A stretch of 64,000 nucleotides of DNA from positions 3,151 through 67,150 of the forward strand of contig CALGUK010000049.1 of assembly GCA_937920235.1 (NCBI GenBank), written 5' to 3'. A model generated the notes under the pieces. That model made no database searches and was not told where the DNA came from. It was given only the letters and a program-made list of their open reading frames with translations. Shown one piece after another: positions 1 through 64,000 of the stretch. How positions within the stretch are numbered: position 1 is the first letter of the stretch; each line of letters opens with the position of its first letter. The position numbers were made by a program, and so were the translations under genes. The stretch comes from an uncultured Clostridia bacterium (GTDB taxonomy: Bacteria > Bacillota > Clostridia > Oscillospirales > Acutalibacteraceae).

Positions 1-1
1 T

Positions 2-316
2 CTTGTGCTCTGTTCGGAAAAGATTGAGCCCATGGCACTTGTCCGTTGCTATCCGATCGGTGTTATTTCAATGATTGACGGCGGCCATGCGGATGATAAA
101 ATAATCGCAATACCCTTTGGCGATCCGACATATAACGAATACAAGGACATCAGTCAGCTTCCTAAGCATATATTTGACGAAATGATTCACTTTTTCAAGG
201 TCTATAAGATGCTTGAAAATAAGGATACAGCGATTGATGAGGCACAGGGTGTTCTTGCGGCTGTTGACATAATTGAAGACGCTATTGAAGGCTATAAAAA
301 AACATTTATAAAATAA
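2..316 (+). CDS. ppa: inorganic pyrophosphatase, C-terminal fragment (5' end outside window)
   Basis: Translation (DGGHADDKIIAIPFGDPTYNEYKDISQLPKHIFDEMIHFFKVYK) matches the C-terminal half of family I soluble pyrophosphatases. The frame is open to the window edge. Confidence 0.8.
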   Translation, partial: LVLCSEKIEPMALVRCYPIGVISMIDGGHADDKIIAIPFGDPTYNEYKDISQLPKHIFDEMIHFFKVYKMLENKDTAIDEAQGVLAAVDIIEDAIEGYKKTFIK

Positions 317-332
317 TTAAACATCGTAATCT

Positions 333-372
333 GCACTTCGTTTGAACAAAACGAGGTGCTTTTTTATTTTTT
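333..372 (+). terminator. rho-independent terminator after ppa
   Basis: Hairpin gcacttcg / cgaggtgc (one G-U pair) followed by a T-run directly after the stop codon. Confidence 0.7.
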
Positions 373-447
373 AATCTTTGTATATAGTCAACAAAAAGAA
401 AATAAAAATTTTGTAGAAAAATGCACAAATTTATTTTTGAGTTTCGG

Positions 448-476
448 TTGATTTTTTTATTTTCTTATTGTATAAT
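448..476 (+). promoter_or_regulatory. sigma-A type promoter of the dcw cluster
   Basis: TTGATT, a 17-nt spacer, then TGTATAAT (extended -10), about 90 nt upstream of mraZ. Confidence 0.5.
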
Positions 477-564
477 TAGTTCGTCGGGGAGGCAAAATAC
501 ATCCTGATTTTATGTAAAAGTGGAAATAGACAAAAAATAACTAAAATATAAGGAGTGAAAAATC

Positions 565-972
565 GTGTTTGTAAGCAATTATTATCATAATCTTGACGCT
601 AAAAACCGTTTGTTCATTCCTGTTCGTTTCCGCGACCAGCTTGGCGAAAGATTTTACATCATGCCGGGCCCCGAATCATCGTTGTTTGTGTATACGGAGA
701 AGGATTTTAACGAAATTGCAGAGCAGTACAGAAGCACTCATCGTGATCTCAAACAGCAGATGGACTTCTTCAGCAGTGTGAATGAAGCCTCGGTTGATAA
801 TCAGGGCAGAGTTACCCTGGATGTGCGTCACGTAAATCACGCAGGGCTCAAAAAAGAGGTTGCGATAATCGGTAGTGGTCGCAGAGTCGTTATTATGCCG
901 CTTGATAAATTTAAGCTTCCCGAGGTTGACGATACTCCGGCTATAGATTATACAACGGATATTGATTGGTAA
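565..972 (+). CDS. mraZ: transcriptional regulator MraZ
   Basis: 135 aa. N-terminus LDAKNRLFIPVRFR and a duplicated SpoVT/AbrB-like half are typical of MraZ. First gene of the dcw cluster, with a GGAG RBS and a GTG start. Confidence 0.92.
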   Translation: MFVSNYYHNLDAKNRLFIPVRFRDQLGERFYIMPGPESSLFVYTEKDFNEIAEQYRSTHRDLKQQMDFFSSVNEASVDNQGRVTLDVRHVNHAGLKKEVAIIGSGRRVVIMPLDKFKLPEVDDTPAIDYTTDIDW

Positions 973-977
973 TTGAG

Positions 978-1892
978 ATGGAATTTTCACATATATCGGT
1001 ATTGTTTGATGAGACGATTGAATCGCTGAATATAAAAAGCGACGGCTTGTATGTCGATTGTACCTGCGGCGGTGCAGGTCATTCCCGTGCCGTTCTTGAA
1101 AGACTTTCGGGCGGCAGGCTTGTCGCAATTGACCGCGACCCCGATGCAATAAGGGTAATTACGGAAAGAATAGGCGATAATCCTCAGACTGAAATTGTGA
1201 ATGATAATTTCAGTAATATAAAAAACATACTCAACGGCAGGCTGGCTGACGGAATTCTTGCTGATCTTGGTGTAAGTTCATTCCAGCTTGACAATCCCGA
1301 AAGGGGCTTTTCGTTTCATCACGATGCACCTCTCGATATGCGAATGAGTAAATCGGGGAAAAGTGCTTTTGATGTAGTTAACGGATACAGCGAATATGAT
1401 CTTGCAAATATAATCAGTCATTACGGTGAGGAAAAATTTGCAAGAAACATATCTAAAAACATTGTAAAATCGAGAAATCAAAAAAATATAGAAACCACAT
1501 TGGAACTTGCGGAAATAATAAAAAATTCGGTACCTGCAAAATATCGCCGTGACGGTCATCCGGCAAGAAAAACCTTTCAGGCGATAAGAATTGAAGTCAA
1601 CGATGAGCTTTCAATTCTTGCACAGGCTGTTGACGACATGTTTCACAGCCTTAAAGTCGGCGGAAGACTTTCCGTAATAACCTTCCATTCTCTTGAGGAT
1701 AGAACGGTTAAAGAAAAGTTCCGTGAATTTACGCAGGGATGTACCTGCCCCAAGGATTTTCCGATATGTGTCTGCGGAAAGACACCGGAGGGAAAAATAA
1801 TAAATAAGGGGTTATCAGCCGGAAAAAGTGAGCTTGATATGAATAACAGAAGCAGAAGTGCAAAGCTCAGAACTATTGAAAGGCTGAAATAA
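978..1892 (+). CDS. rsmH: 16S rRNA (cytosine1402-N4)-methyltransferase RsmH
   Basis: Contains the VDCTCGGAGHS and DLGVSSFQLD motifs of MraW/RsmH. The ATG at 978 is preferred over the TTG at 966, which overlaps the mraZ stop. Confidence 0.93.
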   Translation: MEFSHISVLFDETIESLNIKSDGLYVDCTCGGAGHSRAVLERLSGGRLVAIDRDPDAIRVITERIGDNPQTEIVNDNFSNIKNILNGRLADGILADLGVSSFQLDNPERGFSFHHDAPLDMRMSKSGKSAFDVVNGYSEYDLANIISHYGEEKFARNISKNIVKSRNQKNIETTLELAEIIKNSVPAKYRRDGHPARKTFQAIRIEVNDELSILAQAVDDMFHSLKVGGRLSVITFHSLEDRTVKEKFREFTQGCTCPKDFPICVCGKTPEGKIINKGLSAGKSELDMNNRSRSAKLRTIERLK

Positions 1893-1914
1893 ATCAAAGA
1901 AAAGGAAGAGAAAA

Positions 1915-2430
1915 TTGGCGCAACAGAACAGAAACACTCGTGCATATAATTACAATACCAATATAAGACCGGTTTCGTATAACGGTTCTGCTGCACCGAA
2001 GACAAAACCTGCACCGCAGAAAAGACCTCAGCTTGAGCTTGTAAAAAAGACGGCAAAAACCGCCGCTCAGGTGCGTCAGCAAACTGCGGCAGATACAAAA
2101 CGTGCAATAAAGGTCATGGTTATTGCCGTAGCGATTTTAATGTTTATGGCTATGGCAATTTACAGCAGAGTTCAGCTTGATGAAATTAACCGTGAAATCA
2201 GCGAGGTTGAGAATAAAATTGAGTTAGCTCAGAGCGACACCATAAAACTTAACAATGAGCTCAACTCTATAGTCTCCATAAACAATGTTGAAAATTATGC
2301 CATAAACGAGTTGGGAATGGTTAAGGTTCAGGATTATCAGGTTGTTTATATCGACCTGTCGGCAAATGATTATGTTGCAAAAGCAAACGGTAAGGAAACA
2401 GGTCTCTCATCGGTAATAAAAGAGGATTGA
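1915..2430 (+). CDS. ftsL: cell division protein FtsL-like (septum formation initiator)
   Basis: 171 aa with a basic disordered N-tail, a single TM helix (IKVMVIAVAILMFMAMAIY) and then a coiled coil. It occupies the canonical slot between rsmH and the class B PBP. TTG start with a GGAAGAG RBS. Confidence 0.75.
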   Translation: MAQQNRNTRAYNYNTNIRPVSYNGSAAPKTKPAPQKRPQLELVKKTAKTAAQVRQQTAADTKRAIKVMVIAVAILMFMAMAIYSRVQLDEINREISEVENKIELAQSDTIKLNNELNSIVSINNVENYAINELGMVKVQDYQVVYIDLSANDYVAKANGKETGLSSVIKED

Positions 2431-2535
2431 GAGTAATATATTCATATAGTAAACAAAGGAGAGTTGAGGCGGAATGTCATTAACTCTCGTTGTTTTATTA
2501 AAAAGCAAAATCAGTTTAAGGGATGTGACCGGGAA

Positions 2536-4758
2536 ATGAATAAAAAACCTACAAAAAAAATGGAAAGCCGATCAATGCAGGCATTTATCATTTTCTGCGC
2601 CGCATTGCTCTTGATAATAGGCAATCTGTTCTGGATCCAGATTGTCAAGGGTGAAGAATACAGACTCAAAGCAGAACGTAATCAGCTCAGTGATACGGTT
2701 ATCGCCGCAAACAGAGGAACGGTTTACGATTCAAATATGAAAGTGCTTGCACAGAGTGCTTCAGCATGGCTTGTTTATATTAATCCTTCAAAAATAAAGA
2801 CCGATGAGCAAAAACAGTTGCTTATTGACGGATTTGTAAAGCTTTTTGAGCTTGATGAAGAAACGGTTACCAAAAAGGTCAATCGCAGTGAAAGCGGTTA
2901 TGAAAAAATAATAGGACAAATCGATAACAGCCAGAAGGAAGAGCTTCAGAACTACATAAAGTCACACAGAGACCAGAAGCTTAATACAATTGTCGGAATA
3001 GACCCCGATACCAAACGCTATTATCCGCTCGGTTCTTTTGCCTCGACCGTAATAGGCTTTACGGGATCTGAGGATATAGGCAGATCGGGACTTGAATTGA
3101 AATATAACGATGCTCTGACGGGTGAGGCAGGCAGAAGAATTACGGCACAGAACGCACTCGCAGGCGATATGCCGAATGACTATGAGACAACTTATGATGC
3201 AGAGCAAGGATACAGCCTTGTGCTGACAATCGACGAGGTAATTCAGTATTATCTTGAACAACAGCTTGCGCAGGCTCTCAATGAAACTCAATCAAAATAT
3301 GCATACGGTATTGTTATGGATGTGAAAACAGGTGCTATTCTCGGTATGTCAACGATGCCCGATTACAACCTTAATGAGCCGTATAAAATCCATTCAGATT
3401 CTGTCATTGAAGAAATTGAGGCCATGGAGGATAAAACCGAAAAAGCACAGGCAGAGACCAATGCACTGTATTCACAGTGGAGGAACAGAACTATTTCCGA
3501 CTCCTATGAGCCCGGATCTGTTTTCAAGCTTTTTGTTGCGGCAGCTGCACTTGAAGAGGGTGCTATCACTCCGGAATCAACATATAATTGCACAAGCTCA
3601 ATTAAGGTTGCCAACTATACACAGCATTGCTTCAATCACAAGGCTCACGGAGTTCAGACAGTTGCAGAAGCATTGCCAAATTCCTGCAATACCTTCTTTA
3701 TTACCGTGGGACAGCGTATGGGCAAGGAAACCTTCTTCAAATACTTTGAAGCATTCGGATTTACCGAGACAACGGGAATTGATCTTCCGTCAGAAGCCGC
3801 ACCTGTTGCAGGCAAAACTTATTATAATATTGATAAAATGGGAATTGCGGAATTGTCCTCTGCCTCTTTCGGCCAGACATTCCAGGCAACACCCATTCAG
3901 ATGATAACAGCCGTAGCATCTCTCGGCAATGGCGGAAAACTTATGAAACCGTATGTTGTAGCCAAGGTTCTCGACGGTAAGGGCAATATAGTGTCAGAGA
4001 CGGAGCCGGTGGTTAAACGACAGGTAATCTCGAAGAAAACGGCAGAAATTATGACAGACCTTATGGAAGAAGTCGTAGTCTGGGGTACCGCAAAGAATGC
4101 TTATGTTGCAGGATATCATATAGCAGGAAAAACAGGTACGAGTGAAAAAATCGGTGCAAATGCGGCAGATCAGAGCATCGCATCCTTTGCAGGCTTTGCG
4201 CCGGCAGATGATCCGCAGATAGCCGTGTTTATAGCGGTTGACGAGCCTCAGTACTATGCAACGGGCGGTTCGGGTGCCGCACCTGTCGCAGGCAGAATAT
4301 TTGAAAATATTCTTGCTTATCTCAATGTTGATCCTCAGTACAGTGATGAAGAGCTTGCACAGGCAACTGTCACTGCACCGAATCTTATCGGTGAAAGTTT
4401 AGATAACGCAAGAGTGAAGGCAAGCGGATTTACCGTAAGGGTTGTCGGTGAGGGCGAAACAGTAGTATCACAAATGCCGTCGTCAAGTCAGTCAATGCCA
4501 AAGGGCGGTGTTATCGTTGTTTACACAGATGAAACCAGCGACAAGCAGACCGCAACAGTACCCGATCTTACTGGACTGACGCTGACTGAAGCCAACAGAG
4601 CGGCCGTCAATTCGGGATTTAATATAAAAATTGCAGGAACAACACAGGGCGCAGGGCAGGTACTCTCCTATAAACAGAGTATCGAAAAGGAAACTGTCGC
4701 CGAGGTCGGTTCGGTAATAACCGTATATTTCCGTTCAAGCGAAAATGTTACGGACTAA
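2536..4758 (+). CDS. class B penicillin-binding protein (FtsI/PBP2B/SpoVD family) with two PASTA domains
   Basis: Transpeptidase motifs SVFK, SCN and KTGT. Two C-terminal PASTA-like repeats (APNLIGESLDNA..., VPDLTGLTLTEA...). N-terminal TM anchor. ATG 2536 chosen; the ORF opens at 2464. Confidence 0.93.
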   Translation: MNKKPTKKMESRSMQAFIIFCAALLLIIGNLFWIQIVKGEEYRLKAERNQLSDTVIAANRGTVYDSNMKVLAQSASAWLVYINPSKIKTDEQKQLLIDGFVKLFELDEETVTKKVNRSESGYEKIIGQIDNSQKEELQNYIKSHRDQKLNTIVGIDPDTKRYYPLGSFASTVIGFTGSEDIGRSGLELKYNDALTGEAGRRITAQNALAGDMPNDYETTYDAEQGYSLVLTIDEVIQYYLEQQLAQALNETQSKYAYGIVMDVKTGAILGMSTMPDYNLNEPYKIHSDSVIEEIEAMEDKTEKAQAETNALYSQWRNRTISDSYEPGSVFKLFVAAAALEEGAITPESTYNCTSSIKVANYTQHCFNHKAHGVQTVAEALPNSCNTFFITVGQRMGKETFFKYFEAFGFTETTGIDLPSEAAPVAGKTYYNIDKMGIAELSSASFGQTFQATPIQMITAVASLGNGGKLMKPYVVAKVLDGKGNIVSETEPVVKRQVISKKTAEIMTDLMEEVVVWGTAKNAYVAGYHIAGKTGTSEKIGANAADQSIASFAGFAPADDPQIAVFIAVDEPQYYATGGSGAAPVAGRIFENILAYLNVDPQYSDEELAQATVTAPNLIGESLDNARVKASGFTVRVVGEGETVVSQMPSSSQSMPKGGVIVVYTDETSDKQTATVPDLTGLTLTEANRAAVNSGFNIKIAGTTQGAGQVLSYKQSIEKETVAEVGSVITVYFRSSENVTD

Positions 4759-4776
4759 ATAACAGAGGTAATCACA

Positions 4777-6204
4777 ATGAAACTTTCTTCTCTTCTCAGA
4801 GGTGTGGAAACACAGGATGTGTATGAGGAAAGGGAAGTTGAAAGAGTAACGGACAAGGACAGCGAAAATTTAAACAAGGCACTTTTTGTATGCGTTAACG
4901 GTAACAGATGTGACGGACACACACTTGCGCGTAAGGCGGTAGAAAACGGAGCGATTGCCGTTGTGACAGACAGAGACATCGGTCTTGAACAACAAATTGT
5001 TGTGAAAGACACAAGAGCTGCGTTTGCGCGTATTGCGGCAAACTTTTACGGCAATCCCGAGAAAAAAATAAAGGTTATAGGTATTACGGGAACAAACGGA
5101 AAAACCTCTACATGCCATATAATAAAGGGAGTGCTTGATTATCTCGGGCACAGCTGCGGACTGATCGGCACTGTGAAAAATGTGATGGGAACGGTTGAAT
5201 CTGAGTCGGTGCTGACCACTCCCGAACCGATGGAGCTGTATTCAATGCTATCCTCAATGGCGGAGTCCGGCTGTGAATATTGTGTAATGGAGGTTTCGTC
5301 GCAAGCGCTTGATCAAAAGCGAGTTGATGCGTTAAGGTTTTGCGCAGCCGCTGTTACAAATATTACTCCGGAACATCTTGATTACCATTTATCTATGGAA
5401 AATTACACTGATGCAAAGCTGAAAATTCAACATCTGTCAGATTATATATGTTATAATTCGGATGATGCGGTGCTTTCATCATCAAAGGACAAAATTGTCT
5501 GTAAAAATTATACATATTCAACCGTTTCGGACCGTGCCGATTTCACGGCGAAAAATATAGTATGCAACGAGAACGGTATAAGATACGAGTTTGTCGGTAC
5601 GGATTGCATAAGCAGAATTTCATCATCTCTGCCGGGAAGATTTTCGGTATATAATACTCTTTGTGCTGCATCGGTTCTGAAAATTCTCGGCTTTTCCGCG
5701 GATGAAATTTCAGACGGGATAAAGGAACAAGGCTCGGTTACGGGCAGAGCAGAAATTATTCCCGTACCGAAAAATATACTTGTAATGAGGGATTATGCCC
5801 ATACTCCCGACGGACTTGAGAATATTCTGAATGCCGCACGCGAGTTGACAAAAGGCAAACTCTTTGTTGTTTTCGGATGCGGAGGAGACCGGGATAAATC
5901 AAAGAGGGCAGAAATGGGCAGAATTGCCGGAGAGCTCTCCGATTATGCGGTTGTGACAAGCGATAATCCGAGGACGGAAAATCCTCTGCTTATAATAAAT
6001 GACATATTGTGCGGAATGGAAAAATCACGTTCTGCAATTGCCGTTATCGAAAATCGGCGACAGGCAATAGAATTTGCACTTAAAAAAGCAAGAAGAGGAG
6101 ATACAGTACTTCTTGCAGGCAAAGGCCACGAAACATATCAGATAATAGGGAATAAAAAAATTCCGTTTGACGAGAAGAAGATAACGGAAGAATTTTTTGG
6201 ATAG
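4777..6204 (+). CDS. murE: UDP-N-acetylmuramoyl-L-alanyl-D-glutamate--2,6-diaminopimelate ligase
   Basis: Mur ligase P-loop GITGTNGKTST and the DNPR motif typical of meso-DAP-adding MurE. Confidence 0.93.
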   Translation: MKLSSLLRGVETQDVYEEREVERVTDKDSENLNKALFVCVNGNRCDGHTLARKAVENGAIAVVTDRDIGLEQQIVVKDTRAAFARIAANFYGNPEKKIKVIGITGTNGKTSTCHIIKGVLDYLGHSCGLIGTVKNVMGTVESESVLTTPEPMELYSMLSSMAESGCEYCVMEVSSQALDQKRVDALRFCAAAVTNITPEHLDYHLSMENYTDAKLKIQHLSDYICYNSDDAVLSSSKDKIVCKNYTYSTVSDRADFTAKNIVCNENGIRYEFVGTDCISRISSSLPGRFSVYNTLCAASVLKILGFSADEISDGIKEQGSVTGRAEIIPVPKNILVMRDYAHTPDGLENILNAARELTKGKLFVVFGCGGDRDKSKRAEMGRIAGELSDYAVVTSDNPRTENPLLIINDILCGMEKSRSAIAVIENRRQAIEFALKKARRGDTVLLAGKGHETYQIIGNKKIPFDEKKITEEFFG

Positions 6205-6218
6205 ACCGGGAGATACAG

Positions 6219-7577
6219 ATGGATATTAAAGCATCGGAGATTGCAAAAGCGTTAGGAACAATTTGTGATTCGGAAAATATAATAAACCGTGTATCAATTG
6301 ACAGCAGAGATGTCGATGATAAAACGATATTTTTTGCTATCAAGGGAGAACGATTTGACGGACATGATTTTATACCGTCTGTTGTACAAAACGGTGTCGG
6401 TGTGATTGTCAGCCATAAAAAAACAGACTGTAATGTGCCCGTTATCTATGTGAAGGATACGAAAAAGGCACTTCTGGATTTTGCAAATTATTACCGAATG
6501 TCAATAGAAGGTCTTACGGTGGTGGGACTCACCGGAAGCGTCGGCAAAACCACAACAAAGGAAATGGTTGCCTGTGTCCTTGCACAAAACGGTGAAACGA
6601 TAAAAACAGAAGGTAATCTCAACAATGAAATCGGAGTGCCGAAAACACTTTTCCGACTTGAAAAATCAACAAAAAATGCCGTAGTGGAGATGGGTATGGA
6701 CGGTCCAGGGCAAATAACGGTTCTCTCGGAGTGTGCAAGACCAGATTGTGCGATTATAACTAATGTAGGTGTTTCGCATATTGAAAATCTCGGTTCAAGA
6801 GAGGGAATACTTCAGGCAAAGCTTGAAATTCTAAAGGGACTAAAAAAAGGGTCAACAATTTTCCTGAACGGCGATAACGATATGCTCAGTACGGTGAAAT
6901 CCGATGATTTCAGAATCGTATTTTTCGGAATTGAAAATAAAAATTGTCATATTCTGGCGAAGAATATAACAGAAATCGGCTTTTCTACAACTTTTACCGC
7001 TGTTTGCGGTGATGTAAGACAAAAAATTACAATTCCCACCGTCGGTATTCATAATGTTTACGATGCCCTTGCCGCCTTTGCTGTCGGTATGGAGTATAAA
7101 ATATCTCCGGAAAGAATTGCGACAGGACTTGCGGAATACACACCATCGGGTATGCGGCAGAATATAAAAGAAGCAGGCGCGATTACCGTAATTGAGGATT
7201 GCTATAACGCAAGCCCGGATTCACAAAAAGCAGGACTCAATTCTCTGTGTAAAATAGCTAAGGGCAGAAAAATTGCGGTTCTCGGTGATATGCTTGAATT
7301 GGGTAACTACAGCGAAACTGCTCACAGAAATGTGGGAGAATATGCGGCAGAATGTGATGTCGATGTGCTTTATACCTACGGCGAACAGTCACGGTATATG
7401 GCTGACAGTGCAAAAAAATCCGGTCTCTTGTCTGTAGAATCGTTCTGTGATAAAATTGAACTTATAAACACTCTTCTATGCGAGATAAAACCCGGTGATA
7501 CCGTTCTTTTTAAGGCGAGCCGCGGTATGAAGCTTGAAGAGGTTATTGAAAAGATATATGAAAAATGGGATGTATAA
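6219..7577 (+). CDS. murF: UDP-N-acetylmuramoyl-tripeptide--D-alanyl-D-alanine ligase
   Basis: Mur ligase P-loop GLTGSVGKTTTKEM, MurF-like length, and position after murE. Confidence 0.92.
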   Translation: MDIKASEIAKALGTICDSENIINRVSIDSRDVDDKTIFFAIKGERFDGHDFIPSVVQNGVGVIVSHKKTDCNVPVIYVKDTKKALLDFANYYRMSIEGLTVVGLTGSVGKTTTKEMVACVLAQNGETIKTEGNLNNEIGVPKTLFRLEKSTKNAVVEMGMDGPGQITVLSECARPDCAIITNVGVSHIENLGSREGILQAKLEILKGLKKGSTIFLNGDNDMLSTVKSDDFRIVFFGIENKNCHILAKNITEIGFSTTFTAVCGDVRQKITIPTVGIHNVYDALAAFAVGMEYKISPERIATGLAEYTPSGMRQNIKEAGAITVIEDCYNASPDSQKAGLNSLCKIAKGRKIAVLGDMLELGNYSETAHRNVGEYAAECDVDVLYTYGEQSRYMADSAKKSGLLSVESFCDKIELINTLLCEIKPGDTVLFKASRGMKLEEVIEKIYEKWDV

Positions 7578-7592
7578 TAAGGAGATGAAGTA

Positions 7593-8624
7593 ATGAATAT
7601 CTATGTGGCTCTCGGTGCAGTAGCAGTTTTAAGCTTTTTGATTTCATTTTTATCGGGATTTGTCCTTATTCCGTGGCTTCGCAAGTTGAAATTCGGGCAG
7701 ACTATTCTTGATATCGGCCCTGCCTGGCATAAGTCTAAGCAGGGAACTCCGATTATGGGCGGAATTATGTTTATTGTCAGCACCATCGTTTCAGTCGTTT
7801 GCGTGCTTGTTACAGATCACCTTATGGGCGGAAATCTTTTCGGCAGTGAGCATATTTTCCCCGAACAGCTCAAGGTTAAGCTTGTTGCAGGTATACTTCT
7901 CGCTGTTGGACTCGGACTTGTCGGATTTACGGACGATTATATCAAGGTGGTAAAAAAGAGAAATCTCGGACTTACTGAAATACAGAAAACCGCTTTACAG
8001 ATGATTATTATAATCGGATATCTTATAGCGCTGTATGCTAACGGACTTACCTATATGAAAATTCCTTTTGTAGGTGCAGTTGACCTTAAATGGTTTTTCT
8101 GGCTGTTCGGCATATGCGTGATTTACGGTGCCGTAAACGCTGTAAACTTTACTGACGGTGTTGACGGACTTTGTGCAGGTGTAACCTCCGTTACGGCAAT
8201 AGCATTCTGTATAGCGGCACTCATGACAAAATTTTTCGGTATAAGTATTCTTGCGGCAGCTCTCGCCGGCGGATGTATAGGTTATCTTATATGGAACTAC
8301 TATCCGTCAAAGGTTATGATGGGTGATACAGGCTCAATGTTCCTCGGCGGTATGGTCGTAGCTCTTGCTTATGCAATAGATTGTCCGATAATTCTTGTCC
8401 TTTTCGGAATAATATATGTTATTGAGGCTCTTTCAGATGTTATTCAGATAGGATATTTCAAGTTAACTCACGGAAAGCGTATATTTAAAATGGCTCCGAT
8501 TCATCATCACTTTGAGATGTGCGGGTGGAAAGAGCGTAAAATAGTTACAATATTTACTCTTGTAAATGCATTAGGCTGTGCAATAGGACTTGCACTTTAC
8601 TGGTATGGCGTAATCAACAGATAA
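7593..8624 (+). CDS. mraY: phospho-N-acetylmuramoyl-pentapeptide transferase
   Basis: Polytopic membrane protein with the MraY motifs NAVNFTDGVDGL and GDTGSMFLGG. Confidence 0.95.
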   Translation: MNIYVALGAVAVLSFLISFLSGFVLIPWLRKLKFGQTILDIGPAWHKSKQGTPIMGGIMFIVSTIVSVVCVLVTDHLMGGNLFGSEHIFPEQLKVKLVAGILLAVGLGLVGFTDDYIKVVKKRNLGLTEIQKTALQMIIIIGYLIALYANGLTYMKIPFVGAVDLKWFFWLFGICVIYGAVNAVNFTDGVDGLCAGVTSVTAIAFCIAALMTKFFGISILAAALAGGCIGYLIWNYYPSKVMMGDTGSMFLGGMVVALAYAIDCPIILVLFGIIYVIEALSDVIQIGYFKLTHGKRIFKMAPIHHHFEMCGWKERKIVTIFTLVNALGCAIGLALYWYGVINR

Positions 8625-8655
8625 CCATACAGAATTTTTTTCAGGCGGTGAGAAA

Positions 8656-9888
8656 ATGGCAACAAATAAAAATGTGAAAAAGAAGAATTCCGTGTTCAAC
8701 ACCTTTTTTGCAAGAGGCTCTATGGATATTCCTTTTTTCATAATACTGATGACCATCGTAACAGTAGGTCTTGTTATGCTGTTTTCCGCCAGCTATACTT
8801 ACAGCTATTACAACAGAAGCAGCAGTACGGAAATTTTTACAAGACAGATAATATATGCGGTAATCGGAATCGTTGTAATGCTTCTGGTTTCAAAGGTAAG
8901 ATATGAGTATTTCAGACTTGTAGCCATAATAGGTGTGGGAGTTTCATTGCTGCTTCTTGTCGTTGTTCTTTTTCTGCCTGATTCGGTTCAGCCGGATTTC
9001 TACCGTTGGATCGACCTGGGATTTATAACGTTTCAGCCGTCTGAAATTGCTAAAATAGGACTTATTCTTTTCCTTGCCTACAGACTTGAAGCGAATTATA
9101 AGGGCGTTACGGGAAGAGAGCCGAGTCAGATGACGGTTCTGAAAAAGCTTGACGAGAATACAAACGGAAGAATAGTCGTATATAAATCCTTCACAAGCGT
9201 AATATGCTACGGACTTTTGATTGTCCTGTTTGCAGGTCTTGTATATCTCGAAAATCATCTTTCCGGTGCAATACTTATGCTGGCTCTCGGAGTTGTAATG
9301 CTGTGGCTCGGAGAGGTTAAGGGCAGATGGTTTGCAGTCGGTTCGGTGGTCGTGGTAATTGCGGCAGTTGTTCTCATCTCCAATCCCGAAATCCTTAAAG
9401 AGTATGCAGGCGAAAGAATAACAGCATGGCTTGATAAGGAATACGACCCTCTCGGTGCACGTTGGCAGACCAACAACTCTCTCTATGCAATCGGCTCAGG
9501 AGGACTTCTCGGTGCCGGTCTCGGTCAGTCAAAGCAAAAGCATCTTTACGTTTCTGAACCGCAGAATGACTTTATTTTCTCAATCGTTTGTGAAGAATTA
9601 GGCTTTGTGGGAGCTGTTGTGATAATTCTTCTTTTCGTCCTTCTCGTATATCGCGGAATAAAAATTGCGATGAACGCAAAAGATCGCTTTGGTGCTCTTG
9701 TCGTTATGGGAATAGTTTTTCAGATAGGTATTCAGGTTGCTCTGAATATAGCGGTTGTCAGTGATTTACTGCCGAATACGGGCATCTCATTACCGTTTTT
9801 CTCAGCAGGAGGTACTTCCCTCGTAATTCTTCTTGCTGAAATGGGAATCGTTCTTTCCGTTTCAAGAAGCTCGAGAAAAAAGGAGTAA
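8656..9888 (+). CDS. ftsW: SEDS peptidoglycan polymerase FtsW/SpoVE
   Basis: About 10 TM helices, with FQPSEIAKI and SLPFFSAGGTS motifs of the FtsW/RodA/SpoVE family. Confidence 0.93.
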   Translation: MATNKNVKKKNSVFNTFFARGSMDIPFFIILMTIVTVGLVMLFSASYTYSYYNRSSSTEIFTRQIIYAVIGIVVMLLVSKVRYEYFRLVAIIGVGVSLLLLVVVLFLPDSVQPDFYRWIDLGFITFQPSEIAKIGLILFLAYRLEANYKGVTGREPSQMTVLKKLDENTNGRIVVYKSFTSVICYGLLIVLFAGLVYLENHLSGAILMLALGVVMLWLGEVKGRWFAVGSVVVVIAAVVLISNPEILKEYAGERITAWLDKEYDPLGARWQTNNSLYAIGSGGLLGAGLGQSKQKHLYVSEPQNDFIFSIVCEELGFVGAVVIILLFVLLVYRGIKIAMNAKDRFGALVVMGIVFQIGIQVALNIAVVSDLLPNTGISLPFFSAGGTSLVILLAEMGIVLSVSRSSRKKE

Positions 9889-9894
9889 CAGGAT

Positions 9895-11007
9895 ATGAGG
9901 TTTATATTTGCAGCAGGCGGTACGGGAGGTCATATAAATCCTGCCGTTGCAGTTGCCGGTGAAATAAAAAGACTTGATCCGACTTGTGAAATCCTGTTTA
10001 TCGGAACAGAGGGCAGGATGGAAACGCAAATTGTTCCTAAAGCCGGATTTCCGATAAAAACATTAAAAATGAACGGACTTTCACGCAAACTGTCGATTTC
10101 AGGTATAATCGAAAACATAAAAACAGTTATGCTGACCCTGAAGGCTTCATCAGATGCTGAAAAAATTTTAAGAGAATTTTCTCCCGATGCCGTAATCGGA
10201 TTTGGAGGTTATGTGACAGGCCCCGTGCTCAGTGCCGCTGTGAAGCTCGGAATAAAAACGGCAATTCACGAGCAGAATGCTTTTCCGGGCATTGCAAATA
10301 AAGCGCTTGCAGGAAAAGTGGATAAGGTTATGCTCACTTCTCCCGAGGCCGAAAAGCATATGAAATGTAAATATCCCCCGGTTGTTACGGGGCTTCCCGT
10401 AAGGAGAGAAATTCTGAAAGCCGATCGTGATTTTTCCAGAGCGACTCTCGGATTGAGCAAGGACGATATGCTTGTACTTTCAATGGGAGGCTCTCTCGGA
10501 GCGGATGCCATCAATAATGCAGTAGTTGATATGCTCGGTATACTTCAGTATGAAAAGAATATCTGCTTCCTGCATTCAACGGGAAGATATGGGAAATGGG
10601 TCGGTGACAGACTTAAAGAAAAGGGCATAGCATACGGTAAGGGTACTAATATTGAAATCAGAGAATATATCGATAATATGGATATATGCCTTTCTGCATG
10701 CGATATCGTGATAAGCCGTGCCGGTGCGAGCTCTATATCGGAGATTTCCGCACTTTCAAAGCCGTCAATTCTCATTCCGTCGCCCAATGTTGCAGAAAAT
10801 CACCAGTATCACAATGCGATGACTCTTGCAGGTGACGGCGGAGCGGTGCTTATCGAGGAAAAAGACCTTGACGGTGCTTATCTTGCTCAGAAAATCAAAG
10901 AGATGAAAAACGATAGAACAATTCTCAGAGTTATCTCTGAAAATGCAGGGAAAAAAGCAAAAATCAATGCGCTGACGGAAATCTGCAGAATAATAACATC
11001 CTTGTAA
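9895..11007 (+). CDS. murG: undecaprenyldiphospho-muramoylpentapeptide beta-N-acetylglucosaminyltransferase
   Basis: N-terminal GGTGGHINPAVAVA G-loop and GT28 architecture. Confidence 0.95.
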   Translation: MRFIFAAGGTGGHINPAVAVAGEIKRLDPTCEILFIGTEGRMETQIVPKAGFPIKTLKMNGLSRKLSISGIIENIKTVMLTLKASSDAEKILREFSPDAVIGFGGYVTGPVLSAAVKLGIKTAIHEQNAFPGIANKALAGKVDKVMLTSPEAEKHMKCKYPPVVTGLPVRREILKADRDFSRATLGLSKDDMLVLSMGGSLGADAINNAVVDMLGILQYEKNICFLHSTGRYGKWVGDRLKEKGIAYGKGTNIEIREYIDNMDICLSACDIVISRAGASSISEISALSKPSILIPSPNVAENHQYHNAMTLAGDGGAVLIEEKDLDGAYLAQKIKEMKNDRTILRVISENAGKKAKINALTEICRIITSL

Positions 11008-11069
11008 AATAACAAATTCACCGCCTTCGGCATAGTATGTGACGCGAAGTATTTTGTACTCGGAAGGGC

Positions 11070-12392
11070 GTGTGGAAATTGGAAAAAATCATTGTAAACG
11101 GCGGAAAACGCCTTAAAGGTGAAATCTCGGTTCAGGGCGCGAAAAACAGTGTACTGCCCATTCTTGCGGCAACATTGCTTGTGAACGGTGTCTGTGTTAT
11201 ACATAACTGTCCGATGATTTCAGATGTTGAAGCAACAATAAAAATTCTTACATACCTCGGATGTCGTGTGAACGTTGAGGAGCATACCGTTACGGTGGAT
11301 TCAACCGCTGTCAACAAGAGCGAGGTTCCCGATGAACTTATGAGAGAAATGCGCTCCTCGGTGGTGTTCCTCGGGGGTATTATAGGCAGAACGGGCAGAG
11401 CGGTTCTTTCAACCCCCGGAGGATGTGAAATAGGACTCCGTCCCATAGATCTGCACCTCTCCTCGATAGAAAAACTTGGTGCTGAGGTAAGAAATGAAAA
11501 CGGAAAAATTGTATGCTCCGCTGAGAAAAACGGCCTAAAGGGAACGAGAATAGTGTTGTCGTTTCCGAGTGTGGGAGCAACAGAAAATATTATACTTGCA
11601 TCGGTTCTGGCAAAGGGAACGACTGTCATAACCAATGCGGCAAGGGAACCGGAAATATCAGATCTGGCATCATTTCTTAACAGATGTGGTGCAAAAATAT
11701 ACGGTGCGGGAGACAGCACGGTAAGAATAGAGGGGGTTTCCTCACTTTTCTCCTGTGAACACACGATAATTCCCGACAGAATTGTAGCTTCAACATATAT
11801 TATTGCGGCGGCAATAACAGGGGGCTATGTGCGGATAAACGGCATTGTACCGTCGCATATCGGGCCAATAATTGAACCATTGAGAGAAACGGGCTGTATG
11901 GTCGAAGTCACAGCAGGAAATGTCACAGTCAGAGCACCGTCGCATCTTAAAAGAATAAGAATGATACGCACAATGCCGCATCCCGGGTTTCCCACAGATG
12001 CACAGGCACAGATGATGACGTTGACCACTGTTGCGGAGGGTACCAGCGTATTTGTAGAAAATATATTTGAAAGCCGCTTTAAGCACGTCGGAGAGCTGCT
12101 TCGGTTCGGGGCAAAAATAAGCGTCGAGGGAAGAATGGCTGTTGTTGAGGGCGTGAACCGACTTAACAGCGCAGATGTAAAAGCCACTGATTTGCGCGGC
12201 GGGTCTGCAATGATTCTTGCAGGACTGTGTGCGGAGGGTGTTACCGAGATTTCAAGGATACACCATATAGACAGAGGATATGAAAAACCCGAGAAAGTTT
12301 TAAGTCTTCTCGGTGCAGATATAAAAAGGGTGAAAAGTGATGAAAAATACTCAAAATTCAAGGAAGAATCAGCAGTCGGGAATGTCCAATAA
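11070..12392 (+). CDS. murA: UDP-N-acetylglucosamine 1-carboxyvinyltransferase
   Basis: KNSVLPILAATLL N-terminus. The active-site loop GGCEIGLRPIDLH retains the catalytic Cys. GTG start. Confidence 0.93.
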   Translation: MWKLEKIIVNGGKRLKGEISVQGAKNSVLPILAATLLVNGVCVIHNCPMISDVEATIKILTYLGCRVNVEEHTVTVDSTAVNKSEVPDELMREMRSSVVFLGGIIGRTGRAVLSTPGGCEIGLRPIDLHLSSIEKLGAEVRNENGKIVCSAEKNGLKGTRIVLSFPSVGATENIILASVLAKGTTVITNAAREPEISDLASFLNRCGAKIYGAGDSTVRIEGVSSLFSCEHTIIPDRIVASTYIIAAAITGGYVRINGIVPSHIGPIIEPLRETGCMVEVTAGNVTVRAPSHLKRIRMIRTMPHPGFPTDAQAQMMTLTTVAEGTSVFVENIFESRFKHVGELLRFGAKISVEGRMAVVEGVNRLNSADVKATDLRGGSAMILAGLCAEGVTEISRIHHIDRGYEKPEKVLSLLGADIKRVKSDEKYSKFKEESAVGNVQ

Positions 12393-13266
12393 TGAGCGAA
12401 TAATTCAAAGGACAAATCAGCGCAAAAAAAAGAATAAAAGGAAAAAAATAGTTTTCCGTCTGGTCATCGGATGTCTTTTTCTCTGCATAGGTGTTGTGTC
12501 GGCACTTGCATTGTTCTTCAATATAAATCAGATCACCGTAACGGGTGATGTGGTATATTCGGAAAGTGAAATAATCAAGGCTTCAGGCATTGAAAAAGGA
12601 GACAATCTCATTTTCCTTTCTTCTGAAATACTTAATAAGAAAATTTCCGAAAAGCTTCCGTATGTGAACAGTATCAGAATAAAACGACGTCTTCCGTCAA
12701 CACTTGAAATAGTTGTTGAAAAAACAGAACCGTTTATGGCTGTTGAATCTGACGGATATTATATTCTTCTTAATGCGGACGGTAAGGTGCTTGAGAAAAA
12801 TCTTGAAACCGTCGGTGAGGGCATCGTGCTGGCTAATCTTGGTGAGTTTGATTCGGCAGAGATCGGTGAAATTATCGGTGTTGCTGATGAAAAAGCTCTT
12901 ACAAAAATCGACACGTTAAAGGAATCCTGTGAGGAGATAGGCTTTGAGGGAATTTCATTACTGGATGTTTCTGATCTTTATAACATAAAAATGGTTTATC
13001 AGGACAGAATAACTCTTGTATTAGGTGAAACACGCAGAACCACTCTGAGCTCAAGACTTGCTTTTGCAAAAGCTGCAATTGAAACGCAAAACGAAGAAAA
13101 CGATATGTACAGGGGAACGCTGAATCTTATCGTTGACGGCAAGGCATATTGGTCTGAAGAAGTTCCGACAACGGCAGTGCCCGAAGAAGAATTCATCGAA
13201 GAGGAGATTCCCTCCGAAACACAGGAAAATGTCGAAAAAGAGGAGGAACCCTCTTCGGCGGGATAA
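12340..13266 (+). CDS. ftsQ: cell division protein FtsQ/DivIB
   Basis: Basic N-tail, one TM helix, a POTRA-like segment (NINQITVTGDVVYSESEII) and an acidic C-tail. Overlaps the murA 3' end. Confidence 0.85.
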   Translation: MKNTQNSRKNQQSGMSNNERIIQRTNQRKKKNKRKKIVFRLVIGCLFLCIGVVSALALFFNINQITVTGDVVYSESEIIKASGIEKGDNLIFLSSEILNKKISEKLPYVNSIRIKRRLPSTLEIVVEKTEPFMAVESDGYYILLNADGKVLEKNLETVGEGIVLANLGEFDSAEIGEIIGVADEKALTKIDTLKESCEEIGFEGISLLDVSDLYNIKMVYQDRITLVLGETRRTTLSSRLAFAKAAIETQNEENDMYRGTLNLIVDGKAYWSEEVPTTAVPEEEFIEEEIPSETQENVEKEEEPSSAG

Positions 13267-13334
13267 GACAACCGAAAAAGTGTTAAATTTCTGTAAAAAT
13301 TATAAAAAATAAGAAAAAATATATACAATATATA

Positions 13335-13363
13335 TTGCAATAATTTTTAATTAGTGATAAAAT
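13335..13363 (+). promoter_or_regulatory. candidate sigma-A promoter upstream of ftsZ
   Basis: TTGCAA, a 17-nt spacer, then TGATAAAAT (extended -10) in the AT-rich ftsQ-ftsZ spacer. Confidence 0.4.
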
Positions 13364-13419
13364 AAAAACACTAAAATGCATAATTAGGTGTGAAAATATA
13401 CATAGGAGGATGTTTAAAA

Positions 13420-14502
13420 ATGGCATTCGAAATTGATAATCAGTATCAGGACATCGCAAACATTAAAGTTATCGGCGTTGGTGGCGGCGGCGGAAACGCA
13501 GTTGACCGTATGGCTAAAGCAGGTATTTCCGGTGTTGAACTCATCGCAATCAATACTGACCAGCAGGCTCTTGCACGTTCACTCGCTAACTCAACTCTTC
13601 AGATCGGTCAGAAGGTTACTTCAGGCCGCGGCGCAGGTGCAAAACCCGAAATCGGTCAGAAATCTGCTGAAGAGAGCCGTGACGCAATCGTTGAAAAGCT
13701 TGACGGTGCTCAGATGGTATTCGTTACTGCCGGTATGGGCGGCGGCACAGGTACAGGTGCTGCTCCTATAATTGCTGAAATCGCAAAGGACAGAGGAATT
13801 CTTACTGTCGGTATCGTTACAAAGCCTTTTGCTTTTGAAGGCAACCACAGAATGAAGCAGGCTGAAGCAGGTATCGCTGAACTTGCACAGCATGTAGACT
13901 CTCTTATTGTAATCCCTAATGAAAGACTTAAATATGTTTCAGAGCAGAAAATCACTTTTGCAAACGCTTTCAGCATTGCTGATGACGTTCTTCGCCAGGG
14001 TGTTAACTCAGTAACAGACCTTATAACAATGCCCGCTTTCATTAACCTGGACTTCGCTGACGTTACTTCGGTTATGAAGGATGCTGGTCACGCTCATATG
14101 GGTATCGGCCACGCAAGCGGTAAGGATAAGGCTGAGCAGGCTGCAAATTCTGCTATCTCCAGTCCTCTTCTTGAGACAACAATCACAGGTGCTAAGGGTG
14201 TTATCATCAGTATCACTGCTTCTCCCGACATCACTCTTGAGGATGTTGATACAGCAGCAGGCATCGTTCGTGCTCAGGCTGATGAAGATGCAAACATCAT
14301 CTTCGGTGTTGCTTTTGACGAAAAGCTTGACGATGAAATGTTCGTTACAGTTATTGCTACAGGCTTCGGTCTCGACTCAAACGGTGTAGCAAAGAAACCT
14401 TATTATAACGGCGCAATGGATGATGTCAGCTCAAACAGCGGCAACTTTGGTGCGGATGATGATATGGGCGATATCCTTGATCTTTTCAAGAGCAGAAAAT
14501 AA
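13420..14502 (+). CDS. ftsZ: cell division protein FtsZ
   Basis: GGGGGNAV and GMGGGTGTGAAP tubulin signature motifs. ATG 13420 follows an AGGAGGA RBS. Conserved C-terminal peptide DILDLFK. Confidence 0.97.
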   Translation: MAFEIDNQYQDIANIKVIGVGGGGGNAVDRMAKAGISGVELIAINTDQQALARSLANSTLQIGQKVTSGRGAGAKPEIGQKSAEESRDAIVEKLDGAQMVFVTAGMGGGTGTGAAPIIAEIAKDRGILTVGIVTKPFAFEGNHRMKQAEAGIAELAQHVDSLIVIPNERLKYVSEQKITFANAFSIADDVLRQGVNSVTDLITMPAFINLDFADVTSVMKDAGHAHMGIGHASGKDKAEQAANSAISSPLLETTITGAKGVIISITASPDITLEDVDTAAGIVRAQADEDANIIFGVAFDEKLDDEMFVTVIATGFGLDSNGVAKKPYYNGAMDDVSSNSGNFGADDDMGDILDLFKSRK

Positions 14503-14519
14503 TCTGATATAAATAACAG

Positions 14520-14551
14520 CAAGACGGAGGAAATCTCCGTCTTGTTTTTTT
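14520..14551 (+). terminator. rho-independent terminator after ftsZ
   Basis: Perfect hairpin caagacggag / ctccgtcttg followed by TTTTTTT. Confidence 0.85.
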
Positions 14552-14567
14552 CTGTCAGTATATTCCA

Positions 14568-14596
14568 TTGACTTTTACTGTGAAATATTGTATATT
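14568..14596 (+). promoter_or_regulatory. candidate sigma-A promoter of the cohesin/dockerin gene
   Basis: TTGACT, a 17-nt spacer, then TATATT. Confidence 0.4.
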
Positions 14597-14614
14597 TTTG
14601 TTGGGTGAATAATT

Positions 14615-15262
14615 ATGAAAACTATGAAGTATACGGCAGCAGTTCTGTCGTTTGTATTGCTTTTATCCTGCATTTTCTCATTTAGCGTCAGTGCGGCTGA
14701 TGTGACTTATTCGGCTACAAACGTGTCGGGAAAACAAGGAAACACGGTAATTGTAACAGTTAAAATATCCTCCGATAAAAAAATATGGGGTGCAAATGTC
14801 TCTTTGGGGTATAATTCGTCAGAATTGCAGTATGTGAGCAGTGAAATGGGAGATAGTGCCTCACAAGGCAGCTTGTTCAATACGGGATCTGCAGTCAATT
14901 TCTCGGGTACCTTCTCCAATACATCCGGAACGGTTTTTACAGTAACCTTTAAGGTTCTCAAATCGTCAGGAACATCTTCGGTAACCTTAAAAAGCACAGA
15001 AAATATTGATTATAACGGAGCATCATATTCATGTTCATCGGTAAACGGCTCGGTAACCGTTCTCCCGGCTTCAACTGTTATGGGTGATGCTGACGGAAAC
15101 GGAAATGTTGATGCCTTGGATGTGCGTTATGCACTACAGCATGCCGCAAGGTTTAGGACACTCACAGGTGTTAAGTTTTCCTGCTCGGATATGAACGGTG
15201 ACGGTGAGATTACCGCGACTGATGTACGATACATTCTTCAGAAAGCGGCAGGCTTAATATGA
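14615..15262 (+). CDS. secreted protein with cohesin-like domain plus C-terminal dockerin
   Basis: Signal peptide ending in SVSA-AD. Cohesin-like beta-sandwich sequence (GNTVIVTVKISSDKKIWGANVSLGYNSSELQYV...FTVTFKVLK). Two dockerin Ca-loops (DADGNGNVDALDVRY and DMNGDGEITATDVRY). Confidence 0.8.
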   Translation: MKTMKYTAAVLSFVLLLSCIFSFSVSAADVTYSATNVSGKQGNTVIVTVKISSDKKIWGANVSLGYNSSELQYVSSEMGDSASQGSLFNTGSAVNFSGTFSNTSGTVFTVTFKVLKSSGTSSVTLKSTENIDYNGASYSCSSVNGSVTVLPASTVMGDADGNGNVDALDVRYALQHAARFRTLTGVKFSCSDMNGDGEITATDVRYILQKAAGLI

Positions 15263-15270
15263 AAATATCA

Positions 15271-15305
15271 AAAGCGGAGTTTTTATTTGAACTCCGCTTT
15301 TTCTT
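15271..15305. terminator. bidirectional terminator between convergent genes
   Basis: Perfect 10-bp hairpin aaagcggagt / actccgcttt, with T-runs on both strands. Confidence 0.8.
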
Positions 15306-15308
15306 TCG

Positions 15309-15551
15309 TTATTCATTTTCGTCAATTGAGAGAGAAAAATCGTTTTCGCTGAATTTGTCAAGCGGTTTTGCTCTTCTCGGCTGTCTTTTAAGCGGGTCAT
15401 AACGGAATTTTCTGCAGGTAAAATTCACGTCAACAACACCTGTTTTTCTGCACAGCACGGTTTCGCCGTCAGATGAAATCTTGCCGTGCTCACAATACGC
15501 ACAAACGGGTGTGACATTGTTTTTATCAAAAATTTTTTTCAAATATATCAC
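15309..15551 (-). CDS. small Cys4 (zinc-ribbon-like) hypothetical protein
   Basis: 80-aa ORF with a CxxC...C...C pattern. It lies 23 nt downstream of ylbJ on the same strand. GTG start with a weak RBS. Confidence 0.45.
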   Translation of the reverse strand: MIYLKKIFDKNNVTPVCAYCEHGKISSDGETVLCRKTGVVDVNFTCRKFRYDPLKRQPRRAKPLDKFSENDFSLSIDENE

Positions 15552-15574
15552 CTTAATTCTTTTGTTTTATTATA

Positions 15575-16642
15575 TCATATTATCTTCTTTCTATCAATAT
15601 CAAAAATCATAATAACACACATTGTCAGGAAAATAAAAAGCGACGGCAGAGATACGGAAAAAACAAAAGGAGAATTTCCGACGGCTTGCGACGAAACTTC
15701 CGTGGCAGATGGAAAAACAATAAGAAGACAATGACAAATCAAGGCTGATAAAAGGCCACAGATTATTCTGCCGACAAGAAAATAAACGTACTTCAATCCG
15801 ATTTTTTTAAGAAAATTCATAACCTGAAAATGAACACATATTCCGCCGAAGCCTATTATTCCTGCTATTATCGGTACAGAGGTTTTTCCTGCGAGAAGTG
15901 TGCAGCCCTTTGTCACCTCGAGGAGGGATATTACGGTGTTATATGCAATGTCGGGTAAATTAAGCGTCCGTATGCAGCTTGCTACCGAGCTGAACAGAAT
16001 AATCCAGGCACATATATTCATAAGGCTTTGTATCGCTTCTCCGACTGCGTCAGACAGCGAGTAATTACGGTTCATCTCCGAGAATTCGGATGCAGATGAG
16101 CTTTTTCCTTTTTTTGAAAAAAATGATGACATAATTCCGAGCAGAACAGAAGAAATACAAAGCGATATATAGATTATGATACCTGATTTTACGTTTCCGA
16201 GCATAAGTGCTCCTACACCGCTGATTACAAAAGCAGGACCTGCATTTATGCAAAAAAATCCCAGCCTCTGAGCCTGATTCTGAGTGATCAAGCCTTCATC
16301 ATAAAGATCACTTGCACCCTTTAACCCCAGGGGAAAGCCTCCTGTCATAGAAATCAGAATTACCGGAATTGTGCAGGCAGGCTGATGAAAAATAACCCTT
16401 GCCAAAACTGTGAGGATTTTAGCAGAAAAGCGAAATTTATCCGATTTTACAATATAAGAGGATAAAACTGCAAAAGGAAAAAGAGACGGAATAACGGTGT
16501 TGAAACATATCTTTATACCTTGAGTTATACCGTCCTTTACGGTCAGCGGAAAGCGGAACATAAAGTAAAAACATAAAATTATTATTAAAGTTGTGAAAAA
16601 CTCTTTTCTTATTTTTATAACAGCCATAAACTCACATCCCAT
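15575..16642 (-). CDS. ylbJ: sporulation integral membrane protein YlbJ (nucleoside-recognition/Gate domains)
   Basis: Polytopic membrane protein with YlbJ-like length and sequence. The start could instead be the ATG at 16627. Confidence 0.8.
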   Translation of the reverse strand: MGCEFMAVIKIRKEFFTTLIIILCFYFMFRFPLTVKDGITQGIKICFNTVIPSLFPFAVLSSYIVKSDKFRFSAKILTVLARVIFHQPACTIPVILISMTGGFPLGLKGASDLYDEGLITQNQAQRLGFFCINAGPAFVISGVGALMLGNVKSGIIIYISLCISSVLLGIMSSFFSKKGKSSSASEFSEMNRNYSLSDAVGEAIQSLMNICAWIILFSSVASCIRTLNLPDIAYNTVISLLEVTKGCTLLAGKTSVPIIAGIIGFGGICVHFQVMNFLKKIGLKYVYFLVGRIICGLLSALICHCLLIVFPSATEVSSQAVGNSPFVFSVSLPSLFIFLTMCVIMIFDIDRKKII

Positions 16643-16728
16643 AAAATATATTAAAATTTACTTTGCGAAATGAATTATTTTACTGCCGAATCATATAATT
16701 CTATGAACAGAATATGTGAGGTGTCGGA

Positions 16729-16998
16729 ATGTCACAAAAAAGAAAAGAGAAAAAATCCGTTAAGGACAGTTTTTTGTCGGAATTTTTTGCCGACGAGCCT
16801 AAAATTGAAATGCTCGGTAATAGGGAACTTATAATTGACGGCTGTAAAGGGATTGTTGAGTACGGAGAAAATCTTATAAAATTAAGTCTCGGTGAGTCGG
16901 CTGTTTCAATCTGCGGAAACAATCTTGTTATTACCTCGTTTGACAGAAGAGTAGCAATTATAAACGGTAAAATCGGTGAAATATCCTTTATATCATAG
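16729..16998 (+). CDS. yqfC: sporulation protein YqfC (YabP family)
   Basis: 89 aa. LGNRELIIDGCKGIVEYGENLIKL... is typical of YabP/YqfC. Directly followed by yqfD. Confidence 0.88.
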   Translation: MSQKRKEKKSVKDSFLSEFFADEPKIEMLGNRELIIDGCKGIVEYGENLIKLSLGESAVSICGNNLVITSFDRRVAIINGKIGEISFIS

Positions 16999-18186
16999 GT
17001 GATTATATTGATTATCAGATTTTTAAGATTCTTTTTCGGGTATATAAATTTCAGAGCATACGGCGGATTTTCGGACAGATTTTTAAATCTGTGCACAAGA
17101 GATGCGATTCCTTTATGGAATATAAAAAATGTCAAGGGAAATATATCAGCATCAACTACTATTGAGGGTTATCTGTCAATTCGTAAGCCTGCACGGAAAT
17201 CAGGTATGAAGGTGATATGCCTTGAAAAGAAAGGTCTTATATTTTTTATGAAGAAAAATAAAGTCCGCGTCGGACTCCTTGCGGGTCTTATATTTTGCGC
17301 CGGTGTGACCTTTTTGCTTTCGCAGTTCGTGTGGAGCGTTTCTTTGGTTGGCAATATATCGCTTGAAGAGGATTATATTCTCGAAAGCTTTGCACGTCAC
17401 GGCATAAAGGTGGGTGTCCCGATTTCATCACTGGATGAAACAGATGCGGTGTCGTTGGTGCAGAGCGAAATTGACGAATTATCGTGGGCAGCAGTTAACA
17501 GAAAGGGTACAACGGTTGTGATTGAGGTCAGAGAGCGTACTGCAGAGCCCGAAATGTATGACAGCGAAACACCTACAAATCTTATTGCCTCAGAAGACGG
17601 TGTGATTGTCAGCATAGATGCTCTCTACGGAAACGAGGAAGTCAAACCCGGCTCGGCAGTAACAAAGGGTGATTTGCTTATAAGCGGGATAATAACTCTT
17701 GCGGACGGAACGGAAAATACAATTCATGCAGACGGCTACGTAAAAGCACTTGTAAAGAGAGAAAAAGCATTTACGGGTAATGAATACGAGATTTTTGCAC
17801 AAACTAAAGAAAAAACGAGAAAAAGCCTGTTTTTTTTCGGTGTTACAATCCCTTTGGGCAGAGCTGTGCCGCAAACCTTTTTTACAGAGCACAAATCCTT
17901 TGTCGAAAGCAGAAATACCCTTTTGCCTGTGGGATATGTAACAGAATACGGTGCGGAATATGCTGATCAGATTGAACAGCCGGATGCATGTGTGCAGGAG
18001 AAAATTGCACTTTGGCAGAACGCATGTTATGTCAGGGAGCTTCTCGGATTTAGTGAGATTAGAAACTCCTCGGTGAAAAGAAATGAGACCGGAGGAAAAA
18101 CAAAATTTGTATTTTCCGGTGAATGCATGCAGGAAATAGGTGTTTTACAGGAAATTTATGTAGAAAAAAGTGATGACAATACATAA
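16999..18186 (+). CDS. yqfD: sporulation protein YqfD
   Basis: 395 aa. N-terminus FFGYINFRAYGGFSDRFLNLC plus a mid TM helix matches the YqfD family. GTG start abuts the yqfC stop. Confidence 0.88.
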   Translation: MIILIIRFLRFFFGYINFRAYGGFSDRFLNLCTRDAIPLWNIKNVKGNISASTTIEGYLSIRKPARKSGMKVICLEKKGLIFFMKKNKVRVGLLAGLIFCAGVTFLLSQFVWSVSLVGNISLEEDYILESFARHGIKVGVPISSLDETDAVSLVQSEIDELSWAAVNRKGTTVVIEVRERTAEPEMYDSETPTNLIASEDGVIVSIDALYGNEEVKPGSAVTKGDLLISGIITLADGTENTIHADGYVKALVKREKAFTGNEYEIFAQTKEKTRKSLFFFGVTIPLGRAVPQTFFTEHKSFVESRNTLLPVGYVTEYGAEYADQIEQPDACVQEKIALWQNACYVRELLGFSEIRNSSVKRNETGGKTKFVFSGECMQEIGVLQEIYVEKSDDNT

Positions 18187-18239
18187 AAAGTGTGCTAAAA
18201 TATAATGAAAATATACTAATTTAAGTTGTGAGCAGGTGA

Positions 18240-19208
18240 GTGAATTTGTTTGAACAGATAATCAATGTTGACAGAATGGAGCAAACAGTCAGCCTTTTTG
18301 GCAGCTTTGATGAAAATATCAGACTTATTGAGGCTCAGTACGGAGTAAAAGTTGTCAGCAGAGGCTCTGAAATAAAAGTCAGTGGAGATGCCGAAAATGT
18401 TTCTAAAGCAGTCAGAGCGATAAACGGCTTGCTGACGCTTATAAATCGTGGCGAAGCACTTTCAGAGCAGAATGTGAGATATGTGCTCTCCCTTGTGAAC
18501 GAGGGAAATGAGGACAAGCTATGCGAAATGACGGGAGACTGCATCTGTATTACAGCAAAAGGAAAACCGATAAAGCCGAAAACTCTCGGACAGAAAAAAT
18601 ATCTCGATTGCATTAAAAATAATACTATTACTCTCGGGGCAGGACCTGCAGGAACCGGAAAAACGTATCTTGCGGTTGCAATGGCGGTCAATGCTTTCCG
18701 TGCAAAAGAGGTCAACAGAATAATTCTTACCCGCCCGGCTGTTGAGGCAGGCGAAAAATTGGGATTTCTTCCGGGCGATCTGCAACAGAAGGTTGACCCG
18801 TATTTAAGGCCGTTATATGATGCACTTTTTGATATGCTCGGAGCAGAAAGCTTTCAGCGATATCAGGAGAGAGGCAGTATTGAGGTTGCACCCCTGGCAT
18901 ATATGCGCGGACGAACTCTCGACGACAGCTTTATCATTCTCGACGAGGCACAGAATACGACCCGGGAGCAGATGAAAATGTTCCTTACGCGTTTAGGCTT
19001 TAATTCCAAAATTGTTGTTACGGGTGATATAACTCAGATTGATCTGCCCGACGGTAAGAAGTCAGGACTTGTGGAAGCTATGAAAATTCTGAAAGGAATT
19101 GACGATATTGCAATAAATATATTTACGGAAAAAGATGTGGTCAGACATCGTCTTGTTCAGGATATTATCAAGGCATATGAAAGACAGGAAATGAGGAAAA
19201 ATAAATGA
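18240..19208 (+). CDS. phoH: PhoH-like ATPase (YbeZ)
   Basis: Walker A GPAGTGKTYLAV and the conserved LTRPAVEAGEKLGFLPGD segment. The start may be the TTG at 18246, downstream of an AGGTGA RBS. Confidence 0.92.
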   Translation: MNLFEQIINVDRMEQTVSLFGSFDENIRLIEAQYGVKVVSRGSEIKVSGDAENVSKAVRAINGLLTLINRGEALSEQNVRYVLSLVNEGNEDKLCEMTGDCICITAKGKPIKPKTLGQKKYLDCIKNNTITLGAGPAGTGKTYLAVAMAVNAFRAKEVNRIILTRPAVEAGEKLGFLPGDLQQKVDPYLRPLYDALFDMLGAESFQRYQERGSIEVAPLAYMRGRTLDDSFIILDEAQNTTREQMKMFLTRLGFNSKIVVTGDITQIDLPDGKKSGLVEAMKILKGIDDIAINIFTEKDVVRHRLVQDIIKAYERQEMRKNK

Positions 19209-19711
19209 ACGAGAAACTAAAGGTAATAATTGACAATAAACAGAATATAATGAAAATTCCAACGGGTGTGAGAATGCTCGTGAGACGATGCTGTAAAGCG
19301 GTTCTTATTCACGAAAATTTTACTGATCTTGCCGAAATCAGTGTTTCCTTTGTGGATGATGATACGATTCACGAGCTTAATCTTAAGCATCGCGGAATCG
19401 ACAGAAGTACAGATGTCCTGAGTTTTCCTATGGGAGAAAACGGAGAGTATGATATAAATCACGACACAGGCGCAAAAATTCTCGGTGACATTATAATTTC
19501 TATAGAACACGCATATGACCAGTCAGAAAAATACGGCCATACGCTTCAGCGTGAAATAGGCTTTCTCACAGTTCACTCCCTTCTTCATCTTTTGGGCTAT
19601 GACCACGAAAACGGCGGACTTGAGGCTGTTCAGATGAGAGAAAAAGAGGAAGCCGTGCTGACTAAAATCGGACTTAAAAGAAACGGCAGTTATTATTTTG
19701 ACGGAGAATAA
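19205..19711 (+). CDS. ybeY: rRNA maturation endoribonuclease YbeY
   Basis: Zn motif HSLLHLLGYDH. ATGA overlap with the phoH stop. Confidence 0.93.
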   Translation: MNEKLKVIIDNKQNIMKIPTGVRMLVRRCCKAVLIHENFTDLAEISVSFVDDDTIHELNLKHRGIDRSTDVLSFPMGENGEYDINHDTGAKILGDIIISIEHAYDQSEKYGHTLQREIGFLTVHSLLHLLGYDHENGGLEAVQMREKEEAVLTKIGLKRNGSYYFDGE

Positions 19712-19713
19712 TT

Positions 19714-20193
19714 ATGAAGGATTTGCTCAAGGGCTTCGGATATGCTTTTAACGGCATTTATCTTGCAATAGCAAAAGAGAGAAATATGCGAATACATATC
19801 GTCTGCATGATATATATGTTTTTCTTTCTTTTTGCATTTGAATTTTTTGAGATTACCAAAACTCAAACGGCAATTTTGCTTTTGGCCTGTGGCCTTGTAA
19901 TCGGTGCCGAGCTTATAAATACGGCTGTTGAGGCGGCTGTCGATCTTCACGGAAAGCAACATACAGCTCTCGGCAAAACGGCAAAGGATTGTGCTGCGGG
20001 AGCGGTTCTTGTTTTTGCAATATTTGCTGTTCTGTGCGGTGTCGCTATCATGTATCAGCCTACGGCATTTGCCGAAATGTTTGCTTATTTTGCAGAAAAA
20101 CCTGTGGCAATAGCGCTTTTTGCAGTATCCGTCATAATTTTTACAATATTTATTTTTAAGGGCTTGCCCTTTACATCCAAGGAGAATAAATGA
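19714..20193 (+). CDS. dgkA: diacylglycerol/undecaprenol kinase family protein
   Basis: Small 3-TM protein with a DgkA-like ELINTAVEAAVD motif, in the canonical position between ybeY and era. Confidence 0.85.
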   Translation: MKDLLKGFGYAFNGIYLAIAKERNMRIHIVCMIYMFFFLFAFEFFEITKTQTAILLLACGLVIGAELINTAVEAAVDLHGKQHTALGKTAKDCAAGAVLVFAIFAVLCGVAIMYQPTAFAEMFAYFAEKPVAIALFAVSVIIFTIFIFKGLPFTSKENK

Positions 20194-21083
20194 ATACACC
20201 AAAAACAGCTTTTATAGCAATAGTCGGAAAGGCCAATGTGGGCAAATCCTCAATTCTTAATAAGCTTCTGGGAACTAAAATTGCAATAGTTTCCTCAAAG
20301 CCGCAAACGACAAGAACACGTATTATGGGCGTTCTCACAACCGACGATAACATACAGCTTGTCTTTACTGATACACCCGGATTTCATAAGCCGAGGACAA
20401 AGCTCGGTGAGAAAATGGTTAAAGCAGTCAGCGACAGCATTGACGGTGTGGATGCCTGTCTTATGGTTGTTGAGCCGGAGGGAGAACTGAATCCTGCAGA
20501 GCTCGAGCTTCTCGAAAAAATAAAAAAAGGTAAGAATCCCACAATACTTGCAATAAATAAAATTGATACGGTTAAAGAAAAAGAAAATCTTATCTCTCGT
20601 ATTGCAGAGATGACGGAACATTATGATTTCGATGCTGTTGTTCCCGTTTCCGCACAGACGGGAAACGGAATTGATGCTCTTCTTGAAGAGTTGAAAAAGC
20701 TTTCATTTGAGTCCGAGCACTTTTTCCCAGATGATACTTTGACGGATCAACCGGAAAGAGTTCTTGCAGGAGAAATCATCCGAGAAAAAATGTTGAGATT
20801 GTTGGATAAGGAAATTCCTCACGGAACTGCTGTCAGTATTGAAAAAATGCGTGAGCGCAGTGACGGAATAATGGATGTTGAGGCAACAATTTATTGTGAG
20901 CGCGACAGTCACAAGGGAATTATAATCGGAAAAGGCGGAGCAATGCTTAAAAAGATCTCCACCTATGCAAGACAGGATATGGAAAATTTTTTTGACTGTA
21001 AAATCAACCTTCAGTGTTGGGTAAAGGTTAAAGAGGGCTGGAGAAACCGCGAAGGACTTATTCATAATTTCGGCTTGGATTGA
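20190..21083 (+). CDS. era: GTPase Era
   Basis: G1 GKANVGKSS, G3 DTPG, G4 NKID and a C-terminal KH domain. Confidence 0.96.
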   Translation: MNTPKTAFIAIVGKANVGKSSILNKLLGTKIAIVSSKPQTTRTRIMGVLTTDDNIQLVFTDTPGFHKPRTKLGEKMVKAVSDSIDGVDACLMVVEPEGELNPAELELLEKIKKGKNPTILAINKIDTVKEKENLISRIAEMTEHYDFDAVVPVSAQTGNGIDALLEELKKLSFESEHFFPDDTLTDQPERVLAGEIIREKMLRLLDKEIPHGTAVSIEKMRERSDGIMDVEATIYCERDSHKGIIIGKGGAMLKKISTYARQDMENFFDCKINLQCWVKVKEGWRNREGLIHNFGLD

Positions 21084-21276
21084 TTTGTCAATTATAATTG
21101 AATTTTCCATTTATAATCACATACCAAAATGCCAAATTATTAACGGTAGGTGATTAAAACGGACAGTATTTCAATATGGAGCAGATTTACACAAAGTGGC
21201 AGAGTTGAGGATTATCTTATGTATAAGAAATCTCTCGAGGAAAAAAAGAAACCTCTATTTGACGGAGAACAGGACT

Positions 21277-22017
21277 ATGAGGATGAATACGGACGGTCTG
21301 ATACTCAAGGAACAGAATATTGGTGAAAAAGACAAGCTCGTTACGGTGCTGACACGCCACAACGGGCTTGTGCGTGCTTTTGTCCGAGGTGCAAAATCCG
21401 TAAATAACCGAAAAAACAGTTCCACGGGAATGTTTTGCTATTCTGCTCTGTCTCTTTATAAATCCAAGGACAGTTACATAATCGATGAGGCAGAACCGAT
21501 TGAGGTTTTTTTTGAATTGAGAACTGATTTGGAAAAGCTTGCTCTTGCTCAGTATTTTGCTGAGCTCGTGATATCTCTTGTCCAGGAGGATGAACCGGCT
21601 GAAGAATACCTGAGACTTATACTCAATTCTCTGAATTTTCTTTGTAACGGGAAACTGCCGCCGTCACAGATAAAAGCGATTATTGAAATGCGTATTATGT
21701 GTATTGCAGGCTTTATGCCGAATATCATAGCCTGTGACAGATGCGGAGAATATGAAACAGAGACTATGTATTTTGATATAGACAACGGAATTATATACTG
21801 TGAAAACTGCGGCTCGGGGCAGGTACTGTTGCCTCTTGATATAGGTCTTGTAAAGGCGATAAGACATATTGCTTTTTCCGAGTTTGATAAAATATATTCC
21901 TTCAGAATGGAGGATTATGCTTTGCCTGACCTTACTTATATTACGGAAAAATATCTGCTTTCCCGATTGCAACGGAATTTCAAGACATTAGATTTTTATA
22001 AGGAAATAACAAAATGA
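21277..22017 (+). CDS. recO: DNA repair protein RecO
   Basis: RecO OB-fold N-terminus (TDGLILKEQNIGEKDKLVTVLT) and a CxxC...CxxC zinc module. ATG 21277 chosen; the ORF opens at 21196. Confidence 0.9.
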   Translation: MRMNTDGLILKEQNIGEKDKLVTVLTRHNGLVRAFVRGAKSVNNRKNSSTGMFCYSALSLYKSKDSYIIDEAEPIEVFFELRTDLEKLALAQYFAELVISLVQEDEPAEEYLRLILNSLNFLCNGKLPPSQIKAIIEMRIMCIAGFMPNIIACDRCGEYETETMYFDIDNGIIYCENCGSGQVLLPLDIGLVKAIRHIAFSEFDKIYSFRMEDYALPDLTYITEKYLLSRLQRNFKTLDFYKEITK

Positions 22018-24395
22018 ATAAGCATTATACTTCACTTGAACTTGATAAAATACTTAAAATGCTGAGTGATACGGCTTCCTGTGCGGATGCCAAGGAAATC
22101 GCTCTGAGCATTAAGCCTGCCACGGACTATTTTGAGGTTCTCGGGTTGCTTGATAAAACGGAGTCGGCATATATCCTGATTGCAAAATTCGGAGCGCCGT
22201 CCTTCAGCGGACTGATAAATGTCAATAATGCATTAAGCCGTGCAAATGCGGGAGGCTCGCTGTCTGCAGGAGAATTGCTCAAAATTGCCGCCACGCTTAA
22301 AGCTGTGCGCGGAATCACTGTGTGGTATGAAAAATGCTCAGGTATGGAAACGGCACTTGACGACCTTTTCAGCTCACTTTATCCCAATAAATATCTTGAG
22401 GAAAAGATCACAAATGCCATTCTTTCCGAAACTGAAATAAGCGATAATGCTTCGCCGGAGCTTAAGGAAATCCGTCGCAAAAAACGGCATTATGAAAATA
22501 AAATCCGCGAACAGCTTGATTCAATGATTCATTCGAGCCACTATTCAAAGGTTCTTCGAGACGGAATTATAACTCAGCGAAACGGACGCTTTGTTGTGCC
22601 CGTAAAGGCTGAAAACAGAAGTGATGTTGCAGGCATGGTTCACGATACCTCCGGCAGCGGTGCGACAGTGTTTATAGAGCCTGCTGCGGTTGTCGAGGCA
22701 AACAATGAGATCAAGGTGCTTGAAAGTCGCGAACAGGACGAAATCGAAAGAATTCTTGCAGAACTCTCTCAATCAGCGGGAGAGTTTGAGGATACAATAA
22801 AAATCAGCTTTGATTCTGCTGTTATGCTTGACTTGATTTTTGCCAAAGCACATCTTGCTTACAAAATGAAGGCAAGCAGACCGATCCTCAATAATGACGG
22901 AGAGATTTTGCTGAAAAAAGCAAGACACCCTCTGATTGATCCGAAAACGGTTGTTCCCGTAGATATATCCCTCGGAATTGATTTCGATTCATTGGTAATA
23001 ACGGGAGCTAACACGGGCGGTAAAACCGTATCCATAAAAACCATCGGTTTGCTGGCTCTTATGGCAGAATGCGGCCTTATGCTTCCCGTAACAGACAACA
23101 GTCGCATCTCGGTTTTTGATAATGTACTTGCAGATATCGGTGACGAGCAGAGCATTGAGCAGTCCCTTTCAACCTTCTCTGCACATATGGCAAATGTAGT
23201 TGAAATACTGAAAAATGCCGATGATAGAAGTCTCGTGCTCATCGATGAGCTCGGCGCGGGAACCGACCCTGTTGAGGGAGCTGCGCTCGCTGTTGCCGTT
23301 CTTGAGGAATTGAGACAAAAGGGTGCAAAAATTGCCGCCACAACTCATTATTCCGAGCTTAAGGAATATGCTTTGAAAACCCCACGGGTTGAAAACGGAT
23401 GCTGTGAATTTGACGTTGCCTCGTTGAAGCCTACATACCGTCTTATTACGGGTATGCCGGGTCGTTCAAACGCTCTTGCCATTGCAGGACGTTTAGGTGT
23501 TGATGAAAAGATAATAGAATTTGCCAGAGCACTTATTTCAGAGGAGGATACACGGTTTGAGGATGCTGTAGATACGCTCGAGTCGGCACGCAAGGCATTA
23601 GAGGACGACAAAAAGAGACTCGAGGAAGAGAAAATGTCACTTATACGACGTAAGGAAGAGTCGGATAAGGCTCTGGAAAAAGCAAAGGCTTTGAGCGAAA
23701 AGGAAATTTCAAGAGCAAGACAAGAAGCGGAAAGAATCGTCGATAATGCCCGCCGTGCAGGAAATTCTCTGCTTCTTGAAATAGAACAGCTTAAAAAAGA
23801 GCAGGCTAAGGAAAATAATCTCAGAGAAATTGCAAGAAAAGCAAAAGCCGCTATGGGCAGACAGCTTGATAAAATGGAGGAGATTGAGAGAGGCCTTGAT
23901 ACTGATGATGCTGATTATGTTCTTCCCAGACCGTTGAAGGCAGGGGACAGAGTTTTTGTCAGAACTCTCGGAGGTGAAGCGCAGGTTCTCTCGGTTGACG
24001 AAAAGAAAAAAATTGCTCAGGTTCAATCCGGTATGATAAAAATGAAGGTCGATCTATCCGATATACGTCTGATAGGCGGTCAGAAACAGCCGAAAAAACA
24101 GCACGGCGGCAACCGTACTGTTCATACGGGAAGTTCAAAAGCAACCGCATCGTCAAATTCATCCATTGACCTCCGCGGAACCACCGTTGAGGAGGCAATG
24201 CTAGACCTTGATAAGTTTATAGACGGAGTGCTCCGTACCGGACTTAATGAGATTACCATTATTCACGGAAAAGGAACAGGTGCGCTCCGCAAGGGGATTC
24301 ACGTATATCTCCGTAAGCATCCGAATATCAGAACCTTCCGAGTAGGCACTTTCGGTGAGGGTGAAGAGGGTGTTACAATAGCTGAACTGAAATAA
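22014..24395 (+). CDS. mutS2: endonuclease MutS2
   Basis: Walker A GANTGGKT, a long coiled coil and a C-terminal Smr domain (IDLRGTTVEEA...IIHGKGTGALR). Confidence 0.96.
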   Translation: MNKHYTSLELDKILKMLSDTASCADAKEIALSIKPATDYFEVLGLLDKTESAYILIAKFGAPSFSGLINVNNALSRANAGGSLSAGELLKIAATLKAVRGITVWYEKCSGMETALDDLFSSLYPNKYLEEKITNAILSETEISDNASPELKEIRRKKRHYENKIREQLDSMIHSSHYSKVLRDGIITQRNGRFVVPVKAENRSDVAGMVHDTSGSGATVFIEPAAVVEANNEIKVLESREQDEIERILAELSQSAGEFEDTIKISFDSAVMLDLIFAKAHLAYKMKASRPILNNDGEILLKKARHPLIDPKTVVPVDISLGIDFDSLVITGANTGGKTVSIKTIGLLALMAECGLMLPVTDNSRISVFDNVLADIGDEQSIEQSLSTFSAHMANVVEILKNADDRSLVLIDELGAGTDPVEGAALAVAVLEELRQKGAKIAATTHYSELKEYALKTPRVENGCCEFDVASLKPTYRLITGMPGRSNALAIAGRLGVDEKIIEFARALISEEDTRFEDAVDTLESARKALEDDKKRLEEEKMSLIRRKEESDKALEKAKALSEKEISRARQEAERIVDNARRAGNSLLLEIEQLKKEQAKENNLREIARKAKAAMGRQLDKMEEIERGLDTDDADYVLPRPLKAGDRVFVRTLGGEAQVLSVDEKKKIAQVQSGMIKMKVDLSDIRLIGGQKQPKKQHGGNRTVHTGSSKATASSNSSIDLRGTTVEEAMLDLDKFIDGVLRTGLNEITIIHGKGTGALRKGIHVYLRKHPNIRTFRVGTFGEGEEGVTIAELK

Positions 24396-24464
24396 ATGTT
24401 GCAAAATTTGCTTTGTTATGTTAATATAAATTTATAACAAAACATCAAAAAGGAGTTTTTCAGA

Positions 24465-24803
24465 ATGACTAAAAAAGTAATTGCGGTTGTATTGGCACTT
24501 CTTTCGGTTACTCTTCTTTTTGCTTCATGCACCGACAAGTATGAAGAGTCCCAGAGAGTGAAGAATGCAAACGGGGAAGAAATTATTATATACAAAAATG
24601 AAGACGGCGAGGAGTTTGTTAAGAATAAAGAGGGCGATATGGTGCCGATTTCTCCTGATGAAGACGGCTTCTATTCCGATCTTGACAGCCTTATCGAAAA
24701 TCCCAAGACGGAGGAGGGTAAGGATGCCGAGGGAATTACTCTCGGTGACAATACCGGTAATGAGGTTTCAATCAGATATGAGGATATAGCTCAGGTTTCA
24801 TAA
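24465..24803 (+). CDS. small lipoprotein, unknown function
   Basis: Signal peptide with a lipobox (LLFASC), followed by an acidic low-complexity mature part. Confidence 0.6.
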   Translation: MTKKVIAVVLALLSVTLLFASCTDKYEESQRVKNANGEEIIIYKNEDGEEFVKNKEGDMVPISPDEDGFYSDLDSLIENPKTEEGKDAEGITLGDNTGNEVSIRYEDIAQVS

Positions 24804-24822
24804 AAAAATATTGAAATATTTC

Positions 24823-24851
24823 TTGACAAATATAATATTATTTAGTATAAT
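24823..24851 (+). promoter_or_regulatory. consensus sigma-A promoter of ylxM-ffh
   Basis: Perfect TTGACA, a 17-nt spacer, then a perfect TATAAT. Confidence 0.6.
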
Positions 24852-24909
24852 ACCACTCTGTAAAGTCAATGTGCTTTACAGAGTTATTTTTTCGGAAGGA
24901 GTGAATTTC

Positions 24910-25272
24910 GTGGCTAATAATGTTGAGATATCAATACTTTTTGACCTTTACGGTGAGGCATTGACTGTGAAACAGCGCGATTATCTTAATTATTACTACA
25001 ACGACGATCTTTCTCTTTCTGAAATTGCCGAGAATGAGGGAATAACCCGTCAGGGTGTGCGTGATGCAATTAAAAGAGCTGAGGCACTTCTTTATGATAT
25101 GGAGTCCAAGCTGAAATTCTCTCAGAGACTCGAAAAAATGCAGGGCGGACTTGAAACTATTATGAAATGTGCTGAGGATATTAACGAATATAACCTTTCA
25201 CACGGTCTTTCCCGCGAAATAAACGATTTAACAGTTAAGATAAAGTCAACTGCACTTTCCTTGACAGAATAG
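24910..25272 (+). CDS. ylxM: putative DNA-binding protein YlxM (UPF0122)
   Basis: The LFDLYGEALTVKQRDYLNYYYNDDLSLSEIAE sigma-70 region 4-like HTH is typical of YlxM, upstream of ffh. GTG 24910 follows a GGAAGGA RBS. Confidence 0.88.
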   Translation: MANNVEISILFDLYGEALTVKQRDYLNYYYNDDLSLSEIAENEGITRQGVRDAIKRAEALLYDMESKLKFSQRLEKMQGGLETIMKCAEDINEYNLSHGLSREINDLTVKIKSTALSLTE

Positions 25273-25280
25273 GAGGAATT

Positions 25281-26642
25281 ATGGCATTTGAAGGTTTATC
25301 CGACAGACTTGAAGCCGCCTTTCAAAGACTGAAAAGCAAAGGCAGTCTTAATGAAAAGGATGTCAGAGAAGCAATGCGTGAGGTTCGCCTTGCTCTCCTT
25401 GAGGCTGATGTCAACTATAAGGTTGCCAAGGACTTTACCGCAAAAGTAACCGAGCGTGCAATAGGAGCTCAGGTTATGGAGAGTCTCACACCTGCACAGA
25501 TGGTTATTAAAATCGTTAATGAAGAGCTTACAGAGCTTATGGGCGGAACCCAGACAAGACTTGCTTATGCCAGTCATCCGCCTACGGTCATTATGATGTG
25601 CGGCCTTCAGGGTTCAGGTAAAACAACTCACTGTGCAAAAATTGCAAGAAAGCTTAAAAATGAAAATCACAGACCGTTGCTCGTTGCCTGCGATATTTAC
25701 CGTCCTGCCGCTATTAAACAGCTTCAGGTGGTGGGTGAACAGGTGGGTGTCCCTGTTTTTGAAATGGGACAAACCAATCCGGTCACAATTGCTAAAGAAG
25801 CAATAAAGCTTGCAAAAGATAAAGGATATGATTATGTTTTTATCGATACAGCAGGTCGTCTGCATATTGATACCGAGCTTATGAATGAGCTTAAAAACAT
25901 AAAGAGTGAGGTTCGTCCTCACGAAATCCTGCTTGTTATTGACGCAATGCTCGGTCAGGATGCCGTTACCGTAGCAAGTACGTTCAATGATGAACTCGGA
26001 ATTGACGGACTTGTGCTTACAAAAATGGACGGTGATACCCGAGGCGGTGCTGCACTCTCAGCAAGAGCTGTTACAGGAAAACCGATTAAATTTGTCGGTA
26101 TGGGTGAAAAGCTCGACGAACTCGATTATTTCTATCCGGACCGTATGGCATCGAGAATTCTCGGAATGGGTGATGTGCTTTCTCTTATAGAAAAGGCTGA
26201 AACGGCACTCGATGAGAAAAAAGCACTTGAGCTTGAGGAAAAGCTCCGCAAAAACAAATTTGACCTGAACGACCTGCTTGATCAGATTGAACAGGTTAAA
26301 AAGATGGGCAGTATGAAGGACATTCTCTCCATGCTTCCCGGAATAAACAAAAAAGTCAAGGATGTTGAGATTGATGACAGACAGTTTGATCGAATGGGAG
26401 CTATCATCAAATCAATGACACCCAAAGAACGCAGAAATCCCGACATTATAAATCCGTCGAGAAAACGCAGAATTGCTGCAGGCTGCGGAATGCAGGTTGA
26501 AGATGTTAACAGACTTCTTAATCAGCACCGACAGATGCAGAAAATGTTCAAGCAGATGAATTCGGGTAAAATGAAGCGTCAGCTCAAGCGTATGGGATTT
26601 TCCAATGGCGGAATGAACGGAATGGGCGGCTTCCCGATGTAA
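25281..26642 (+). CDS. ffh: signal recognition particle protein Ffh
   Basis: GLQGSGKTT and DTAGR motifs, plus a Met-rich M domain. Confidence 0.97.
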   Translation: MAFEGLSDRLEAAFQRLKSKGSLNEKDVREAMREVRLALLEADVNYKVAKDFTAKVTERAIGAQVMESLTPAQMVIKIVNEELTELMGGTQTRLAYASHPPTVIMMCGLQGSGKTTHCAKIARKLKNENHRPLLVACDIYRPAAIKQLQVVGEQVGVPVFEMGQTNPVTIAKEAIKLAKDKGYDYVFIDTAGRLHIDTELMNELKNIKSEVRPHEILLVIDAMLGQDAVTVASTFNDELGIDGLVLTKMDGDTRGGAALSARAVTGKPIKFVGMGEKLDELDYFYPDRMASRILGMGDVLSLIEKAETALDEKKALELEEKLRKNKFDLNDLLDQIEQVKKMGSMKDILSMLPGINKKVKDVEIDDRQFDRMGAIIKSMTPKERRNPDIINPSRKRRIAAGCGMQVEDVNRLLNQHRQMQKMFKQMNSGKMKRQLKRMGFSNGGMNGMGGFPM

Positions 26643-26706
26643 GCAAGGCAAACACCCTTTAAAAGTGTTTTAAATATTAAATTTTATATATTTGGAGGAA
26701 ACAAAA

Positions 26707-26952
26707 ATGGCAGTTAAAATCAGACTTCGCAGAATGGGCGCAAAAAGAGCTCCTTTCTACAGAGTAGTAGTTGCAGATTCTCGTTATCCGAGAGACGGCA
26801 GATTCATCGAGGAAATCGGTACTTACAATCCGATGACAGATCCTGCTGAAATCAAGATTGACAACGAAAAGGCAGCTCAGTGGATTAAGAACGGTGCTCA
26901 GCCTACTGACACAGTTAAGGTTATTCTTAAAAAGAGCGGCGCTATTAAATAA
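26707..26952 (+). CDS. rpsP: 30S ribosomal protein S16
   Basis: [26 protein letters not shown] is the canonical S16 N-terminus. Confidence 0.97.
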
Positions 26953-26969
26953 GAAAGGTTTTTGAAAAA

Positions 26970-27203
26970 ATGCAGGAACTTCTTATTACAATAGTAAAAG
27001 GACTTGTTGAAAATCCTGACGCGGTTACCGTTACTGTTGACGAACCGGATGAGCGCGGCATAGTTGTTTATCATCTTCACGTTGCTGAGGACGATATGGG
27101 CAGAGTTATCGGTAAGCAGGGCAGAATTGCCAAGGCTATCAGAACAGTTGTTAAAGCCGGCGCAACACGCACAGGAGAAAGAGTTCAGGTCGATATCGAC
27201 TGA
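26970..27203 (+). CDS. KH domain RNA-binding protein (YlqC family)
   Basis: 77 aa with a GRVIGKQGRIAKAIRTV KH motif, in the canonical slot after rpsP. Confidence 0.9.
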   Translation: MQELLITIVKGLVENPDAVTVTVDEPDERGIVVYHLHVAEDDMGRVIGKQGRIAKAIRTVVKAGATRTGERVQVDID

Positions 27204-27214
27204 TGACTACATTG

Positions 27215-27243
27215 GGCAGACAGTTTTATTGTCTGCCTTTTTG
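27215..27243 (+). terminator. intra-operon terminator/attenuator hairpin between the KH gene and rimM
   Basis: Hairpin ggcagac / gtctgcc followed by TTTTT. Confidence 0.55.
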
Positions 27244-27286
27244 TAACTTATGGGATTGGATTGCAATCCCGGAAAGGCACGAATTT

Positions 27287-27805
27287 ATGATCAAGGATTT
27301 TCTTGAATTGGGACAGATCGTATCAACTCACGGAGTCAAGGGTGAATTGCGGTTTAATCCCTGGTGTGATTCGCCTGAGTTTGTGAAAAAATTCAAGACA
27401 CTGTATTTTGACAGCAAAGGCGAAAAAAGTATAAATGTAAAGGCTGCACGTCCTCACGGCAATATTGTCATTCTCATGCTTGAGGGCATTGATGATGTTG
27501 ATAAGGCAAAAGCATTGAAGAATACGGTTCTGTATATGAAACGAAGTGATGCAAGGCTTCCCGAGGGAACGTGGTTTATGCAGGAATTGTTTGACTGTAC
27601 TGCCGTTGACGACAATTCGGGTAAAATTCTCGGAAAAATTGCGGATGTAAGCGAAACAGGAGCCAATGATGTATGGCACATCAAAACTCCTGCCGGAAAG
27701 GAAGTGCTGATTCCGGCTGTGAAGCAGGTTGTTATCAGCGTTGATGTGGAAGAGGGAATTGTGAGGCTCAATCCCATAAAAGGACTTTTTGAAGATGAAA
27801 ATTAA
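27287..27805 (+). CDS. rimM: 16S rRNA processing protein RimM
   Basis: The LELGQIVSTHGVKGELRF N-terminus and a PRC barrel are typical of RimM. ATG 27287 chosen; the ORF opens at 27203. Confidence 0.92.
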   Translation: MIKDFLELGQIVSTHGVKGELRFNPWCDSPEFVKKFKTLYFDSKGEKSINVKAARPHGNIVILMLEGIDDVDKAKALKNTVLYMKRSDARLPEGTWFMQELFDCTAVDDNSGKILGKIADVSETGANDVWHIKTPAGKEVLIPAVKQVVISVDVEEGIVRLNPIKGLFEDEN

Positions 27806-28526
27806 CATTATGACACTTTTTCCCGAAATGTGCGAAGCGGTACTTTCCGAAAGTATCATTGGCAGAGCAAGAGAAAACGGGTATGTGGAAATAAATTGCA
27901 TAAATATAAGAGATTACACGCATGATAAGCATCGCCGTGTGGATGACGCTCCGTACGGTGGCGGTATGGGGATGCTGATGCAGATTCAACCGATCGCAGA
28001 TTGCTATAAGGATATATGTCAAAAAAGCGAAAATAAAAATCATCTGATTTATATGTCACCCTGCGGTCGTGTCCTGACACAGCAGAGAGTGAGAGAATTG
28101 GCTGAATTGCCCGAAATAACAATTTTGTGCGGTCATTATGAGGGCGTGGATCAGAGAGTTATTGAAACTCTTGTTAATGAACAGATTTCAGTCGGCGATT
28201 ATGTTCTTACGGGTGGCGAATTGCCGGCAATGATTCTCGCTGATTCGATCTCAAGAATGCTTCCGGGTGTCCTTCCTAATGACGAGGCGAAGGAGCTAGA
28301 AAGTCACTATAACGGACTATTGGAATATCCGCAATATACAAGACCTTATGAGTGGAACGGCATGAAGGTTCCGGATGTTCTTATCTCAGGACATCACGCG
28401 AATATTGAAAAATGGCGTCGCGAACAGTCGTTGATAATGACAAAAAAATGTCGCCCCGATATGTTGGAAAAAGCAGAACTTTCAGATAAAGACAGGGAAT
28501 TTCTTGAAAAAGAAAAAAATATGTAA
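27789..28526 (+). CDS. trmD: tRNA (guanine37-N1)-methyltransferase TrmD
   Basis: LFPEM..., DDAPYGGGMGM and GHYEGVDQRV motifs. The start could be the ATG at 27795. Confidence 0.95.
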   Translation: MKMKINIMTLFPEMCEAVLSESIIGRARENGYVEINCINIRDYTHDKHRRVDDAPYGGGMGMLMQIQPIADCYKDICQKSENKNHLIYMSPCGRVLTQQRVRELAELPEITILCGHYEGVDQRVIETLVNEQISVGDYVLTGGELPAMILADSISRMLPGVLPNDEAKELESHYNGLLEYPQYTRPYEWNGMKVPDVLISGHHANIEKWRREQSLIMTKKCRPDMLEKAELSDKDREFLEKEKNM

Positions 28527-28595
28527 TATATACTTGATTATTTGATTTTATGAGTATAAAATATATGTGTATAATTTTCACAAGGGTGAACCACA

Positions 28596-29603
28596 TTGAA
28601 AATCAAGTTTATTACAAAAGAGGAAATTTTTAAATATTTATCAATAATTTTAGCATCAATTCTTGTTATAACTACGGTACTTTCGATCGTTTTTGGTGTA
28701 AAAAATCATAATAAAGGGAAATTGGTAGAGGAACTCAGCGGTCAGCTTGCATCGGAAGAAGCTAAATTAAATGAAAAAGTTTCTGAATATGACGTTTTAA
28801 AATCACAGCAAAGCAGTGAGGCTCAATCGTATGAGGATGAAATCCATTCTCAGAAAAATGATATAAAAGAGCTTAAAGATAAAATTGAAGATCTGAAAAG
28901 TCAGTTGGCAACAAAAAACAACAGTGAGACCGAAAAAGATGACGGAGAAGTAAGACCCGTCTCACCCGAACCGATCCCCTCAAAGGGCAAAACAGTTTAT
29001 CTGACCTTTGATGACGGTCCGTCGCCATATACATCGGAAATTCTCGATATTCTCGATAAGTACGGTGTTAAGGCGACATTTTTTGTGGTAAACGGTAAAT
29101 ATAACAGCACGATGAAGGATATTGTGAAGCGCGGTCATTCTATTGGACTGCATACATATACACATAATTATTCAAAAATATATGCTTCGGACAGCGCATA
29201 TTTTGATGATCTGCAGAAAATATCAGATGTCGTCAAAAAAGAGACAGGAACAGAAACCAGACTTATGCGTTTCCCGGGCGGAAGCAGCAATACAATCAGC
29301 AAAAAATATTCTGAGGGTATTATGACGAGACTGACAAAATCTGTTCTTGAAAAGGGATATGTTTATTTTGACTGGAACTGTTCAAACGGTGATGCCGACG
29401 GAGCCGATACCGTAGCAAAACAGCTCTCATTTTGCAGTAAATTTCCGAAAAATGCAAAAAATATAGTTTTACTTATGCACGATACAAAAAAGGTCACCAT
29501 GGAAGCTTTACCGCATATAATAGAGTATTATAAAAGCTGTGGAATGGAGTTTGCCGCATTGACACCGTCAACAGAGATTGTAAATCATCCTGTTTTCAAT
29601 TAA
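28596..29603 (+). CDS. membrane-anchored polysaccharide deacetylase (NodB homology domain)
   Basis: TM helix, a coiled coil and then the NodB motifs TFDDGP and HTYTH. TTG start. Confidence 0.85.
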   Translation: MKIKFITKEEIFKYLSIILASILVITTVLSIVFGVKNHNKGKLVEELSGQLASEEAKLNEKVSEYDVLKSQQSSEAQSYEDEIHSQKNDIKELKDKIEDLKSQLATKNNSETEKDDGEVRPVSPEPIPSKGKTVYLTFDDGPSPYTSEILDILDKYGVKATFFVVNGKYNSTMKDIVKRGHSIGLHTYTHNYSKIYASDSAYFDDLQKISDVVKKETGTETRLMRFPGGSSNTISKKYSEGIMTRLTKSVLEKGYVYFDWNCSNGDADGADTVAKQLSFCSKFPKNAKNIVLLMHDTKKVTMEALPHIIEYYKSCGMEFAALTPSTEIVNHPVFN

Positions 29604-29732
29604 AAATATTTATTTTATACAAAAACTGCTTTTAAATGTAGCAAATTTGCACAAAGTTAAATCTCACAAAAATATTCTTTTTGGTTTTATGACTGAATTA
29701 TTTGTTTTGGGTCAAAAGTCGGCGGATTTTCG

Positions 29733-29760
29733 TTGACGAAGAAAAGTTTTGTGGTATAAT
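29733..29760 (+). promoter_or_regulatory. sigma-A promoter of ptsH
   Basis: TTGACG, a 16-nt spacer, then TGGTATAAT (extended -10). Confidence 0.55.
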
Positions 29761-29822
29761 ATATTAGTAACAAAGGTGTATCTATCTGTTATATAAATAT
29801 TTTCATTTGGGAGAATGAGTTT

Positions 29823-30086
29823 ATGTATACTAAAGACGTAGAAGTAAAAAATCAAGTTGGTTTGCACGCACGTCCAGCAACCTTCTTTATCCAGAAAGCC
29901 AATGAATTCAAATCATCAATTTGGGTTGAGAAGGAAGACAGAAGAGTAAACGCTAAGAGCCTTCTCGGCGTTCTTTCTCTCGGTATTATGGGCGGCACAA
30001 CAATCCGTATCCTTGCAGGCGGTCCTGATGAGGAACAGGCTGTTGAAGAACTTGTTAAGCTTGTTGAATCAGGCTTCGCAGAATAA
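29823..30086 (+). CDS. ptsH: phosphocarrier protein HPr
   Basis: His15 motif GLHARPA and Ser46 motif NAKSLLGV. Confidence 0.95.
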   Translation: MYTKDVEVKNQVGLHARPATFFIQKANEFKSSIWVEKEDRRVNAKSLLGVLSLGIMGGTTIRILAGGPDEEQAVEELVKLVESGFAE

Positions 30087-30101
30087 TCTGAACTCAACTT
30101 G

Positions 30102-30134
30102 AGCACATCGTTCTTGCGGTGTGCTTTATTTTTT
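30102..30134 (+). terminator. rho-independent terminator after ptsH
   Basis: Hairpin agcacatcg / cggtgtgct followed by TTATTTTTT. Confidence 0.75.
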
Positions 30135-30249
30135 GTATTTATATGTTATAATATTTTCCGTAAAGGTCGGCATTCCGGACAAGCCACACACTGTAACGGC
30201 TGTGCTGCCCGGTCAGTCCATGCAAATTAACCTGTAAACTATTTGAACG

Positions 30250-32100
30250 GTGGTGAAATATGTGAACGAAAAACTGCATATTCTTCGAGAAAAAGCAATG
30301 AAATTACCTCTTACTCCCGGTGTTTATATTATGAAAAATAAGCAGGGCAAAATAATTTACATCGGTAAGGCAAAAAAACTTAAAAACCGTGTCAGCCAGT
30401 ATTTCGGTTCACAGAATAAGCATCCCGTTAAAGTGCGTAAAATGGTTGAAAATGTGGATGATTTTGACTATATTCTCACTGATAGCGAATTTGAGGCGCT
30501 TGTGCTTGAGGCAAGTCTTATCAAACAAAATCAGCCAAAATACAATATTCTTTTAAAAGACGATAAGGGATATAGCTATATCAGGATTACAAATGAACCA
30601 TACAGGAAAATCTCCGCCGTGTTGCAGAAGGATGATGAAACTGCCGAATATATAGGTCCGTTCACCAGTTCATATTCGGTAAAGCAGTCGGTTGACGAGG
30701 CAAATAAAATTTTCAGACTTCCGCAGTGTAACAAGTCATTTCCAAGGGATTTCAGGAAGGGAAGACCGTGTCTGAATTATCATATAAATCGCTGTATGGG
30801 AGTTTGTACCGGAAAAATATCAAAAGAAGAATATGATGAGGCTGTAAATGATGCTCTTGATTTTCTGAATGGGGATATATCGAAAATCATAAAGGAATTA
30901 AAGAAAAAAATGATAGCCTGTTCAGAAAATCTCGATTTTGAAAATGCAGGCAAGTTCCGTGACCGGATACGCGCGATTGAGAATATGCAGACAAAACAGA
31001 AGGTTGTAACCGAATCGGGAAATTCAATGGATGTTTTTGCCGTTACGGTAAATGAAACGGATATTTGTATCGCCGTTTTGCGATATGATAAGGGCAGACT
31101 TTGCGACAGTGAACACTTCTTCTTTGATTCGGAAAAAATGGTGGAGAATGTCCGCTGCAATTTCCTTATACAGTATTACGGCATGAACCGTTCAGTACCC
31201 GAAAAGATTTATGTTGATGAGGAGTTTGAGGATATGGAGCTTCTCAGACAGCATCTGACTTTGTTGAGAGGAAAAAAATGTACAATATCCGTTCCTCAGA
31301 GGGGTGACGGTCTCAAGCTTGTAAACATGTGCCGCGAAAATGCATACGAACAGCTTGCTCAAAAAAAAGGCAGGCAGGCGGTTGAGATAAAGGTTCTTGA
31401 GGAGTTGAAAAATATTCTCGGACTTGACAAAACTCCCGAGTATATTGAATCCTACGATATTTCCCATACGGGCGGAGAGGATAATGTGGCAGGAATGGTT
31501 GTTTTTAAAAACGGCAGACCGCTGAAAAGAGCCTACCGTACTTTCAACATAAAGTCATTTACAGGACAGGATGACTACGGCTCAATGCGGGAAGTTCTTT
31601 CCAGAAGATTTGACGAGTATTTCAAATTCAGGGAAATCAACTCCGAAGAGGGCTTCGGAAAACTGCCGGATCTTATTCTTCTTGACGGCGGCAAAGGACA
31701 GGTTAATGCCGTAAAAGAGGTTTTTGCAGAAAAAAATATAAATGTTCCGCTTTTCGGTATGGTCAAGGATTCAAAGCACAAAACCAGAGCGATAACAGGC
31801 GACGGCGGTGAAATCTCAATCAATTCCGCAAGAAGTGTTTTCACGCTTGTATCGGAAATTCAGGAGGAGGTTCACAGATTTTCTGTCAGCTTCCACCATA
31901 AAAAACATACGGCAAGAGGTCTTGAACTATCTCTGACCAAAATTGACGGGATAGGAGAGAAAAAAGCCGCAGAACTTTTCAGAAAATTCAGAACAGTAAA
32001 AAATATCAAAAATGCAAGCATTGAAGAGCTGGAGCAGGTCAGAGGAATAAACAGACAGCTTGCAGAAAAAATTTATGATTTTTATAATTCAGAGGAATAA
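30250..32100 (+). CDS. uvrC: excinuclease ABC subunit C
   Basis: GIY-YIG motif (GVYIMKNKQGKIIYIGKAKKLKNRV), a UVR domain, the endonuclease domain and a C-terminal (HhH)2. GTG start; alternatives at 30253 and 30262. Confidence 0.95.
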   Translation: MVKYVNEKLHILREKAMKLPLTPGVYIMKNKQGKIIYIGKAKKLKNRVSQYFGSQNKHPVKVRKMVENVDDFDYILTDSEFEALVLEASLIKQNQPKYNILLKDDKGYSYIRITNEPYRKISAVLQKDDETAEYIGPFTSSYSVKQSVDEANKIFRLPQCNKSFPRDFRKGRPCLNYHINRCMGVCTGKISKEEYDEAVNDALDFLNGDISKIIKELKKKMIACSENLDFENAGKFRDRIRAIENMQTKQKVVTESGNSMDVFAVTVNETDICIAVLRYDKGRLCDSEHFFFDSEKMVENVRCNFLIQYYGMNRSVPEKIYVDEEFEDMELLRQHLTLLRGKKCTISVPQRGDGLKLVNMCRENAYEQLAQKKGRQAVEIKVLEELKNILGLDKTPEYIESYDISHTGGEDNVAGMVVFKNGRPLKRAYRTFNIKSFTGQDDYGSMREVLSRRFDEYFKFREINSEEGFGKLPDLILLDGGKGQVNAVKEVFAEKNINVPLFGMVKDSKHKTRAITGDGGEISINSARSVFTLVSEIQEEVHRFSVSFHHKKHTARGLELSLTKIDGIGEKKAAELFRKFRTVKNIKNASIEELEQVRGINRQLAEKIYDFYNSEE

Positions 32101-32101
32101 T

Positions 32102-32764
32102 ATGATTGATACAATAATTTTTGATTTGGACGGAACTCTTCTCAATACTCTTGAGGATCTTCGTGACAGCGTGAATTATGCACTTAAAGAACAGTCTCTT
32201 CCGCACAGAACACTTGGTGAAATACGTTCGTTTGTGGGTAACGGAATAAAGTTGCTTGTAGAAAGAGCTGTTCCCGATGAGTTCAGGGGTACGGATGTTG
32301 AGAAAAAATGTTTTGATACCTTCTGTGTATATTATAAAGCACATATGGAAGATAAAACAGCTCCTTACGACGGGATAAACGAGATGCTGTCCACGGTTAA
32401 AAAAGCAGGATATAAAACGGCTATAGTAACGAATAAAGCGGATTTTGCAGCACAGGATTTGTGCAGAAGAATGTTCGGCGACAATATAGACCTTATTGTA
32501 GGAAGCACCGATGACAGACCAAATAAGCCTGCTCCCGACGGAGTTTTTTATGCCCTTGATAAGATGAACAGCAGTGTTGAGCATACGGTTTTTGTCGGCG
32601 ACGCCGACACGGACATTCTCACGGCAAAAAATGCAGGACTTGTCTCAATCGGAGTTCTTTGGGGGTTCCGTGACAGAGAAATAATTGAAAATGAGGGTGC
32701 GGAATACATTGTTGAGACGGTAAAAGAGCTTGAAAACCTGCTTATACGACTGAAAAACGCGTAA
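32102..32764 (+). CDS. HAD-IA family hydrolase (phosphoglycolate phosphatase-like)
   Basis: Motif I IIFDLDGTLLNT, motif II TNK and motif IV VGDADTDI. Confidence 0.85.
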   Translation: MIDTIIFDLDGTLLNTLEDLRDSVNYALKEQSLPHRTLGEIRSFVGNGIKLLVERAVPDEFRGTDVEKKCFDTFCVYYKAHMEDKTAPYDGINEMLSTVKKAGYKTAIVTNKADFAAQDLCRRMFGDNIDLIVGSTDDRPNKPAPDGVFYALDKMNSSVEHTVFVGDADTDILTAKNAGLVSIGVLWGFRDREIIENEGAEYIVETVKELENLLIRLKNA

Positions 32765-32847
32765 TTTTTCTATATTTTTCATAAAAAATTTGACAAACAG
32801 ATATAAAAATGCGATAATAATATGTATTGAAAAAACGGAGTGAATTT

Positions 32848-33387
32848 ATGAGAGTAATAACAGGCGAGGCGAGGGGAAGAAAACTTGTCACCCTTGAGGG
32901 CGATGATGTTCGCCCGACAACCGACAGAGTCAAGGAAAGTATTTTTAATATTATTCAGTTTGATGTCGAGGGTGCATATGTGCTTGACTTGTTTGCCGGT
33001 TCCGGACAGCTTGGCATAGAGGCTCTCAGCCGTGGTGCAAAGCACTGCACTTTTGTTGATTCTTCAGCGCGTTCAATTGAGGTTGTCAAGCAGAATTTGA
33101 AAACCGTCGGCTTTGAAAAGAGAGCATCCGTTTTTTGCGGTGACGGTAAAATGTATATAACGCTGAGCCGTGACAGGTTTGACATTGCTTTGCTTGATCC
33201 GCCGTACAATAAAAAAATAATTGACAGTGTTATTGAGGCGGTCTCAGAAAAAATGACCGATAACGGTATCATACTTTGCGAAAGTGAACTGAAAGAAATG
33301 CTACCCGAGTCGGCAGGAGAGTTTACAGTATATCGTGAGTATAAGTACGGTAAAATTAAAATTACCGCATACAGAAAGAATAAGTGA
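32848..33387 (+). CDS. rsmD: 16S rRNA (guanine966-N2)-methyltransferase RsmD
   Basis: MRVITGEARGRKL N-terminus, the SAM site LDLFAGSGQLGIEALSRGA and a DPPY motif. Confidence 0.92.
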   Translation: MRVITGEARGRKLVTLEGDDVRPTTDRVKESIFNIIQFDVEGAYVLDLFAGSGQLGIEALSRGAKHCTFVDSSARSIEVVKQNLKTVGFEKRASVFCGDGKMYITLSRDRFDIALLDPPYNKKIIDSVIEAVSEKMTDNGIILCESELKEMLPESAGEFTVYREYKYGKIKITAYRKNK

Positions 33388-33391
33388 AAAT

Positions 33392-33883
33392 ATGAAAACT
33401 GTAATATGCCCGGGTAGTTTTGACCCGGTTACGAACGGACATCTCGATATTATCAGCCGAAGCTCAGCACTTTTTGATAAGGTTATCGTTGTTGTAATGA
33501 AAAATCCGTCAAAAACAAATTTTTGCTTTTCTCCTGAGGAGCGTGCAGAGCTTATCCGCAGATGTACCAAGGATTTTTCCAATGTTGAGGTTGATACCTA
33601 TGAAGGCTTGTTGGCCGAATATGCACGGCTGAAGGGTGCGGTCGCCATTGTGAAGGGACTGCGTGCCGTGTCGGATTTTGAATATGAATTTCAGCAGGCG
33701 CAGATGAATAAAAAACTCAACAGTGAGCTTGAGACCATATTTATCAATACAAGAGTTGAAAATTTGTATCTGAGCTCAAGTGCGGTCAAACAGATTTGCG
33801 AATTAGGAGGGGACATAAGCCATTTTGTGCCCGAAATAATTTGTGAAGATATAGTAAAAAGAATTAAAATGAGGTGCGAGTAA
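33392..33883 (+). CDS. coaD: phosphopantetheine adenylyltransferase
   Basis: CPGSFDPVTNGHLDII (HxGH-type) motif. Confidence 0.95.
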   Translation: MKTVICPGSFDPVTNGHLDIISRSSALFDKVIVVVMKNPSKTNFCFSPEERAELIRRCTKDFSNVEVDTYEGLLAEYARLKGAVAIVKGLRAVSDFEYEFQQAQMNKKLNSELETIFINTRVENLYLSSSAVKQICELGGDISHFVPEIICEDIVKRIKMRCE

Positions 33884-34417
33884 ATGACAATAGAAAACTT
33901 ACTTGAAGAGATCGAAACAATACTTGAGGAAGGCAAAACAGTACCATTTACATCAAATCTTCTTGTTGATGCTCAGGCTATCAAAACTGCTATTGAGGAC
34001 ATCAGACTCAATATGCCCGAGGAGCTTATGCAGGCAAGAAAAATTGCTTCAGAGAGAAAAGAAATACTCACGGGTGCGCAGGATAATGCTGATAAGATTA
34101 TCGAGCAGGCACATCTGAGAGCAAAAGAAATCATCTCGGAGGATGAAATCACAAGAGGTGCTGAGATGCAGGCTGAAGAAATTGTTCAGCAGGCCCGTCA
34201 GAAAGCAAACGAAATTATTGAACAGGCAAGAGCTTCCGCAACCGAGCTTACCGAGCAGGCAAGAAACTGGTCAAAGGATATGCGACAGAGCGCAAGCGAA
34301 TATGTTGAAAGCATCGTAGCCGTTGCCGATGAAACTCTGACAAATTCCGTTAACGAAATCCGTCGCGCACGTCAGCATCTTAAAGCAGCTTCTCAGTCAA
34401 AAAGAGTAGACGAATAA
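33884..34417 (+). CDS. coiled-coil protein with ATP-synthase b/E-like heptads, unknown function
   Basis: 177-aa ORF abutting the coaD stop. It carries repeated EIIEQA/QQARQKANEIIEQAR helical repeats. Confidence 0.6.
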   Translation: MTIENLLEEIETILEEGKTVPFTSNLLVDAQAIKTAIEDIRLNMPEELMQARKIASERKEILTGAQDNADKIIEQAHLRAKEIISEDEITRGAEMQAEEIVQQARQKANEIIEQARASATELTEQARNWSKDMRQSASEYVESIVAVADETLTNSVNEIRRARQHLKAASQSKRVDE

Positions 34418-34484
34418 TTTAATATTATAAATTTTCACCTCGGCGCATATTTATTTATATAAAATGTGTTCGAGGTGTTAGTAT

Positions 34485-34955
34485 ATGTTCGTGTATTCGG
34501 TAAAGTCGGGCCATATCAAAACCGTCTTTCTTGTAATGTTTGCGGTGATAACCGTCATTTCTCTGGCGGTACTGTCAAAAGAAAGCAGCAGTACATCGGC
34601 GGACGGTGAGCAGGTTTTTACTGCTGCTGATAATACTCAAAGACTTTCATTCATTTCAAATTACGGATGGGAGGTCGATGAGGAGGCTGTTGAGGTGAAA
34701 GAGGTTGTTATACCTGAGGAGCTTGATGATACATATACGGCATATAATGAAATTCAGAAGTCACAGGGGTTTGATCTGACGCTTTATGCTGGAAGAAGAG
34801 TTAAACGCTGGACTTATATAATAAATAATTATGAGGGATACGAGAACCGTGACTGTATCCGTATAAACATCCTTGTCTGTGACGATATCATTATCGGCGG
34901 AGATGTTTGTTCGGTTGAACTTGACGGATTTATGCACGGGTTTTCTCCGTCGTGA
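34485..34955 (+). CDS. membrane-anchored hypothetical protein (resembles DUF4830 family from memory)
   Basis: N-terminal TM helix followed by YGWEVDEEAVEVKEVVIPEELDDTYTAYNEIQKSQGFDL. The family assignment is from recall, not from a search. Confidence 0.6.
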   Translation: MFVYSVKSGHIKTVFLVMFAVITVISLAVLSKESSSTSADGEQVFTAADNTQRLSFISNYGWEVDEEAVEVKEVVIPEELDDTYTAYNEIQKSQGFDLTLYAGRRVKRWTYIINNYEGYENRDCIRINILVCDDIIIGGDVCSVELDGFMHGFSPS

Positions 34956-34963
34956 CAATTAAT

Positions 34964-35671
34964 ATGGAAAGACTTGACAAATTACTTGCATCCCAGGGCT
35001 CGTTATCCCGCCGAGATGTAAAGGAAATGATTAAAAATGGCAGAATATCACTTAACGGTACGGTTGTTAAAGACAGTGCCATCAAAATCGACGAAAACAA
35101 CGACACCTTGATGATGGACGGTGTTGAGATTGTATTAAAAAAGCATATTTATATAATGATGAATAAGCCTCAGGGTGTGGTTTCAGCAAGTGAGGGCGAA
35201 AAGGAAAAAACAGTGGTTGATCTTGTCCCCGAAAATCTGTATCGCAAGGGACTTTTTCCTGCCGGCAGGCTTGATAAGGACACAACGGGGTTTGTACTGC
35301 TGACAGATGACGGTGATTTTGCCCACAGGATTTTGTCGCCCAAAAAGCATATATTCAAAACCTATATAGCAACTCTCGAGCACCCGCTTACAGACGAGGC
35401 GGAGACTATGCTCGAAAACGGCATAACCCTTGCAGACGGGACACAGCTTAAAGAGGCACGTGTTGAAATCATCGGCGCGGACAAGTCTGTTGTAAAGATA
35501 ATGATATGCGAGGGTAAATACCATCAGGTGAAAAGAATGTTTGCCGCAACAGGTAATAAGGTGATGTCATTGCACAGGTCAAGGATGGGCGGACTTTCCC
35601 TTGATGAGACTCTTTCGCCCGGGGAGTGTCGCGAAATCACGGCAGAAGAGCTGAAAAAAATCGTCGGTTAA
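34964..35671 (+). CDS. rRNA pseudouridine synthase (RsuA/RluB family)
   Basis: S4 domain (MERLDKLLASQGSLSRRDVKEMI) and the catalytic GRLDKDTTGFVLLTDDG motif. Confidence 0.92.
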   Translation: MERLDKLLASQGSLSRRDVKEMIKNGRISLNGTVVKDSAIKIDENNDTLMMDGVEIVLKKHIYIMMNKPQGVVSASEGEKEKTVVDLVPENLYRKGLFPAGRLDKDTTGFVLLTDDGDFAHRILSPKKHIFKTYIATLEHPLTDEAETMLENGITLADGTQLKEARVEIIGADKSVVKIMICEGKYHQVKRMFAATGNKVMSLHRSRMGGLSLDETLSPGECREITAEELKKIVG

Positions 35672-35799
35672 AATATATTAGTCATTTTTAACAAAGAAAA
35701 ATCAAGTTAAAAAACGTCTAAAATGCGTGTATTTACCAAAAAATTTTTGTTTTTTTGTGTAAAATGTTTGAAAAAAAGCAAAAAATATCAAAATTTTAC

Positions 35800-35828
35800 T
35801 TGCCAAAATCTCTTTTATTGTGTAAAAT
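35800..35828 (+). promoter_or_regulatory. candidate sigma-A promoter of the PucR-family gene
   Basis: TTGCCA, a 17-nt spacer, then TAAAAT. Confidence 0.4.
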
Positions 35829-35873
35829 ACATAGTGTTGCAATAGTGAATTTGTATAAAGGGTGGTTATAACA

Positions 35874-36959
35874 ATGTCAAACAGATTGTTTCAAGGCATC
35901 GTTCATCAGATGACGGAGGTTATTGAACGCGCATTTGGTGTAATTGATGAGACCGGCACTGTTATTTCGTGCAGCGAGTTGGGACGCATCGGCGAGGTGC
36001 AGTCAAACGCTGTGTCTGAAGTTCTTTTATCTTCTGAAAATAAAGTGGTGGACGGATATACTTACAAAGCCTTCGGCGGACATATGCATCCTGAATATGC
36101 GGTGTTTGTTGAAGGAGAGGATGAGATTGCTGACAGATATGTGGGTGTACTTTCTGTTTCTCTTTCCACAATCAAACAATATTATGACGAAAAATACGAC
36201 CGCGGTAATTTTATAAAGAATGTTATTCTTGACAATATCCTTCCGGGCGATATTTATATTAAAGCGAGAGAGCTTCATTTCAGTAATGATGTTACGAGAG
36301 TAGTTCTTCTTATAAGAATTACGGATAAAAACGATGTTTCTGTTTTTGATGTTATTCAGGATCTTTTCCCGGATAAGTCAAAAGATTTTGTTATCAATAT
36401 CAATGAAACCGATATTGCACTTGTCAAGGAAGTTAAGAGCAATATTGAAACAAAAGATCTTGAAAAGCTTGCCCGTTCAATTGCAGACTCACTCGGAACA
36501 GAGTACTATACTCATGTTCTTGTCGGTATCGGTACGGCGATTGACAGCATAAAAGATCTTGCACGCTCATTCCGTGAGGCCCAGGTTTCACTTGAGGTTG
36601 GTAAGGTGTTTGATACCGAGAAAACAATTGTAAGCTATGATAATCTCGGCATTGCAAGACTCATTTATCAGCTTCCCACAACTCTTTGCGAAATGTTTCT
36701 CCGCGAAATCTTTAAGCGAGGTTCAATCGAAAGCCTTGATCATGAGACTCTTTTCACTATACAGAAATTCTTTGAAAACAACCTTAATGTATCTGAGACA
36801 TCAAGAAAACTCTTCGTTCACAGAAACACGCTTGTCTACCGACTTGAAAAAATCAAGAAGCTTACAGGACTTGATCTTCGTGAATTTGATGATGCAATCG
36901 TCTTTAAAGTCGCTCTTATGGTTAAGAAGTATCTTGATGCAAATCCGATCAAATACTAA
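35874..36959 (+). CDS. PucR/CdaR family transcriptional regulator
   Basis: C-terminal PucR HTH (NLNVSETSRKLFVHRNTLVYRLEKIKKLTGLDL). Confidence 0.85.
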   Translation: MSNRLFQGIVHQMTEVIERAFGVIDETGTVISCSELGRIGEVQSNAVSEVLLSSENKVVDGYTYKAFGGHMHPEYAVFVEGEDEIADRYVGVLSVSLSTIKQYYDEKYDRGNFIKNVILDNILPGDIYIKARELHFSNDVTRVVLLIRITDKNDVSVFDVIQDLFPDKSKDFVININETDIALVKEVKSNIETKDLEKLARSIADSLGTEYYTHVLVGIGTAIDSIKDLARSFREAQVSLEVGKVFDTEKTIVSYDNLGIARLIYQLPTTLCEMFLREIFKRGSIESLDHETLFTIQKFFENNLNVSETSRKLFVHRNTLVYRLEKIKKLTGLDLREFDDAIVFKVALMVKKYLDANPIKY

Positions 36960-36975
36960 AGGATATTCACAATTT

Positions 36976-37008
36976 ATAGCGGGGCAGCACCTCGCTATAT
37001 TTTTTGTT
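36976..37008 (+). terminator. rho-independent terminator after the PucR-family gene
   Basis: Hairpin atagcgggg / cctcgctat (one G-U pair) followed by ATTTTTTGTTT. Confidence 0.7.
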
Positions 37009-37077
37009 TAAATATAATAATATCAGCGTATAATTTTGTGCAAAGTGACGATAAATGTAAACATTTATTAAAACCCC

Positions 37078-37105
37078 TTACAAACACAACATTTTGTGGT
37101 ATAAT
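37078..37105 (+). promoter_or_regulatory. sigma-A promoter of the ftsE operon
   Basis: TTACAA, a 16-nt spacer, then TGGTATAAT (extended -10). Confidence 0.5.
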
Positions 37106-37182
37106 AGAAACCAACAATGACTATTATGTGTTATTGTTTCTAATTTTCGGCAAATTTCGTCAACTATTACATAAAGGATAAG

Positions 37183-38166
37183 GTGCATATTGTGATTGAA
37201 TTCAAACATGTTTCAAAAACATATGAAAACGGTACGAATGCTCTGCGTGATGTTTCAATAAAAATTGAAGATGGTGAATTTGTATTTATCGTCGGCTCAT
37301 CGGGTGCGGGCAAAAGTACCTTTTTGAAAATTATAATGCGTGAACAGGTCGCAAACAGCGGCTCTGTAATTATTAACAACTATAATCTTAACAAATTAAA
37401 GAAAAAGGATATTCCGAAATTCCGCAGAACAATGGGAATTGTTTTTCAGGATTTCCGTCTTATTCCCAATATGACAGTATATGATAACGTGGCATTTGCT
37501 ATGCGTGTTATCGGTGCAAAGGAAAAGGATATCCGCAAGAGAGTTCCTTATGTCCTCAGTCTTGTGGGCCTTACCTCAAAGGCAAGACAGCTTCCGACAC
37601 AGCTTTCCGGCGGTGAGCAGCAAAGAGTTGCTCTTGCACGTGCTCTCGTCAATAATGCAGGAATTATTATTGCGGATGAGCCGACGGGTAATATCGACCC
37701 TGAAATGTCATACGAGATTGTTGACTTGCTTAATCATATCAATGCTAACGGAACAACGGTTGTTATGGTAACACATGAGCACGAGCTTGTGCGACGCTTT
37801 AATCACCGAGTTATAACTATAAATCAGGGTGAGGTTGTTTCGGATACGGGTGCAAAACCCGCTGTTGCCGAAGCTATTGCCGCAAATGAAGAAACTATAT
37901 ATTATGAAACACAGGCCGAGCTTAAAGAGGCTGTGGAGCAGGAACTTCAGGAAACTGTTGACCATATGCGTGAAGAAGTAATCAGTTCGCTTCTTGAGCT
38001 TGATGAAGAGGATAACACCTCTCCGTCATTCTACGCACAGCCCAACAGCGATGAAGAGCTTGAGGATTTTATGAAAACTTACGGTGTGGATAATTCTGAC
38101 ATTACATCGCAGGAAGTCGATTACTCCGCATATCTTGATGATAAGAACGGAGGTGACGCTCAGTGA
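37183..38166 (+). CDS. ftsE: cell division ATP-binding protein FtsE with ~100-aa acidic C-terminal extension
   Basis: Walker A GSSGAGKST, ABC signature LSGGEQQRV and Walker B IIIADEP. The ABC domain ends near aa 225, and an acidic tail follows. Confidence 0.93.
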   Translation: MHIVIEFKHVSKTYENGTNALRDVSIKIEDGEFVFIVGSSGAGKSTFLKIIMREQVANSGSVIINNYNLNKLKKKDIPKFRRTMGIVFQDFRLIPNMTVYDNVAFAMRVIGAKEKDIRKRVPYVLSLVGLTSKARQLPTQLSGGEQQRVALARALVNNAGIIIADEPTGNIDPEMSYEIVDLLNHINANGTTVVMVTHEHELVRRFNHRVITINQGEVVSDTGAKPAVAEAIAANEETIYYETQAELKEAVEQELQETVDHMREEVISSLLELDEEDNTSPSFYAQPNSDEELEDFMKTYGVDNSDITSQEVDYSAYLDDKNGGDAQ

Positions 38167-39068
38167 AAGGTGCAAGCTTAGGTTATCTTACAAAAGAAGG
38201 ATTTCGTAATGTCTGGGTTAACAGACTGATGTCATTGGCGTCAATTACCGTGCTTATGGCCTGTCTTGTCATCATCGGTCTCGGTTCAATGCTTTTCTTC
38301 AATATCAATGCTCTCCTTGATAAAATCGAAAGTCAGAACGTCATAATGGTTTATATTGAAGACGGAACAACGGACGCGGAAATCGAAAAGATGAGTCAGG
38401 AAATATACTCGCTCGGAAACATTCAGGATTGTATCTTTGTTTCAAAGGAAGAAGCCTTTGAAAACAGCAAGGAAGAAATGGGTGCCGATGCTGCTCTGCT
38501 CGAGGGAATGGAAAACCCGATGCCCGACGGATATAAAGTTGTTGTTGAGGATATGACCCTTTTCAAGCAGACGGTTTCCGGTCTGAACGGACTCGATAAT
38601 ATCGAATTAGTCCGTGAGAACAGCGATATAGCGGATAAACTTATTGATATACGCCACGCAGTTACGGTTGTAATTGCAGGTATGGTTATACTCCTCTTTG
38701 TCGTTTCTCTGTTTATAATTGCGAATACAATCAGAATCACAATGTTCTCAAGAAAACTTGAAATAAGTATTATGAAAGCGGTCGGAGCTACCAACTGGTT
38801 CATACGCTGGCCGTTTATGGTCGAGGGCGTGATAATCGGTGTTATTTCAAGCATCGTATCATTCGGAGTGCTCGCAGGACTTTATCAGGGTGTCTCATAT
38901 GTGTTCAGCGATTTGATGATGTTGTTTGAACCCGTTGCATTCGGTCAGTATGCAGGGTACATTCTTCTTATCTTTGCGGTAATCGGTATTTTCACCGGTT
39001 CTGTCGGAAGCCTTATTTCTATGGGCAGATATCTTAAGGAACAGGGGAGTGTTGTAAGTGAAGATTAG
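38163..39068 (+). CDS. ftsX: cell division permease FtsX
   Basis: TM1, an extracellular domain, then 3 TM helices. GTGA overlap with the ftsE stop. Confidence 0.92.
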   Translation: MKGASLGYLTKEGFRNVWVNRLMSLASITVLMACLVIIGLGSMLFFNINALLDKIESQNVIMVYIEDGTTDAEIEKMSQEIYSLGNIQDCIFVSKEEAFENSKEEMGADAALLEGMENPMPDGYKVVVEDMTLFKQTVSGLNGLDNIELVRENSDIADKLIDIRHAVTVVIAGMVILLFVVSLFIIANTIRITMFSRKLEISIMKAVGATNWFIRWPFMVEGVIIGVISSIVSFGVLAGLYQGVSYVFSDLMMLFEPVAFGQYAGYILLIFAVIGIFTGSVGSLISMGRYLKEQGSVVSED

Positions 39069-40416
39069 TTTTAAAATACTCTCAACAGTTCTCGCTTTTG
39101 TTCTTATTTTCAGCGCAACCGTGATGCCCTCGTCGGCAAAAACTCTTGCTGAAATTGAAGCTGAAATAGAACAATATGAAAAAGAACTTGCCGATATCAA
39201 TCAAAGCCAGGCTAATGCAGAGAAAAAACTTGAACAGCTTCAGGAACAGAGCCGTGCAATAGACGAAAAAATCCTGCTTCTTGAAAAAGAAATGGCTCCG
39301 ATTCAGAAAAAGATTGATGAGCTCACAAAAGAGATAAATGAGTTTGAAAAACGTATCGGTGTTCTTGAAGATGAGATTGATGATGTCAATGCTCAGATGG
39401 ATGAGCAGAACAAAGAGATTGACGATACTCAGGAGCTTCTTAAAAAGCGATTGAGAGCTACATACATGGCAGGCGAAACCTCCGAGCTTGAAATCTTTCT
39501 CAGCGCAACCGATTTTTCCGATTTCCTTGCAAGATCGGAATTTCTCCGTCAGGTCGCAAAACACGATACATCAATAATCACCAGTCTGGAAGAGCAGATT
39601 GAAGAGCTCAATCGTATGCTATCCGACCTTAACGCAAAAAAGGCGGAAATTGATGAAAAGAAGGTTGCTGTCGTTGAAAAACGTTCCGAGCATGAGGCGG
39701 AAATGGCTATTCTTGATGTTAAAATGGATGAGCTTGAATCGTCTCTTGCCAAGAACGAATCAAATATCAGAAAACAGAACGAGATTATCGGTTCATATAA
39801 CGAAGACAGTGCGTATTATAAGAAATTGATGGCACAGGCAGAAAAGGAATATGCCGATTTTGCAAATTCTATGGACAAGGAAATTGCAAACAACGGCTCA
39901 ACCGGTAACGGTGTTGTTGACAACGGCAATGTTAACCATAAGTTCAGAGTTTCATCAAAGGGTGTAATCTCTCCGTTGCAGGAATCAACAACATATTATT
40001 CCTGCGGATATGCCGAACACTCTTCAAGAGGTACAGCTTCGGTTGACCTTTGTGCTCCGGCAAACCGTGTTATCAACGGCAAAACATATTATACAACCAA
40101 GGGTGCAAAGGTTTATGCAATTGCATCAGGTACTGTTACAAAATCATCCTATCTTGCTTCAAGCTCCGGAAACTATATCAATATTGACCACGGTAACGGT
40201 TTGAGCTCACTTTATGCTCATCTTGATTCGAGATATGTAAGCGTAGGAAATTCGGTTGTTCAGGGACAGGTAATCGGACTTGCAGGCAATACGGGTAACT
40301 GCTGGCCGCGTCCTACTGCGGCAAACCCCGTCGCCGGTTCGCATCTTCACTTCGAGATGCGACTTAACGGTAACCGTGTGAATCCGGAAAACTATCTTCC
40401 TTATCCACTTGTGTAA
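39058..40416 (+). CDS. secreted coiled-coil M23 (LytM-type) peptidase, FtsEX-associated
   Basis: Signal peptide, about 230 aa of coiled coil, then an M23 domain with intact HxxxD (IDHGNG) and HxH (HLHFE) motifs. Its start overlaps the ftsX 3' end by 11 nt. Confidence 0.9.
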   Translation: MKISFKILSTVLAFVLIFSATVMPSSAKTLAEIEAEIEQYEKELADINQSQANAEKKLEQLQEQSRAIDEKILLLEKEMAPIQKKIDELTKEINEFEKRIGVLEDEIDDVNAQMDEQNKEIDDTQELLKKRLRATYMAGETSELEIFLSATDFSDFLARSEFLRQVAKHDTSIITSLEEQIEELNRMLSDLNAKKAEIDEKKVAVVEKRSEHEAEMAILDVKMDELESSLAKNESNIRKQNEIIGSYNEDSAYYKKLMAQAEKEYADFANSMDKEIANNGSTGNGVVDNGNVNHKFRVSSKGVISPLQESTTYYSCGYAEHSSRGTASVDLCAPANRVINGKTYYTTKGAKVYAIASGTVTKSSYLASSSGNYINIDHGNGLSSLYAHLDSRYVSVGNSVVQGQVIGLAGNTGNCWPRPTAANPVAGSHLHFEMRLNGNRVNPENYLPYPLV

Positions 40417-40439
40417 ATTACAGTAAAGGTTGATGCAGG

Positions 40440-41639
40440 ATGAATAAAAAAATTTCATTGGGCCTTGCAATTTCGCTTGTTTTCCTTGCTGTAGCATTAG
40501 CTGTGACCGTAACGATGATGGTGTCGATGAAGGTTTATAACGGTATTGTTAAGGACGTTGCCGAGCGTTCGGGAATTCATTCCACCGTTTCCGATATAGA
40601 TGACCTTGTACGTCAGCATTATTTCGGAGAGCTTAACGAAAATTTGCTCAAAACAATGATTTCGGACGGATACATTGAAGGAATCGGTGACAGATACAGC
40701 TATTATATGACATCGGCTCAATATGCTGAGTATAAGGAAGAGGAAAAAGGCAATAAAAGTGGTATCGGTGTAATTGCGGTTTATGATAGCCAAAATAACA
40801 ATATCTACATTTCGGAAGTCTCCGAGGGTTCTCCCGCACAGCTCCAGGGTATCGCAAAGGGTGACGTGATTACCGCAGTGGATTCTGTCAGGGTAACCGC
40901 TTCAAATTACGAAGAACTGCTTGCTAAACTTGACGGCGAAAAGCTGACAAACGTTCAGGTTGATTTCATTCATGACGGTGTCAGCAACACAGTCTCCGTT
41001 GCTCGCGGATATGAGGCTCAGACGGTGTACTACAGTATAAATAATAATGTGGGCTATATAAAGATCACTGCATTTTACAGCACAACGGCACAACAGTTGA
41101 CTGAAGCACTGGATTATATGAGCGATAAAGGTGTCGCTTCGGTAATATTTGATGTGCGAAATAACGACACGGGTCTTATTTCAAATGTCGTAGAATGTAT
41201 TGATATTCTCGTTCCGATAGCGGCAGAGGGAACAACTGCTCTTGCAACTGCTGTCGATAAAGACGGAAAGGTTATAGAAACCTTCACATCTGATTCCGAC
41301 AGCTCGAGTTTTGCGATGTCCGTTCTCGTTAACGGAAAAACATCCGGAGCGGCAGAACTTTTTGCCTGTGATCTTCGCGATTTCGGTATGGCTCAGTTGG
41401 TTGGCGATAAGACCGCAGGAAACGGCACGATGCAAAAGGTTTTTGAGCTTGATGACGGCAGCGCCATCGCTCTGACTGTGGCAAAAATCATCCCCTATAA
41501 GAGCGAAAGCTTTAACAGTACGGGACTTGAGCCCGACTATCCTGTTGAATTGACTGCGGAACAGTATTCTCGTCTTGAAATGCTCTCATTTGAAGAAGAC
41601 GCACAATATAAAAAAGCACTTTCTCTTATGGGCAGTTGA
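40440..41639 (+). CDS. ctpA: S41 carboxy-terminal processing protease
   Basis: N-terminal TM helix, a PDZ domain (GDVITAVDSVRV) and an S41 core (VLVNGKTSGAAELFA). Confidence 0.9.
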   Translation: MNKKISLGLAISLVFLAVALAVTVTMMVSMKVYNGIVKDVAERSGIHSTVSDIDDLVRQHYFGELNENLLKTMISDGYIEGIGDRYSYYMTSAQYAEYKEEEKGNKSGIGVIAVYDSQNNNIYISEVSEGSPAQLQGIAKGDVITAVDSVRVTASNYEELLAKLDGEKLTNVQVDFIHDGVSNTVSVARGYEAQTVYYSINNNVGYIKITAFYSTTAQQLTEALDYMSDKGVASVIFDVRNNDTGLISNVVECIDILVPIAAEGTTALATAVDKDGKVIETFTSDSDSSSFAMSVLVNGKTSGAAELFACDLRDFGMAQLVGDKTAGNGTMQKVFELDDGSAIALTVAKIIPYKSESFNSTGLEPDYPVELTAEQYSRLEMLSFEEDAQYKKALSLMGS

Positions 41640-41687
41640 TAAATAATTGATAATCCCTTCGCATAATATAGTGTGGAGGGATTTTTT

Positions 41688-42452
41688 ATGTTCTGTGCAT
41701 TGCGTATATACGAGAAAAATAAAACCATTGCCGATAAACTTTTCGGCTTTATGCTTAAGAATGAATATAAGGTTACAACTGTTCCTGTTTATAAGGCTGC
41801 ACCCTTCTTTCTGCTTGATGTAACTGTGCATAAGAAATACCCGGATGCGGAGAACATTATTTCCCGAGTCGGAAAATGTGCATTGCGTCTGGTCACGTCT
41901 TCTCGCGACAGATTACAGGGTACGGACGGGATAGGATTTTTTGAAAGCAACTTACTGTATGACAAGGTTATAAAAAATACATTTATAAAAATTCTTGAAA
42001 ATAATTTTGCAATGTTACCGACGGATTTATGTGTGATTGACACCGAGGGAAAAAATAAAGACTTTGTTATATCAGTCTGTAAATTTGCCGCCACATTATC
42101 GGTGGTGACCGAAAATAAAACCGATTATTTATCTGTTTGCGATGAAATCACGGAGCTTACCGGTATTTGTCCTGTGCTGAAAAACAAAGTGGAGAACGAG
42201 AATGTCTGTATAAATACAGATGAAAATAAAATAACTGTCATAAATCAGGATGACCGAACGGATATTCTGAAGGGAGATAAAATTATAATGCCTGATATTT
42301 ATGCCAAAATCATTCCGGAAGGAGTTCCCGAGCTTGAATTTTATTCTGCTTTGTATGAACTCTGCGGAGTGTTCGCATTGGGCGATTGCGTTTTTGAATA
42401 TATTACTGTCAATAATGAAAAAAAGCGTGTTGCGGATGTTCATTTTACTTGA
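41688..42452 (+). CDS. hypothetical protein
   Basis: 254-aa ORF with a GGAGGG RBS. I recognise no motif. Confidence 0.55.
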   Translation: MFCALRIYEKNKTIADKLFGFMLKNEYKVTTVPVYKAAPFFLLDVTVHKKYPDAENIISRVGKCALRLVTSSRDRLQGTDGIGFFESNLLYDKVIKNTFIKILENNFAMLPTDLCVIDTEGKNKDFVISVCKFAATLSVVTENKTDYLSVCDEITELTGICPVLKNKVENENVCINTDENKITVINQDDRTDILKGDKIIMPDIYAKIIPEGVPELEFYSALYELCGVFALGDCVFEYITVNNEKKRVADVHFT

Positions 42453-42549
42453 CACAGAGCTTTTTATCTAATATAATATACTTTAATTGGGGCAGTGCGG
42501 ACTGCTTGTTTCGTTGTGTCCAAATCCGAATATAAAGGAGTTTTTTAAA

Positions 42550-43017
42550 ATGGCAGAAACATTACTTACAATAGAAGGTCTCAGAGAGCTTGAAGCTGAA
42601 CTTGACGAGTTAAAGGTCAACGGCAGAAAAGAAGCTGCAGAGAAAATCAAAATCGCAAAATCATACGGTGACTTGTCAGAAAACAGTGAATATGACGAGG
42701 CGATGAACGATCAGGCAAAGCTCGAAGCACGTATCAGTGAGATTGAGCATATTCTTAAAACTGCAAAGGTTCTTGATGTTGAATCACTCAGCAATGAAAA
42801 CGTTCACATCGGATCAACGGTTAAACTTACAGATAAAAAGAAAAAGACCTACACATATACAATTGTAGGTTTCGCCCAGGCTGATCCTGCTGTCGGAAAG
42901 ATTTCTGACGAATCACCTGTAGGTAAAGCGCTTATCGGCCATAAAAAAGGCGACAAGGTGACAGTCGAAGTGCCGAGCGGTACTCTTGAATTTAAAATTA
43001 CTGAAATCTCAAGATAA
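42550..43017 (+). CDS. greA: transcription elongation factor GreA
   Basis: The sequence [17 protein letters not shown]...[13 protein letters not shown] is canonical GreA. Confidence 0.96.
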
Positions 43018-43027
43018 GGTGAATAAA

Positions 43028-44521
43028 ATGGCAGATAACATTAAGCAGACTCAGCCCGAGGTTGATATGGGCGAACAGCAAAAAATCCGTCTTGAAAAGC
43101 TCAGAGCCTTGCAGGATGAGGGCAAAGATCCTTTTGTGATTACGAAATATGATCAGACACACCACAGTGCAGATATTAAGGATGACTATGACAACCTTGA
43201 GGGTATAACGGTACGTGTCGCAGGCCGTATGATGTCAAAGAGAGTTATGGGTAAGGCATCGTTCTGCAATATTCAGGACCTTAAAGGCAACATACAGTCT
43301 TATGTTGCACGAGACAGCATCGGTGAAGAAGAATATAAGGGCTTTAAAAAGCTTGATATCGGAGATATTATCGGTATTGAAGGCTATGTTTTCAAGACAA
43401 AGACCGGTGAAATATCAATTCATGCAACAGCGGTTACGCTTCTTTCAAAGAGTCTTCAGATTCTTCCCGAAAAATTTCACGGTCTTACAAATACCGATAT
43501 GAGATATCGTCAGCGCTATATTGACCTTATTATGAATCAGGAGTCCAAGCAGACGCTTATCAATCGTTCAAAAATTATCAGCGCAATCCGTAAGTATCTT
43601 GACGGTGAGGGCTTTATGGAAGTTGAAACTCCTATGCTTGTTTACAATGCGGGAGGAGCCGCGGCAAGACCATTTGAGACACACTTCAATGCTCTTGATA
43701 CCGATATTAAGCTTCGCATATCGCTTGAACTTTACTTAAAGCGTCTTATCGTTGGCGGTATGGAAAAGGTGTATGAAATCGGCAGAGTTTTCCGAAACGA
43801 AGGACTTGATACGCGTCATAATCCGGAATTTACTCTTATGGAGCTTTACCAGGCTTATACAGATTATCACGGTATGATGGATCTTACCGAAAATCTTTAC
43901 CGTTTTGTTGCTCAGGAGGTTCTCGGAACAACAAAAATTACATTCAATGGTATTGAAATGGATCTCGGCAAGCCGTTTGAAAGAATTACAATGCTTGATG
44001 CGGTTAAGAAGTATTCCGGCGTTGATTTTAATGAAATTCATTCAACTGAAGAGGCTCATGCAGTTGCGAAAGAGTATCATGTAGAGTTCGAAAAACATCA
44101 TAAAAAGGGTGACATTCTCAATCTTTTCTTTGAAGAATTTGTTGAAGAACATCTTGTTCAGCCGACCTTTGTTATGGATCATCCGATTGAGATTTCACCG
44201 CTTACAAAGAAAAAGCCTGAAGACCCCGATTATGTTGAACGTTTTGAATTCTTTATGAATGGTTGGGAGATGGCCAACGCATATTCCGAGCTTAACGACC
44301 CCATTGACCAGAGAGAGCGCTTCAAGGCTCAGGAGGAGCTTCTCGCTCTCGGAGATGAGGAGGCTAACACAACAGATGAGGACTTCCTCTATGCACTTGA
44401 ACTCGGTATGCCGCCAACGGGAGGCATCGGATTTGGTATCGACCGTATGACAATGCTGCTTACCGACAGCCAGGCAATCCGTGATGTAATCCTCTTCCCC
44501 ACAATGAAGCCCATCGATTAA
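43028..44521 (+). CDS. lysS: lysine--tRNA ligase (class II)
   Basis: OB anticodon-binding domain plus class II motifs (FRNEG..., [14 protein letters not shown]). Confidence 0.97.
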
Positions 44522-44618
44522 GAAAAATTACTATTTGCAAGGGATTCGCGGTGTGCTCAATTGAATTTACCCACGATTTACCCGTTATGACAAATTAAAG
44601 AAAGGCTATACATTTTAA

Positions 44619-44661
44619 ACCCCGTTTTTGCAATTTGCAGAGACGGGGTGTTTGCTTTTTT
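44619..44661 (+). terminator. rho-independent terminator after lysS
   Basis: Hairpin accccgt / acggggt with a long loop, followed by TTTGCTTTTTT. Confidence 0.6.
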
Positions 44662-44680
44662 ATAGCCATATTTTGTTTTC

Positions 44681-44749
44681 TTGCAAAAACGCAGGGAAAA
44701 TCTGCAATTTTGCTATTTACTTGCTATTGAAAACGGGTTATGATAAAAT
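44681..44749 (+). promoter_or_regulatory. activator-type promoter with phased TGCAA repeats upstream of the LytTR operon
   Basis: TGCAA cores at 44682 and 44703 (21-bp phase). CTGCAATTTTGC at 44702-44713 and TATTGAAAACG at 44725-44735. Extended -10 TGATAAAAT at 44741-44749. No good -35 element. Confidence 0.5.
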
Positions 44750-44793
44750 TAAAATAAGATATATTTCTTTTTTAGGCGAATAGGAGCTGTGTT

Positions 44794-45492
44794 ATGAAAA
44801 TACTTATCTGTGATGACGAAGTCAGATATATAAATGACCTGCGCAGGTATATTGAGGAATATATGAAAAACCACGGTATCGCCTGTGAGATTGATACAAC
44901 TACCGTGCCCAATGAAATAACAGATAATAATGTCGTTTATGATTTAGTGTTTCTTGATATAAGAATGCCGAATTTTGACGGAATTGACCTCGCCTATGAG
45001 CTGAAAGAACGAAACAGCAAGGTTGTTATATTTTTTGTTACTGCGTTCAATGAATATCAGGATGCAGCAATGGATTTACAGGTTTTCCGATTCTTTGAGA
45101 AGCCCTTTGATGCAAAACGATTATTTTCCAGTCTTGACAAAGCTATGGAATATATTGACGGCTCATATGTTGAAGTGTTTGTATATAACAATAAGGAACA
45201 CAAGAGAATTCTTGTCGATGATATAGTTTATATTGAAAACAGAAGCAGAAAAACGCATATCTACACACAGAAAAGTGAAATGATTGTCCGTGATTCTATT
45301 GACGAGTGGACAGAAAAATTGCCTACAACCTTCTTTTTCCGTGTTCATAAATCCTTTCTCGTTAACCTTCATTATGTTACAAAGTACAGTTATGAGGAGC
45401 TTTATCTTAACGAAAATATAAGAATCCCTGTTGCCACAAGAAAGCAGGCGGATTTTCATAAGGCCTGGTTCAGATATCTGAAAAGGAGATAG
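44794..45492 (+). CDS. LytTR-family response regulator
   Basis: Receiver domain (LICDDE..., phospho-acceptor context LVFLDIRMP) plus a LytTR DNA-binding domain (FFRVHKSFLVNLHYV). Confidence 0.93.
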   Translation: MKILICDDEVRYINDLRRYIEEYMKNHGIACEIDTTTVPNEITDNNVVYDLVFLDIRMPNFDGIDLAYELKERNSKVVIFFVTAFNEYQDAAMDLQVFRFFEKPFDAKRLFSSLDKAMEYIDGSYVEVFVYNNKEHKRILVDDIVYIENRSRKTHIYTQKSEMIVRDSIDEWTEKLPTTFFFRVHKSFLVNLHYVTKYSYEELYLNENIRIPVATRKQADFHKAWFRYLKRR

Positions 45493-45495
45493 AGA

Positions 45496-46776
45496 ATGTT
45501 TTTAGCTTTTTCATTTGCTTATTTAACAGAGTTTATATCAGCACATATTTTGTTTTCTTCAGCTGCAGAAAAGAAATATAAATCAGGAAAATGCTTTTTA
45601 ATAGGAGCAATTTTATTCGGAATAAGCATAATTATATGTTTTGTTGTCAGAAAGTTTACCTGGATTAATTTGATTATATACCTTATAATTGATATTTTAT
45701 ATGCTTATCTATGCTTTGATATGGGGATAAAAAAATCCATATTATACGGAACAATAGTTACACTTATAGGTGTAATATGGGAGGTGTTTGTTGAAATAAC
45801 GCTGTTATCAGTAACAGGTGCTGATTCCGAAGAATTACTGACAAGTGTGCTCGCTGTATCGATATGTTCTTATATAAGTAAAATGCTTTTGTTTATATCA
45901 GTATTGATTTTGTCAAGATTTGTCGCAAAAAATGATGCAGTAAAACTACCGGTGTCTGTCACTATCTATCCGATTGTGCTGATTATTGTCCTTTTAGCCT
46001 TTTGGGAGGTGTGTGAGAAATGTCAAGTGAACTCAACAGGGCAGCTTGCACTGGCAATTACCGCTGCAGGTCTTATTATTCCGACGGTGCTTTTCTTTTT
46101 GATTTACCAAAGAAATATTGAAAGAGAAAACGAATTGTTCTGTTTGAAAAAAGAAATGGATAAAATTGAAACGGAAAAGAGTTATTACGATATTCTCGAT
46201 AAGCAAAATCAGAACTTAAGAATATATGTCCATGATACTAAAAAACATCTTGCCGCAATAAAAAGTCTGAATACGGATCCGCAAATTGAGAAATATCTCA
46301 ATAAAATAACTGAAAATCTTGCTACATACAGCAAAGTCAGTCGCAGCGGTAATCACTCGTTTGATGTTATCATCAACAGATATGTTACGGAATGTGCAAT
46401 CAAAAAGCTTAACTTTACGTTTGATACAAGACTTAAAAATCTGGAATATATTGAGAATTATGACCTTGTGACCATACTCGGAAATCTGCTTGATAATGCC
46501 CTGGAATCTGCGGAGCAGTCACAAAACCGAGAAATTACTCTTTCAACGGATTGCAGAAACGGTTATGATGTTTTGATTATTACAAACAGTTGTGATATTG
46601 AACCAAAATCTCTGAATAATAAGCTGATTACAACAAAAGCTGACAAAAAGCTCCACGGTATCGGACTTAAAAGTGTTGCAAAAACATTATTAAAGTATAA
46701 CGGAGATTTCGACTGGGATTATGATGAGCAAAATAAAATTTTTACGGCAACCGTTATGATGTCGGAGGTAAAATAA
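45496..46776 (+). CDS. multi-pass sensor histidine kinase (HPK10/AgrC-like, GHKL ATPase)
   Basis: About 6 TM helices, a coiled coil, an H-box YVHDTKKHL, an N-box LGNLLDNALES and a G-box HGIGLKSV. Confidence 0.9.
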   Translation: MFLAFSFAYLTEFISAHILFSSAAEKKYKSGKCFLIGAILFGISIIICFVVRKFTWINLIIYLIIDILYAYLCFDMGIKKSILYGTIVTLIGVIWEVFVEITLLSVTGADSEELLTSVLAVSICSYISKMLLFISVLILSRFVAKNDAVKLPVSVTIYPIVLIIVLLAFWEVCEKCQVNSTGQLALAITAAGLIIPTVLFFLIYQRNIERENELFCLKKEMDKIETEKSYYDILDKQNQNLRIYVHDTKKHLAAIKSLNTDPQIEKYLNKITENLATYSKVSRSGNHSFDVIINRYVTECAIKKLNFTFDTRLKNLEYIENYDLVTILGNLLDNALESAEQSQNREITLSTDCRNGYDVLIITNSCDIEPKSLNNKLITTKADKKLHGIGLKSVAKTLLKYNGDFDWDYDEQNKIFTATVMMSEVK

Positions 46777-46777
46777 T

Positions 46778-47626
46778 ATGATTTATATTGTCGGTTTAGC
46801 AACTTCATATTTTGTTGAAGCTCTGTCGTCCTATATATTATTTTCACACGTCGGTGAAAAAAGGTTTAAATCCGTATATTGCTTTCTGATTGGCACAGGT
46901 CTGCATTCCCTCGGCATGTTTATCAATTTGTTGGGCAAGAATAAGATATGGATAAATTTAATTGCCTTTTTGATCATTACCGTTATATTCGGTATGCTTG
47001 CATTTAAAATCAATTTTAATATGGTTTGCTTATACTCTGTATTTATTGTTGCTATTTGTACATTCTGCGAAATGTATATGGAAATGCTCATTACCTCTGT
47101 TACGGATATGCAAATGCAAAGCTATCTGACGAGCGATATGGTAATGGTTGCGTTAGTTATATTCGGTAAAGGGTTTTATTTAATCAGCATACTGCTGATG
47201 TCAAGACTCATAAAACGGGAAAACCGTGTTAAATTACCCTTGGTTATGTTTCTTTACCCCATTTCTGCTTTTTTATCCTTTGCAGTCATCTGGTATGTGT
47301 GCAGATATTGCAATGTCAATTCTTACGGCAAGCTTGTTCTGTCAACAGTTATGATGCTGCTTTTTGCTGTGGTTGTATTTCTGCTTTTTTCTTACCAGAA
47401 AGGTATTGAGAGAGAAAGCAAACTGCTTGAACTCAAAACACAAATTGAAAAATCAGAAACGGAAAAAACATATTACAGCATCATTGAAAAGCAAAATGAT
47501 AATCTTATTTCTTATGCAGACGATACGCAAAAGCATCTTAAAGCAATAAAAATGCTTAATTCCGATCCGCAGATTGATGAATACATCAATAAGATGCTTG
47601 CAAGTCTGGATGAATACGGTAAATAA
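46778..47626 (+). CDS. truncated paralog of the upstream kinase (sensor TM domain + dimerisation helix; no ATPase domain, His replaced by Asp)
   Basis: Collinear similarity to kinase residues 1-~280. The aligned H-box reads YADDTQKHL. The ORF ends right before the position of the N-box and is followed by a terminator. ATG lies 1 nt after the kinase stop. Confidence 0.75.
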   Translation: MIYIVGLATSYFVEALSSYILFSHVGEKRFKSVYCFLIGTGLHSLGMFINLLGKNKIWINLIAFLIITVIFGMLAFKINFNMVCLYSVFIVAICTFCEMYMEMLITSVTDMQMQSYLTSDMVMVALVIFGKGFYLISILLMSRLIKRENRVKLPLVMFLYPISAFLSFAVIWYVCRYCNVNSYGKLVLSTVMMLLFAVVVFLLFSYQKGIERESKLLELKTQIEKSETEKTYYSIIEKQNDNLISYADDTQKHLKAIKMLNSDPQIDEYINKMLASLDEYGK

Positions 47627-47631
47627 AAATC

Positions 47632-47667
47632 ACCCTCGTTTCCTTATGGCGACGAGGGTTTTGCTTT
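47632..47667. terminator. bidirectional terminator between the kinase paralog and the XRE gene
   Basis: Hairpin accctcgt / acgagggt, with T-rich runs on both strands. Confidence 0.75.
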
Positions 47668-47863
47668 ATTCAATTATAAATAAATCGCCGGGCAAACAGT
47701 CAAAAATTTTGCACAGCTTTTCTATGGTTTCAAGCTGTAAGCCGGTTAATGTGTTATCGCAGAGCTTGTTGACGGTTTTATATGTCGTCTGCATTTCCTT
47801 TACCAGCCAATATCTTGTTTTACCTTTTTTATCAAGTAAATTCTGAATATTCATTTTAATCAT
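47666..47863 (-). CDS. XRE/Cro-type helix-turn-helix transcriptional regulator
   Basis: 65 aa. The segment KTRYWLVKEMQTTYKTVNKLCDN...LETIEKLCKIFDCLPGDLF is typical of short HTH_26/XRE proteins. AGGTGA RBS. Confidence 0.85.
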   Translation of the reverse strand: MIKMNIQNLLDKKGKTRYWLVKEMQTTYKTVNKLCDNTLTGLQLETIEKLCKIFDCLPGDLFIIE

Positions 47864-47910
47864 AATATATCACCTAATAAATTGTAACATTAGTATATCT
47901 GAAATATAAT

Positions 47911-47939
47911 CAACCAAACGGTAGTGTACCAAGTGGTTG
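47911..47939. promoter_or_regulatory. 29-bp imperfect palindrome (candidate XRE operator)
   Basis: CAACCA-nnn-GGTA-nnn-TACC-nnn-TGGTTG. The right arm overlaps the -35 element of the + strand promoter. Confidence 0.4.
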
Positions 47940-47965
47940 ACTATTTTGCTTTTCTGTGATAATAT
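47937..47965 (+). promoter_or_regulatory. near-consensus sigma-A promoter facing the S8/LRR genes
   Basis: TTGACT, a 17-nt spacer, then TGATAATAT (extended -10). Confidence 0.5.
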
Positions 47966-48050
47966 GTCTTTAGAGGTAAAAGATGCACTTTTTTAAGGAT
48001 TGTCCGGCCGAAAAGTGAGGTGAACTCGTTAAGGAAAAATTTTTATTGTT

Positions 48051-48123
48051 TTCCTGCAATTTTACTTATTTTTTCTGCAGTTTTGCAGGGGATATTTTAT
48101 TGAAAACGATAATTTGATATAAT
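48051..48123 (+). promoter_or_regulatory. activator-type promoter with 21-bp phased CTGCA(A/G)TTTT direct repeats (candidate LytTR site)
   Basis: CTGCAATTTT at 48054-48063 and CTGCAGTTTT at 48075-48084. TATTGAAAACG at 48098-48108. Extended -10 TGATATAAT at 48115-48123. The layout matches 44681-44749. Confidence 0.5.
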
Positions 48124-48166
48124 CGATTCAAAGAGAAATCAGATTATATATGAGGAGGAAATTATT

Positions 48167-51100
48167 ATGAAGAACAAAGTAAAAAGTCTGATAAGCATCT
48201 TACTTTCTTTGACTATTCTTATGGTTTCTGTTCCTGCTGTTTCACTTTTCTCCTTTGCGGAGGAAATCGAGGCAGGTGACGACCTGGAAGAATTTTCCGA
48301 GGATGTAACAAATCTTATCAGAGATGCCGGGTTAACAACTGATGAAAATGACTTGTATGTGTCCGCGGCTTCCGATACCGATGAAGCCGATACAAGTTAT
48401 GAGTATCAGACGGCAAGACTTATTGTTAAGTCAAAAAAGAAAATCGACAAGCTCAATGCCGTTGCCGTTGCAGACGGCTATGAGGATCTTCACATTTTGC
48501 AGTTTGCAACACCCGAGGATGCTCAGAAGGCTTGCGAATACTATCTTACATTGGATTATGTCGAATACGCTCAGCCCGACGGGATAGTTGAAGCTGCCGA
48601 TTATGAGGTAGTGAATGAAACACAGTCTATTGAAGATATCATTGCAGAGAAACCCGATCTTGAAAAGCCTGCAATTCAGGTAGGTATCAAAGCTCTTAAA
48701 GAATTTCTTGTGTCATCTGGCATTACGTTTACGAGAAAAATTGAGGTCGCCGTTGTTGATACGGGTGTGGAATCCACTCACAGTCTTCTGAAAGATCGTG
48801 TTGAACCTACAGGAAAGAATTTTTCTTCAAACGGAGCTGCAAATTCTTCTGAGGACAATAACGGTCACGGAACTCACGTTGCCGGTATTGTTGCGGTGAA
48901 CTCTCTTTCAAATGTAAAAATCAGACCGTATAAGGTTCTTGACGGTGCAGGAAGAGGAACGGATATTCAGATAGTCCTCGGCGTTGAGGCGGCAATATCC
49001 GACGGCGTTGAGGTTATAAATATGAGCCTCGGAAGAAGAGGAACAAACAGAGCCTTGCACGACTCCGTAAAAAAAGCAGTTGCAAAAAACATTGCCGTTG
49101 TTGTTTCGTCGGGTAATGATTTTGCAAATCTGGACAACATCAAATATTCACCTGCAAGCTTTCCGGAATGTATCACGGTTATCGCTCACGGTGCAAACTG
49201 CACGGGAAATACTTTTTCAAACTACGGTGCAGTATGCGATATAGCGGCACCCGGTGTGAATATTTACAGCTCTTATCTCAGAAATACATACAGAAATATG
49301 ACGGGTACATCAATGGCAGCACCTCTCGTAGCCGCCGCGGTAACTTACGTTATACTCAGCTATCCCGGTATTACTCCGGATGAAATCAGCGAAACCTTAA
49401 AAATGCATGCTATTCCCGAGGCTAATGCCTCATATTCAACCGCAATGTGTCTGTATATGGAGTTCATTACTCGCAGTGTGGATAAATTGTCTGCTCCCAT
49501 ATTCAGCATAGAGAGCAAAGAGTTTGACATTCCGTTCATGCTGACTCTTTCATCGTCCGATGAAAATGTAACGATATACTATACAAGGTCTGAATTCAGT
49601 GAAGGGTATTACGAGAAATATACAGAGCCTATTCCCATCAGAAACAGTACAACTGTCAAGGCTTATGCATATCGAAAGGGTGCAGTGATGAGTGAATTTG
49701 TTTCACATACATATTCCAAGCTGTTCCCCAACGAAGACTCCAAATACGCCATAGATGAAAACGGAACAATTATCGAATATGTAGGACAGGATACCGAACT
49801 TTTTGTTCCCGAGGTAATTCAGGGAATACAGGTAAAGGCTATCGGTGAAGAAGCATTCCGTCAGAATAAAACAGTTGAGTTTATCGTATTACCCGAATCT
49901 GTTAAGATTATCGGTGAAAAGGCCTTTGCCGAGTCCGAAAAGCTCAGACAGGTTCGTGCAACGGGTGTGGAGACGATTGACACATCGGCATTTATGCTTT
50001 GTGAATCACTTGAAAGCATTGAAGGAAATAACATTAAAAACATAGGCTCTTATGCTTTTTACGGCTGTCCAGTACTCAAATATATTGATTTCTCCAAAGC
50101 GGAAAAAATCGAAAGCTGTGCTTTTGAAAGTGCGTTGAGCATTACAAGCGTTGTTTCAGATACATTGAGTGATGTCAGCGGTACGGCATTCAGAGAGTCG
50201 GGAATAAGAATCGTGGATGTTCCGAATATGAAGAAAATTGACGTGTCAACATTTTACGGATGTGAGCTGCTTGAAAAGGTAAATGCTCCTCTTGTTACAG
50301 CAATAAACAACGACGCGTTCAACGGATGCTCGGCTCTTATTGAAATCAACGCGGAAAATCTCGAAAGCGTTGGTCGCTACAGCTTCCTGAATTGCAGTTC
50401 ACTTGAAGAAATCAATTTCCCGAAGCTTAAAGATTTCGGCGGTTTAGGACTTGAAACAAGCGATTGGGGATGCTTCAAAAACTGTGAAAGTCTTAAAAAG
50501 GTCAATTTACCGTCAGCAACCGTTCTCACGGGCTCGACATTTGACGGCTGTTCATCTCTCGAAGAAATTTCCTTGCCTAAGGCTACGGTAATACCGATAA
50601 GTCTTTTCAGAAACTGTACCGCCCTCAAAAAAGCGGATCTGCCGTCGGCTACCGAAATTTATTCACGTGCATTCGACGGTTGCACCAGTTTAAAGGAAAT
50701 CGAATTGCCGTCTGTTAAAACTGTCAGAACAAGTGCATTTTATGGCAATAATATTGAAAGACTTATTCTTCCCGTTGTTGAAACTGTTGCCGATTTGCCA
50801 TCTGGGGCTATGGTTGCAATCGGCTCCAAGGCTCGCACTATAGACAATCCGAATGCTTTCAGCAGCGGCTCGGATATAACAATTTACGGCACTGTTAATA
50901 CAAAGGCTTACGAGTGGGCAGAAACATATAAAATTCCCTTTAAAGAGATAAATCAGAATAATGCGATTCATATGAATCTCCCCCATGAGTTTGATCAGGA
51001 CAGAGAAACAGCACTTGAAGTCGGTGTTATGGGATTTAACCGTACTTATCAGTGGTACGGAAACAGTCGTGCAGACAACACGACGGGTACTGAGATTGAG

Positions 51101-51922
51101 GGCGCTGTTGATAAAACCTTTAATCCCGTAAAATATGACGAGTACCCGTACTATTATTGTGTTGTGACAAGCAAGGATAATTCATATCCTGCCGTTGAAA
51201 TACGAACCGGTGTAGCTAAGAATATACATACACATATAAAGGTGGAAATTCCACGTGTTGAACCGACTTGTGTAACGACCGGTCTCACTGCCGGAACAGA
51301 GTGTTCGCAATGCGGCAGAATTATCACACCGCAGGAAGAAATACAGACAATTCCCCATGAGTACAACGGTGTTGTAACAGCTCCGACCTGTACGGAAGAG
51401 GGTTATACCACATATACATGTAATTGCGGCAGAAACTATATCGACGATTACGTTTCCGCAAAGGGACATACGGTAAGAGAATACGGGAAAGTTCTGGAAG
51501 CCCCGAATTGTACGGAGGAGGGCAGCAAGGACAGTATTGATTATTGTGTTGCCTGTAACTGTGTCCTTGAACGAAAGGTTATAACAATGCCGGCTCTCGG
51601 ACATACTCCCGGTAAAGCAGTTGAAGAGAACCTTGTGACACCCACCTGTGAGGAAACGGGCTCAAAGGATATCGTCATCTGTTGTTCACACTGCAAGGAG
51701 GAAATCAGTCGTGAAACAGTAACTCTGGAAATGCTTGGCCACAGCGATGATGACGGTGACGGCTATTGCGACGGATGCGATAAGCTCCTCGATGTAACGG
51801 TTGAATGTGACCATAGCTGTCACAAGGGCGGTATTTCAGGATTTTTCTGGAAAATCACGCTTTTCTTCAGCAAGCTTTTCGGCACTAACAGAGTTTGCGA
51901 ATGCGGAGTGGCGCATTATTGA
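48167..51922 (+). CDS. secreted S8 subtilisin-like protease fused to BspA-type leucine-rich repeats and a Cys/His-rich C-terminal module
   Basis: Signal peptide and an I9-like propeptide. Catalytic residues D (VAVVDTGV), H (HGTHVAG) and S (GTSMAAP). One chitobiase/Fn3-associated-like domain (VTIYYTRSE...TVKAYAYRKG) and about 18 LRR_5-type repeats. Four CxxC-type mini-repeats and the terminal CHKGGISGFFWKITLFFSKLFG motif. Confidence 0.9.
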   Translation: MKNKVKSLISILLSLTILMVSVPAVSLFSFAEEIEAGDDLEEFSEDVTNLIRDAGLTTDENDLYVSAASDTDEADTSYEYQTARLIVKSKKKIDKLNAVAVADGYEDLHILQFATPEDAQKACEYYLTLDYVEYAQPDGIVEAADYEVVNETQSIEDIIAEKPDLEKPAIQVGIKALKEFLVSSGITFTRKIEVAVVDTGVESTHSLLKDRVEPTGKNFSSNGAANSSEDNNGHGTHVAGIVAVNSLSNVKIRPYKVLDGAGRGTDIQIVLGVEAAISDGVEVINMSLGRRGTNRALHDSVKKAVAKNIAVVVSSGNDFANLDNIKYSPASFPECITVIAHGANCTGNTFSNYGAVCDIAAPGVNIYSSYLRNTYRNMTGTSMAAPLVAAAVTYVILSYPGITPDEISETLKMHAIPEANASYSTAMCLYMEFITRSVDKLSAPIFSIESKEFDIPFMLTLSSSDENVTIYYTRSEFSEGYYEKYTEPIPIRNSTTVKAYAYRKGAVMSEFVSHTYSKLFPNEDSKYAIDENGTIIEYVGQDTELFVPEVIQGIQVKAIGEEAFRQNKTVEFIVLPESVKIIGEKAFAESEKLRQVRATGVETIDTSAFMLCESLESIEGNNIKNIGSYAFYGCPVLKYIDFSKAEKIESCAFESALSITSVVSDTLSDVSGTAFRESGIRIVDVPNMKKIDVSTFYGCELLEKVNAPLVTAINNDAFNGCSALIEINAENLESVGRYSFLNCSSLEEINFPKLKDFGGLGLETSDWGCFKNCESLKKVNLPSATVLTGSTFDGCSSLEEISLPKATVIPISLFRNCTALKKADLPSATEIYSRAFDGCTSLKEIELPSVKTVRTSAFYGNNIERLILPVVETVADLPSGAMVAIGSKARTIDNPNAFSSGSDITIYGTVNTKAYEWAETYKIPFKEINQNNAIHMNLPHEFDQDRETALEVGVMGFNRTYQWYGNSRADNTTGTEIEGAVDKTFNPVKYDEYPYYYCVVTSKDNSYPAVEIRTGVAKNIHTHIKVEIPRVEPTCVTTGLTAGTECSQCGRIITPQEEIQTIPHEYNGVVTAPTCTEEGYTTYTCNCGRNYIDDYVSAKGHTVREYGKVLEAPNCTEEGSKDSIDYCVACNCVLERKVITMPALGHTPGKAVEENLVTPTCEETGSKDIVICCSHCKEEISRETVTLEMLGHSDDDGDGYCDGCDKLLDVTVECDHSCHKGGISGFFWKITLFFSKLFGTNRVCECGVAHY
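51602..51922 (+). repeat. 321-nt 3'-terminal module, paralogous copy 1
   Basis: Gap-free alignment with 57291-57611. 78 of 106 residues are identical by my hand count, and 31 of the last 36. Confidence 0.85.
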
Positions 51923-51971
51923 TACTGCCGAAATAAAAAGTGCGTTATTATTAGAATTGGAGATGAGATTT

Positions 51972-54900
51972 ATGCGGAAAATTCATAAATTTTTATCAGT
52001 TATTCTGACAATTGTGATGACATTATCCGTTACTCCTGTTACTGCAAGTGCTGCAGGAGGTGCTTGCGGAGCGAATTTGAAGTGGAATTATAATACTTCT
52101 ACATATATTCTTACAATCACAGGTACGGGCGACATGGCTAATTACAGCTATACAAATCGTCCTTGGGAAACCTATGAGGATAAAATTAAAGAGGTTGTTA
52201 TTGCAGACGGGGTAACGTCAATAGGTGCATATGCATTTTACAGCTTCGGCAAGGTGACGAGCATTACAATACCTGACAGTGTTACAAAAATCGGTGCTAC
52301 GGCATTTAATGCCTGTAAAGCTCTTGTTAATATAGACCTTCCCGATGGTATTACGGAAATTCCGAACCGTGCATTCACAAATTGCACTGCTCTTGAGAAT
52401 ATTACAATCCCTTCAAATGTTAAAACGATCGGAGCTTCGGCTTTTGAAGGCTGTTCCGCTCTGACCTCGGTTACGATTCCCGACGGTGTAACAACAATTG
52501 AGGCAAAAGCGTTTGCATCCTGTAAGGGACTTACGGGAATTATGATTCCGGCGAGTGTTACATCGATAGATTGTTCGGCTTTTGAAAACTGTGTCGGCTT
52601 TTCCGGTGTGGTTATAGATGAAAAGAACCCGAACTATTCAAGCGACGCTTTCGGTGTGCTTTTCAACAAGGATAAATCAGAGCTTATTGCATATCCTACA
52701 GGAAATACATCAACAAGCTACACGGTTCCCGACAGCGTCAGAACAATAGGAGCAAGTGCTTTTAAGGGACAGATATATCTTACCGATGTTACGGTTGGGG
52801 AACATGTGATAACCATTGAGGATTACGCTTTTTACGGCTGTTCGGCGCTTAAAAATGTGTCGTTTGAGGGCGAGAAAAATGCCCTTGAGGATATCGGTCA
52901 ATATGCGTTTTCCGAATGTGACAGCCTTTCTGCCGTAACACTTCCGAAAAATGTCAGAACGATCCGTACAAATGCGTTTGCAAACAGCGACAACCTTGCA
53001 CAGATTTCACTTCCTGCAGGCTTGAAGGTGCTTGAAAGCGATGCATTTATCGGAACGGCTTTATACAGCGATGAAGAAAACTGGAAAAATGATATACTGT
53101 ATATTGATGGTTGCGTAATAACAGCGAAAACCGAGCTGTCTGATACCGTTCAGTTCGAGGACGGCACAAAACTGATTGCGGATAATGCATTTAACGGCTG
53201 TGTGGGAATTACAAGTGTAATTCTTCCTGAGGGAATAACATCAATCGGAAACAACGCTTTTTCGGGTTGCTCAGGACTGACGGATATAACAATGGCCGTA
53301 ACAATAAACTCCATCGGTGACAGCGCCTTTTCGGGATGTTCATCATTAAAGGAGGTTTACTATTCGGGAACGGCTAAACAGTGGTTTGAGATTTCTATAG
53401 GAGTTCAGAATCAGCCGTTGACATCTGCAGCCTTTCTCACGGGTCCCGGCGGAGAGGCAATTGTTGTTACCGGCGGATATATGGGAGATATCAAATGGTT
53501 CTTTGATGAAGAAAACAATGTCCTGACGCTTTCCGGCAAGGGAAAAACAGACGAGTTTATTTTCGGCGAGCGTCCCTGGGAGATATATGCAGATTTGATT
53601 CAGACAGTTGTTGTCGGAAGCGGCATAACCAATGTCGGCAAAAATGCTTTCAGAAATCTTCCCAAGCTTTCAAATGTAATTCTTCCATATGGTATGATGT
53701 CAATTGAAGAGAATGCTTTTGCAAATTGCAATTTGTTAAACGATATTCTTCTCCCAAAATCCCTGAGATATATCGGAAACAGCTCTTTTTCAAACTGCTC
53801 GTCTCTCGAGGCCATAAACCTTGAACTTATCACCGAGGTAGGTATGATGGCCTTCTCGGGATGCACCTCGCTGAAAGAAGCAAACTTCGGTCCGATTACA
53901 ACACTCGGAAATTCGGCATTTTACGGATGTACAAGCCTGACCGGTGTAACTTTCGGTAAATACCTGGGCTCAATCAAGTATTCAATGTTTGAAGGCTGTG
54001 ACAAGCTTGAGAAAATTACGGTTGACAGTGAAAACGAAACCTATATGAGTGACGAACACGGTGTGTTGTTCAGTAAGGACGGAACAGAGCTTGTTCTGTA
54101 TCCTATGGGCAATGCTGAAAAGACATATTCATTACCTGACAGCGTAATCAGAATCAAGAAGGATTCATTTGACGGAACGAAAAATCTTCTCACATTAAAT
54201 TTTAATAAGAATTTACAAAAAATCGAAGAGAGTGCCTTTGATGCGTGCAGTATTACCGAATTCTGTTATCCCGGTACAATTGAACAATGGGAAGAGAAGG
54301 TAACTGTCGGTACAAATAACAGCAATCTCAGCGGCGAGACTCTTACACTCATGCCATCTGACCTGGAGGCACTTACGGGTAAATGCGGAGATGATGTTTT
54401 CTGGACACTTAATGCATACACGGGTGATATGGTTATCTCGGGTACGGGACCGATGTATGATTATGCTTCAGACGAAGCGCGTCCTTGGGAAAGATACTTA
54501 ACTGCTATAACAAATATCGTGATCGGTGATGGTGTAACATCTGTCGGTACGGATGCATTTTCATACGGTAACAGAATTGAGAGCGTTACAATCGGTAATG
54601 ATGTGAGTGTAATCGGTGATTATGCTTTCTATGAGTGTTCGGCTCTTAAAAAGGTGACATTCGGAGAGAGCGTAACATCAATCGGAAGACATGCATTTTA
54701 TTCTTGTGCAGAGCTTAAAAGTCTCAATCTTCCGGACAGCTTAACAACTATCGGAATTTCCGCTTTCTTTCTCTGTGAGGGTGTTACGGAAATTGCAATA
54801 GGTAAGGGACTTGTCTCTTTCGCGGCAAATACGTTTGCACGGTGCACAAGCCTAGAAAAGATAACGGTTGACAGTGAAAACCCGAATTTTTCAAGCGACA

Positions 54901-57611
54901 GCTTCGGTGTATTGTTTAACAGGGAAAAAACAACTCTTATTAAATATCCTGAGGCAAATTCCTTAACTGTTTATACAATTCCCGATTCCGTAACGACAAT
55001 TGATGCAAACAGCTTCTTATGTGCGGCAAAGCTTACGGAGATTATAATTCCTGACGGAGTTACAACCATCGAAGAGAGTGCTTTCAAGGAGTGCTTCAAC
55101 CTTAAAACCGTTGAAATACCAGCATCTGTAACAACAATTAAGAACCAGGTGTTCAATAATTGCGTTATGCTTGAAAAAATCGTAATTCCGGATGGTATTA
55201 CAACAATCGGTACACAGATGTTTTACTATTGCGGTCAGCTCAAGGAAATTATTATTCCCGAAAGTGTAACATCTGTAGGCAAACAGGCATTTACATCCTG
55301 CTCATCTCTTAAGGATGTTTATTTCAAGGGAACACAGCAGCAATGGTCGGCTATATCCGTAGCAAATAACAATCAACCTCTCATTGATGCAATAAAGCAT
55401 TTTAATTACGGAGACGGTGATTTTTCGTATGTTGTTATTTCCGAAGAGGAAAAAACCGCTAAAATCATAGGCTATAATGTTTCAGGACCGTCGTTGAACG
55501 TTATAATACCGAAAACCATTGATGGCTATACAGTCATAGAGTTTGACGAAACCATATTTAAAAATCTCGATTCGCTTACAAGCGTCAAAATTCCTGACAC
55601 CGTGGTGAAAATAGGAGACGGTGCATTTTATAATTGCGGTAATCTTGCCGATATCAGTATTCCCGAAAGCATCGTATCAATAGGTGAAAATGCCTTTGCT
55701 TTCTGCGACAAGCTCACAACGGTGATGATGGGTAAAGGTGTAGAAACGATCGCGACAGGAGCATTCAACGGATGTAATGCGTTGGCAAATGTTTATTATA
55801 CGGGAACTCAGGAGCAATGGAATTCCATATCCGTTGGTCAGAACAATCAGCCGCTTTTAAATGCCACAGTACATTTTGAATACGGCGAGCTCGACTCTGT
55901 TTCGGGTACCTGGGGTGATAATATCACCTGGACACTTGATTTTTATTCCGGTGTATTAACTTTTTACGGCGACGGAAAAATGAAGCTGAATTCGGGCTCA
56001 TACAACTTCCCGTGGCACAGCTATAAGGGATCGGTAAAAGAGGTTGTTATATCTGACGGAATAACATATATCGCTCCGGGCACATTCTACTATTTTACAA
56101 ATCTTGAGACCGCTACCATTGCGGGAAGTGTCAAAACAATTGAAGGACATACATTTGAATACTGCAACCGGCTTGAAAAGGTAACGCTTTCCGACGGTCT
56201 GGAAAAAATCGGTTTATATGCATTCAGAAACTGTTCAAAACTTGAAAAAATAGTTATTCCGAACAGCGTAACCGTAATCGGAGATTCAGCTTTTGAGAAT
56301 TGCAAGGAGCTTACAAGTGTTAAACTCAGCGAAAACATTACGGAAATAGGCTCATGTGTGTTTTATGAATGTAATAAGCTTAAAGAGATAAACATTCCGG
56401 AGGGTGTAACAATAATCGGTGAAGCAGCATTTTATAGTTGTGCATCTCTGACGGAACTGACAATTCCCGAAAGTGTTACGTCAATTCAAAAGGATGCGTT
56501 TGCATATTGCAAGGGAATTGAAACCGTGACGATGGGCGCAGGAGTAAAGGAAATTCTCAGCAGTGCATTTTATTACTGCATCAGCATAAAGGATGTTTAT
56601 TATTCAGGCTCACAAGCTCAATGGAAAATGATCAGTATAGGTACAAGAAATGAAGACCTCACAGATGCGACTCTTCATTGTCTCGGAGCTGAACATCCGC
56701 ACGAATTTGCAGTTGTTGTAACAGAACCCACTTGTCTTAAACAGGGATATACAACATACATCTGCGAATGCGGATATGAGTATGTTGACGATTATGTTGA
56801 GGCATTGGGACACGATTATATTGAGGTTGTAACAAAGCCTACCTGCACAAAAGAAGGATACACAACATACACTTGTTCAAGATGTGCTGACAGTTATGTT
56901 TCCACCAAACCCATTAACCCGACGGGACATACCTTTGTGTCTGAAATCGTAACAGCTCCGACTCATCTTGCTGAGGGTGTTGAAAAGCTTGTGTGCAGTG
57001 AATGCGGTTATTCCAATACAAAACCCATTGAAAAATTACCCGAGCACACTTATGAAGCAACGGTTACGGTACCGACCTGCACCGAGCAGGGCTATACGAC
57101 ATTTACCTGTGCCTGCGGAGATACCTATGTCGGTGACTATGTTCCTATGAACGGACACACGGTTGAAAAATTCGAGAGCATAATTTCGGAACCCGGCTGT
57201 ACGGACGACGGAATCAAAGAGATTGTGTCCGTATGTACCGTTTGTAACATGGGATTGGGTACGGAAATTATCGTAACTCAGGCACACGGTCATACTGCCG
57301 CGGATGCGGTTGAAGAAAACTGTGTTGCACCTACCTGCGAATGTGCAGGCAGCAAGGATGTTGTAGTATATTGCAGTCTTTGTGACAGTGAGATAAGCCG
57401 TGAGACAGTTACTATTGAAGCAACGGGCCACGCAGATAACGACGGTGACGGATACTGCGATATGTGTAATGAACTTCTTGACCCGACGGTTGAATGTAAC
57501 CACGGCTGTCATAAGGGCGGCATATCGGGATTTTTCTGGAAAATCACACTTTTCTTCAGTAAACTTTTCGGAACAAACAAAGTATGCGATTGCGGTGCTC
57601 TGCATTATTGA
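51972..57611 (+). CDS. giant secreted BspA-type leucine-rich repeat protein with the same Cys/His-rich C-terminal module
   Basis: ATG 51972 lies 9 nt after a GGAG RBS. The ORF opens at 51801, but that part overlaps the upstream gene. Signal peptide VTPVTASA-AG, five LRR super-repeats, six Cys-rich mini-repeats and the terminal motif. Confidence 0.88.
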   Translation: MRKIHKFLSVILTIVMTLSVTPVTASAAGGACGANLKWNYNTSTYILTITGTGDMANYSYTNRPWETYEDKIKEVVIADGVTSIGAYAFYSFGKVTSITIPDSVTKIGATAFNACKALVNIDLPDGITEIPNRAFTNCTALENITIPSNVKTIGASAFEGCSALTSVTIPDGVTTIEAKAFASCKGLTGIMIPASVTSIDCSAFENCVGFSGVVIDEKNPNYSSDAFGVLFNKDKSELIAYPTGNTSTSYTVPDSVRTIGASAFKGQIYLTDVTVGEHVITIEDYAFYGCSALKNVSFEGEKNALEDIGQYAFSECDSLSAVTLPKNVRTIRTNAFANSDNLAQISLPAGLKVLESDAFIGTALYSDEENWKNDILYIDGCVITAKTELSDTVQFEDGTKLIADNAFNGCVGITSVILPEGITSIGNNAFSGCSGLTDITMAVTINSIGDSAFSGCSSLKEVYYSGTAKQWFEISIGVQNQPLTSAAFLTGPGGEAIVVTGGYMGDIKWFFDEENNVLTLSGKGKTDEFIFGERPWEIYADLIQTVVVGSGITNVGKNAFRNLPKLSNVILPYGMMSIEENAFANCNLLNDILLPKSLRYIGNSSFSNCSSLEAINLELITEVGMMAFSGCTSLKEANFGPITTLGNSAFYGCTSLTGVTFGKYLGSIKYSMFEGCDKLEKITVDSENETYMSDEHGVLFSKDGTELVLYPMGNAEKTYSLPDSVIRIKKDSFDGTKNLLTLNFNKNLQKIEESAFDACSITEFCYPGTIEQWEEKVTVGTNNSNLSGETLTLMPSDLEALTGKCGDDVFWTLNAYTGDMVISGTGPMYDYASDEARPWERYLTAITNIVIGDGVTSVGTDAFSYGNRIESVTIGNDVSVIGDYAFYECSALKKVTFGESVTSIGRHAFYSCAELKSLNLPDSLTTIGISAFFLCEGVTEIAIGKGLVSFAANTFARCTSLEKITVDSENPNFSSDSFGVLFNREKTTLIKYPEANSLTVYTIPDSVTTIDANSFLCAAKLTEIIIPDGVTTIEESAFKECFNLKTVEIPASVTTIKNQVFNNCVMLEKIVIPDGITTIGTQMFYYCGQLKEIIIPESVTSVGKQAFTSCSSLKDVYFKGTQQQWSAISVANNNQPLIDAIKHFNYGDGDFSYVVISEEEKTAKIIGYNVSGPSLNVIIPKTIDGYTVIEFDETIFKNLDSLTSVKIPDTVVKIGDGAFYNCGNLADISIPESIVSIGENAFAFCDKLTTVMMGKGVETIATGAFNGCNALANVYYTGTQEQWNSISVGQNNQPLLNATVHFEYGELDSVSGTWGDNITWTLDFYSGVLTFYGDGKMKLNSGSYNFPWHSYKGSVKEVVISDGITYIAPGTFYYFTNLETATIAGSVKTIEGHTFEYCNRLEKVTLSDGLEKIGLYAFRNCSKLEKIVIPNSVTVIGDSAFENCKELTSVKLSENITEIGSCVFYECNKLKEINIPEGVTIIGEAAFYSCASLTELTIPESVTSIQKDAFAYCKGIETVTMGAGVKEILSSAFYYCISIKDVYYSGSQAQWKMISIGTRNEDLTDATLHCLGAEHPHEFAVVVTEPTCLKQGYTTYICECGYEYVDDYVEALGHDYIEVVTKPTCTKEGYTTYTCSRCADSYVSTKPINPTGHTFVSEIVTAPTHLAEGVEKLVCSECGYSNTKPIEKLPEHTYEATVTVPTCTEQGYTTFTCACGDTYVGDYVPMNGHTVEKFESIISEPGCTDDGIKEIVSVCTVCNMGLGTEIIVTQAHGHTAADAVEENCVAPTCECAGSKDVVVYCSLCDSEISRETVTIEATGHADNDGDGYCDMCNELLDPTVECNHGCHKGGISGFFWKITLFFSKLFGTNKVCDCGALHY
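57291..57611 (+). repeat. 321-nt 3'-terminal module, paralogous copy 2
   Basis: Gap-free alignment with 51602-51922. Confidence 0.85.
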
Positions 57612-57650
57612 TAACACTAATACGGAAAATATTTTACCTTAAGATGAAAA

Positions 57651-57690
57651 ACGGTGTGGTACTTCTCACGGAGTATCACACCGTTTTTTA
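57651..57690 (+). terminator. rho-independent terminator after the second LRR gene
   Basis: 12-bp hairpin acggtgtggtac / gtatcacaccgt (one G-U pair) followed by TTTTTT. Confidence 0.85.
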
Positions 57691-57714
57691 TTATCTCCCT
57701 TAATAACGAAACTA

Positions 57715-57742
57715 TTGAAAATAAATATTTATATGGTATAAT
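57715..57742 (+). promoter_or_regulatory. sigma-A promoter of the small ORF/AIM24 pair
   Basis: TTGAAA, a 16-nt spacer, then TGGTATAAT (extended -10). Confidence 0.5.
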
Positions 57743-57779
57743 TTTCCTGAGGATATTTTTAAAACAGGAGTTGTGTGTT

Positions 57780-57956
57780 GTGGGTAAAGTAAAGTTAAAC
57801 GCCTCCCGTAATTACGGTATTGATTTTGCGAGAATCAAACTTTTTGAACTGTTAAAAATCAAAGAACTTTCCGTAAAATCGGTTGATTTTATCACGCGGA
57901 TCATAAATAAGAAAAATGATAGCAAAGAAAAGGAAAATTCAGATATTCTTGTCTGA
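57780..57956 (+). CDS. small hypothetical protein (58 aa)
   Basis: GTG start 9 nt after an AGGAG RBS, downstream of the promoter at 57715. The longer 57654 ORF would include the terminator hairpin and the promoter. Confidence 0.35.
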   Translation: MGKVKLNASRNYGIDFARIKLFELLKIKELSVKSVDFITRIINKKNDSKEKENSDILV

Positions 57957-57992
57957 AAAGATATTTAATTTTAAAAAGGGGAGGCATCAATT

Positions 57993-58715
57993 ATGTTGAA
58001 TTTTAAAATTGAGGGAGGACATCTTCCGGTTGTAACCTGTTATCTTGAGCCGGGACAGACACTCTGTTCAGAAAGAGGTGCTATGAGCTGGATGAGTCCG
58101 AATATGCATATGGAAACCAGCTCAGGCGGCGGTTTTAAAAAAGCCTTCGGCAGACTTTTTACAGGCGATTCGATTTTTATGAATGAATATTCGGCTCAGG
58201 GACATACGGGAATGATAGCTTTTGCATCTTGTTTCCCGGGCTCAATTATTCCTTATGAGGTTACTCCCGGTAACGGAATAATCGTGCAGAAAAAAGGCTT
58301 TCTCGCAATGGAAAAAGAACTTGATTTATCTGTATATTTTCAGCGCAAGCTTGGCAGAGGCTTTTTCGGCGGCGAAGGATTTATTATGCAGAAAATTACG
58401 GGCAACGGAATAGTATTCCTTGAAATTGACGGACACTGTACCGAATATACTCTGGGAGCAGGTGAAAGCATTGTTGTTGATACAGGTTATCTTGCCGCAA
58501 TGAGTGAAAGTTGTACAATGGAGGTTGAAACCGTAAAAGGAGCAAAAAATGTTTTGTTCGGCGGTGAAGGCTTGTTCCACACAATTGTAACCGGTCCCGG
58601 TAAGGTATTCCTTCAGTCAATGCCGATATGGCAGACGGCTCAACAGCTTATTCCCTATCTGCCTGCGGCTTCAAGCGGCGACGGGGGAATAAAAATAAAT
58701 CTCGGCGGCGAATAA
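57993..58715 (+). CDS. AIM24/TIGR00266 (DUF124) family protein
   Basis: The sequence LEPGQTLCSERGAMSWMS...GEGFIMQKITGNG...GEGLFHTIVTGPGKVFLQS is typical of the family. Confidence 0.85.
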   Translation: MLNFKIEGGHLPVVTCYLEPGQTLCSERGAMSWMSPNMHMETSSGGGFKKAFGRLFTGDSIFMNEYSAQGHTGMIAFASCFPGSIIPYEVTPGNGIIVQKKGFLAMEKELDLSVYFQRKLGRGFFGGEGFIMQKITGNGIVFLEIDGHCTEYTLGAGESIVVDTGYLAAMSESCTMEVETVKGAKNVLFGGEGLFHTIVTGPGKVFLQSMPIWQTAQQLIPYLPAASSGDGGIKINLGGE

Positions 58716-58814
58716 AAAGCTTTTTATGCGTCCTCACTTATGTGGGGGCGTTATTTTTATAATATATTGAAAGTTATAAAAAAAGGTGGTAAAATAAAAA
58801 CATTGGAGTGTGAT

Positions 58815-59555
58815 ATGATGTATAAATTTGACGCACTTAATGTGAAAAATCAATGTGTGGAATGGATCAGAGACTTTTTTGAAAAAAACGGAAAAGACTG
58901 CAATGCCGTTGTGGGCATTTCAGGAGGAAAGGACTCGTCGATTGTTGCGGCTCTATGTGTTGAGGCATTGGGTAAGGACAGGGTAATCGGTGTGCTTATG
59001 CCTTACGGCGAGCAACACGATATTGATTGTGCAAAACAGCTTGTAGAATATCTCGGTATAAAGAATTATACCGTGAATATCAAAGAAACCGTGGACAGCC
59101 TTATGAAAAATCTCCCTGCAGATTTGGAAATTACACCTCAGACTGTGCAGAACATTCCTCCAAGAGTCAGAATGACAACTCTCTATGCCGTAAGTCAATC
59201 AGTTAACGGAAGAGTGGCAAATACCTGCAATCTCTCGGAGGATTGGGTCGGTTATTCAACCCGTTACGGCGATTCGGTAGGGGATTTCAGTCCGTGTTCC
59301 AATCTTACTGTGGCTGAAATGAAACAAATCGGTCATCTTTTGGGACTTCCCGAAAATCTTGTTGAGAAAACACCGATCGACGGCCTTTGCGGAAAGACTG
59401 ATGAAGATAATTTAGGTTTCACTTATGCCGAACTTGATAAATATATCAGAACAGGCGAAATCGACGACAAAGAAAAGCAAAAGCTTATAGATTATAAACA
59501 TAAAATCAATCAATTCAAACTCGAACTTATGCCATCATTCAAACCTAACATATAA
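58815..59555 (+). CDS. nadE: NH3-dependent NAD+ synthetase
   Basis: PP-loop GISGGKDSS with NadE-like length. ATG 58815 chosen; the ORF opens at 58740. Confidence 0.92.
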   Translation: MMYKFDALNVKNQCVEWIRDFFEKNGKDCNAVVGISGGKDSSIVAALCVEALGKDRVIGVLMPYGEQHDIDCAKQLVEYLGIKNYTVNIKETVDSLMKNLPADLEITPQTVQNIPPRVRMTTLYAVSQSVNGRVANTCNLSEDWVGYSTRYGDSVGDFSPCSNLTVAEMKQIGHLLGLPENLVEKTPIDGLCGKTDEDNLGFTYAELDKYIRTGEIDDKEKQKLIDYKHKINQFKLELMPSFKPNI

Positions 59556-59614
59556 CGCGTAGTGGCAGGCTTACATGCCTGCATAGTGTCATTCTGAGCG
59601 TAGCGAATAATCTC
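59556..59614. repeat. intergenic structured element: ACGCGTAG + GC hairpin + GTCATTCTGAGCGTAGCGAATAATCTC
   Basis: Hairpin gcaggc-ttacat-gcctgc directly after an ACGCGTAG head. The same head-plus-hairpin design recurs at 61538-61613. Confidence 0.5.
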
Positions 59615-59642
59615 AATAAATATTTATATCGGAGAAATTATT

Positions 59643-60101
59643 ATGTCAAACCAAAATCAAAAACTTACAAAAAAAGAAACAATAATTCAAATTGCAAAAT
59701 TCGTCGCATTTTCAATGGGCGCGGGAATAATTCAGATTGTGTCATATACAATTATTCACGAACTTACAGATTGTGTGCATTGGAAAGCATATCTTCCATC
59801 ACTTATTTTATCGGTTCTTTATAATTTTACAGTAAATCGTAAATTTACATTCAAATCCGCAAACAATGTACCCGTTGCAATGCTTAAGGTAGCACTTTTC
59901 TATTGCGTATTTACTCCAGTTTCTCTTTATCTCGGTCAGTTGGCAGAAAATGCAGGTGTAAATAACTATATAGTTGAAGTGGTGACGATGTCCTGCAACC
60001 TAATCACCGAATATCTGTATTGCCGGTTTGTCGTTTATCGCGGTTCAATGAACACAAACAAGCTTGCAGAAAAGGATAAAGCTAAATCTGATATCAAATA
60101 A
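59643..60101 (+). CDS. GtrA-like membrane protein
   Basis: 152 aa with 4 TM helices and the FVAFSMGAGIIQIVSY...NFTVNRKFTF pattern of the GtrA family. Confidence 0.85.
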   Translation: MSNQNQKLTKKETIIQIAKFVAFSMGAGIIQIVSYTIIHELTDCVHWKAYLPSLILSVLYNFTVNRKFTFKSANNVPVAMLKVALFYCVFTPVSLYLGQLAENAGVNNYIVEVVTMSCNLITEYLYCRFVVYRGSMNTNKLAEKDKAKSDIK

Positions 60102-60120
60102 TAAAAATGTACGGGCGATT

Positions 60121-60150
60121 TACGAATTGCCCGTGTTTTTGCAATAAGGT
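60121..60150 (+). terminator. rho-independent terminator after the gtrA-like gene
   Basis: Hairpin acgggcga / ttgcccgt followed by GTTTTT. Confidence 0.7.
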
Positions 60151-60223
60151 TTAATTTTGAAAAAACTATTGACTTCTACCCAAGGTAAAAATGTAAAATT
60201 GTTATCGTAAAGGGGGATTTACT

Positions 60224-61468
60224 GTGAAAATCAAGCAAGTTATGGCAAAAACCGGCCTTACTGACCGTGCAATAAGACTTTATATTGAAAACGAACTTGT
60301 AAAACCTGAATGTGATGAAAATTACAATGGCAGAAAAAGTATAGAGTTTTCTGAAACCGATGTTGAAAATCTTAAAAATATCGCCTTACTTCGCAAAGCA
60401 GATTTCTCAATTCAAGAAATTAAATCCTTGCAAATGGGTGGCGAAACAGCACAAAATACAATAAAAGAATACATAAACAGAACAAATGAAAAAATTCAGT
60501 TCAGTAGTGAAATAATCGAAAAAATCGGAACTCTTGCTGATGAAGAAAACATAACAATAGAAATCATATGCGAAAAACTTTCAAGTAATCTTATAAACGA
60601 ACAAGTCCCAGCAGAAGATATGGAACTCTCCCCAAAAGAACAGAAAGAGAAAACAAGATTTACAGTAATTTCAAAAATAGGAATGGTACTGGCAGGAATT
60701 ATGCAATTATTAAACTTGTACTTCATTTATGTTTTATTAGGTGCAAAATATCCTTGTTTCTTAGAACCTGAAAATAATATAGTATCTTATTTGTTACTTG
60801 AAATTCCAGTAAAATATTTTTATTCAATACAATTCTTAATATGTTTGACTATTTACCTAATATACAAGAAACATAAGAGGATAGGTAAAAAGAAAGACCG
60901 AAAAAAGATTGTAGCAACAATTCTTGTTGTTGTTTGGATACTATCTTGTTTGGTAAGTCCGGTAATTGCAATGGCAAACTTTTTCTGTTGGCAGTCAGGT
61001 ACAACAAACCCTGATAATTATTTGGATTTGGATTATACTGTTGATGTACTTAATGCAGAATCGTTATATATTTTTCCTCGAGCCATCCCATTGGATGCTG
61101 ATTCTAATTCTTCGATTATTAAAAAATATCCTAATACAACAAAATACTATTACTCCTATTTTGATGATTTATTTGGGTATGAATATGATGTGTTTGCTGA
61201 ATGGCAACTTTTTGAACATTCATATAATGAAGAAAAAGAAAGAGTTTTAGTTCTTGATGGTATTATGAGAGAAGAAACAAGAGGCGATTGGGTTTGCGTG
61301 TATTTTTGTGAGGATATAGAAGATAAATCTGAAGATTCGGATTTTTGCTATCAGTATCGATTTATGTTTTTTGCATATAATGATGAAACTTTAACAGTAA
61401 GATACATTTATAGTTCAGCGCATAAGGGGTATTTAAGTGAGGCATATTTTAATACTATTGAATGGTAA
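60224..61468 (+). CDS. membrane-anchored MerR-family protein with extracytoplasmic C-terminal domain
   Basis: N-terminal MerR HTH (IKQVMAKTGLTDRAIRLYIENELV), a linker helix, three predicted TM helices (about aa 155-260) and then a roughly 150-aa domain I do not recognise. GTG start. Confidence 0.8.
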   Translation: MKIKQVMAKTGLTDRAIRLYIENELVKPECDENYNGRKSIEFSETDVENLKNIALLRKADFSIQEIKSLQMGGETAQNTIKEYINRTNEKIQFSSEIIEKIGTLADEENITIEIICEKLSSNLINEQVPAEDMELSPKEQKEKTRFTVISKIGMVLAGIMQLLNLYFIYVLLGAKYPCFLEPENNIVSYLLLEIPVKYFYSIQFLICLTIYLIYKKHKRIGKKKDRKKIVATILVVVWILSCLVSPVIAMANFFCWQSGTTNPDNYLDLDYTVDVLNAESLYIFPRAIPLDADSNSSIIKKYPNTTKYYYSYFDDLFGYEYDVFAEWQLFEHSYNEEKERVLVLDGIMREETRGDWVCVYFCEDIEDKSEDSDFCYQYRFMFFAYNDETLTVRYIYSSAHKGYLSEAYFNTIEW

Positions 61469-61470
61469 CT

Positions 61471-61500
61471 AAGCGTGGTCTTTGACCACGCTTTTCATTT
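61471..61500 (+). terminator. rho-independent terminator after the MerR-like gene
   Basis: Hairpin aagcgtggtc / gaccacgctt followed by TTTCATTT. Confidence 0.7.
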
Positions 61501-61537
61501 GCCTTGCTTTGCAAATTTGAGTTTGTGGAATAAAACG

Positions 61538-61613
61538 CGTAGGGACAGAACTCCTGTTCTGTCCGCAATAACGAAGTAACTTCAACGGACAGACGGGGAC
61601 GTCTGTCCCTACG
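61538..61613. repeat. composite palindromic element: two inverted CGTAGGGACAGA-hairpin units
   Basis: Unit 1 is 61538-61565 (cgtagggacagaac-tcct-gttctgtccg). Unit 2 is inverted at 61586-61613 (cggacagacg-ggga-cgtctgtccctacg). Confidence 0.6.
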
Positions 61614-61712
61614 TGAACATCACGACAAACCTCGATTTGCCGAATAAATACAAAATTACTCTGCATTTTGCACTTTATTTTCAATTCCCACCAAAATTAT
61701 ATGAATTAACTC

Positions 61713-61741
61713 TTGAATTCCTACTGATTTTGTAGTATATT
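61713..61741 (+). promoter_or_regulatory. candidate sigma-A promoter of rrf2-metH
   Basis: TTGAAT, a 17-nt spacer, then TATATT. Confidence 0.4.
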
Positions 61742-61784
61742 AAATTGAAAACAAATCACAATACTCTAAAAGGGTGCAGTTATT

Positions 61785-62219
61785 ATGAAAATCTCAACAA
61801 AAGGCAGATATGCACTTCGTCTTATGACAGACCTTGCAATCCATAAAGAAGACGGCTATATCTCAATAAAATCTATTGCAACAAGACAAAACATAAGCGA
61901 AAAATATCTTGAACAGATTATCAAAATGCTTTCAAAAGAAAATCTTGTTGAAAGTACTCGCGGTGCACAGGGTGGATATAAACTTACTCGCGAGCCAATC
62001 GAATACACAGTAGGCGAAATTTTAAGAGTAACTGAGGGTAGTCTTGCTCCTGTTGCTTGTCTTGAAACCGATGACAATCCTTGCGAAAACTGTATGGACT
62101 GCGTAACTCTTGAAATCTGGCAATGCGTACTTGATGCAGTCAATAAGGTCGTTGACTCAATAACGCTTCAGTATCTTGTTGATAAACAGAAGGAAAAGGG
62201 GAACTGCGGATGTTGTTAA
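61785..62219 (+). CDS. Rrf2 family transcriptional regulator (Cys-cluster type)
   Basis: MKISTKGRYALRLMTDLA N-terminus, GGYKLTR and a C-terminal Cys cluster (CLETDDNPCENCMDC). Confidence 0.92.
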   Translation: MKISTKGRYALRLMTDLAIHKEDGYISIKSIATRQNISEKYLEQIIKMLSKENLVESTRGAQGGYKLTREPIEYTVGEILRVTEGSLAPVACLETDDNPCENCMDCVTLEIWQCVLDAVNKVVDSITLQYLVDKQKEKGNCGCC

Positions 62220-64000
62220 ACAGATTCGGTAAAGAACTACTTTTTTTTGACGGCGGAATGGGTACTCAACTTCAGAAAAAAGGTCTTAGTCCCGGGGAAT
62301 TGCCCGAAACTATGAATATAACCTGCCCTGATATCGTTAAGAGTGTTCACATGGATTATCTCAATGCAGGCTGTGATATCATAACCACCAATACATTCGG
62401 TGCAAACTCTCTTAAATTTGATAATGTGGAAGAAATTATATCCTCAGGTGTGCGCCTTGTAAAAGAGGCAATTCGTGAAAGCGGAAAAAAAGCTTATACG
62501 GCTCTGGATGTCGGTCCTACGGGGAAATTGCTCAAACCCTGCGGTACGCTGAGCTTTGATGAGGCATACAATCTGTTCAGAGAGCAGGTGACATCAGGCG
62601 AAAAAGCAGGCGCAGATCTGATTCTTATTGAGACAATGGGAGATTTGTATGAAATAAAGTCCGCTGTTCTTGCGGCAAAGGAAAATACCGGACTGCCTGT
62701 TTTTGTATCAATGATATTTGATAAAAAGGGTAAGCTGCTCACCGGTGGCGATGTCAGAACCGCCGTTGTAATGCTCGAAGGACTCGGTGTTGACGGAATC
62801 GGACTTAACTGCGGATTCGGACCCGATATAATGCAGAAATATGTAGATGAAGCGGTGAGGTGTTCCTCCACTCCGGTGTTTGCACAGCCGAATGCAGGAC
62901 TTCCGATGTCTGTTAACGGCAAGACCGTATATAACGTATCTCCCGAAGAATTTGCCAGAAAACAGCTGGATATACTGAAAAAAGGTGCTTGTGCATTGGG
63001 CGGATGCTGCGGAACAACTCCCGAACATATCAAGGCCATGGTTGATCTTTGTAAGAATGAAGAGATTATTCCCGTAACCCCAAAAAACATAACTGCCGTC
63101 TCGTCATACGGTAAGACAGTCGAGTTTTCTGAAAAGCCTGTAATTATCGGTGAGAGAATTAACCCGACGGGCAAGAAAATGCTGAAAGAAGCACTTCGAC
63201 ATAAGGATATTGAGTATATCTGCAACGAGGGTGCAAATCAATCGGATTGCGGAGCGGATATACTTGACGTAAATGTCGGACTACCCGAAATCAATGAAGC
63301 CGAAATGATGGTAAACTCGGTTAATGCACTTCAGAGTATATTGGATTTACCTTTACAGATTGATACGTCGGATGCCGGTGTAATGGAAAAGGCGCTGAGA
63401 ATATATAACGGCAAAGCAATGATAAACTCTGTCAACGGAAAGAAAGAGTCGATGGACAGTATCTTTCCTCTTGTCAGAAAATACGGGGGCGTCGTAGTCT
63501 GTCTGACCCTTGATGAGAACGGAATTCCGAATTCTTCTGAGGGCAGAATAAAAATTGCAGAAAAAATCATCAGAACTGCTGAGAGTTACGGCATATCAAA
63601 AAATGACCTGATATTCGACCCGCTGTGCATGAGCATCAGTACCGACAAGAACAATGCCGGTATTACGCTTGAGTGTGTGGAGAAGCTTACTGCTAAGGGG
63701 GTTAAAACCGTTCTCGGAGTGTCAAATATCTCATTCGGATTGCCGAACCGGGACCTTATCAACTCAACCTTTTTTGCCCTTGCACTTCAAAAAGGATTGA
63801 GTGCGGGAATAATCAATCCGAAAAGCGAAATGATGATGAATACATTGCTCTCATTTAATGCATTGAGCGGATTGGATGATAATTTTGAAAATTATATTTC
63901 AAAAACCACCGATGCACATACAGGTGCAGTAACGGAAAAAAACGATCTTAAAACTGCAGTTATAAAAGGATTGAAGGAGCAGGCAAAAAAAGAAACGGAA
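62210..64000 (+). CDS. metH: methionine synthase MetH-type (homocysteine S-methyltransferase + pterin-binding domains), 3' end outside window
   Basis: Hand translation from ATG 62210 is open to the window end and is not in the supplied ORF track. It contains LLFFDGGMGTQLQ, the Zn-ligand motifs LNCG and GGCCGTTP, and a pterin-binding region (IGERINPTGKK...NVGLP...). The start overlaps the rrf2 stop. Confidence 0.9.
   Translation, partial: MLLNRFGKELLFFDGGMGTQLQKKGLSPGELPETMNITCPDIVKSVHMDYLNAGCDIITTNTFGANSLKFDNVEEIISSGVRLVKEAIRESGKKAYTALDVGPTGKLLKPCGTLSFDEAYNLFREQVTSGEKAGADLILIETMGDLYEIKSAVLAAKENTGLPVFVSMIFDKKGKLLTGGDVRTAVVMLEGLGVDGIGLNCGFGPDIMQKYVDEAVRCSSTPVFAQPNAGLPMSVNGKTVYNVSPEEFARKQLDILKKGACALGGCCGTTPEHIKAMVDLCKNEEIIPVTPKNITAVSSYGKTVEFSEKPVIIGERINPTGKKMLKEALRHKDIEYICNEGANQSDCGADILDVNVGLPEINEAEMMVNSVNALQSILDLPLQIDTSDAGVMEKALRIYNGKAMINSVNGKKESMDSIFPLVRKYGGVVVCLTLDENGIPNSSEGRIKIAEKIIRTAESYGISKNDLIFDPLCMSISTDKNNAGITLECVEKLTAKGVKTVLGVSNISFGLPNRDLINSTFFALALQKGLSAGIINPKSEMMMNTLLSFNALSGLDDNFENYISKTTDAHTGAVTEKNDLKTAVIKGLKEQAKKETE

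Follow-up and report, generated by a model that had tools for sequence, protein, structure and literature searches.

A predicted LytTR cassette with a conserved pseudokinase partner, probably controlling two neighbouring giant secreted proteins in an uncultured gut Clostridium

FasA, the regulator of the FasBCA(X) system of Streptococcus pyogenes, is presumably of the AgrA/LytTR type. In this system, the gene for one response regulator is transcribed together with tandem genes for two multi-pass kinase-like proteins, one of which acts as a pseudokinase (PMC12675982). FasB and FasC heterodimerise, and residues 1-286 of FasC, which comprise its transmembrane (TM) and DHp segments, suffice for activity (PMC12675982). 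The cassette described here likewise encodes two tandem multi-pass kinase-like proteins beside one regulator, one of them a pseudokinase with the architecture of the FasC fragment and a length near to it. This likeness is one of organisation, and the two systems differ in several respects: a HATPase domain is present in both Fas proteins and missing from the pseudokinase here, FasC activity needs His246 where every member of the present family has Asp, and Fas signalling leads to the sRNA FasX rather than to secreted-protein genes (PMC12675982).

An inactive kinase-derived membrane protein that modulates a true kinase by contact is also found in group A Streptococcus, where RocA acts on CovS/CsrS (PMC6635533, PMC7028121), binding CsrS via the membrane domains (PMC6635533). 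RocA differs from the pseudokinase in being encoded away from covRS, in keeping a degenerate catalytic region and in not being a tandem paralog of its partner, and CovR is an OmpR-type rather than a LytTR regulator (PMC6635533, PMC7028121).

Agr-type AgrC/AgrA systems and orphan AgrCA-like pairs of Clostridia resemble the predicted cassette in their multi-pass HATPase_c_5 kinase with an HD-type H-box, their REC+LytTR regulator, an autoregulated promoter with two repeats at ~21-bp phasing and the control of secreted or surface factors. The cassette differs from them by the absence of AgrB/AgrD and of a conserved small ORF, and by its third gene, for the pseudokinase. Stand-alone sensor-domain copies that modulate a kinase, pXO1-118 and pXO2-61, have reportedly been described in Bacillus anthracis by White et al. 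in 2006 in J Bacteriol. Unlike the pseudokinase here, they are said to be soluble and plasmid-encoded, to have no DHp segment and to have a sporulation kinase as their target.

YpdA/YpdB and other LytS/LytTR systems likewise use two ~10-nt repeats with a ~11-nt spacer, and the GGCATTTCAT of YpdA/YpdB-type sites is similar to the TGCAATTTT/TTGCATTTTT core of the present boxes (PMC4847170); in contrast to these systems, the kinase here does not belong to the 5TMR-LYT type. The sites of LytTR regulators generally consist of two 9-11-nt repeats with 11-13 nt between them, and 21-bp phasing combined with a weak -35 is a signature of LytTR-dependent promoters (PMC4847170). Every part of the present system is of a known kind; its conserved dead-kinase partner is unusual. 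As judged from its sequence, the system is LytTR-based and autoregulated, has a pseudokinase partner and is connected locally to genes for secreted proteins, and it is akin to FasBCA, RocA-CovS and orphan AgrCA.

Regulator, kinase and pseudokinase

The analysis covered a stretch of 64,000 nt (64 kb), called the window, in which the block is flanked by greA/lysS on one side and AIM24/nadE on the other. Its host is an uncultured gut Clostridium. The genes and terminators are as follows:

44619-44649, plus strand: terminator of the upstream gene lysS, left block boundary (terminator scan; -22.8 kcal/mol, z = -6.4)
44794-45492, plus strand: response regulator, 232 aa (Pfam Response_reg 3e-17, LytTR 5e-20)
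45496-46776, plus strand: sensor histidine kinase, 426 aa (Pfam HATPase_c_5 3.5e-22)
46778-47626, plus strand: kinase-derived pseudokinase, 282 aa (7 predicted TM helices and a DHp hairpin; BLASTP 40% to kinase residues 8-280)
47632-47658: bidirectional terminator hairpin, common to the convergent pseudokinase and XRE genes (-17.9 kcal/mol, z = -4.5)
47666-47863, minus strand: XRE/Cro-type HTH_26 regulator, 65 aa (Pfam HTH_26 1.1e-13)
48167-51922, plus strand: giant 1, 1251 aa (signal peptide, S8, LRR_5; Pfam and translation)
51972-57611, plus strand: giant 2, 1879 aa (signal peptide, 11 LRR_5 stretches; Pfam LRR_5 3.5e-263)
57643-57692, plus strand: intrinsic terminator of the giant operon, right block boundary (-32.4 kcal/mol, z = -9.1, then a T-run)

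The genes, spacings and terminators reported in the first-pass annotation are all present, including a strong terminator after the giants, placed there at 57651-57690 and found as the 57643-57692 hairpin. The hairpin at 47632-47658 is also kept in the alignment with a close relative, locus L006. The reported absence of an AgrB-like gene or exporter was borne out, with no AgrB, AgrD or ABC exporter in the block and its immediate flanks. No peptide gene was found near the block, an 11-codon ORF at ~47985 not being conserved in L006.

The translated regulator carries D7/D8 and D55, its orthologs are 75-83% identical to the window protein and its dN/dS is 0.08. Its best NCBIfam match, BtsR, reaches 64 bits where the cut-off is 246, and it is therefore not a BtsR ortholog. 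The kinase combines a multi-pass (7-TM) membrane domain, a DHp with an HD motif (H246) and a HATPase_c_5 ATPase domain. Its orthologs are 64-68% identical to the window kinase, and the HD motif is kept in eight of eight kinases.

The pseudokinase gene starts 1 nt past the kinase stop codon. The protein has no ATPase domain, Pfam and NCBIfam searches gave no match, and Asp248 occupies the position of the phospho-acceptor His, a replacement found in the pseudokinases of all eight loci. It had been described as halting exactly before the ATPase domain; that domain is indeed absent, and the protein stops where DHp helix 2 finishes, ~38 residues short of the start of the Pfam ATPase match in the kinase (residue 319). 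Rather than an isolated truncation, it represents a conserved family: 14 homologs were found, the complete ones measuring 282-287 aa with a common end point, and its orthologs are 41-51% identical to the window protein. Mean identity reaches 74% in the DHp region versus 48% in the membrane region, the corresponding membrane value for the kinase being 62%. The dN/dS values (0.12-0.27, and 0.12-0.19 among the least diverged pairs) indicate that purifying selection acts on the pseudokinase. Its gene is always in an operon with the kinase, mostly translationally coupled.

In the AF2 model of the pseudokinase (pLDDT 81), the 7 TM helices are accompanied by a long helix and a hairpin; PDB searches by fold and by sequence returned nothing informative. 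Polar intramembrane residues E12, N58, E96 and K150 (kinase numbering) are invariant in both paralogs, as is a further His (pseudokinase H253, kinase H251). H253 could conceivably serve as a phosphate acceptor, which would alter the role of the pseudokinase.

Box pairs and distribution of the trio

The promoter elements of the block are the following:

44681-44714, plus strand: regulator-promoter box pair, TTGCAAAAACGCA (44681-44693) and CTGCAATTTTGCT (44702-44714), starts 21 bp apart (pattern and PWM)
44721-44749, plus strand: regulator operon promoter, -35 TTGCTA, 17-nt spacer, extended -10 TGaTAAAAT (promoter scan)
47903-47947: candidate XRE operator, an inverted repeat of 21-nt arms with 3 nt between (inverted-repeat search)
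48054-48087, plus strand: giant-promoter box pair, CTGCAATTTTACT (48054-48066) and CTGCAGTTTTGCA (48075-48087), starts 21 bp apart (exact pattern)
48094-48123, plus strand: giant-operon promoter, weak -35 (ATTTTA/TTTTAT), extended -10 TGaTATAAT (48118-48123) (sequence)

The promoter layout said to be common to the regulator and giant 1 was confirmed. Positions 44682 and 48055 are the only exact matches to the pattern TGCARWWW-N13-YGCARTTYT within the 64 kb, where 0.16 chance matches with at most one mismatch are expected. The placement given to the shared TTGAAAACG has to be revised: provided that the promoter operates with its extended -10 (TGnTAnAAT), this element falls inside the spacer. 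From the start of the proximal box to the -10 there are 43 bp at the giant promoter versus 42 bp at the regulator promoter, and the giant-promoter boxes score 14.1 and 18.3 with the PWM.

In seven orthologous regulator promoters with non-conserved flanks, the same pair of 13-nt boxes at 21-bp spacing lies 42 bp before an extended -10; CTTGCTATTGA and TGATAGAAT of the regulator promoter are kept in orthologs. L007, L010 and L015 were left out of the pattern derivation, yet they match. Ahead of a weak -35, the pair also stands 42-43 bp upstream of the -10 before giant 1 in the window, before the LRR giant of L006 (as perfect 16-nt direct repeats at the matching place) and before a secreted GLUG protein in L003. 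The LRR giant of L010 is preceded by a degenerate version, and the giant 1 ortholog there has only a TTGTAGTTTTA/TTGTATTTTTA pair at 11-bp spacing. When both strands of 258 kb were scanned with the PWM, strong pairs occurred only at these regulator and cargo promoters. By its sequence, the box pair has the classic layout of a LytTR site, and this layout together with its conservation suggests that the regulator binds it. The half-sites are quasi-palindromic (TGCA-N4/5-TGCA), and L008 retains the half-site palindrome via paired changes (CTACA...TGTAG), so that binding by a dimeric, palindrome-specific protein, or the formation of a hairpin, is also conceivable.

The trio of regulator (232 aa), kinase (~427 aa) and pseudokinase (~285 aa) recurs as an operon in nine distinct genomic contexts (the window, L001/L007, L002/L009, L003/L004, L005/L014, L006, L008, L010 and L015, with L005/L014 seen at the kinase end only). 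The hosts are uncultured Clostridia, Ca. Fimenecus among them. Unrelated neighbours surround the trio in four contexts (L001/L007, L002/L009, L005/L014 and L008). Box-bearing cargo was absent within 10 kb, by PWM scan, in four of the eight contexts with a visible downstream region, and adjacency to giants is therefore not a property of the family. In the closest relatives, LRR giants do adjoin the trio: L006 has an XRE gene and a 1917-aa LRR giant, and in L010 an LRR giant of 1291 aa is accompanied by a giant 1 ortholog with 67% identity.

The block had been read as one unit; conservation is limited to the three-gene regulator cassette, and the XRE gene, counted as part of that unit, recurs in one relative only (L006). 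There, its ortholog is 88% identical, in the same position and uncalled as a gene. The candidate XRE operator is unique in the window. It overlaps the XRE promoter on the minus strand (47932-47903) and, on the plus strand, the -35 of a promoter-like site (47937-47965). A matching inverted repeat is present in L006, with XRE gene, palindrome and overlapping promoters all kept between the two loci.

The giant proteins

Giant 1 comprises, in order, a signal peptide, a propeptide-like region, an S8 subtilase with intact DTG/HGTH/GTSMAAP motifs, Fn3_assoc, LRR_5, Cys-rich repeats and a C-terminal tail, and giant 2 ends in Cys-rich repeats and the same tail. Giant 2 begins 49 nt after giant 1. As first reported, this spacer has no terminator, and it is unstructured (fold energy z = +0.85); the two genes are thus probably co-transcribed. 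The LRR_5 arrays are like those of BspA-type surface proteins of gut Firmicutes (HupY/LrrG-like partial matches), while the S8 triad motifs and signal peptides recall the S8 subtilases with C-terminal adhesion modules of the same group. The giants differ from these proteins in their exceptional size, in combining Cys-rich repeats with an unannotated C-terminal tail and, in this lineage, in their site behind a LytTR box promoter.

The C-terminal module, thought to be private to the two giants, is widespread, with at least 63 matches, among them cohesin, dockerin and SLH proteins. P0228, P0231 and P0232 also have the S8+Fn3_assoc+LRR_5 architecture. The first-pass annotation had tied the giants to the LytTR and XRE genes and held that homologous giants standing apart from such genes would speak against the tie. 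Such proteins exist: more distant S8+LRR_5 homologs, of 34-39% identity (L011-L013), have no LytTR or XRE neighbours, and the same applies to a tail-bearing protein in L017.

Proposed mechanism and alternative readings

It is rather likely that the trio forms a three-component LytTR cassette which is wired, in this genome, to the neighbouring giant operon; the cassette probably switches on the two giant secreted proteins via the shared promoter motif. From its intact motifs, the 7-TM kinase would sense a signal at or in the membrane, autophosphorylate H246 and phosphorylate D55 of the regulator. The phosphorylated regulator would bind the two 13-nt boxes phased 21 bp apart, leading to positive autoregulation at its own promoter and, at the giant promoter with its weak -35, to activator-dependent transcription of both giants as one operon, with the transcript ending at the 57.65-kb terminator. 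The pseudokinase most likely binds the kinase, via a DHp heterodimer or membrane-domain contacts, tuning its output. A damping role (negative feedback) is favoured because the pseudokinase would be made from an autoinduced operon and carry no phosphate at the usual acceptor position; the direction of its effect is the least secure part of this scheme. The XRE protein is probably a repressor of its own promoter and of the overlapping upstream plus-strand promoter toward the giants, as a lineage-specific second control layer. From the earlier proposal of a signal-inducible surface module, the inducible secreted protease/LRR pair survives as the best reading, given the shared conserved box pair and the giants beside the trio in the closest relatives; the idea of one conserved unit does not.

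A more tentative possibility is that the pseudokinase works as a positive co-receptor, with a fast-evolving ligand-binding membrane domain that activates the kinase in a hetero-oligomer, all else being as proposed above. RocA raises CsrS autokinase activity via membrane-domain contact (PMC6635533), and the TM and DHp segments of FasC are enough for Fas activity (PMC12675982). The faster divergence of the pseudokinase membrane domain (48% versus 62% mean identity) is as for a specificity subunit, the four polar residues invariant in both paralogs fit this role, and the 1-nt gap and translational coupling suggest matched stoichiometry. However, the His246 needed by FasC is Asp in all members here, and the kinase is complete alone (sensor, His, ATPase), so that no partner is needed for signalling. 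That the paralog might be a decaying, functionless fragment, already disfavoured, is scarcely credible: it has neither feature of kinase activity nor a Pfam or NCBIfam match, but the single end point of its complete homologs, the nearly invariant DHp segment, a dN/dS well below 1 and the constant operonic link to the kinase, mostly with coupling, argue against decay.

As for the giants, their juxtaposition with the trio might be incidental and their genes outside its two-component control, with the boxes bound by another factor or representing duplicated promoter DNA. The four contexts in which the trio has no adjacent cargo, the S8-LRR homologs and tail-bearing proteins standing alone elsewhere, and the quasi-palindromic half-sites with minus-strand PWM matches at the regulator promoters are compatible with this reading. 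We consider it unlikely, since the box pair follows the regulator gene in seven genomes with differing neighbours, precedes non-homologous cargo (LRR giant, GLUG protein) directly downstream of the trio in the same -10 register and has no further strong counterpart in 258 kb, and since 21-bp phasing with a weak -35 is typical of LytTR-dependent promoters (PMC4847170). It is very improbable that the XRE protein, instead of the LytTR regulator, reads the TGCA boxes as the main giant switch. XRE/Cro-type proteins do bind palindromes as dimers, which the quasi-palindromic boxes could suit, and the XRE gene points away from the giant operon, with which it is kept in L006. However, the boxes occur at regulator promoters in at least six loci with no XRE homolog within 10 kb (tblastn), and another, better palindrome (47903-47947) lies on the XRE promoter itself.

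Organisation of the block and of its relatives

The block is bounded by greA-lysS (left) and AIM24-nadE (right), and its inventory is based on an ORF list together with Pfam and NCBIfam scans. These, with the terminators, reproduce the gene inventory of the first-pass annotation; since the ORFs, domains, terminators and gap structure were all recovered, the initial observation is confirmed.

Features of the block in the window
44619-44649: terminator hairpin 3' of lysS
44681/44702: box pair (two 13-nt repeats) of the regulator promoter
44794-45492: regulator, receiver plus LytTR (Pfam Response_reg 3e-17, LytTR 5e-20)
45496-46776: multi-pass kinase, 426 aa (HATPase_c_5 at residues 319-422, 3.5e-22)
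46778-47626: pseudokinase (truncated kinase paralog), 282 aa; no family match; 40% identity to kinase residues 8-280
47632-47658: terminator hairpin common to the convergent pseudokinase and XRE genes
47666-47863, minus strand, convergent: XRE protein, 65 aa, HTH_26
48054/48075: box pair of the giant-1 promoter
48167-51922: giant 1, 1251 aa (signal peptide, S8 subtilase, Fn3_assoc, LRR_5)
51972-57611: giant 2, 1879 aa, secreted, eleven LRR_5 stretches
51600-51922 and 57290-57611: C-terminal repeat and tail module of the giants
57643-57692: terminator hairpin 3' of giant 2 (-32.4 kcal/mol, z = -9.1)

The hairpin terminators of the block define three transcription units. The regulator, kinase and pseudokinase form a trio operon with gene gaps of 3 nt and 1 nt, one promoter and one terminator. 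No structure was detected in the 49-nt gap between giant 1 and giant 2 (z = +0.85), and Rfam gave zero matches at E <= 1 over 44.4-58.1 kb, so that a riboswitch or known leader is absent there. The G+C content is 33-35% across the trio and XRE genes (44500-48000), versus 40-45% in the flanks and giants. On the left side, a 259-aa ORF between an S41 peptidase gene and greA (41673-42452) has no Pfam or NCBIfam match.

The trio was found in nine distinct contexts, the window included, through pseudokinase-bearing contigs and a scan of species genomes, 4 of 185,579 of which carry it. The hosts are all uncultured Clostridia, one of them named Candidatus Fimenecus sp., and the nearest relatives of the window are uncultured Clostridia MAGs and this Ca. 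Fimenecus sp. MAGs that bear the trio include GCA_054271975.1, CALCTT01, CALEIS01, CALEJF01 and JAZQUC01; a look-up of the exact regulator sequence of the window retrieved no record. The system is restricted to a narrow lineage of uncultured bacteria and does not overturn current understanding. Wherever upstream DNA is present, the gene order is fixed: regulator (232 aa), kinase (~427 aa), pseudokinase (~285 aa).

Neighbours of the trio in related contigs
L006: LRR_5 giant of 1917 aa behind an uncalled XRE gene (88% identical)
L010 (Ca. Fimenecus): second LytTR pair; LRR_5 giant of 1291 aa ending in the C-terminal tail seen in the window; 67%-identical giant-1 ortholog
L003/L004: 689-aa secreted GLUG protein
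L001/L007, L002/L009, L005/L014, L008: unrelated downstream genes
L015: trio at the end of the contig

The chromosomal neighbourhood of the trio differs in almost every relative which, combined with the low G+C content, indicates that the cassette may move between sites. What is conserved is the three-gene cassette, and in some genomes it seems to be wired to giant secreted LRR/protease genes. The earlier proposal that the whole block behaves as one unit holds for the nearest relatives only; as a general rule it fails, as neighbours vary and homologs of the giants or their tail stand alone elsewhere. S8 plus LRR_5 proteins with 34-39% identity (L011-L013) have no LytTR or XRE neighbour, and neither does the tail-bearing protein of L017; giant homologs free of such neighbours are what that proposal had named as its refutation.

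The pseudokinase family

A homology search yielded 14 pseudokinase homologs, all lacking a Pfam domain and, when complete, all of 282-287 aa. Alignment with five full-length kinases places the end of every member where the second DHp helix closes. The motif Y-x-H-D-x-K-(N/K)-H-L is present in 8/8 kinases examined, with Y-A-D-(D/E/N) at the matching place in 8/8 pseudokinases; by this replacement of Y-x-H-D, the canonical phospho-acceptor His of the HD motif has become Asp. A second His, five residues downstream of the canonical position, is invariant in both kinases and pseudokinases.

Within the pseudokinase, conservation peaks in the cytoplasmic hairpin (74% mean identity), and the membrane domain diverges faster than that of the kinase (48% vs 62% mean identity). 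The dN/dS of the pseudokinase is 0.12-0.19 in the least diverged pairs, with a median of 0.27, alongside 0.14 for the kinase and 0.08 for the regulator. Kinase homology, lost catalytic competence and selection, which mark the class of functional, RocA-like accessory pseudokinases derived from kinases, are all found here. On these data the paralog is a conserved pseudokinase, not an accidental truncation.

The single-chain AlphaFold2 model of the pseudokinase (pLDDT 81) comprises seven membrane helices, the seventh of which extends as a long helix from which a short one runs back; the predicted fold is a sensor plus DHp. A PDB fold search with this model returned non-significant 7-TM bundles only, and a PDB sequence search with the kinase gave no relevant match. 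A profile search over 1.84 billion representatives grouped the pseudokinases into a single cluster at 50% identity, which sits within a few hundred full-length kinases, and a scan of JGI metagenomes with the pseudokinase profile found zero relatives. The profile search also recovered a second, unrelated set of ~295-aa truncated kinase-like proteins (P0178 and P0213), the His position being occupied by Ser in P0178 and the His being kept in P0213. Since they too end after the DHp, loss of the ATPase domain may recur in this kinase superfamily.

Thr and Lys substitutions adjacent to the H-box are common uniquely to the kinase and pseudokinase of the window, and the membrane domains of the two proteins share 54% identity in L010 versus 32-41% in other loci. 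Together, these offer a faint hint of co-evolution or gene conversion between the paralogs. Between L001 and L007, dS is 0.12 for the pseudokinase, 0.45 for the kinase and 0.74 for the regulator, a gene-by-gene difference that suggests recombination within the cassette.

Promoter boxes and a candidate circuit

The regulator promoters of seven orthologous loci share the layout [Y-T-G-C-A-A-A-A-n-T-G-C-A]-8 nt-[C-T-G-C-A-A-T-T-T-T-G-C-A]-6 nt-TTGCTA-17 nt-TG-n-TAGAAT, with box starts 21 bp apart and the proximal box beginning 42 bp 5' of the -10, while the sequence flanking the element is unconserved on both sides. The giant-1 promoter carries the boxes CTGCAATTTTACT and CTGCAGTTTTGCA, 21 bp apart, the proximal one 43 bp before an extended -10 (TGaTATAAT) with a poor -35 (ATTTTA). 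The pattern has only two matches in the 64-kb window (chance expectation 0.16 at up to 1 mismatch) and also matches the regulator promoters of loci left out of its derivation. When both strands of 258 kb were scanned with a PWM, strong pairs appeared at these promoters only. The two window matches and the orthologous promoters bear out the previous claim that the regulator and giant-1 promoters share a layout.

Box pairs are kept at 7 regulator promoters and 3-4 cargo promoters, that is, promoters of genes near the trio. The GLUG gene of L003 has a matching pair at 42 bp, the LRR giant of L010 a degenerate pair (TTGTATTTTTACC/TTGCATTTTTGTT), and L006 shows two perfect 16-nt direct repeats at the giant-promoter spot. 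LytTR sites generally consist of two 9-11-nt repeats with a spacer of 11-13 nt (PMC4847170). Because the box layout fits this architecture, positive autoregulation and regulator-dependent activation of the giant operon are suggested, and the shared cis-element would link the cassette to local cargo. The half-sites are quasi-palindromic, a property that L008 keeps through paired changes, so another dimeric factor might occupy the boxes. The XRE protein is an unlikely binder, as most box-bearing loci have no XRE gene.

Several candidate sites were discarded. The sequence TTGAAAACG as a -35 would leave only 12 nt to TATAAT at the giant promoter, and an extended -10 suits all the promoters better. 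A third box site (29622-29651, minus strand), in the intergenic stretch that follows the ORF at 28596-29603, has 1 mismatch, a wrong -10 distance and no downstream minus-strand gene, and is probably a chance match. By eye, CodY-, cre- or Rex-type sites do not fit the orientation of the A/T runs. A metagenome DNA scan for the cargo-type box pair gave at least 120 loci; as not one of them codes for a relative of a block protein, they are regarded as chance matches or unrelated repeats.

The XRE gene is common to the window and L006, as are an inverted repeat with 21-nt arms over the XRE promoter (47903-47947), which occurs once in the window, and the -35 of a plus-strand promoter-like site (47937-47965). 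On the simplest reading, the XRE protein would be a local autorepressor, perhaps also gating the distal promoter toward the giants. It is an accessory gene, given that L010 has a giant-1 ortholog and no XRE gene.

All components of the locus are members of known families. As in LytTR two-component systems of the AgrA/ComE/YpdB class, the regulator has a receiver, a LytTR domain and the phospho-acceptor Asp (D7/D8, D55 and the Lys of FEKP are all present in the translation), the kinase has an HD-type H-box and a GHKL ATPase of the HATPase_c_5 type, and the predicted sites follow the repeat layout of target promoters, its own included. As previously noted, no pheromone precursor or AgrB was matched by Pfam or NCBIfam in the block and flanks (40.4-61.5 kb), and AgrB and AgrD are missing from the 9 orthologous contexts. 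Lacking both, this is not an Agr quorum-sensing locus (agrBDCA). The only candidate small ORF, of 11 codons and with a Shine-Dalgarno sequence (MHFFKDCPAEK, ~47985), was rejected as a peptide signal, its ATG and surroundings being unconserved in L006. The cassette is also unlike the LytTR Regulatory Systems of the HdrRM/BrsRM type (PMC6193735), in which a small membrane inhibitor is paired with a regulator that has a LytTR domain but no receiver; the regulator of the trio has its whole receiver domain and comes with a complete kinase.

To our knowledge, few kinase-derived pseudokinases that tune two-component systems are known (RocA, FasC and DivL). The layout resembles FasBCA, where two tandem kinase-like membrane proteins are co-transcribed with one regulator, an arrangement conserved in the relatives of the window; in function, the cassette is likened to an autoregulated LytTR system of the AgrCA/YpdAB type. 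FasB and FasC of Streptococcus pyogenes heterodimerise, and FasC residues 1-286 (TM plus DHp) are enough for activity, with His246 required (PMC12675982). However, FasC bears this essential His and both Fas members have a HATPase domain, while here Asp is found in 8/8 and the pseudokinase has no ATPase domain. The new element appears to be a minimal, His-less, DHp-only pseudokinase partner of a LytTR two-component system.

Having no ATPase domain, the pseudokinase is unable to autophosphorylate, and the canonical acceptor is missing as well; what it retains is a dimerisation hairpin under strong conservation and a sensor like that of the kinase. In the model that we favour, the regulator would autoactivate the cassette and activate the giant operon through the boxes, and the pseudokinase would bind the kinase and damp or shape its output, damping acting as negative feedback from the autoinduced operon. 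An autoregulated LytTR system with a pseudokinase partner and local cargo is, on balance, probable; its steps beyond sequence anatomy are ones we infer, and what the pseudokinase does is the least secure part. A serious rival is that the pseudokinase is a positive co-receptor of the kinase: in Streptococcus pyogenes, RocA contacts CsrS via membrane domains and raises its autokinase activity (PMC6635533). It is also conceivable, but rather unlikely, that the pseudokinase, a membrane sensor plus DHp with a fixed Asp, acts as a natural 'split sensor' in an obligate hetero-oligomer with the catalytic kinase. Signal specificity would then reside and quickly diversify in the pseudokinase, with the kinase and the regulator-DNA code staying fixed, and the Asp might mimic the phosphorylated state and gate regulator access. 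Such an arrangement would differ from RocA and from FasBC, with its phosphate relay through the pseudokinase His and, if true, would be a mechanistically new way to build a three-component LytTR system.

The locus offers a compact, naturally minimal pseudokinase (TM plus DHp only, His to Asp, conserved and under selection), always in an operon with its partner and accompanied by a readable cis-regulatory code and obvious candidate output genes. The cassette could be a simple model of how kinase paralogs are recycled into regulators.

Two side observations concern cargo loci. In L010 (JAZQUC010000220, 3480-5960), the trio and the LRR giant are separated by a second, paralogous regulator-kinase pair that has 36% (regulator) and 29% (kinase) identity to the window proteins and a related box of its own, TACAAAATTGCAG...ATGCAGTTTGGTA. 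The giant is preceded by two TGCAGTTTAG repeats spaced 22 bp apart; given these and the related box, two systems may converge on it. In L006, only a 5-codon ORF (MIKTV*, 3445-3462) with a Shine-Dalgarno sequence similar to that of the window stands behind the box promoter, at the place of giant 1 and followed by the LRR giant. It has the look of a remnant left by a deletion, or of the point at which the S8 gene came in.

The secreted giants and their C-terminal tail

Giant 1 matches Peptidase_S8 (3.8e-44), and the Asp-His-Ser triad motifs of subtilases (VVDTGV, GHGTHVAG and GTSMAAP) are intact in its translation, as expected for a putative active subtilase. Both giants contain BspA-type LRRs (LRR_5, 3.1e-53 and 3.5e-263) and signal peptides, read from the translations. 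No LPXTG, SLH, CWB, lipobox or TM anchor was found in them by Pfam/NCBIfam domains and, as a recognised anchor is absent, we infer their surface location. Judging from the locus, some uncultured Clostridia may reserve giant BspA-type LRR proteins and a subtilase for times when a signal is present, which would be relevant to adhesion and to host or particle interaction.

Both giants also carry Cys-rich 'PTCTE-GYTTYTC-CG' repeats and a C-terminal tail, CHKGGISGFFWKITLFFSKLFGTN-VC-CG--HY, that is unannotated, amphipathic and Cys/His-flanked; its last 120 nt are ~83% identical at the DNA level. The module had been considered private to the two giants, a view that does not stand: it occurs in at least 63 database proteins, among them cohesin, dockerin, SLH and LRR_5 proteins (P0039, P0064, P0023 and P0044 are examples, as is L017). 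Across secreted proteins the tail follows the pattern C-H-CHKGG--GFFWKI--FF-KLFG-N--C-CG--HY, and Pfam and NCBIfam have no model for the module. It occurs independently of LytTR neighbours and is widespread among the proteins that gut Clostridia secrete, where it might serve as a new signal for retention or anchoring.

Downstream of giant 2, and just 5' of the AIM24 gene, a near-consensus promoter (TTGAAA-16-TGgTATAAT, 11/12 matches) is followed by a GTG-initiated ORF of ~58 codons with no family match (57715-57956).

Follow-up and report, generated by a model that had tools for sequence, protein, structure and literature searches.

The usual view of a sensor kinase is that of a homodimer with a single input. 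Kinase–kinase heteromers and bacterial pseudokinases (RetS–GacS, DivL, FasBC) have been documented recently, in a few model pathogens. Among the experimentally studied systems, FasBCA of group A Streptococcus is the closest to the locus described here. FasB and FasC heterodimerize and form no homodimers in a two-hybrid assay, and a FasC fragment comprising the membrane and DHp regions, FasC(1–286), is functional (PMC12675982). In the model proposed for this system, FasB acts in trans on His246 of FasC (PMC12675982).

Three further cases are relevant. RetS inhibits GacS via a DHp interface (PMC8498467), and a laboratory-evolved ChrS without its catalytic domain heterodimerizes with HrrS (PMC9491836). 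SkiA/pXO2-61, a sensor-domain protein of B. anthracis, is proposed to be a ligand sink for the kinase BA2291 (PMC5862856). Conceptual precedents for a pseudokinase or an accessory kinase partner already exist; what is added here is an AgrC-type family with the double loss of the phospho-acceptor histidine and the catalytic domain. In the literature searched, no natural and conserved paralog of the AgrC type that has lost both was found to be described, an absence that is no proof. The paralog in question is encoded in a stretch of 64,000 nucleotides from an uncultured Clostridia bacterium (the window), in which all positions are counted unless a related locus, designated by an L number, is named.

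Organization of the operon

A LytTR response regulator, an AgrC-like kinase, and the paralog form one plus-strand operon (Table 1). The regulator harbors Response_reg and LytTR domains (Pfam, E 3e-17 and 5e-20, respectively) and is 71–82% identical across related loci. The region of the operon promoter is conserved among 11 aligned upstream regions. The Shine–Dalgarno sequence of the paralog lies inside the end of the kinase gene, and the spacing from kinase to paralog is 1–2 nt or a 4-nt overlap in seven of nine loci; this arrangement amounts to a predicted translational coupling of the paralog to the kinase.

Table 1. Coordinates of the operon and its surroundings in the window.
Feature	Position	Strand	Details
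Direct-repeat box TGCAAnnnTGCA-N9-TGCAAnnnTGCA	44682..44714	+	Two copies spaced 21 nt apart; immediately 5′ of the operon promoter
Sigma-70-type operon promoter	44721..44749	+	TTGCTA, 17 nt, TAAAAT; TG precedes the -10 hexamer; consensus scan
Response regulator	44794..45492	+	232 aa; receiver and LytTR DNA-binding domain; Asp55 in LVFLD
AgrC-like sensor histidine kinase	45496..46776	+	426 aa; polytopic membrane sensor, DHp, HATPase_c_5; stop TAA 46774-46776
Shine-Dalgarno GGAGG of the paralog	46764..46768	+	9 nt ahead of ATG, within the end of the kinase gene; read from sequence
Paralog ORF	46778..47626	+	282 aa; ATG; begins 1 nt past the kinase stop codon
Paralog sensor module, residues 1-205	46778..47392	+	Seven membrane helices (AlphaFold2)
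Paralog linker helix and DHp-like hairpin, residues 206-282 and stop	47393..47626	+	Asp248 replaces the phospho-acceptor His
Intrinsic terminator hairpin	47632..47659	.	Common to the operon and the convergent HTH gene
HTH_26 gene	47666..47863	-	Convergent; between the operon and the S8 peptidase gene
Second copy of the box	48055..48087	+	Ahead of the S8 peptidase/LRR gene; candidate regulon promoter
S8 peptidase/LRR gene	48167..51922		1251 aa, predicted secreted

The hairpin downstream of the paralog has a folding energy (dG) of −19.6 kcal/mol (z = −4.5), and none of 200 shuffled sequences was equally stable. It is flanked by an A-run on its 5′ side and a U-run on its 3′ side and is followed by the convergent HTH_26 gene, as befits the bidirectional terminator that had been predicted at this site. 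A simple terminator scan missed the hairpin because its loop or bulge lies beyond the scan's rule.

All loci have the direct-repeat box ahead of the regulator gene; in 10 loci, the further flanks of which are unrelated, it occurs there with 0–2 mismatches. Window-wide, three sites were counted against 0.09 expected. Direct repeats with a 21-nt spacing are the classic layout of LytTR sites, and from this spacing the box ahead of the operon is a candidate binding site of the LytTR regulator. The box also lies ahead of the first gene downstream of the module in L006 (8590–8622), L010 (6039–6071), L016 (8325–8357), and L017 (8722–8754). The genes so preceded encode an S8 peptidase with LRR_5 repeats, an LRR_5 protein, or a “Glug” protein. 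This placement suggests autoregulation as well as control of large secreted neighbor proteins. A match at 17985–18017 has 2–3 mismatches, lies inside a 395-aa coding region, and is probably due to chance.

The S8 peptidase of the window has LRR-type repeats and a Cys-rich C-terminal repeat region, and its gene is syntenic in L017 (73% identity). In two other loci, ORFs of 49 aa lie directly 3′ of the large secreted-type proteins adjoining the module (L010, 8209–8358; L016, 5241–5390).

The kinase and its truncated paralog

The catalytic domain of the kinase, HATPase_c_5 (PF14501), spans residues 319–422 (Pfam, E 3.5e-22). The kinase has 622 homologs at E<1e-20, nearly all of 424–436 aa, and a PDB sequence search with it returned a single weak, irrelevant match. 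His246 (CAT, 46231–46233), with His at this position in 46 of 46 aligned kinases, is likely the phospho-acceptor. His253 (“KHL”) was considered as an alternative and is unlikely to serve in this role, as it faces a different side of the helix (position g) and is replaced by Gln in the L019 kinase. The paralog retains this His, which not all kinases of the wider family possess.

The paralog is collinear with the kinase from residue ~8 to residue ~280, with 110 of 274 residues identical (40%; BLASTP E 3e-67) and two gaps. Asp248 (GAC, 47519–47521) aligns with His246 of the kinase, and the C-terminal sequence …DEYGK aligns with …ATYSK of the kinase, just ahead of the catalytic domain. Of the features of the AgrC-like (HPK10/HATPase_c_5) class, the polytopic sensor, which comprises 5–8 helices in this class, is present; the phospho-acceptor His of the HD motif and the C-terminal GHKL ATPase domain PF14501 are absent. 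The paralog has no match in Pfam or NCBIfam.

An AlphaFold2 model of the paralog, based on a 58-sequence alignment (pLDDT 87.9, pTM 0.72), places helices at residues 2–25, 32–52, 57–75, 80–109, 120–144, 156–177, and 182 onward. The membrane helices were taken from this model, since simple hydropathy prediction was too noisy. In the model, membrane helix 7 runs on as a single long helix into the DHp hairpin, where helix 1 extends to residue 260 and is followed by a turn (residues 261–263, N-S-D) and helix 2 (residues 264–281), with nothing beyond. A Foldseek search of the PDB with the model gave nothing below E 0.48 and only generic seven-helix membrane proteins. Across the PDB sequence search with the kinase and the Foldseek search with the paralog model, no solved structure resembling the whole paralog was found.

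Apart from one point, all that the original prediction said of this protein holds: a 282-aa ORF begins 1 nt after the kinase stop codon, the histidine of the H-box has become an aspartate, and the frame closes where the ATPase domain would start. The same is true of the collinearity of its sensor with that of the kinase. The number of membrane helices, given as six, is not sustained by the model, which has seven.

Conservation and selection

A search of 5.8 billion proteins yielded 14 clusters of homologs, three of them fragments, among which is the window's own protein. The full-length homologs are all 282–287 aa in length and 39–51% identical, end at the same point, and have the His replaced by D, N, or E. 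When 1.84 billion representatives were searched with a profile, this added one more representative of ~287 aa and otherwise retrieved full-length kinases of ~426–448 aa. In the source databases the family is named only “hypothetical protein”.

Wherever the DNA context is readable, the short gene lies directly 3′ of a 426–431-aa kinase and accompanies a LytTR regulator; a regulator of this type (Response_reg and LytTR) is encoded in the same operon at all loci. The kinase-then-paralog order is found in the window and in L001/L005, L002, L003, L004, L007, L010/L011, L012, and L017, which span at least five different chromosomal neighborhoods, in a sample biased by the retrieval of most loci with the paralog as the query. 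L017 is syntenic with the window, with identities of 82% for the regulator, 67% for the kinase, 89% for the HTH protein, and 73% for the S8 peptidase, and its copy of the paralog has 285 aa. All organisms with these loci are uncultured MAGs, and the hosts are uncultured gut Clostridia, including Candidatus Fimenecus. In L007, the truncated paralog is immediately followed by another, more distantly related pair comprising a LytTR regulator and a HATPase_c_5 kinase (3614–5627).

Selection was estimated by the Nei–Gojobori method on unsaturated pairs only. The dN/dS of the paralog is 0.10–0.19 overall, 0.10–0.28 in the sensor, and 0.03–0.18 in the DHp part, which is its best-conserved region; the kinase has values of 0.10–0.14. 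Many members of the paralog family share a short C-terminal tail, E-R/K-x-N-K. No relic of a catalytic domain was detected 3′ of the stop codon in any of the three frames at 11 loci. In L001/L005, an extension beyond the stop codon in tblastn was only apparent and does not represent a relic.

Origin, sensor exchange, and distribution

Bootstrap trees were unrooted and built from capped distances with 300 replicates. In the DHp region, the bipartition between truncated copies and kinases has 100% support, which indicates that the truncated form without the His arose once. The same split has 0% support in the sensor region. Here, the paralogs of L012 and L017 group with one full kinase of L006 (L006_HK2, 94%), and the other eight paralogs group with the second (L006_HK1, 100%), so that the kinase and truncated backbones have exchanged sensor modules.

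A mosaic of synonymous divergence supports this exchange. Between L002 (774–3029) and L003 (4597–6855), dS is 0.68–0.84 in the kinase sensor and DHp and 0.10–0.16 in the catalytic domain and the adjacent paralog, which indicates a recent recombinational replacement of the N-terminal half of the kinase. The window itself is an example of such swapping: the sensor of its kinase is 52% identical to the L017 paralog (over the shared 279 aa), while the paralogs of the window and L017 are only 39% identical. Paralog and partner kinase of the same genome have sensors that are 30–56% identical.

Three close relatives, L008, L009, and L016, encode the regulator and the kinase without the paralog, and the DHp of their kinases is unchanged. 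A comparison of L009 (5377–5484) with the syntenic L005 (5946–6884) reveals a clean indel of ~940 nt that corresponds to the whole paralog gene, with flanks that are 84–88% identical in DNA sequence. No relic of the paralog was found in the corresponding gaps of L008, L009, and L016. On the basis of its absence from these relatives, the paralog is an accessory gene. L006 has a different arrangement, in which two full-length tandem kinases (6001–7278 and 7281–8558) follow the regulator, both with an AHD H-box; the sensor of the first is of a type that elsewhere occurs on truncated paralogs.

The absence from close relatives and the tandem kinases of L006 speak for a decaying pseudogene, that is, a recently truncated second kinase without function. 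This possibility is very improbable. Full-length clusters down to 39% identity have an uninterrupted frame and fall into one length class, the dN/dS is that of purifying selection, the tail is conserved, no catalytic relic is present, and the truncated copies form one clade with full bootstrap support, to which the L006 kinases, both with a kinase-type DHp, do not belong. The pseudogene reading is rejected on these grounds, and the paralog is most likely a functional gene maintained by selection. The original prediction had favored a retained function over fresh decay and had named dN/dS and orthologous loci as the places to look; there, purifying selection is evident, the truncated copy persists at the same length, including in the syntenic L017, and no locus has a recent nonsense or deletion lesion.

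Conserved and altered positions of the DHp

The DHp regions of 12 paralogs and 46 kinases were compared. The hydrophobic a/d positions of DHp helix 1 (233, 240, 243, 247, 250, 254, 257, and 261) are the same in both groups. In contrast, the b/e/f stripe, a surface band centered on the lost His, holds fixed differences at positions 234, 241, 245, 248, 251, 255, and 262. Position 248 is D, N, or E in 12 of 12 paralogs and His in all 46 kinases, and position 251 is Gln in every paralog and Lys in every kinase (12/12 and 46/46). The remaining differences of the stripe (paralog versus kinase) are S versus D at 234, E versus Q at 241, S/T versus I at 245, E versus S/A/T at 255, and S versus T/D at 262. 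Elsewhere, fixed differences occur at 236 (I versus L), 242 (N versus D), and 279 (E versus T). The paralogs have for the most part retained Asp249 and Asn252, which adjoin the position of the lost His.

With the a/d core unchanged and the differences concentrated on the His stripe, the core of the bundle has been preserved, whereas the surface for catalysis and docking was remodeled and the changes were then fixed. This pattern fits a paralog that can still be accommodated in the four-helix bundle of the kinase although its catalytic face is lost. Conversely, the changes fixed on the surface could keep paralog and kinase apart and favor homodimers with another partner. Since the sensors of paralog and partner are so dissimilar, pairing through the membrane domain is not assured either.

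The DHp is the docking site of response regulators, and a DHp alone can be a phosphatase, as is the case for domain A of EnvZ. A paralog homodimer might in this manner bind the LytTR regulator through its DHp and dephosphorylate or sequester it at the membrane, leaving the kinase untouched. The strong constraint on the DHp (dN/dS 0.03–0.18) and the retention of Asp249 and Asn252 would suit such a phosphatase or tether. However, by analogy with EnvZ, the surface residues beneath the His determine partner specificity in other kinases, and positions 255, 262, and 279 differ consistently from those of the kinase, whereas conservation would be expected of a protein that recognizes this regulator too. 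Phosphatase or tether activity is considered unlikely.

The membrane sensor may alternatively act as a decoy that soaks up the ligand of the kinase, as proposed for SkiA/pXO2-61 acting on BA2291, which sets a precedent for sensor-domain-only proteins in B. anthracis (PMC5862856). Purifying selection on the sensor module (dN/dS 0.10–0.28) is compatible with this role. A sensor only 30–56% identical to that of the partner kinase is unlikely to share its ligand, though, and a pure decoy has no need for a DHp, yet the DHp is the best-conserved region and has ten family-specific fixed residues. A decoy function is quite improbable.

Proposed mechanism

Of the roles offered in the original prediction, heterodimerization with the kinase or anti-kinase action fits the data best; the decoy and pseudogene explanations fit worst. 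It is proposed, from gene and protein comparisons and from analogy with described systems, that the paralog is a pseudo-histidine kinase that enters dimers of the kinase and there acts as a dominant-negative (anti-kinase) subunit with a sensor of its own, which damps kinase output. This proposal is given an even chance of being correct.

The paralog would be made together with a complete AgrC-like kinase and a LytTR regulator through the predicted co-transcription and translational coupling. It would then join the kinase in the membrane by means of the common core of DHp and membrane helices. Such a mixed dimer would have one ATPase domain and one His, both on the kinase chain, such that the ATPase domain of the kinase would find no His on its partner and the His of the kinase no ATPase domain. 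Autophosphorylation in trans is reported for AgrC. If the present kinase follows the trans mode described for its class, the mixed dimer would be silent. If autophosphorylation occurs in cis instead, the mixed dimer would keep half the activity, and the paralog would be a co-sensor rather than an inhibitor. As an inhibitory subunit, the paralog would add a second, different input. Because the direct-repeat box lies at the operon promoter, auto-induction of the operon via this conserved element would raise the level of the inhibitor as well, resulting in negative feedback.

The cis case leads to a positive co-sensor similar to the heteromeric Fas kinase, in which the sensor of the paralog would switch on the full kinase within the mixed dimer. 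FasBC is an obligate heterodimer of the same kinase class, and the membrane and DHp half of FasC suffices for function (PMC12675982); translational coupling and the conserved bundle core are also consistent with a co-sensor. However, in Fas the partner with the dispensable catalytic domain holds the essential His246, and this His is gone in every paralog of the present family. Furthermore, the complete kinase occurs alone in L008, L009, and L016 with its DHp unaltered, which argues against any dependence on the paralog. An activating role is regarded as improbable, and the damping subunit remains the preferred reading.

Distant truncated copies

Two loci from a distant branch of the same kinase superfamily, L018 and L019, encode a regulator, a truncated paralog, and a full kinase in this order. 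The L018 copy (182–1063) has 293 aa, is 54% identical to the neighboring kinase, and has Ser in place of the His. The L019 copy (2509–3402) has 297 aa, is 58% identical to its neighboring kinase, and keeps the His (SHDYKNQL). Both end at the DHp boundary, and each is known from a single contig. Each copy is closer to its own neighboring kinase than to the other truncated copy, which suggests separate duplications or gene conversion between neighbors. L018 and L019 may represent independent origins of the same architecture.

A broader, rather doubtful extension of the proposal is that paralogs consisting of sensor and DHp without a catalytic domain form a class of their own, recurrent and as yet without a name, in which they are ligand-gated dominant-negative subunits of AgrC-like kinases of the quorum or peptide type, with at least three origins (the present family, L018, and L019) and with sensor cassettes recombined with those of the partner kinase. 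If this were true, each strain would have a gate that activates on signal A and vetoes on signal B, for example its own signal and that of a competitor.

Implications

The locus would offer a natural, minimal, selection-maintained kinase partner that is cut down to sensor and dimerization hairpin and has a rewritten catalytic face. The relatives without the paralog and the one with two full kinases make it a ready comparative and experimental system, suited to asking how mixed dimers control output, whether autophosphorylation in this class proceeds in cis or in trans, and how the exchange of sensor modules takes place. In addition, it draws attention to a protein family without any Pfam or NCBIfam annotation, which standard pipelines render as “hypothetical protein”.

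Comparison with known systems

FasB/FasC/FasA of S. pyogenes shares with the present locus two tandem polytopic AgrC-like paralogs and one LytTR/ComE-type regulator (PMC12675982). In both, one paralog is a pseudokinase, and a unit of ~286 aa comprising membrane and DHp regions works in Fas (PMC12675982). The Fas paralogs are known to heterodimerize (PMC12675982), whereas pairing is here a prediction. FasC differs from the present paralog in that its catalytic domain, although dispensable, is still encoded and in that it carries the essential His246 (PMC12675982). The short protein described here natively lacks both, and its partner is a complete kinase. While both Fas proteins are required, comparative evidence from L008, L009, and L016 shows loci that do without the short protein. 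The gene order also differs: the kinases come first in fasBCA, and the regulator comes first in the window.

ChrS of C. glutamicum is likewise a membrane kinase that, minus its catalytic domain, is still functional and pairs with a paralogous kinase (PMC9491836). In contrast to the present paralog, it arose by a frameshift during experimental evolution, keeps its His, raises output through a lost phosphatase function, and does not belong to a natural conserved family (PMC9491836).

DivL of Caulobacter is a histidine kinase homolog with a replaced phospho-acceptor His that regulates another kinase (PMC4211667). Unlike the paralog, it keeps the catalytic domain, has Tyr for His along with PAS domains, is encoded away from its partner rather than in tandem, and is involved in reverse signaling (PMC4211667).

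RetS–GacS of P. aeruginosa resembles the proposed mechanism in that a kinase-like protein that does not itself signal to the regulator inhibits a bona fide kinase through a DHp–DHp contact (PMC8498467). However, RetS is a large hybrid protein with catalytic and receiver domains that is encoded elsewhere rather than in tandem and belongs to another kinase family (PMC8498467).

SkiA/pXO2-61 and pXO1-118 of B. anthracis are naturally truncated kinase paralogs without catalysis that negatively modulate the pathway of a related kinase (PMC5862856). They differ from the paralog in comprising the sensor domain only, with no DHp, and in being plasmid-encoded in trans, and signal titration is their proposed mode of action (PMC5862856). 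The paralog, in contrast, has kept the full DHp hairpin as its most constrained part.

Follow-up and report, generated by a model that had tools for sequence, protein, structure and literature searches.

A conserved, putatively LytTR-dependent promoter class at a response regulator operon and a giant surface-protein operon of an uncultured Oscillospirales bacterium

Organization of the Locus

The window, the whole 64,000-nucleotide stretch of DNA that we analysed, carries a two-component system followed by genes for giant surface proteins. The genes and intergenic features are as follows, L168 being the syntenic orthologous locus in a related species:

44794..45492, plus strand: LytTR-family response regulator, 232 aa, with Response_reg and LytTR (5e-20) domains
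45496..46776, plus strand: membrane histidine kinase, 426 aa, with a HATPase_c_5 (GHKL) domain
46778..47626, plus strand: truncated kinase paralogue, 282 aa, with the sensor and dimerisation region only and without the ATPase domain
47666..47863, minus strand: small Cro/C1-type HTH protein, HTH_26, 65 aa, divergent from the S8 operon and 89% identical in L168
47903..47947, no strand: 21-nt imperfect palindrome over the divergent promoters, partly conserved in L168
47937..47965, plus strand: sigma-70-like promoter TTGACT-17-TAATAT with TG, 116 nt 5' of the box described below and directed toward the S8 operon
48167..51922, plus strand: secreted S8 protease, 1251 aa, with CHB_HEX_C_1/Fn3_assoc and LRR_5 (BspA-type) domains
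51972..57611, plus strand: giant LRR_5 surface protein, 1879 aa as counted from the likely start at 51972

The locus thus encodes a LytTR-domain response regulator together with its cognate kinase. In a sequence search of solved structures, the regulator had no close relative among the LytTR proteins that are characterised or of solved structure and AgrA was not reached, and the NCBIfam matches were weak, at the level of BtsR/LytR and far below the curated cut-offs. The truncated paralogue shows 40% identity to the N-terminal part of the kinase; its phospho-acceptor His is replaced by Asp, and YADD/N/E stands in the place of YAHD in all seven orthologues. A tblastn search with three AgrB proteins from relatives gave no agrB match in the window. 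Farther downstream, 49 nt that contain no box separate the S8 stop from the giant LRR_5 gene, which is therefore probably co-transcribed with the S8 gene. A full-length search with the S8 protein gave orthologues of 73%, 67% and 56% identity. We consider the palindrome at 47903–47947 a candidate operator of the HTH_26 protein.

Architecture of the Two Promoters

The promoters of the regulator operon (P_RR) and of the S8 operon (P_S8) contain the following elements, all on the plus strand:

44682..44693, plus strand: distal box unit of P_RR, TGCAAAAACGCA, of the A-tract type; orthologues have TGCAAAAATGCA at the equivalent position
44703..44714, plus strand: proximal box unit of P_RR, TGCAATTTTGCT, 21 bp past the distal unit start and 41 nt from the -10 hexamer
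44721..44726, plus strand: -35-like hexamer TTGCTA of P_RR, register A, giving TTGCTA-17-TAAAAT with TG; TTGCTA/TTGATA in all orthologues
44725..44735, plus strand: 11-mer TATTGAAAACG in P_RR, including TTGAAA at 44727–44732
44741..44749, plus strand: TG-extended -10 of P_RR, TGATAAAAT, with the hexamer at 44744–44749; TGATAGAAT in orthologues
48055..48066, plus strand: distal box unit of P_S8, TGCAATTTTACT
48076..48087, plus strand: proximal box unit of P_S8, TGCAGTTTTGCA, 21 bp past the distal unit start and 42 nt from the -10 hexamer
48098..48108, plus strand: 11-mer TATTGAAAACG in P_S8, offset from the proximal unit by 22 nt as in P_RR
48115..48123, plus strand: TG-extended consensus -10 of P_S8, TGATATAAT, with the hexamer at 48118–48123

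An earlier note on this DNA had pointed out that the two promoters share their layout, and all motif strings that it quoted were found where it placed them. The 10-mers CTGCAATTTT (48054–48063) and CTGCAGTTTT (48075–48084) of P_S8 are 21 bp apart, the TGCAA cores of P_RR lie at 44682 and 44703, and in both promoters a CTGCA(A/G)TTTTGC 12-mer (CTGCAATTTTGC at 44702–44713 in P_RR) begins 23 nt 5' of the 11-mer; the end of the 11-mer precedes the TG of the extended -10 by 5 nt in P_RR and by 6 nt in P_S8. The 21-bp period of the phased repeats therefore stood, while the 10-bp unit had to be corrected to an imperfect unit of ~12 bp of the TGCA-N4-TGCA type, with two copies per promoter. The starts at 44682/44703 and 48055/48076, as well as the 21-bp distance in all orthologous boxes, fall within the period of ~20–22 bp characteristic of LytTR sites. 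Regulator promoters carry an A-tract in the distal unit instead of a T-tract. As the proximal unit starts 41 nt (P_RR) or 42 nt (P_S8) 5' of the -10 hexamer, the two units cover approximately -75 to -41, which places them just 5' of the -35 position.

The claim that neither promoter has a proper -35 at 17-nt spacing was correct for P_S8, which has TTTTAT there, but not for P_RR, where TTGCTA at 44721–44726 is conserved. P_RR has in addition an overlapping second register, TTGAAA-17-TAAAAT (10/12), with the -10 at 44750–44755. The TTGAAA of P_S8 is just 12 nt from the -10 and thus cannot serve as a -35. Transcription is predicted to start at ~44756 from register A of P_RR and/or at ~44762 from its second register, and at ~48130 from P_S8. 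The TG-extended -10 is present in both promoters of the window and typical of regulator promoters, but it is not typical of the target promoters of other species. The box of P_S8 is flanked by an inverted repeat, TTATTGTTTTC / GAAAACGATAA, which is complementary at 10/11 positions in this promoter only (7/11 in P_RR and 1–8/11 in relatives) and thus not a conserved feature.

Comparison with Shuffled Sequence

We counted six copies of CTGCARTTTT in the window in comparison with 0.78 expected, and none of 100 shuffles of the window reached six; the other three, which are single copies, lie inside coding sequence. We then scored both strands of the window (~128,000 positions) with two weight matrices trained on other genomes only, one on 11 target promoters and the other on 10 orthologous regulator promoters. 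With the target-promoter matrix, P_S8 gave the best score (34.0 bits) and P_RR the second best (22.5 bits), the best scores in block-shuffled windows (n = 100) having a mean of 10.2 and a maximum of 19.2. With the regulator-promoter matrix, P_RR scored 49.3 bits, followed by the P_S8 site on the reverse strand with 20.0 bits (shuffle maximum 16.2). In its plus orientation, P_S8 reached only 1.4 bits with this matrix, owing to the T-tract in its distal unit; it thus fits the target-promoter class and not P_RR as such. A relaxed-pattern match at 29433 and a 15.5-bit match at 46968, inside the pseudo-kinase gene, were within the shuffle range and discarded as noise. In a pairwise alignment of P_RR and P_S8, four blocks were 92–100% identical and the spacers between them matched at 3/24 positions, a pattern of conserved blocks and diverged spacers that argues against a recent neutral duplication.

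Conservation in Related Species

The box is conserved in its sequence, spacing, orientation and association with genes, and the same arrangement of box and promoter recurred in over 20 uncultured species related to this one. Among 21 orthologous loci with at least 70% regulator identity, 20 had the box 116–118 nt 5' of the ATG of the LytTR regulator, the distance to the start codon in the window being 114 nt; in the regulator group at 50–55% identity, a box of at least 15 bits was found in 20 of 96. At about 15 loci (L001, L007–L014, L016, L080–L083 and L168), a second box lies directly 5' of a neighbouring giant secreted-protein gene, with the Pfam domains LRR_5, S8 plus LRR_5, GLUG, or RHS plus CBM. 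The distance from proximal unit to -10 was 41–42 nt in the two promoters of the window and ~30 promoters of relatives, with 3–4 outliers at 47 nt (the regulator promoters of L014 and L083 and the second box of L165). Apart from these, plus-orientation boxes are followed 41–42 nt after the proximal unit by a TAnnnT hexamer and then by an ORF, whereas the reverse-strand matches of these quasi-palindromic boxes have neither at that spacing. A reverse-oriented box serving the HTH gene was rejected likewise, as that strand has no -10 or ORF at the conserved spacing in the window or at any of the loci.

The syntenic locus L168 retains the gene order, with 82% (regulator), 89% (HTH_26) and 73% (S8) identity, and both of its promoters carry the box (57.5 and 41.4 bits). 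Relatives between 83% and 100% regulator identity were absent from the genome, metagenome and protein collections searched; the closest, at 82–83%, do not allow this species' promoters to be footprinted on a fine scale. In L011, L014 and L083, agrB (PF04647, E ~1e-38) adjoins the system and has a divergent box pointing at it, and in the clade of L014 and L083 the unit variant TTTGACA is common to regulator and target promoters. Boxes within a genome resembled each other more than boxes across genomes, with a weak permutation P value of 0.04. At L165, a hairpin, an inserted HTH gene and a separate sigma-70 promoter stand between a good box and the giant gene, so a box need not mean direct control.

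S8 orthologues that do not adjoin the two-component system had no box (L171–173, 56% identity) or a degenerate remnant of one (L169/170, 67%), and the distant S8/LRR homologues L166 and L167 (36–38% identity) had neither a box nor a two-component system nearby. The box-less L166, L167 and L171–173 speak against a box travelling with S8/LRR genes in general.

Comparison with Known LytTR Systems

The likeness to known LytTR repeat promoters that had been proposed was borne out, as the layout agrees with published ones (PMC5600425, PMC6193735, PMC2838878, PMC4963840). The VirR boxes of Clostridium perfringens are two imperfect direct repeats on one face of the helix, with fixed phasing and a set position relative to the promoter, immediately 5' of the -35 (PMC2838878); a review gives the motif as CCAnTT-N15-CCAGTT-N3-Cac and has pfoA among the secreted-protein targets of VirR (PMC4963840). 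Compared with this, GCAATT-N15-GCAGTT-N3-CAG of P_S8 has identical spacing and agrees at 12/14 specified bases (5/5 + 5/6 + 2/3), but G or T replaces the invariant leading C of each half-motif, which makes the site VirR-like and not a literal VirR box. Another target of VirR is the ccp protease. VirS/VirR and the present system have in common a LytTR regulator, a membrane kinase and secreted-protein targets, yet the former controls toxins or a regulatory RNA, whereas the targets here are giant LRR_5/BspA-type surface proteins. Unlike in VirS/VirR, the box also stands 5' of the regulator operon itself, which predicts autoregulation, and the host, unlike C. perfringens, is an uncultured Oscillospirales commensal. 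The VirSR two-component system can be encoded apart from agrBD, whose peptide it senses (PMC7492741).

AgrA of Staphylococcus aureus binds at P2/P3 to paired imperfect direct repeats 12–13 bp apart and upstream of the -35 (PMC5600425). Like the regulator in our proposal, it acts on its own operon as an autoregulator and also activates an effector promoter, and AgrB is part of the circuit in the relatives L011, L014 and L083. The AgrA consensus [TA][AC][CA]GTTN[AG][TG] (PMC5600425) differs, however, from the repeats here: the best unit, GCAGTTTTG, agrees at 7/9 positions, and the regulator-promoter units TGCAAAAAC and TGCAATTTT lack its GTT. Unlike the AgrA system, the present one has no RNAIII-like effector, its output being a protein operon, and no agrBD in the window. 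FsrA of Enterococcus faecalis is an Agr-type LytTR regulator that autoregulates the fsr genes via paired repeats and has an adjacent secreted-protease operon, gelE-sprE, as its main direct output. It differs in the repeat sequence, and here the S8 protease is fused to LRR repeats and accompanied by a 1,879-aa LRR protein.

The LytTR Regulatory Systems have 9-bp repeats with a 12-bp gap, 4–11 bp from the -35, often an extended -10, and positive autoregulation (PMC6193735). The repeats here, when read as TGCAATTTT, likewise have a 12-bp gap and lie 9 bp from the -35 of P_RR. HdrRM/BrsRM and ComE/BlpR/PlnC differ in having a membrane inhibitor partner, or bacteriocin and competence targets, and their repeat consensus ACCnCTTAn is unrelated.

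Proposed Circuit and Alternative Explanations

P_RR and P_S8 probably form one conserved promoter class that depends on the adjacent LytTR regulator (44794–45492), as judged from the sequence comparisons. The conserved box positions and the published layouts support the proposal of the earlier note that this regulator controls both its own and the S8/LRR operon; from them we infer that the regulator binds, in which direction it regulates and what kind of signal it responds to. The membrane kinase (45496–46776) would phosphorylate the regulator, a dimer of which would occupy the two units on one helix face (21 bp being two turns) and recruit RNA polymerase. Occupancy of P_RR would result in positive autoregulation of the regulator, kinase and pseudo-kinase operon, to which the moderate -35 and the overlapping second register may give basal expression. 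At P_S8, with its perfect TG-extended -10 and no usable -35, the regulator would switch on the two-gene operon of the S8 protease/LRR protein and the 1,879-aa BspA-type LRR protein. The system is Agr/VirSR-like, and as the window has no agrBD, a signal peptide would have to come from elsewhere in the genome or from other cells.

Among the alternatives, it is unlikely that the regulator represses P_S8, or roadblocks transcripts from the 47937–47965 promoter, instead of activating. That promoter is co-oriented and lies 116 nt upstream, and the perfect TG-extended -10 of P_S8 might fire without an activator. However, the box occupies approximately -75 to -41, a position 5' of the -35 from which AgrA, VirR and LytTR systems activate, and the 41–42 nt spacing is kept in ~30 promoters that mostly have a weak -35 and no TG, for which recruitment of RNA polymerase and not a roadblock is expected. 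We regard it as distinctly unlikely that another protein, HTH_26 or some other HTH dimer, reads the boxes and that the link to the LytTR regulator is positional only. In favour of this, the TGCA tetramer is a palindrome, boxes of the regulator type score on either strand, and the window, L168 and L165 each have an HTH gene between their kinase and S8 genes; on the other hand, most box loci (L007–L013, L016) lack an HTH gene at this place, the window and L165 have unrelated HTH proteins, and the box tracks the regulator gene down to ~50% identity. Moreover, direct repeats phased at 21 bp and placed 5' of the -35 are the LytTR signature, and the palindrome at 47903–47947 makes a better candidate for the HTH_26 operator.

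The similarity of the two promoters itself could have other origins. That local duplication or gene conversion produced P_S8 from P_RR, with no common regulation implied, would be in keeping with the duplicated kinase sensor region in the same locus and with a P_S8 core (TATTGAAAACG plus the TG-extended -10) nearer to regulator-type cores than the target promoters of other species are. We consider this very unlikely given spacers whose identity is below random expectation next to blocks of 92–100%, the placement of the P_S8 box in the target-promoter class (34.0 against 1.4 bits), and the retention of the box at the syntenic S8 promoter of L168, whose S8 protein shows 73% identity. It is highly improbable that transcripts from the upstream promoter meet an intrinsic terminator or attenuator in the proximal unit of P_S8, in the form of a hairpin (CUGCA-GUUU-UGCAG plus a U-rich tract), even though a terminator scan flags 48071–48092 and the fold has -8.7 kcal/mol (z = -3.1). 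The hairpin is weak in comparison with the genuine lysS terminator (-22.8 kcal/mol), its tail UAUUUUAUUG is interrupted, the stem is lost in other target boxes (CGGCAG or CTTGCA variants), and Rfam gave no match, only an insignificant miRNA score; two palindromic TGCA tetramers produce such a hairpin automatically. Finally, an AT-rich region such as this one abounds in short T/A-rich words, but a chance match is already refuted for practical purposes by the motif count reached in none of the shuffles, by matrix scores far above the shuffle maxima, and by the retention of the box in more than 20 species.

Implications of the Shared Promoter Class

A LytTR regulator on phased direct repeats with autoregulation is a textbook mechanism, and the circuit is real but familiar in kind. 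To our knowledge, almost nothing is known of the targets of peptide quorum sensing in uncultured gut commensal Clostridia. What is gained is a defined predicted operator, predicted transcription starts and a conserved output of giant BspA-like LRR surface proteins with a surface S8 protease, which are likely to be adhesion or host- and matrix-interaction factors. The architecture of the VirR box is extended well past Clostridium perfringens, and the weight matrix can be used for regulon prediction in hundreds of Oscillospirales MAGs.

More tentatively, regulator, kinase and box may make up a portable quorum-sensing cassette of uncultured gut Oscillospirales (Ca. Fimenecus and relatives), although we doubt that all parts of this reading hold jointly. 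The cassette would place under density-dependent control whichever giant surface-protein gene lies 3' of it (BspA-type LRR, S8/LRR, GLUG or RHS). This lineage would have lost agrBD and sense a peptide made elsewhere; it would also have gained the conserved receptor paralogue that lacks both His and ATPase domain and may tune signalling as a decoy or co-receptor, and HTH_26, as a repressor acting on an operator of its own, would add a second layer of control.

A separate observation concerns the 11-mer, the exact identity of which between P_RR and P_S8 is left unaccounted for by the shared-class model. The identical 11-mer noted earlier is indeed present in both promoters; elsewhere only TATTGAA recurs, as a -35-like element (TTGAAA/TTGAAT). 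We ruled out the 11-mer as a conserved regulatory site, given that regulator promoters keep only TATTGA(A) and the target promoters of other species keep none of it. We also rejected an ECF- or sigma-H-type element, judged by eye, as the two promoters have no shared conserved -10 partner to match. The counterpart in L168 is 5 nt closer to the box and identical at 8/11 positions, and a third exact copy of the 11-mer lies at 60283 within a MerR-type coding sequence (YIENEL).

Genes and Shared Motifs of the Two Promoters

The window has a G+C content of 40.8%, and the MAGs most closely related to it belong to Candidatus Fimenecus, Acutalibacteraceae, and other Oscillospirales. Gene domains were assigned by Pfam, and the motifs in the promoters of the response regulator gene (P_RR) and the S8/LRR gene (P_S8) were read in the window.

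Genes and promoter motifs of the locus
42986-44521, lysS, followed by a strong terminator (-22.8 kcal/mol)
44682 and 44703, plus strand, TGCAA cores of P_RR
44702-44713, plus strand, P_RR 12-mer CTGCAATTTTGC
44725-44735, plus strand, P_RR copy of the 11-mer TATTGAAAACG
44741-44749, plus strand, P_RR extended -10 TGATAAAAT
44794-45492, LytTR response regulator
45496-46776, HATPase_c_5 membrane kinase
46778-47626, 282-aa ORF without Pfam match
47666-47863, minus strand, HTH_26 protein, 65 aa
48054-48063, plus strand, P_S8 repeat 1 CTGCAATTTT
48075-48084, plus strand, P_S8 repeat 2 CTGCAGTTTT
48098-48108, plus strand, P_S8 11-mer TATTGAAAACG
48115-48123, plus strand, P_S8 extended -10 TGATATAAT
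48167-51922, S8 protease + CHB_HEX_C_1/Fn3_assoc + LRR_5 protein, 1,251 aa
51972-57611, LRR_5 giant, 1,879 aa

The motif strings and distances (21 bp, 23 nt, and 5-6 nt) that an earlier note had reported for both promoters were all recovered. Pairwise alignment gave four conserved blocks, equally spaced except for a 1-nt indel: TTGTTTTCyTGCAA (13/14 identical), TCTGCArTTTTGC (12/13), TATTGAAAACG (11/11), and TGATAwAAT (8/9), with an identity of just 3/24 in the spacers between them. The window holds six copies of CTGCARTTTT (expected 0.78), a count that 0 of 100 shuffles reach; besides the copies in P_S8 and P_RR, the remaining three are single and within coding sequence.

Regulator Promoters in Related Genomes

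Orthologous loci show strong conservation ahead of the regulator gene (CTTGCAAAAATGCAGGAAAAATCTGCAATTTTGCAATTTnCTTGCTATTGAAnnnnnnTTTTGATAGAATTATATTGAG). This region contains two copies of a 12-bp unit (TGCA-N4-TGCA type), the second beginning 21 bp after the start of the first, and the pair is hereafter called the box. An A-tract marks the distal unit (TGCAAAAATGCA) and a T-tract the proximal one (TGCAATTTTGCA), making the box quasi-palindromic. It lies 116-118 nt before the regulator ATG in 20 of 21 loci with a regulator identity of at least 70%, and 114 nt before it in the window. The earlier note saw no proper -35 element at 17-nt spacing, which is wrong for P_RR, as all these promoters have TTGCTA or TTGATA at a distance of exactly 17 nt upstream of a TG-extended -10 (TGATAGAAT or TGATAAAAT). 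A second conserved register follows 6 nt downstream, TTGAAn-17-TATATT in the relatives and TTGAAA-17-TAAAAT in the window (44727-44755). The overlapping registers (44721-44755; TTGCTA-17-TG-TAGAAT and TTGAAn-17-TATATT in all orthologous regulator promoters) may represent an activated and a basal promoter.

When a box is read toward the downstream gene, the proximal TGCA is in every case followed at 41-42 nt by the start of a TAnnnT hexamer and then by an ORF; reverse-strand matches of these boxes showed neither the hexamer at this spacing nor an ORF. The distances in P_RR (41 nt) and P_S8 (42 nt) fit this rule, which places the units at about -75 to -41. Taken as 9-bp repeats (TGCAATTTT), the units leave 12 bp between them and 9 bp to the P_RR -35, in agreement with the canonical LytTR geometry (PMC5600425; PMC6193735). 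The VirR-like box of P_S8, GCAATT-N15-GCAGTT-N3-CAG, resembles the published VirR-binding motif CCAnTT-N15-CCAGTT-N3-Cac (PMC4963840). VirR boxes are pairs of imperfect direct repeats that share one face of the helix, at a fixed position immediately upstream of the -35 (PMC2838878), and the boxes here likewise are paired direct repeats just upstream of the -35. We assign both promoters, as candidate members, to the known LytTR (Agr/VirSR-type) direct-repeat class. In five Oscillospiraceae and Lachnospiraceae loci (L040, L048, L052, L054, and L056), homologues 51-55% identical to the regulator have TTGCAAAAATGCAAG-N-TGCAAAAATGC boxes before their own genes, so that the TGCA-N4-TGCA box marks a large LytTR subfamily.

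Three related loci have an agrB gene (PF04647, E about 1e-38) beside the two-component system. The gene is upstream of the regulator and divergent from it, and in all three loci a separate box, with a -10 at 42 nt, faces agrB.

AgrB genes in related loci
L011, 1896-2720, divergent
L014, 6554-7382, divergent
L083, 386-1153, divergent

We found no agrB in the 64-kb window and none at the locus in its nearest relatives (L001-L010 and L160-L168), so the receptor of the window system may be orphan or eavesdropping.

Putative Target Promoters

The large secreted-protein gene that follows the two-component system is immediately preceded by a second box in L001, L007-L010, L012, L013, L014, L016, and L081-L083, and twice each in L080 and L011. 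The consensus of these boxes is TTTTCTTGCAAwwTnACCGyTTTTTTCnGCAGTTTTGCA. The targets encode giant LRR_5 proteins (L001, L007-L010, L013, and L080-L082), an S8+CHB_HEX_C_1+LRR_5 protein with the architecture seen in the window (L016), a GLUG protein (L012), an RHS+CBM protein (L014), and a beta-helix protein (L080). In L080, a second kinase gene ends upstream of the main cassette (positions 1-3940) and is followed by a box of the TTTGACA type (33.2 bits) and by a secreted beta-helix protein of 893 aa, so one genome can contain paralogous cassettes whose box variants differ. TTTGACA also occurs as a unit variant in regulator and target promoters alike within the L014/L083 clade, and box similarity compared between own and other genomes gave P = 0.04, lending modest support to a single lineage-specific reader.

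Across both strands of the window, a matrix built from 11 target boxes, the window excluded, ranked P_S8 first (34.0 bits) and P_RR second (22.5 bits), compared with a mean best score of 10.2 and a maximum of 19.2 in 100 block-shuffled windows. With a matrix from 10 orthologous regulator promoters, P_RR scored 49.3 bits and the P_S8 site was next best, its reverse strand reaching 20.0 bits and its forward strand 1.4 bits, a gap due to the A-tract/T-tract difference in the distal unit. Two independent matrix tests thus support the P_S8 site. The matrix scan revealed no box between the S8 stop and the LRR_5 giant, whose likely start (51972) lies 49 nt past that stop and has a GGAG ribosome-binding site.

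A full-length search with the S8 protein located L168, a locus with the gene order of the window. Identities are 82% for the regulator, 67% for the kinase, 39% for the truncated kinase, 89% for the minus-strand HTH_26 protein, and 73% for S8, and the LRR protein has 1,879 aa as in the window. In L168, a regulator-type box (57.5 bits) is joined by a target-type box upstream of S8 (41.4 bits). Among S8 orthologues that do not adjoin a two-component system, L171-173 (56% identity) lack a box and L169/170 (67%) show just a degenerate remnant of one; none was found at the more distant homologues L166 and L167. The box thus goes with the two-component cassette and not with the S8 gene.

L168 shares contig JAZMFZ010000049.1 with L165, giving two tandem cassettes in one genome. 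In the second (L165 9990-10560), a good box is isolated from the giant LRR gene by a hairpin, an inserted minus-strand HTH_3-type gene unrelated to HTH_26, and a separate sigma-70 promoter (TTGACA-17-TATCAT), which has its own operators and is flanked by ACATCYAAAATGTGTA repeats. The leader of the L010 giant gene has a similar element, ACATCTAAAATGTG.

The 11-mer

Within regulator promoters only TATTGA(A) of the 11-mer is conserved, and this core was not found in other species' target promoters. In the L168 S8 promoter its counterpart is TATTGAATTCG, 5 nt nearer the box, and TTGAAT there lies exactly 17 nt upstream of a TACAAT hexamer that occupies the canonical offset of 42 nt. The core is therefore best interpreted as a hexamer of the -35 kind (TTGAAA or TTGAAT). 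In the window, TTGAAA is only 12 nt from the P_S8 -10 and cannot serve it, and this promoter probably depends on its -10, which is a perfect TG-extended one. That the 11-mers of P_S8 and P_RR are identical (11/11) and stand at one common offset of 22 nt, between saturated spacers, is a real and lineage-specific feature. A third copy, at 60283, is coding sequence. The P_S8 box is flanked by an inverted repeat with 10/11 matches, TTATTGTTTTC (48043-48053) and GAAAACGATAA (48102-48112), which also overlaps the 11-mer; the repeat is not conserved, matching 7/11 in P_RR and being absent in relatives.

Alternative Explanations

The shared box is real: motif count and matrix scores exceed all shuffles, excluding a chance resemblance. 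P_S8 is unlikely to be a neutral duplicate of P_RR, given the saturation of the spacers and the membership of its box in the target-promoter class. Reading by a different transcription factor is also unlikely, since most box-bearing loci lack an HTH gene, the two HTH proteins of the window and L165 are unrelated, and a separate palindrome (47903-47947) better fits the HTH_26 protein. That protein, 89% identical in L168 and so above the regulator in conservation, may add a second control layer over the S8 operon. The stretch between the HTH_26 and S8 genes (47864-48052) holds an 11-codon ORF, MHFFKDCPAEK (47994-48029), with a ribosome-binding site.

The P_S8 proximal unit could fold as a terminator or attenuator, which we consider highly improbable: the hairpin is weak (-8.7 kcal/mol), is an automatic by-product of the TGCA cores being palindromic, and does not persist in other boxes. 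Repression or a roadblock at P_S8 has a somewhat greater, still small, probability, as the box position and fixed spacing favor activation. The proposal that the regulator controls its own operon and the giant surface-protein operon is supported by comparative genomics, through the matrices, the conserved boxes, and L168. We infer a regulon of the regulator's own operon and the adjacent giant surface-protein operon, and the box distribution supports conservation of this predicted regulon across more than 20 uncultured Oscillospirales species. Solved structures and NCBIfam yielded no close characterized relative of the regulator, and our literature searches turned up nothing about this regulon or about BspA-type proteins under LytTR control.

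Other Proteins of the Cassette

A C-terminal segment of ~40 aa (…CHKGGISGFFWKITLFFSKLFG…) is nearly identical in both LRR proteins (51798-51922 and 57487-57611) and is probably a membrane anchor or sorting signal. The 282-aa ORF is 40% identical to the sensor and dimerization part of the kinase and lacks the ATPase domain, with Asp replacing the phospho-acceptor His (YVHD to YADD). Truncation point and replacement are kept in all seven orthologues (282-287 aa), and the ORF looks like a conserved pseudo-kinase, not a decaying gene. It is also fast-evolving, its 39% identity to L168 comparing with 67% for the kinase.
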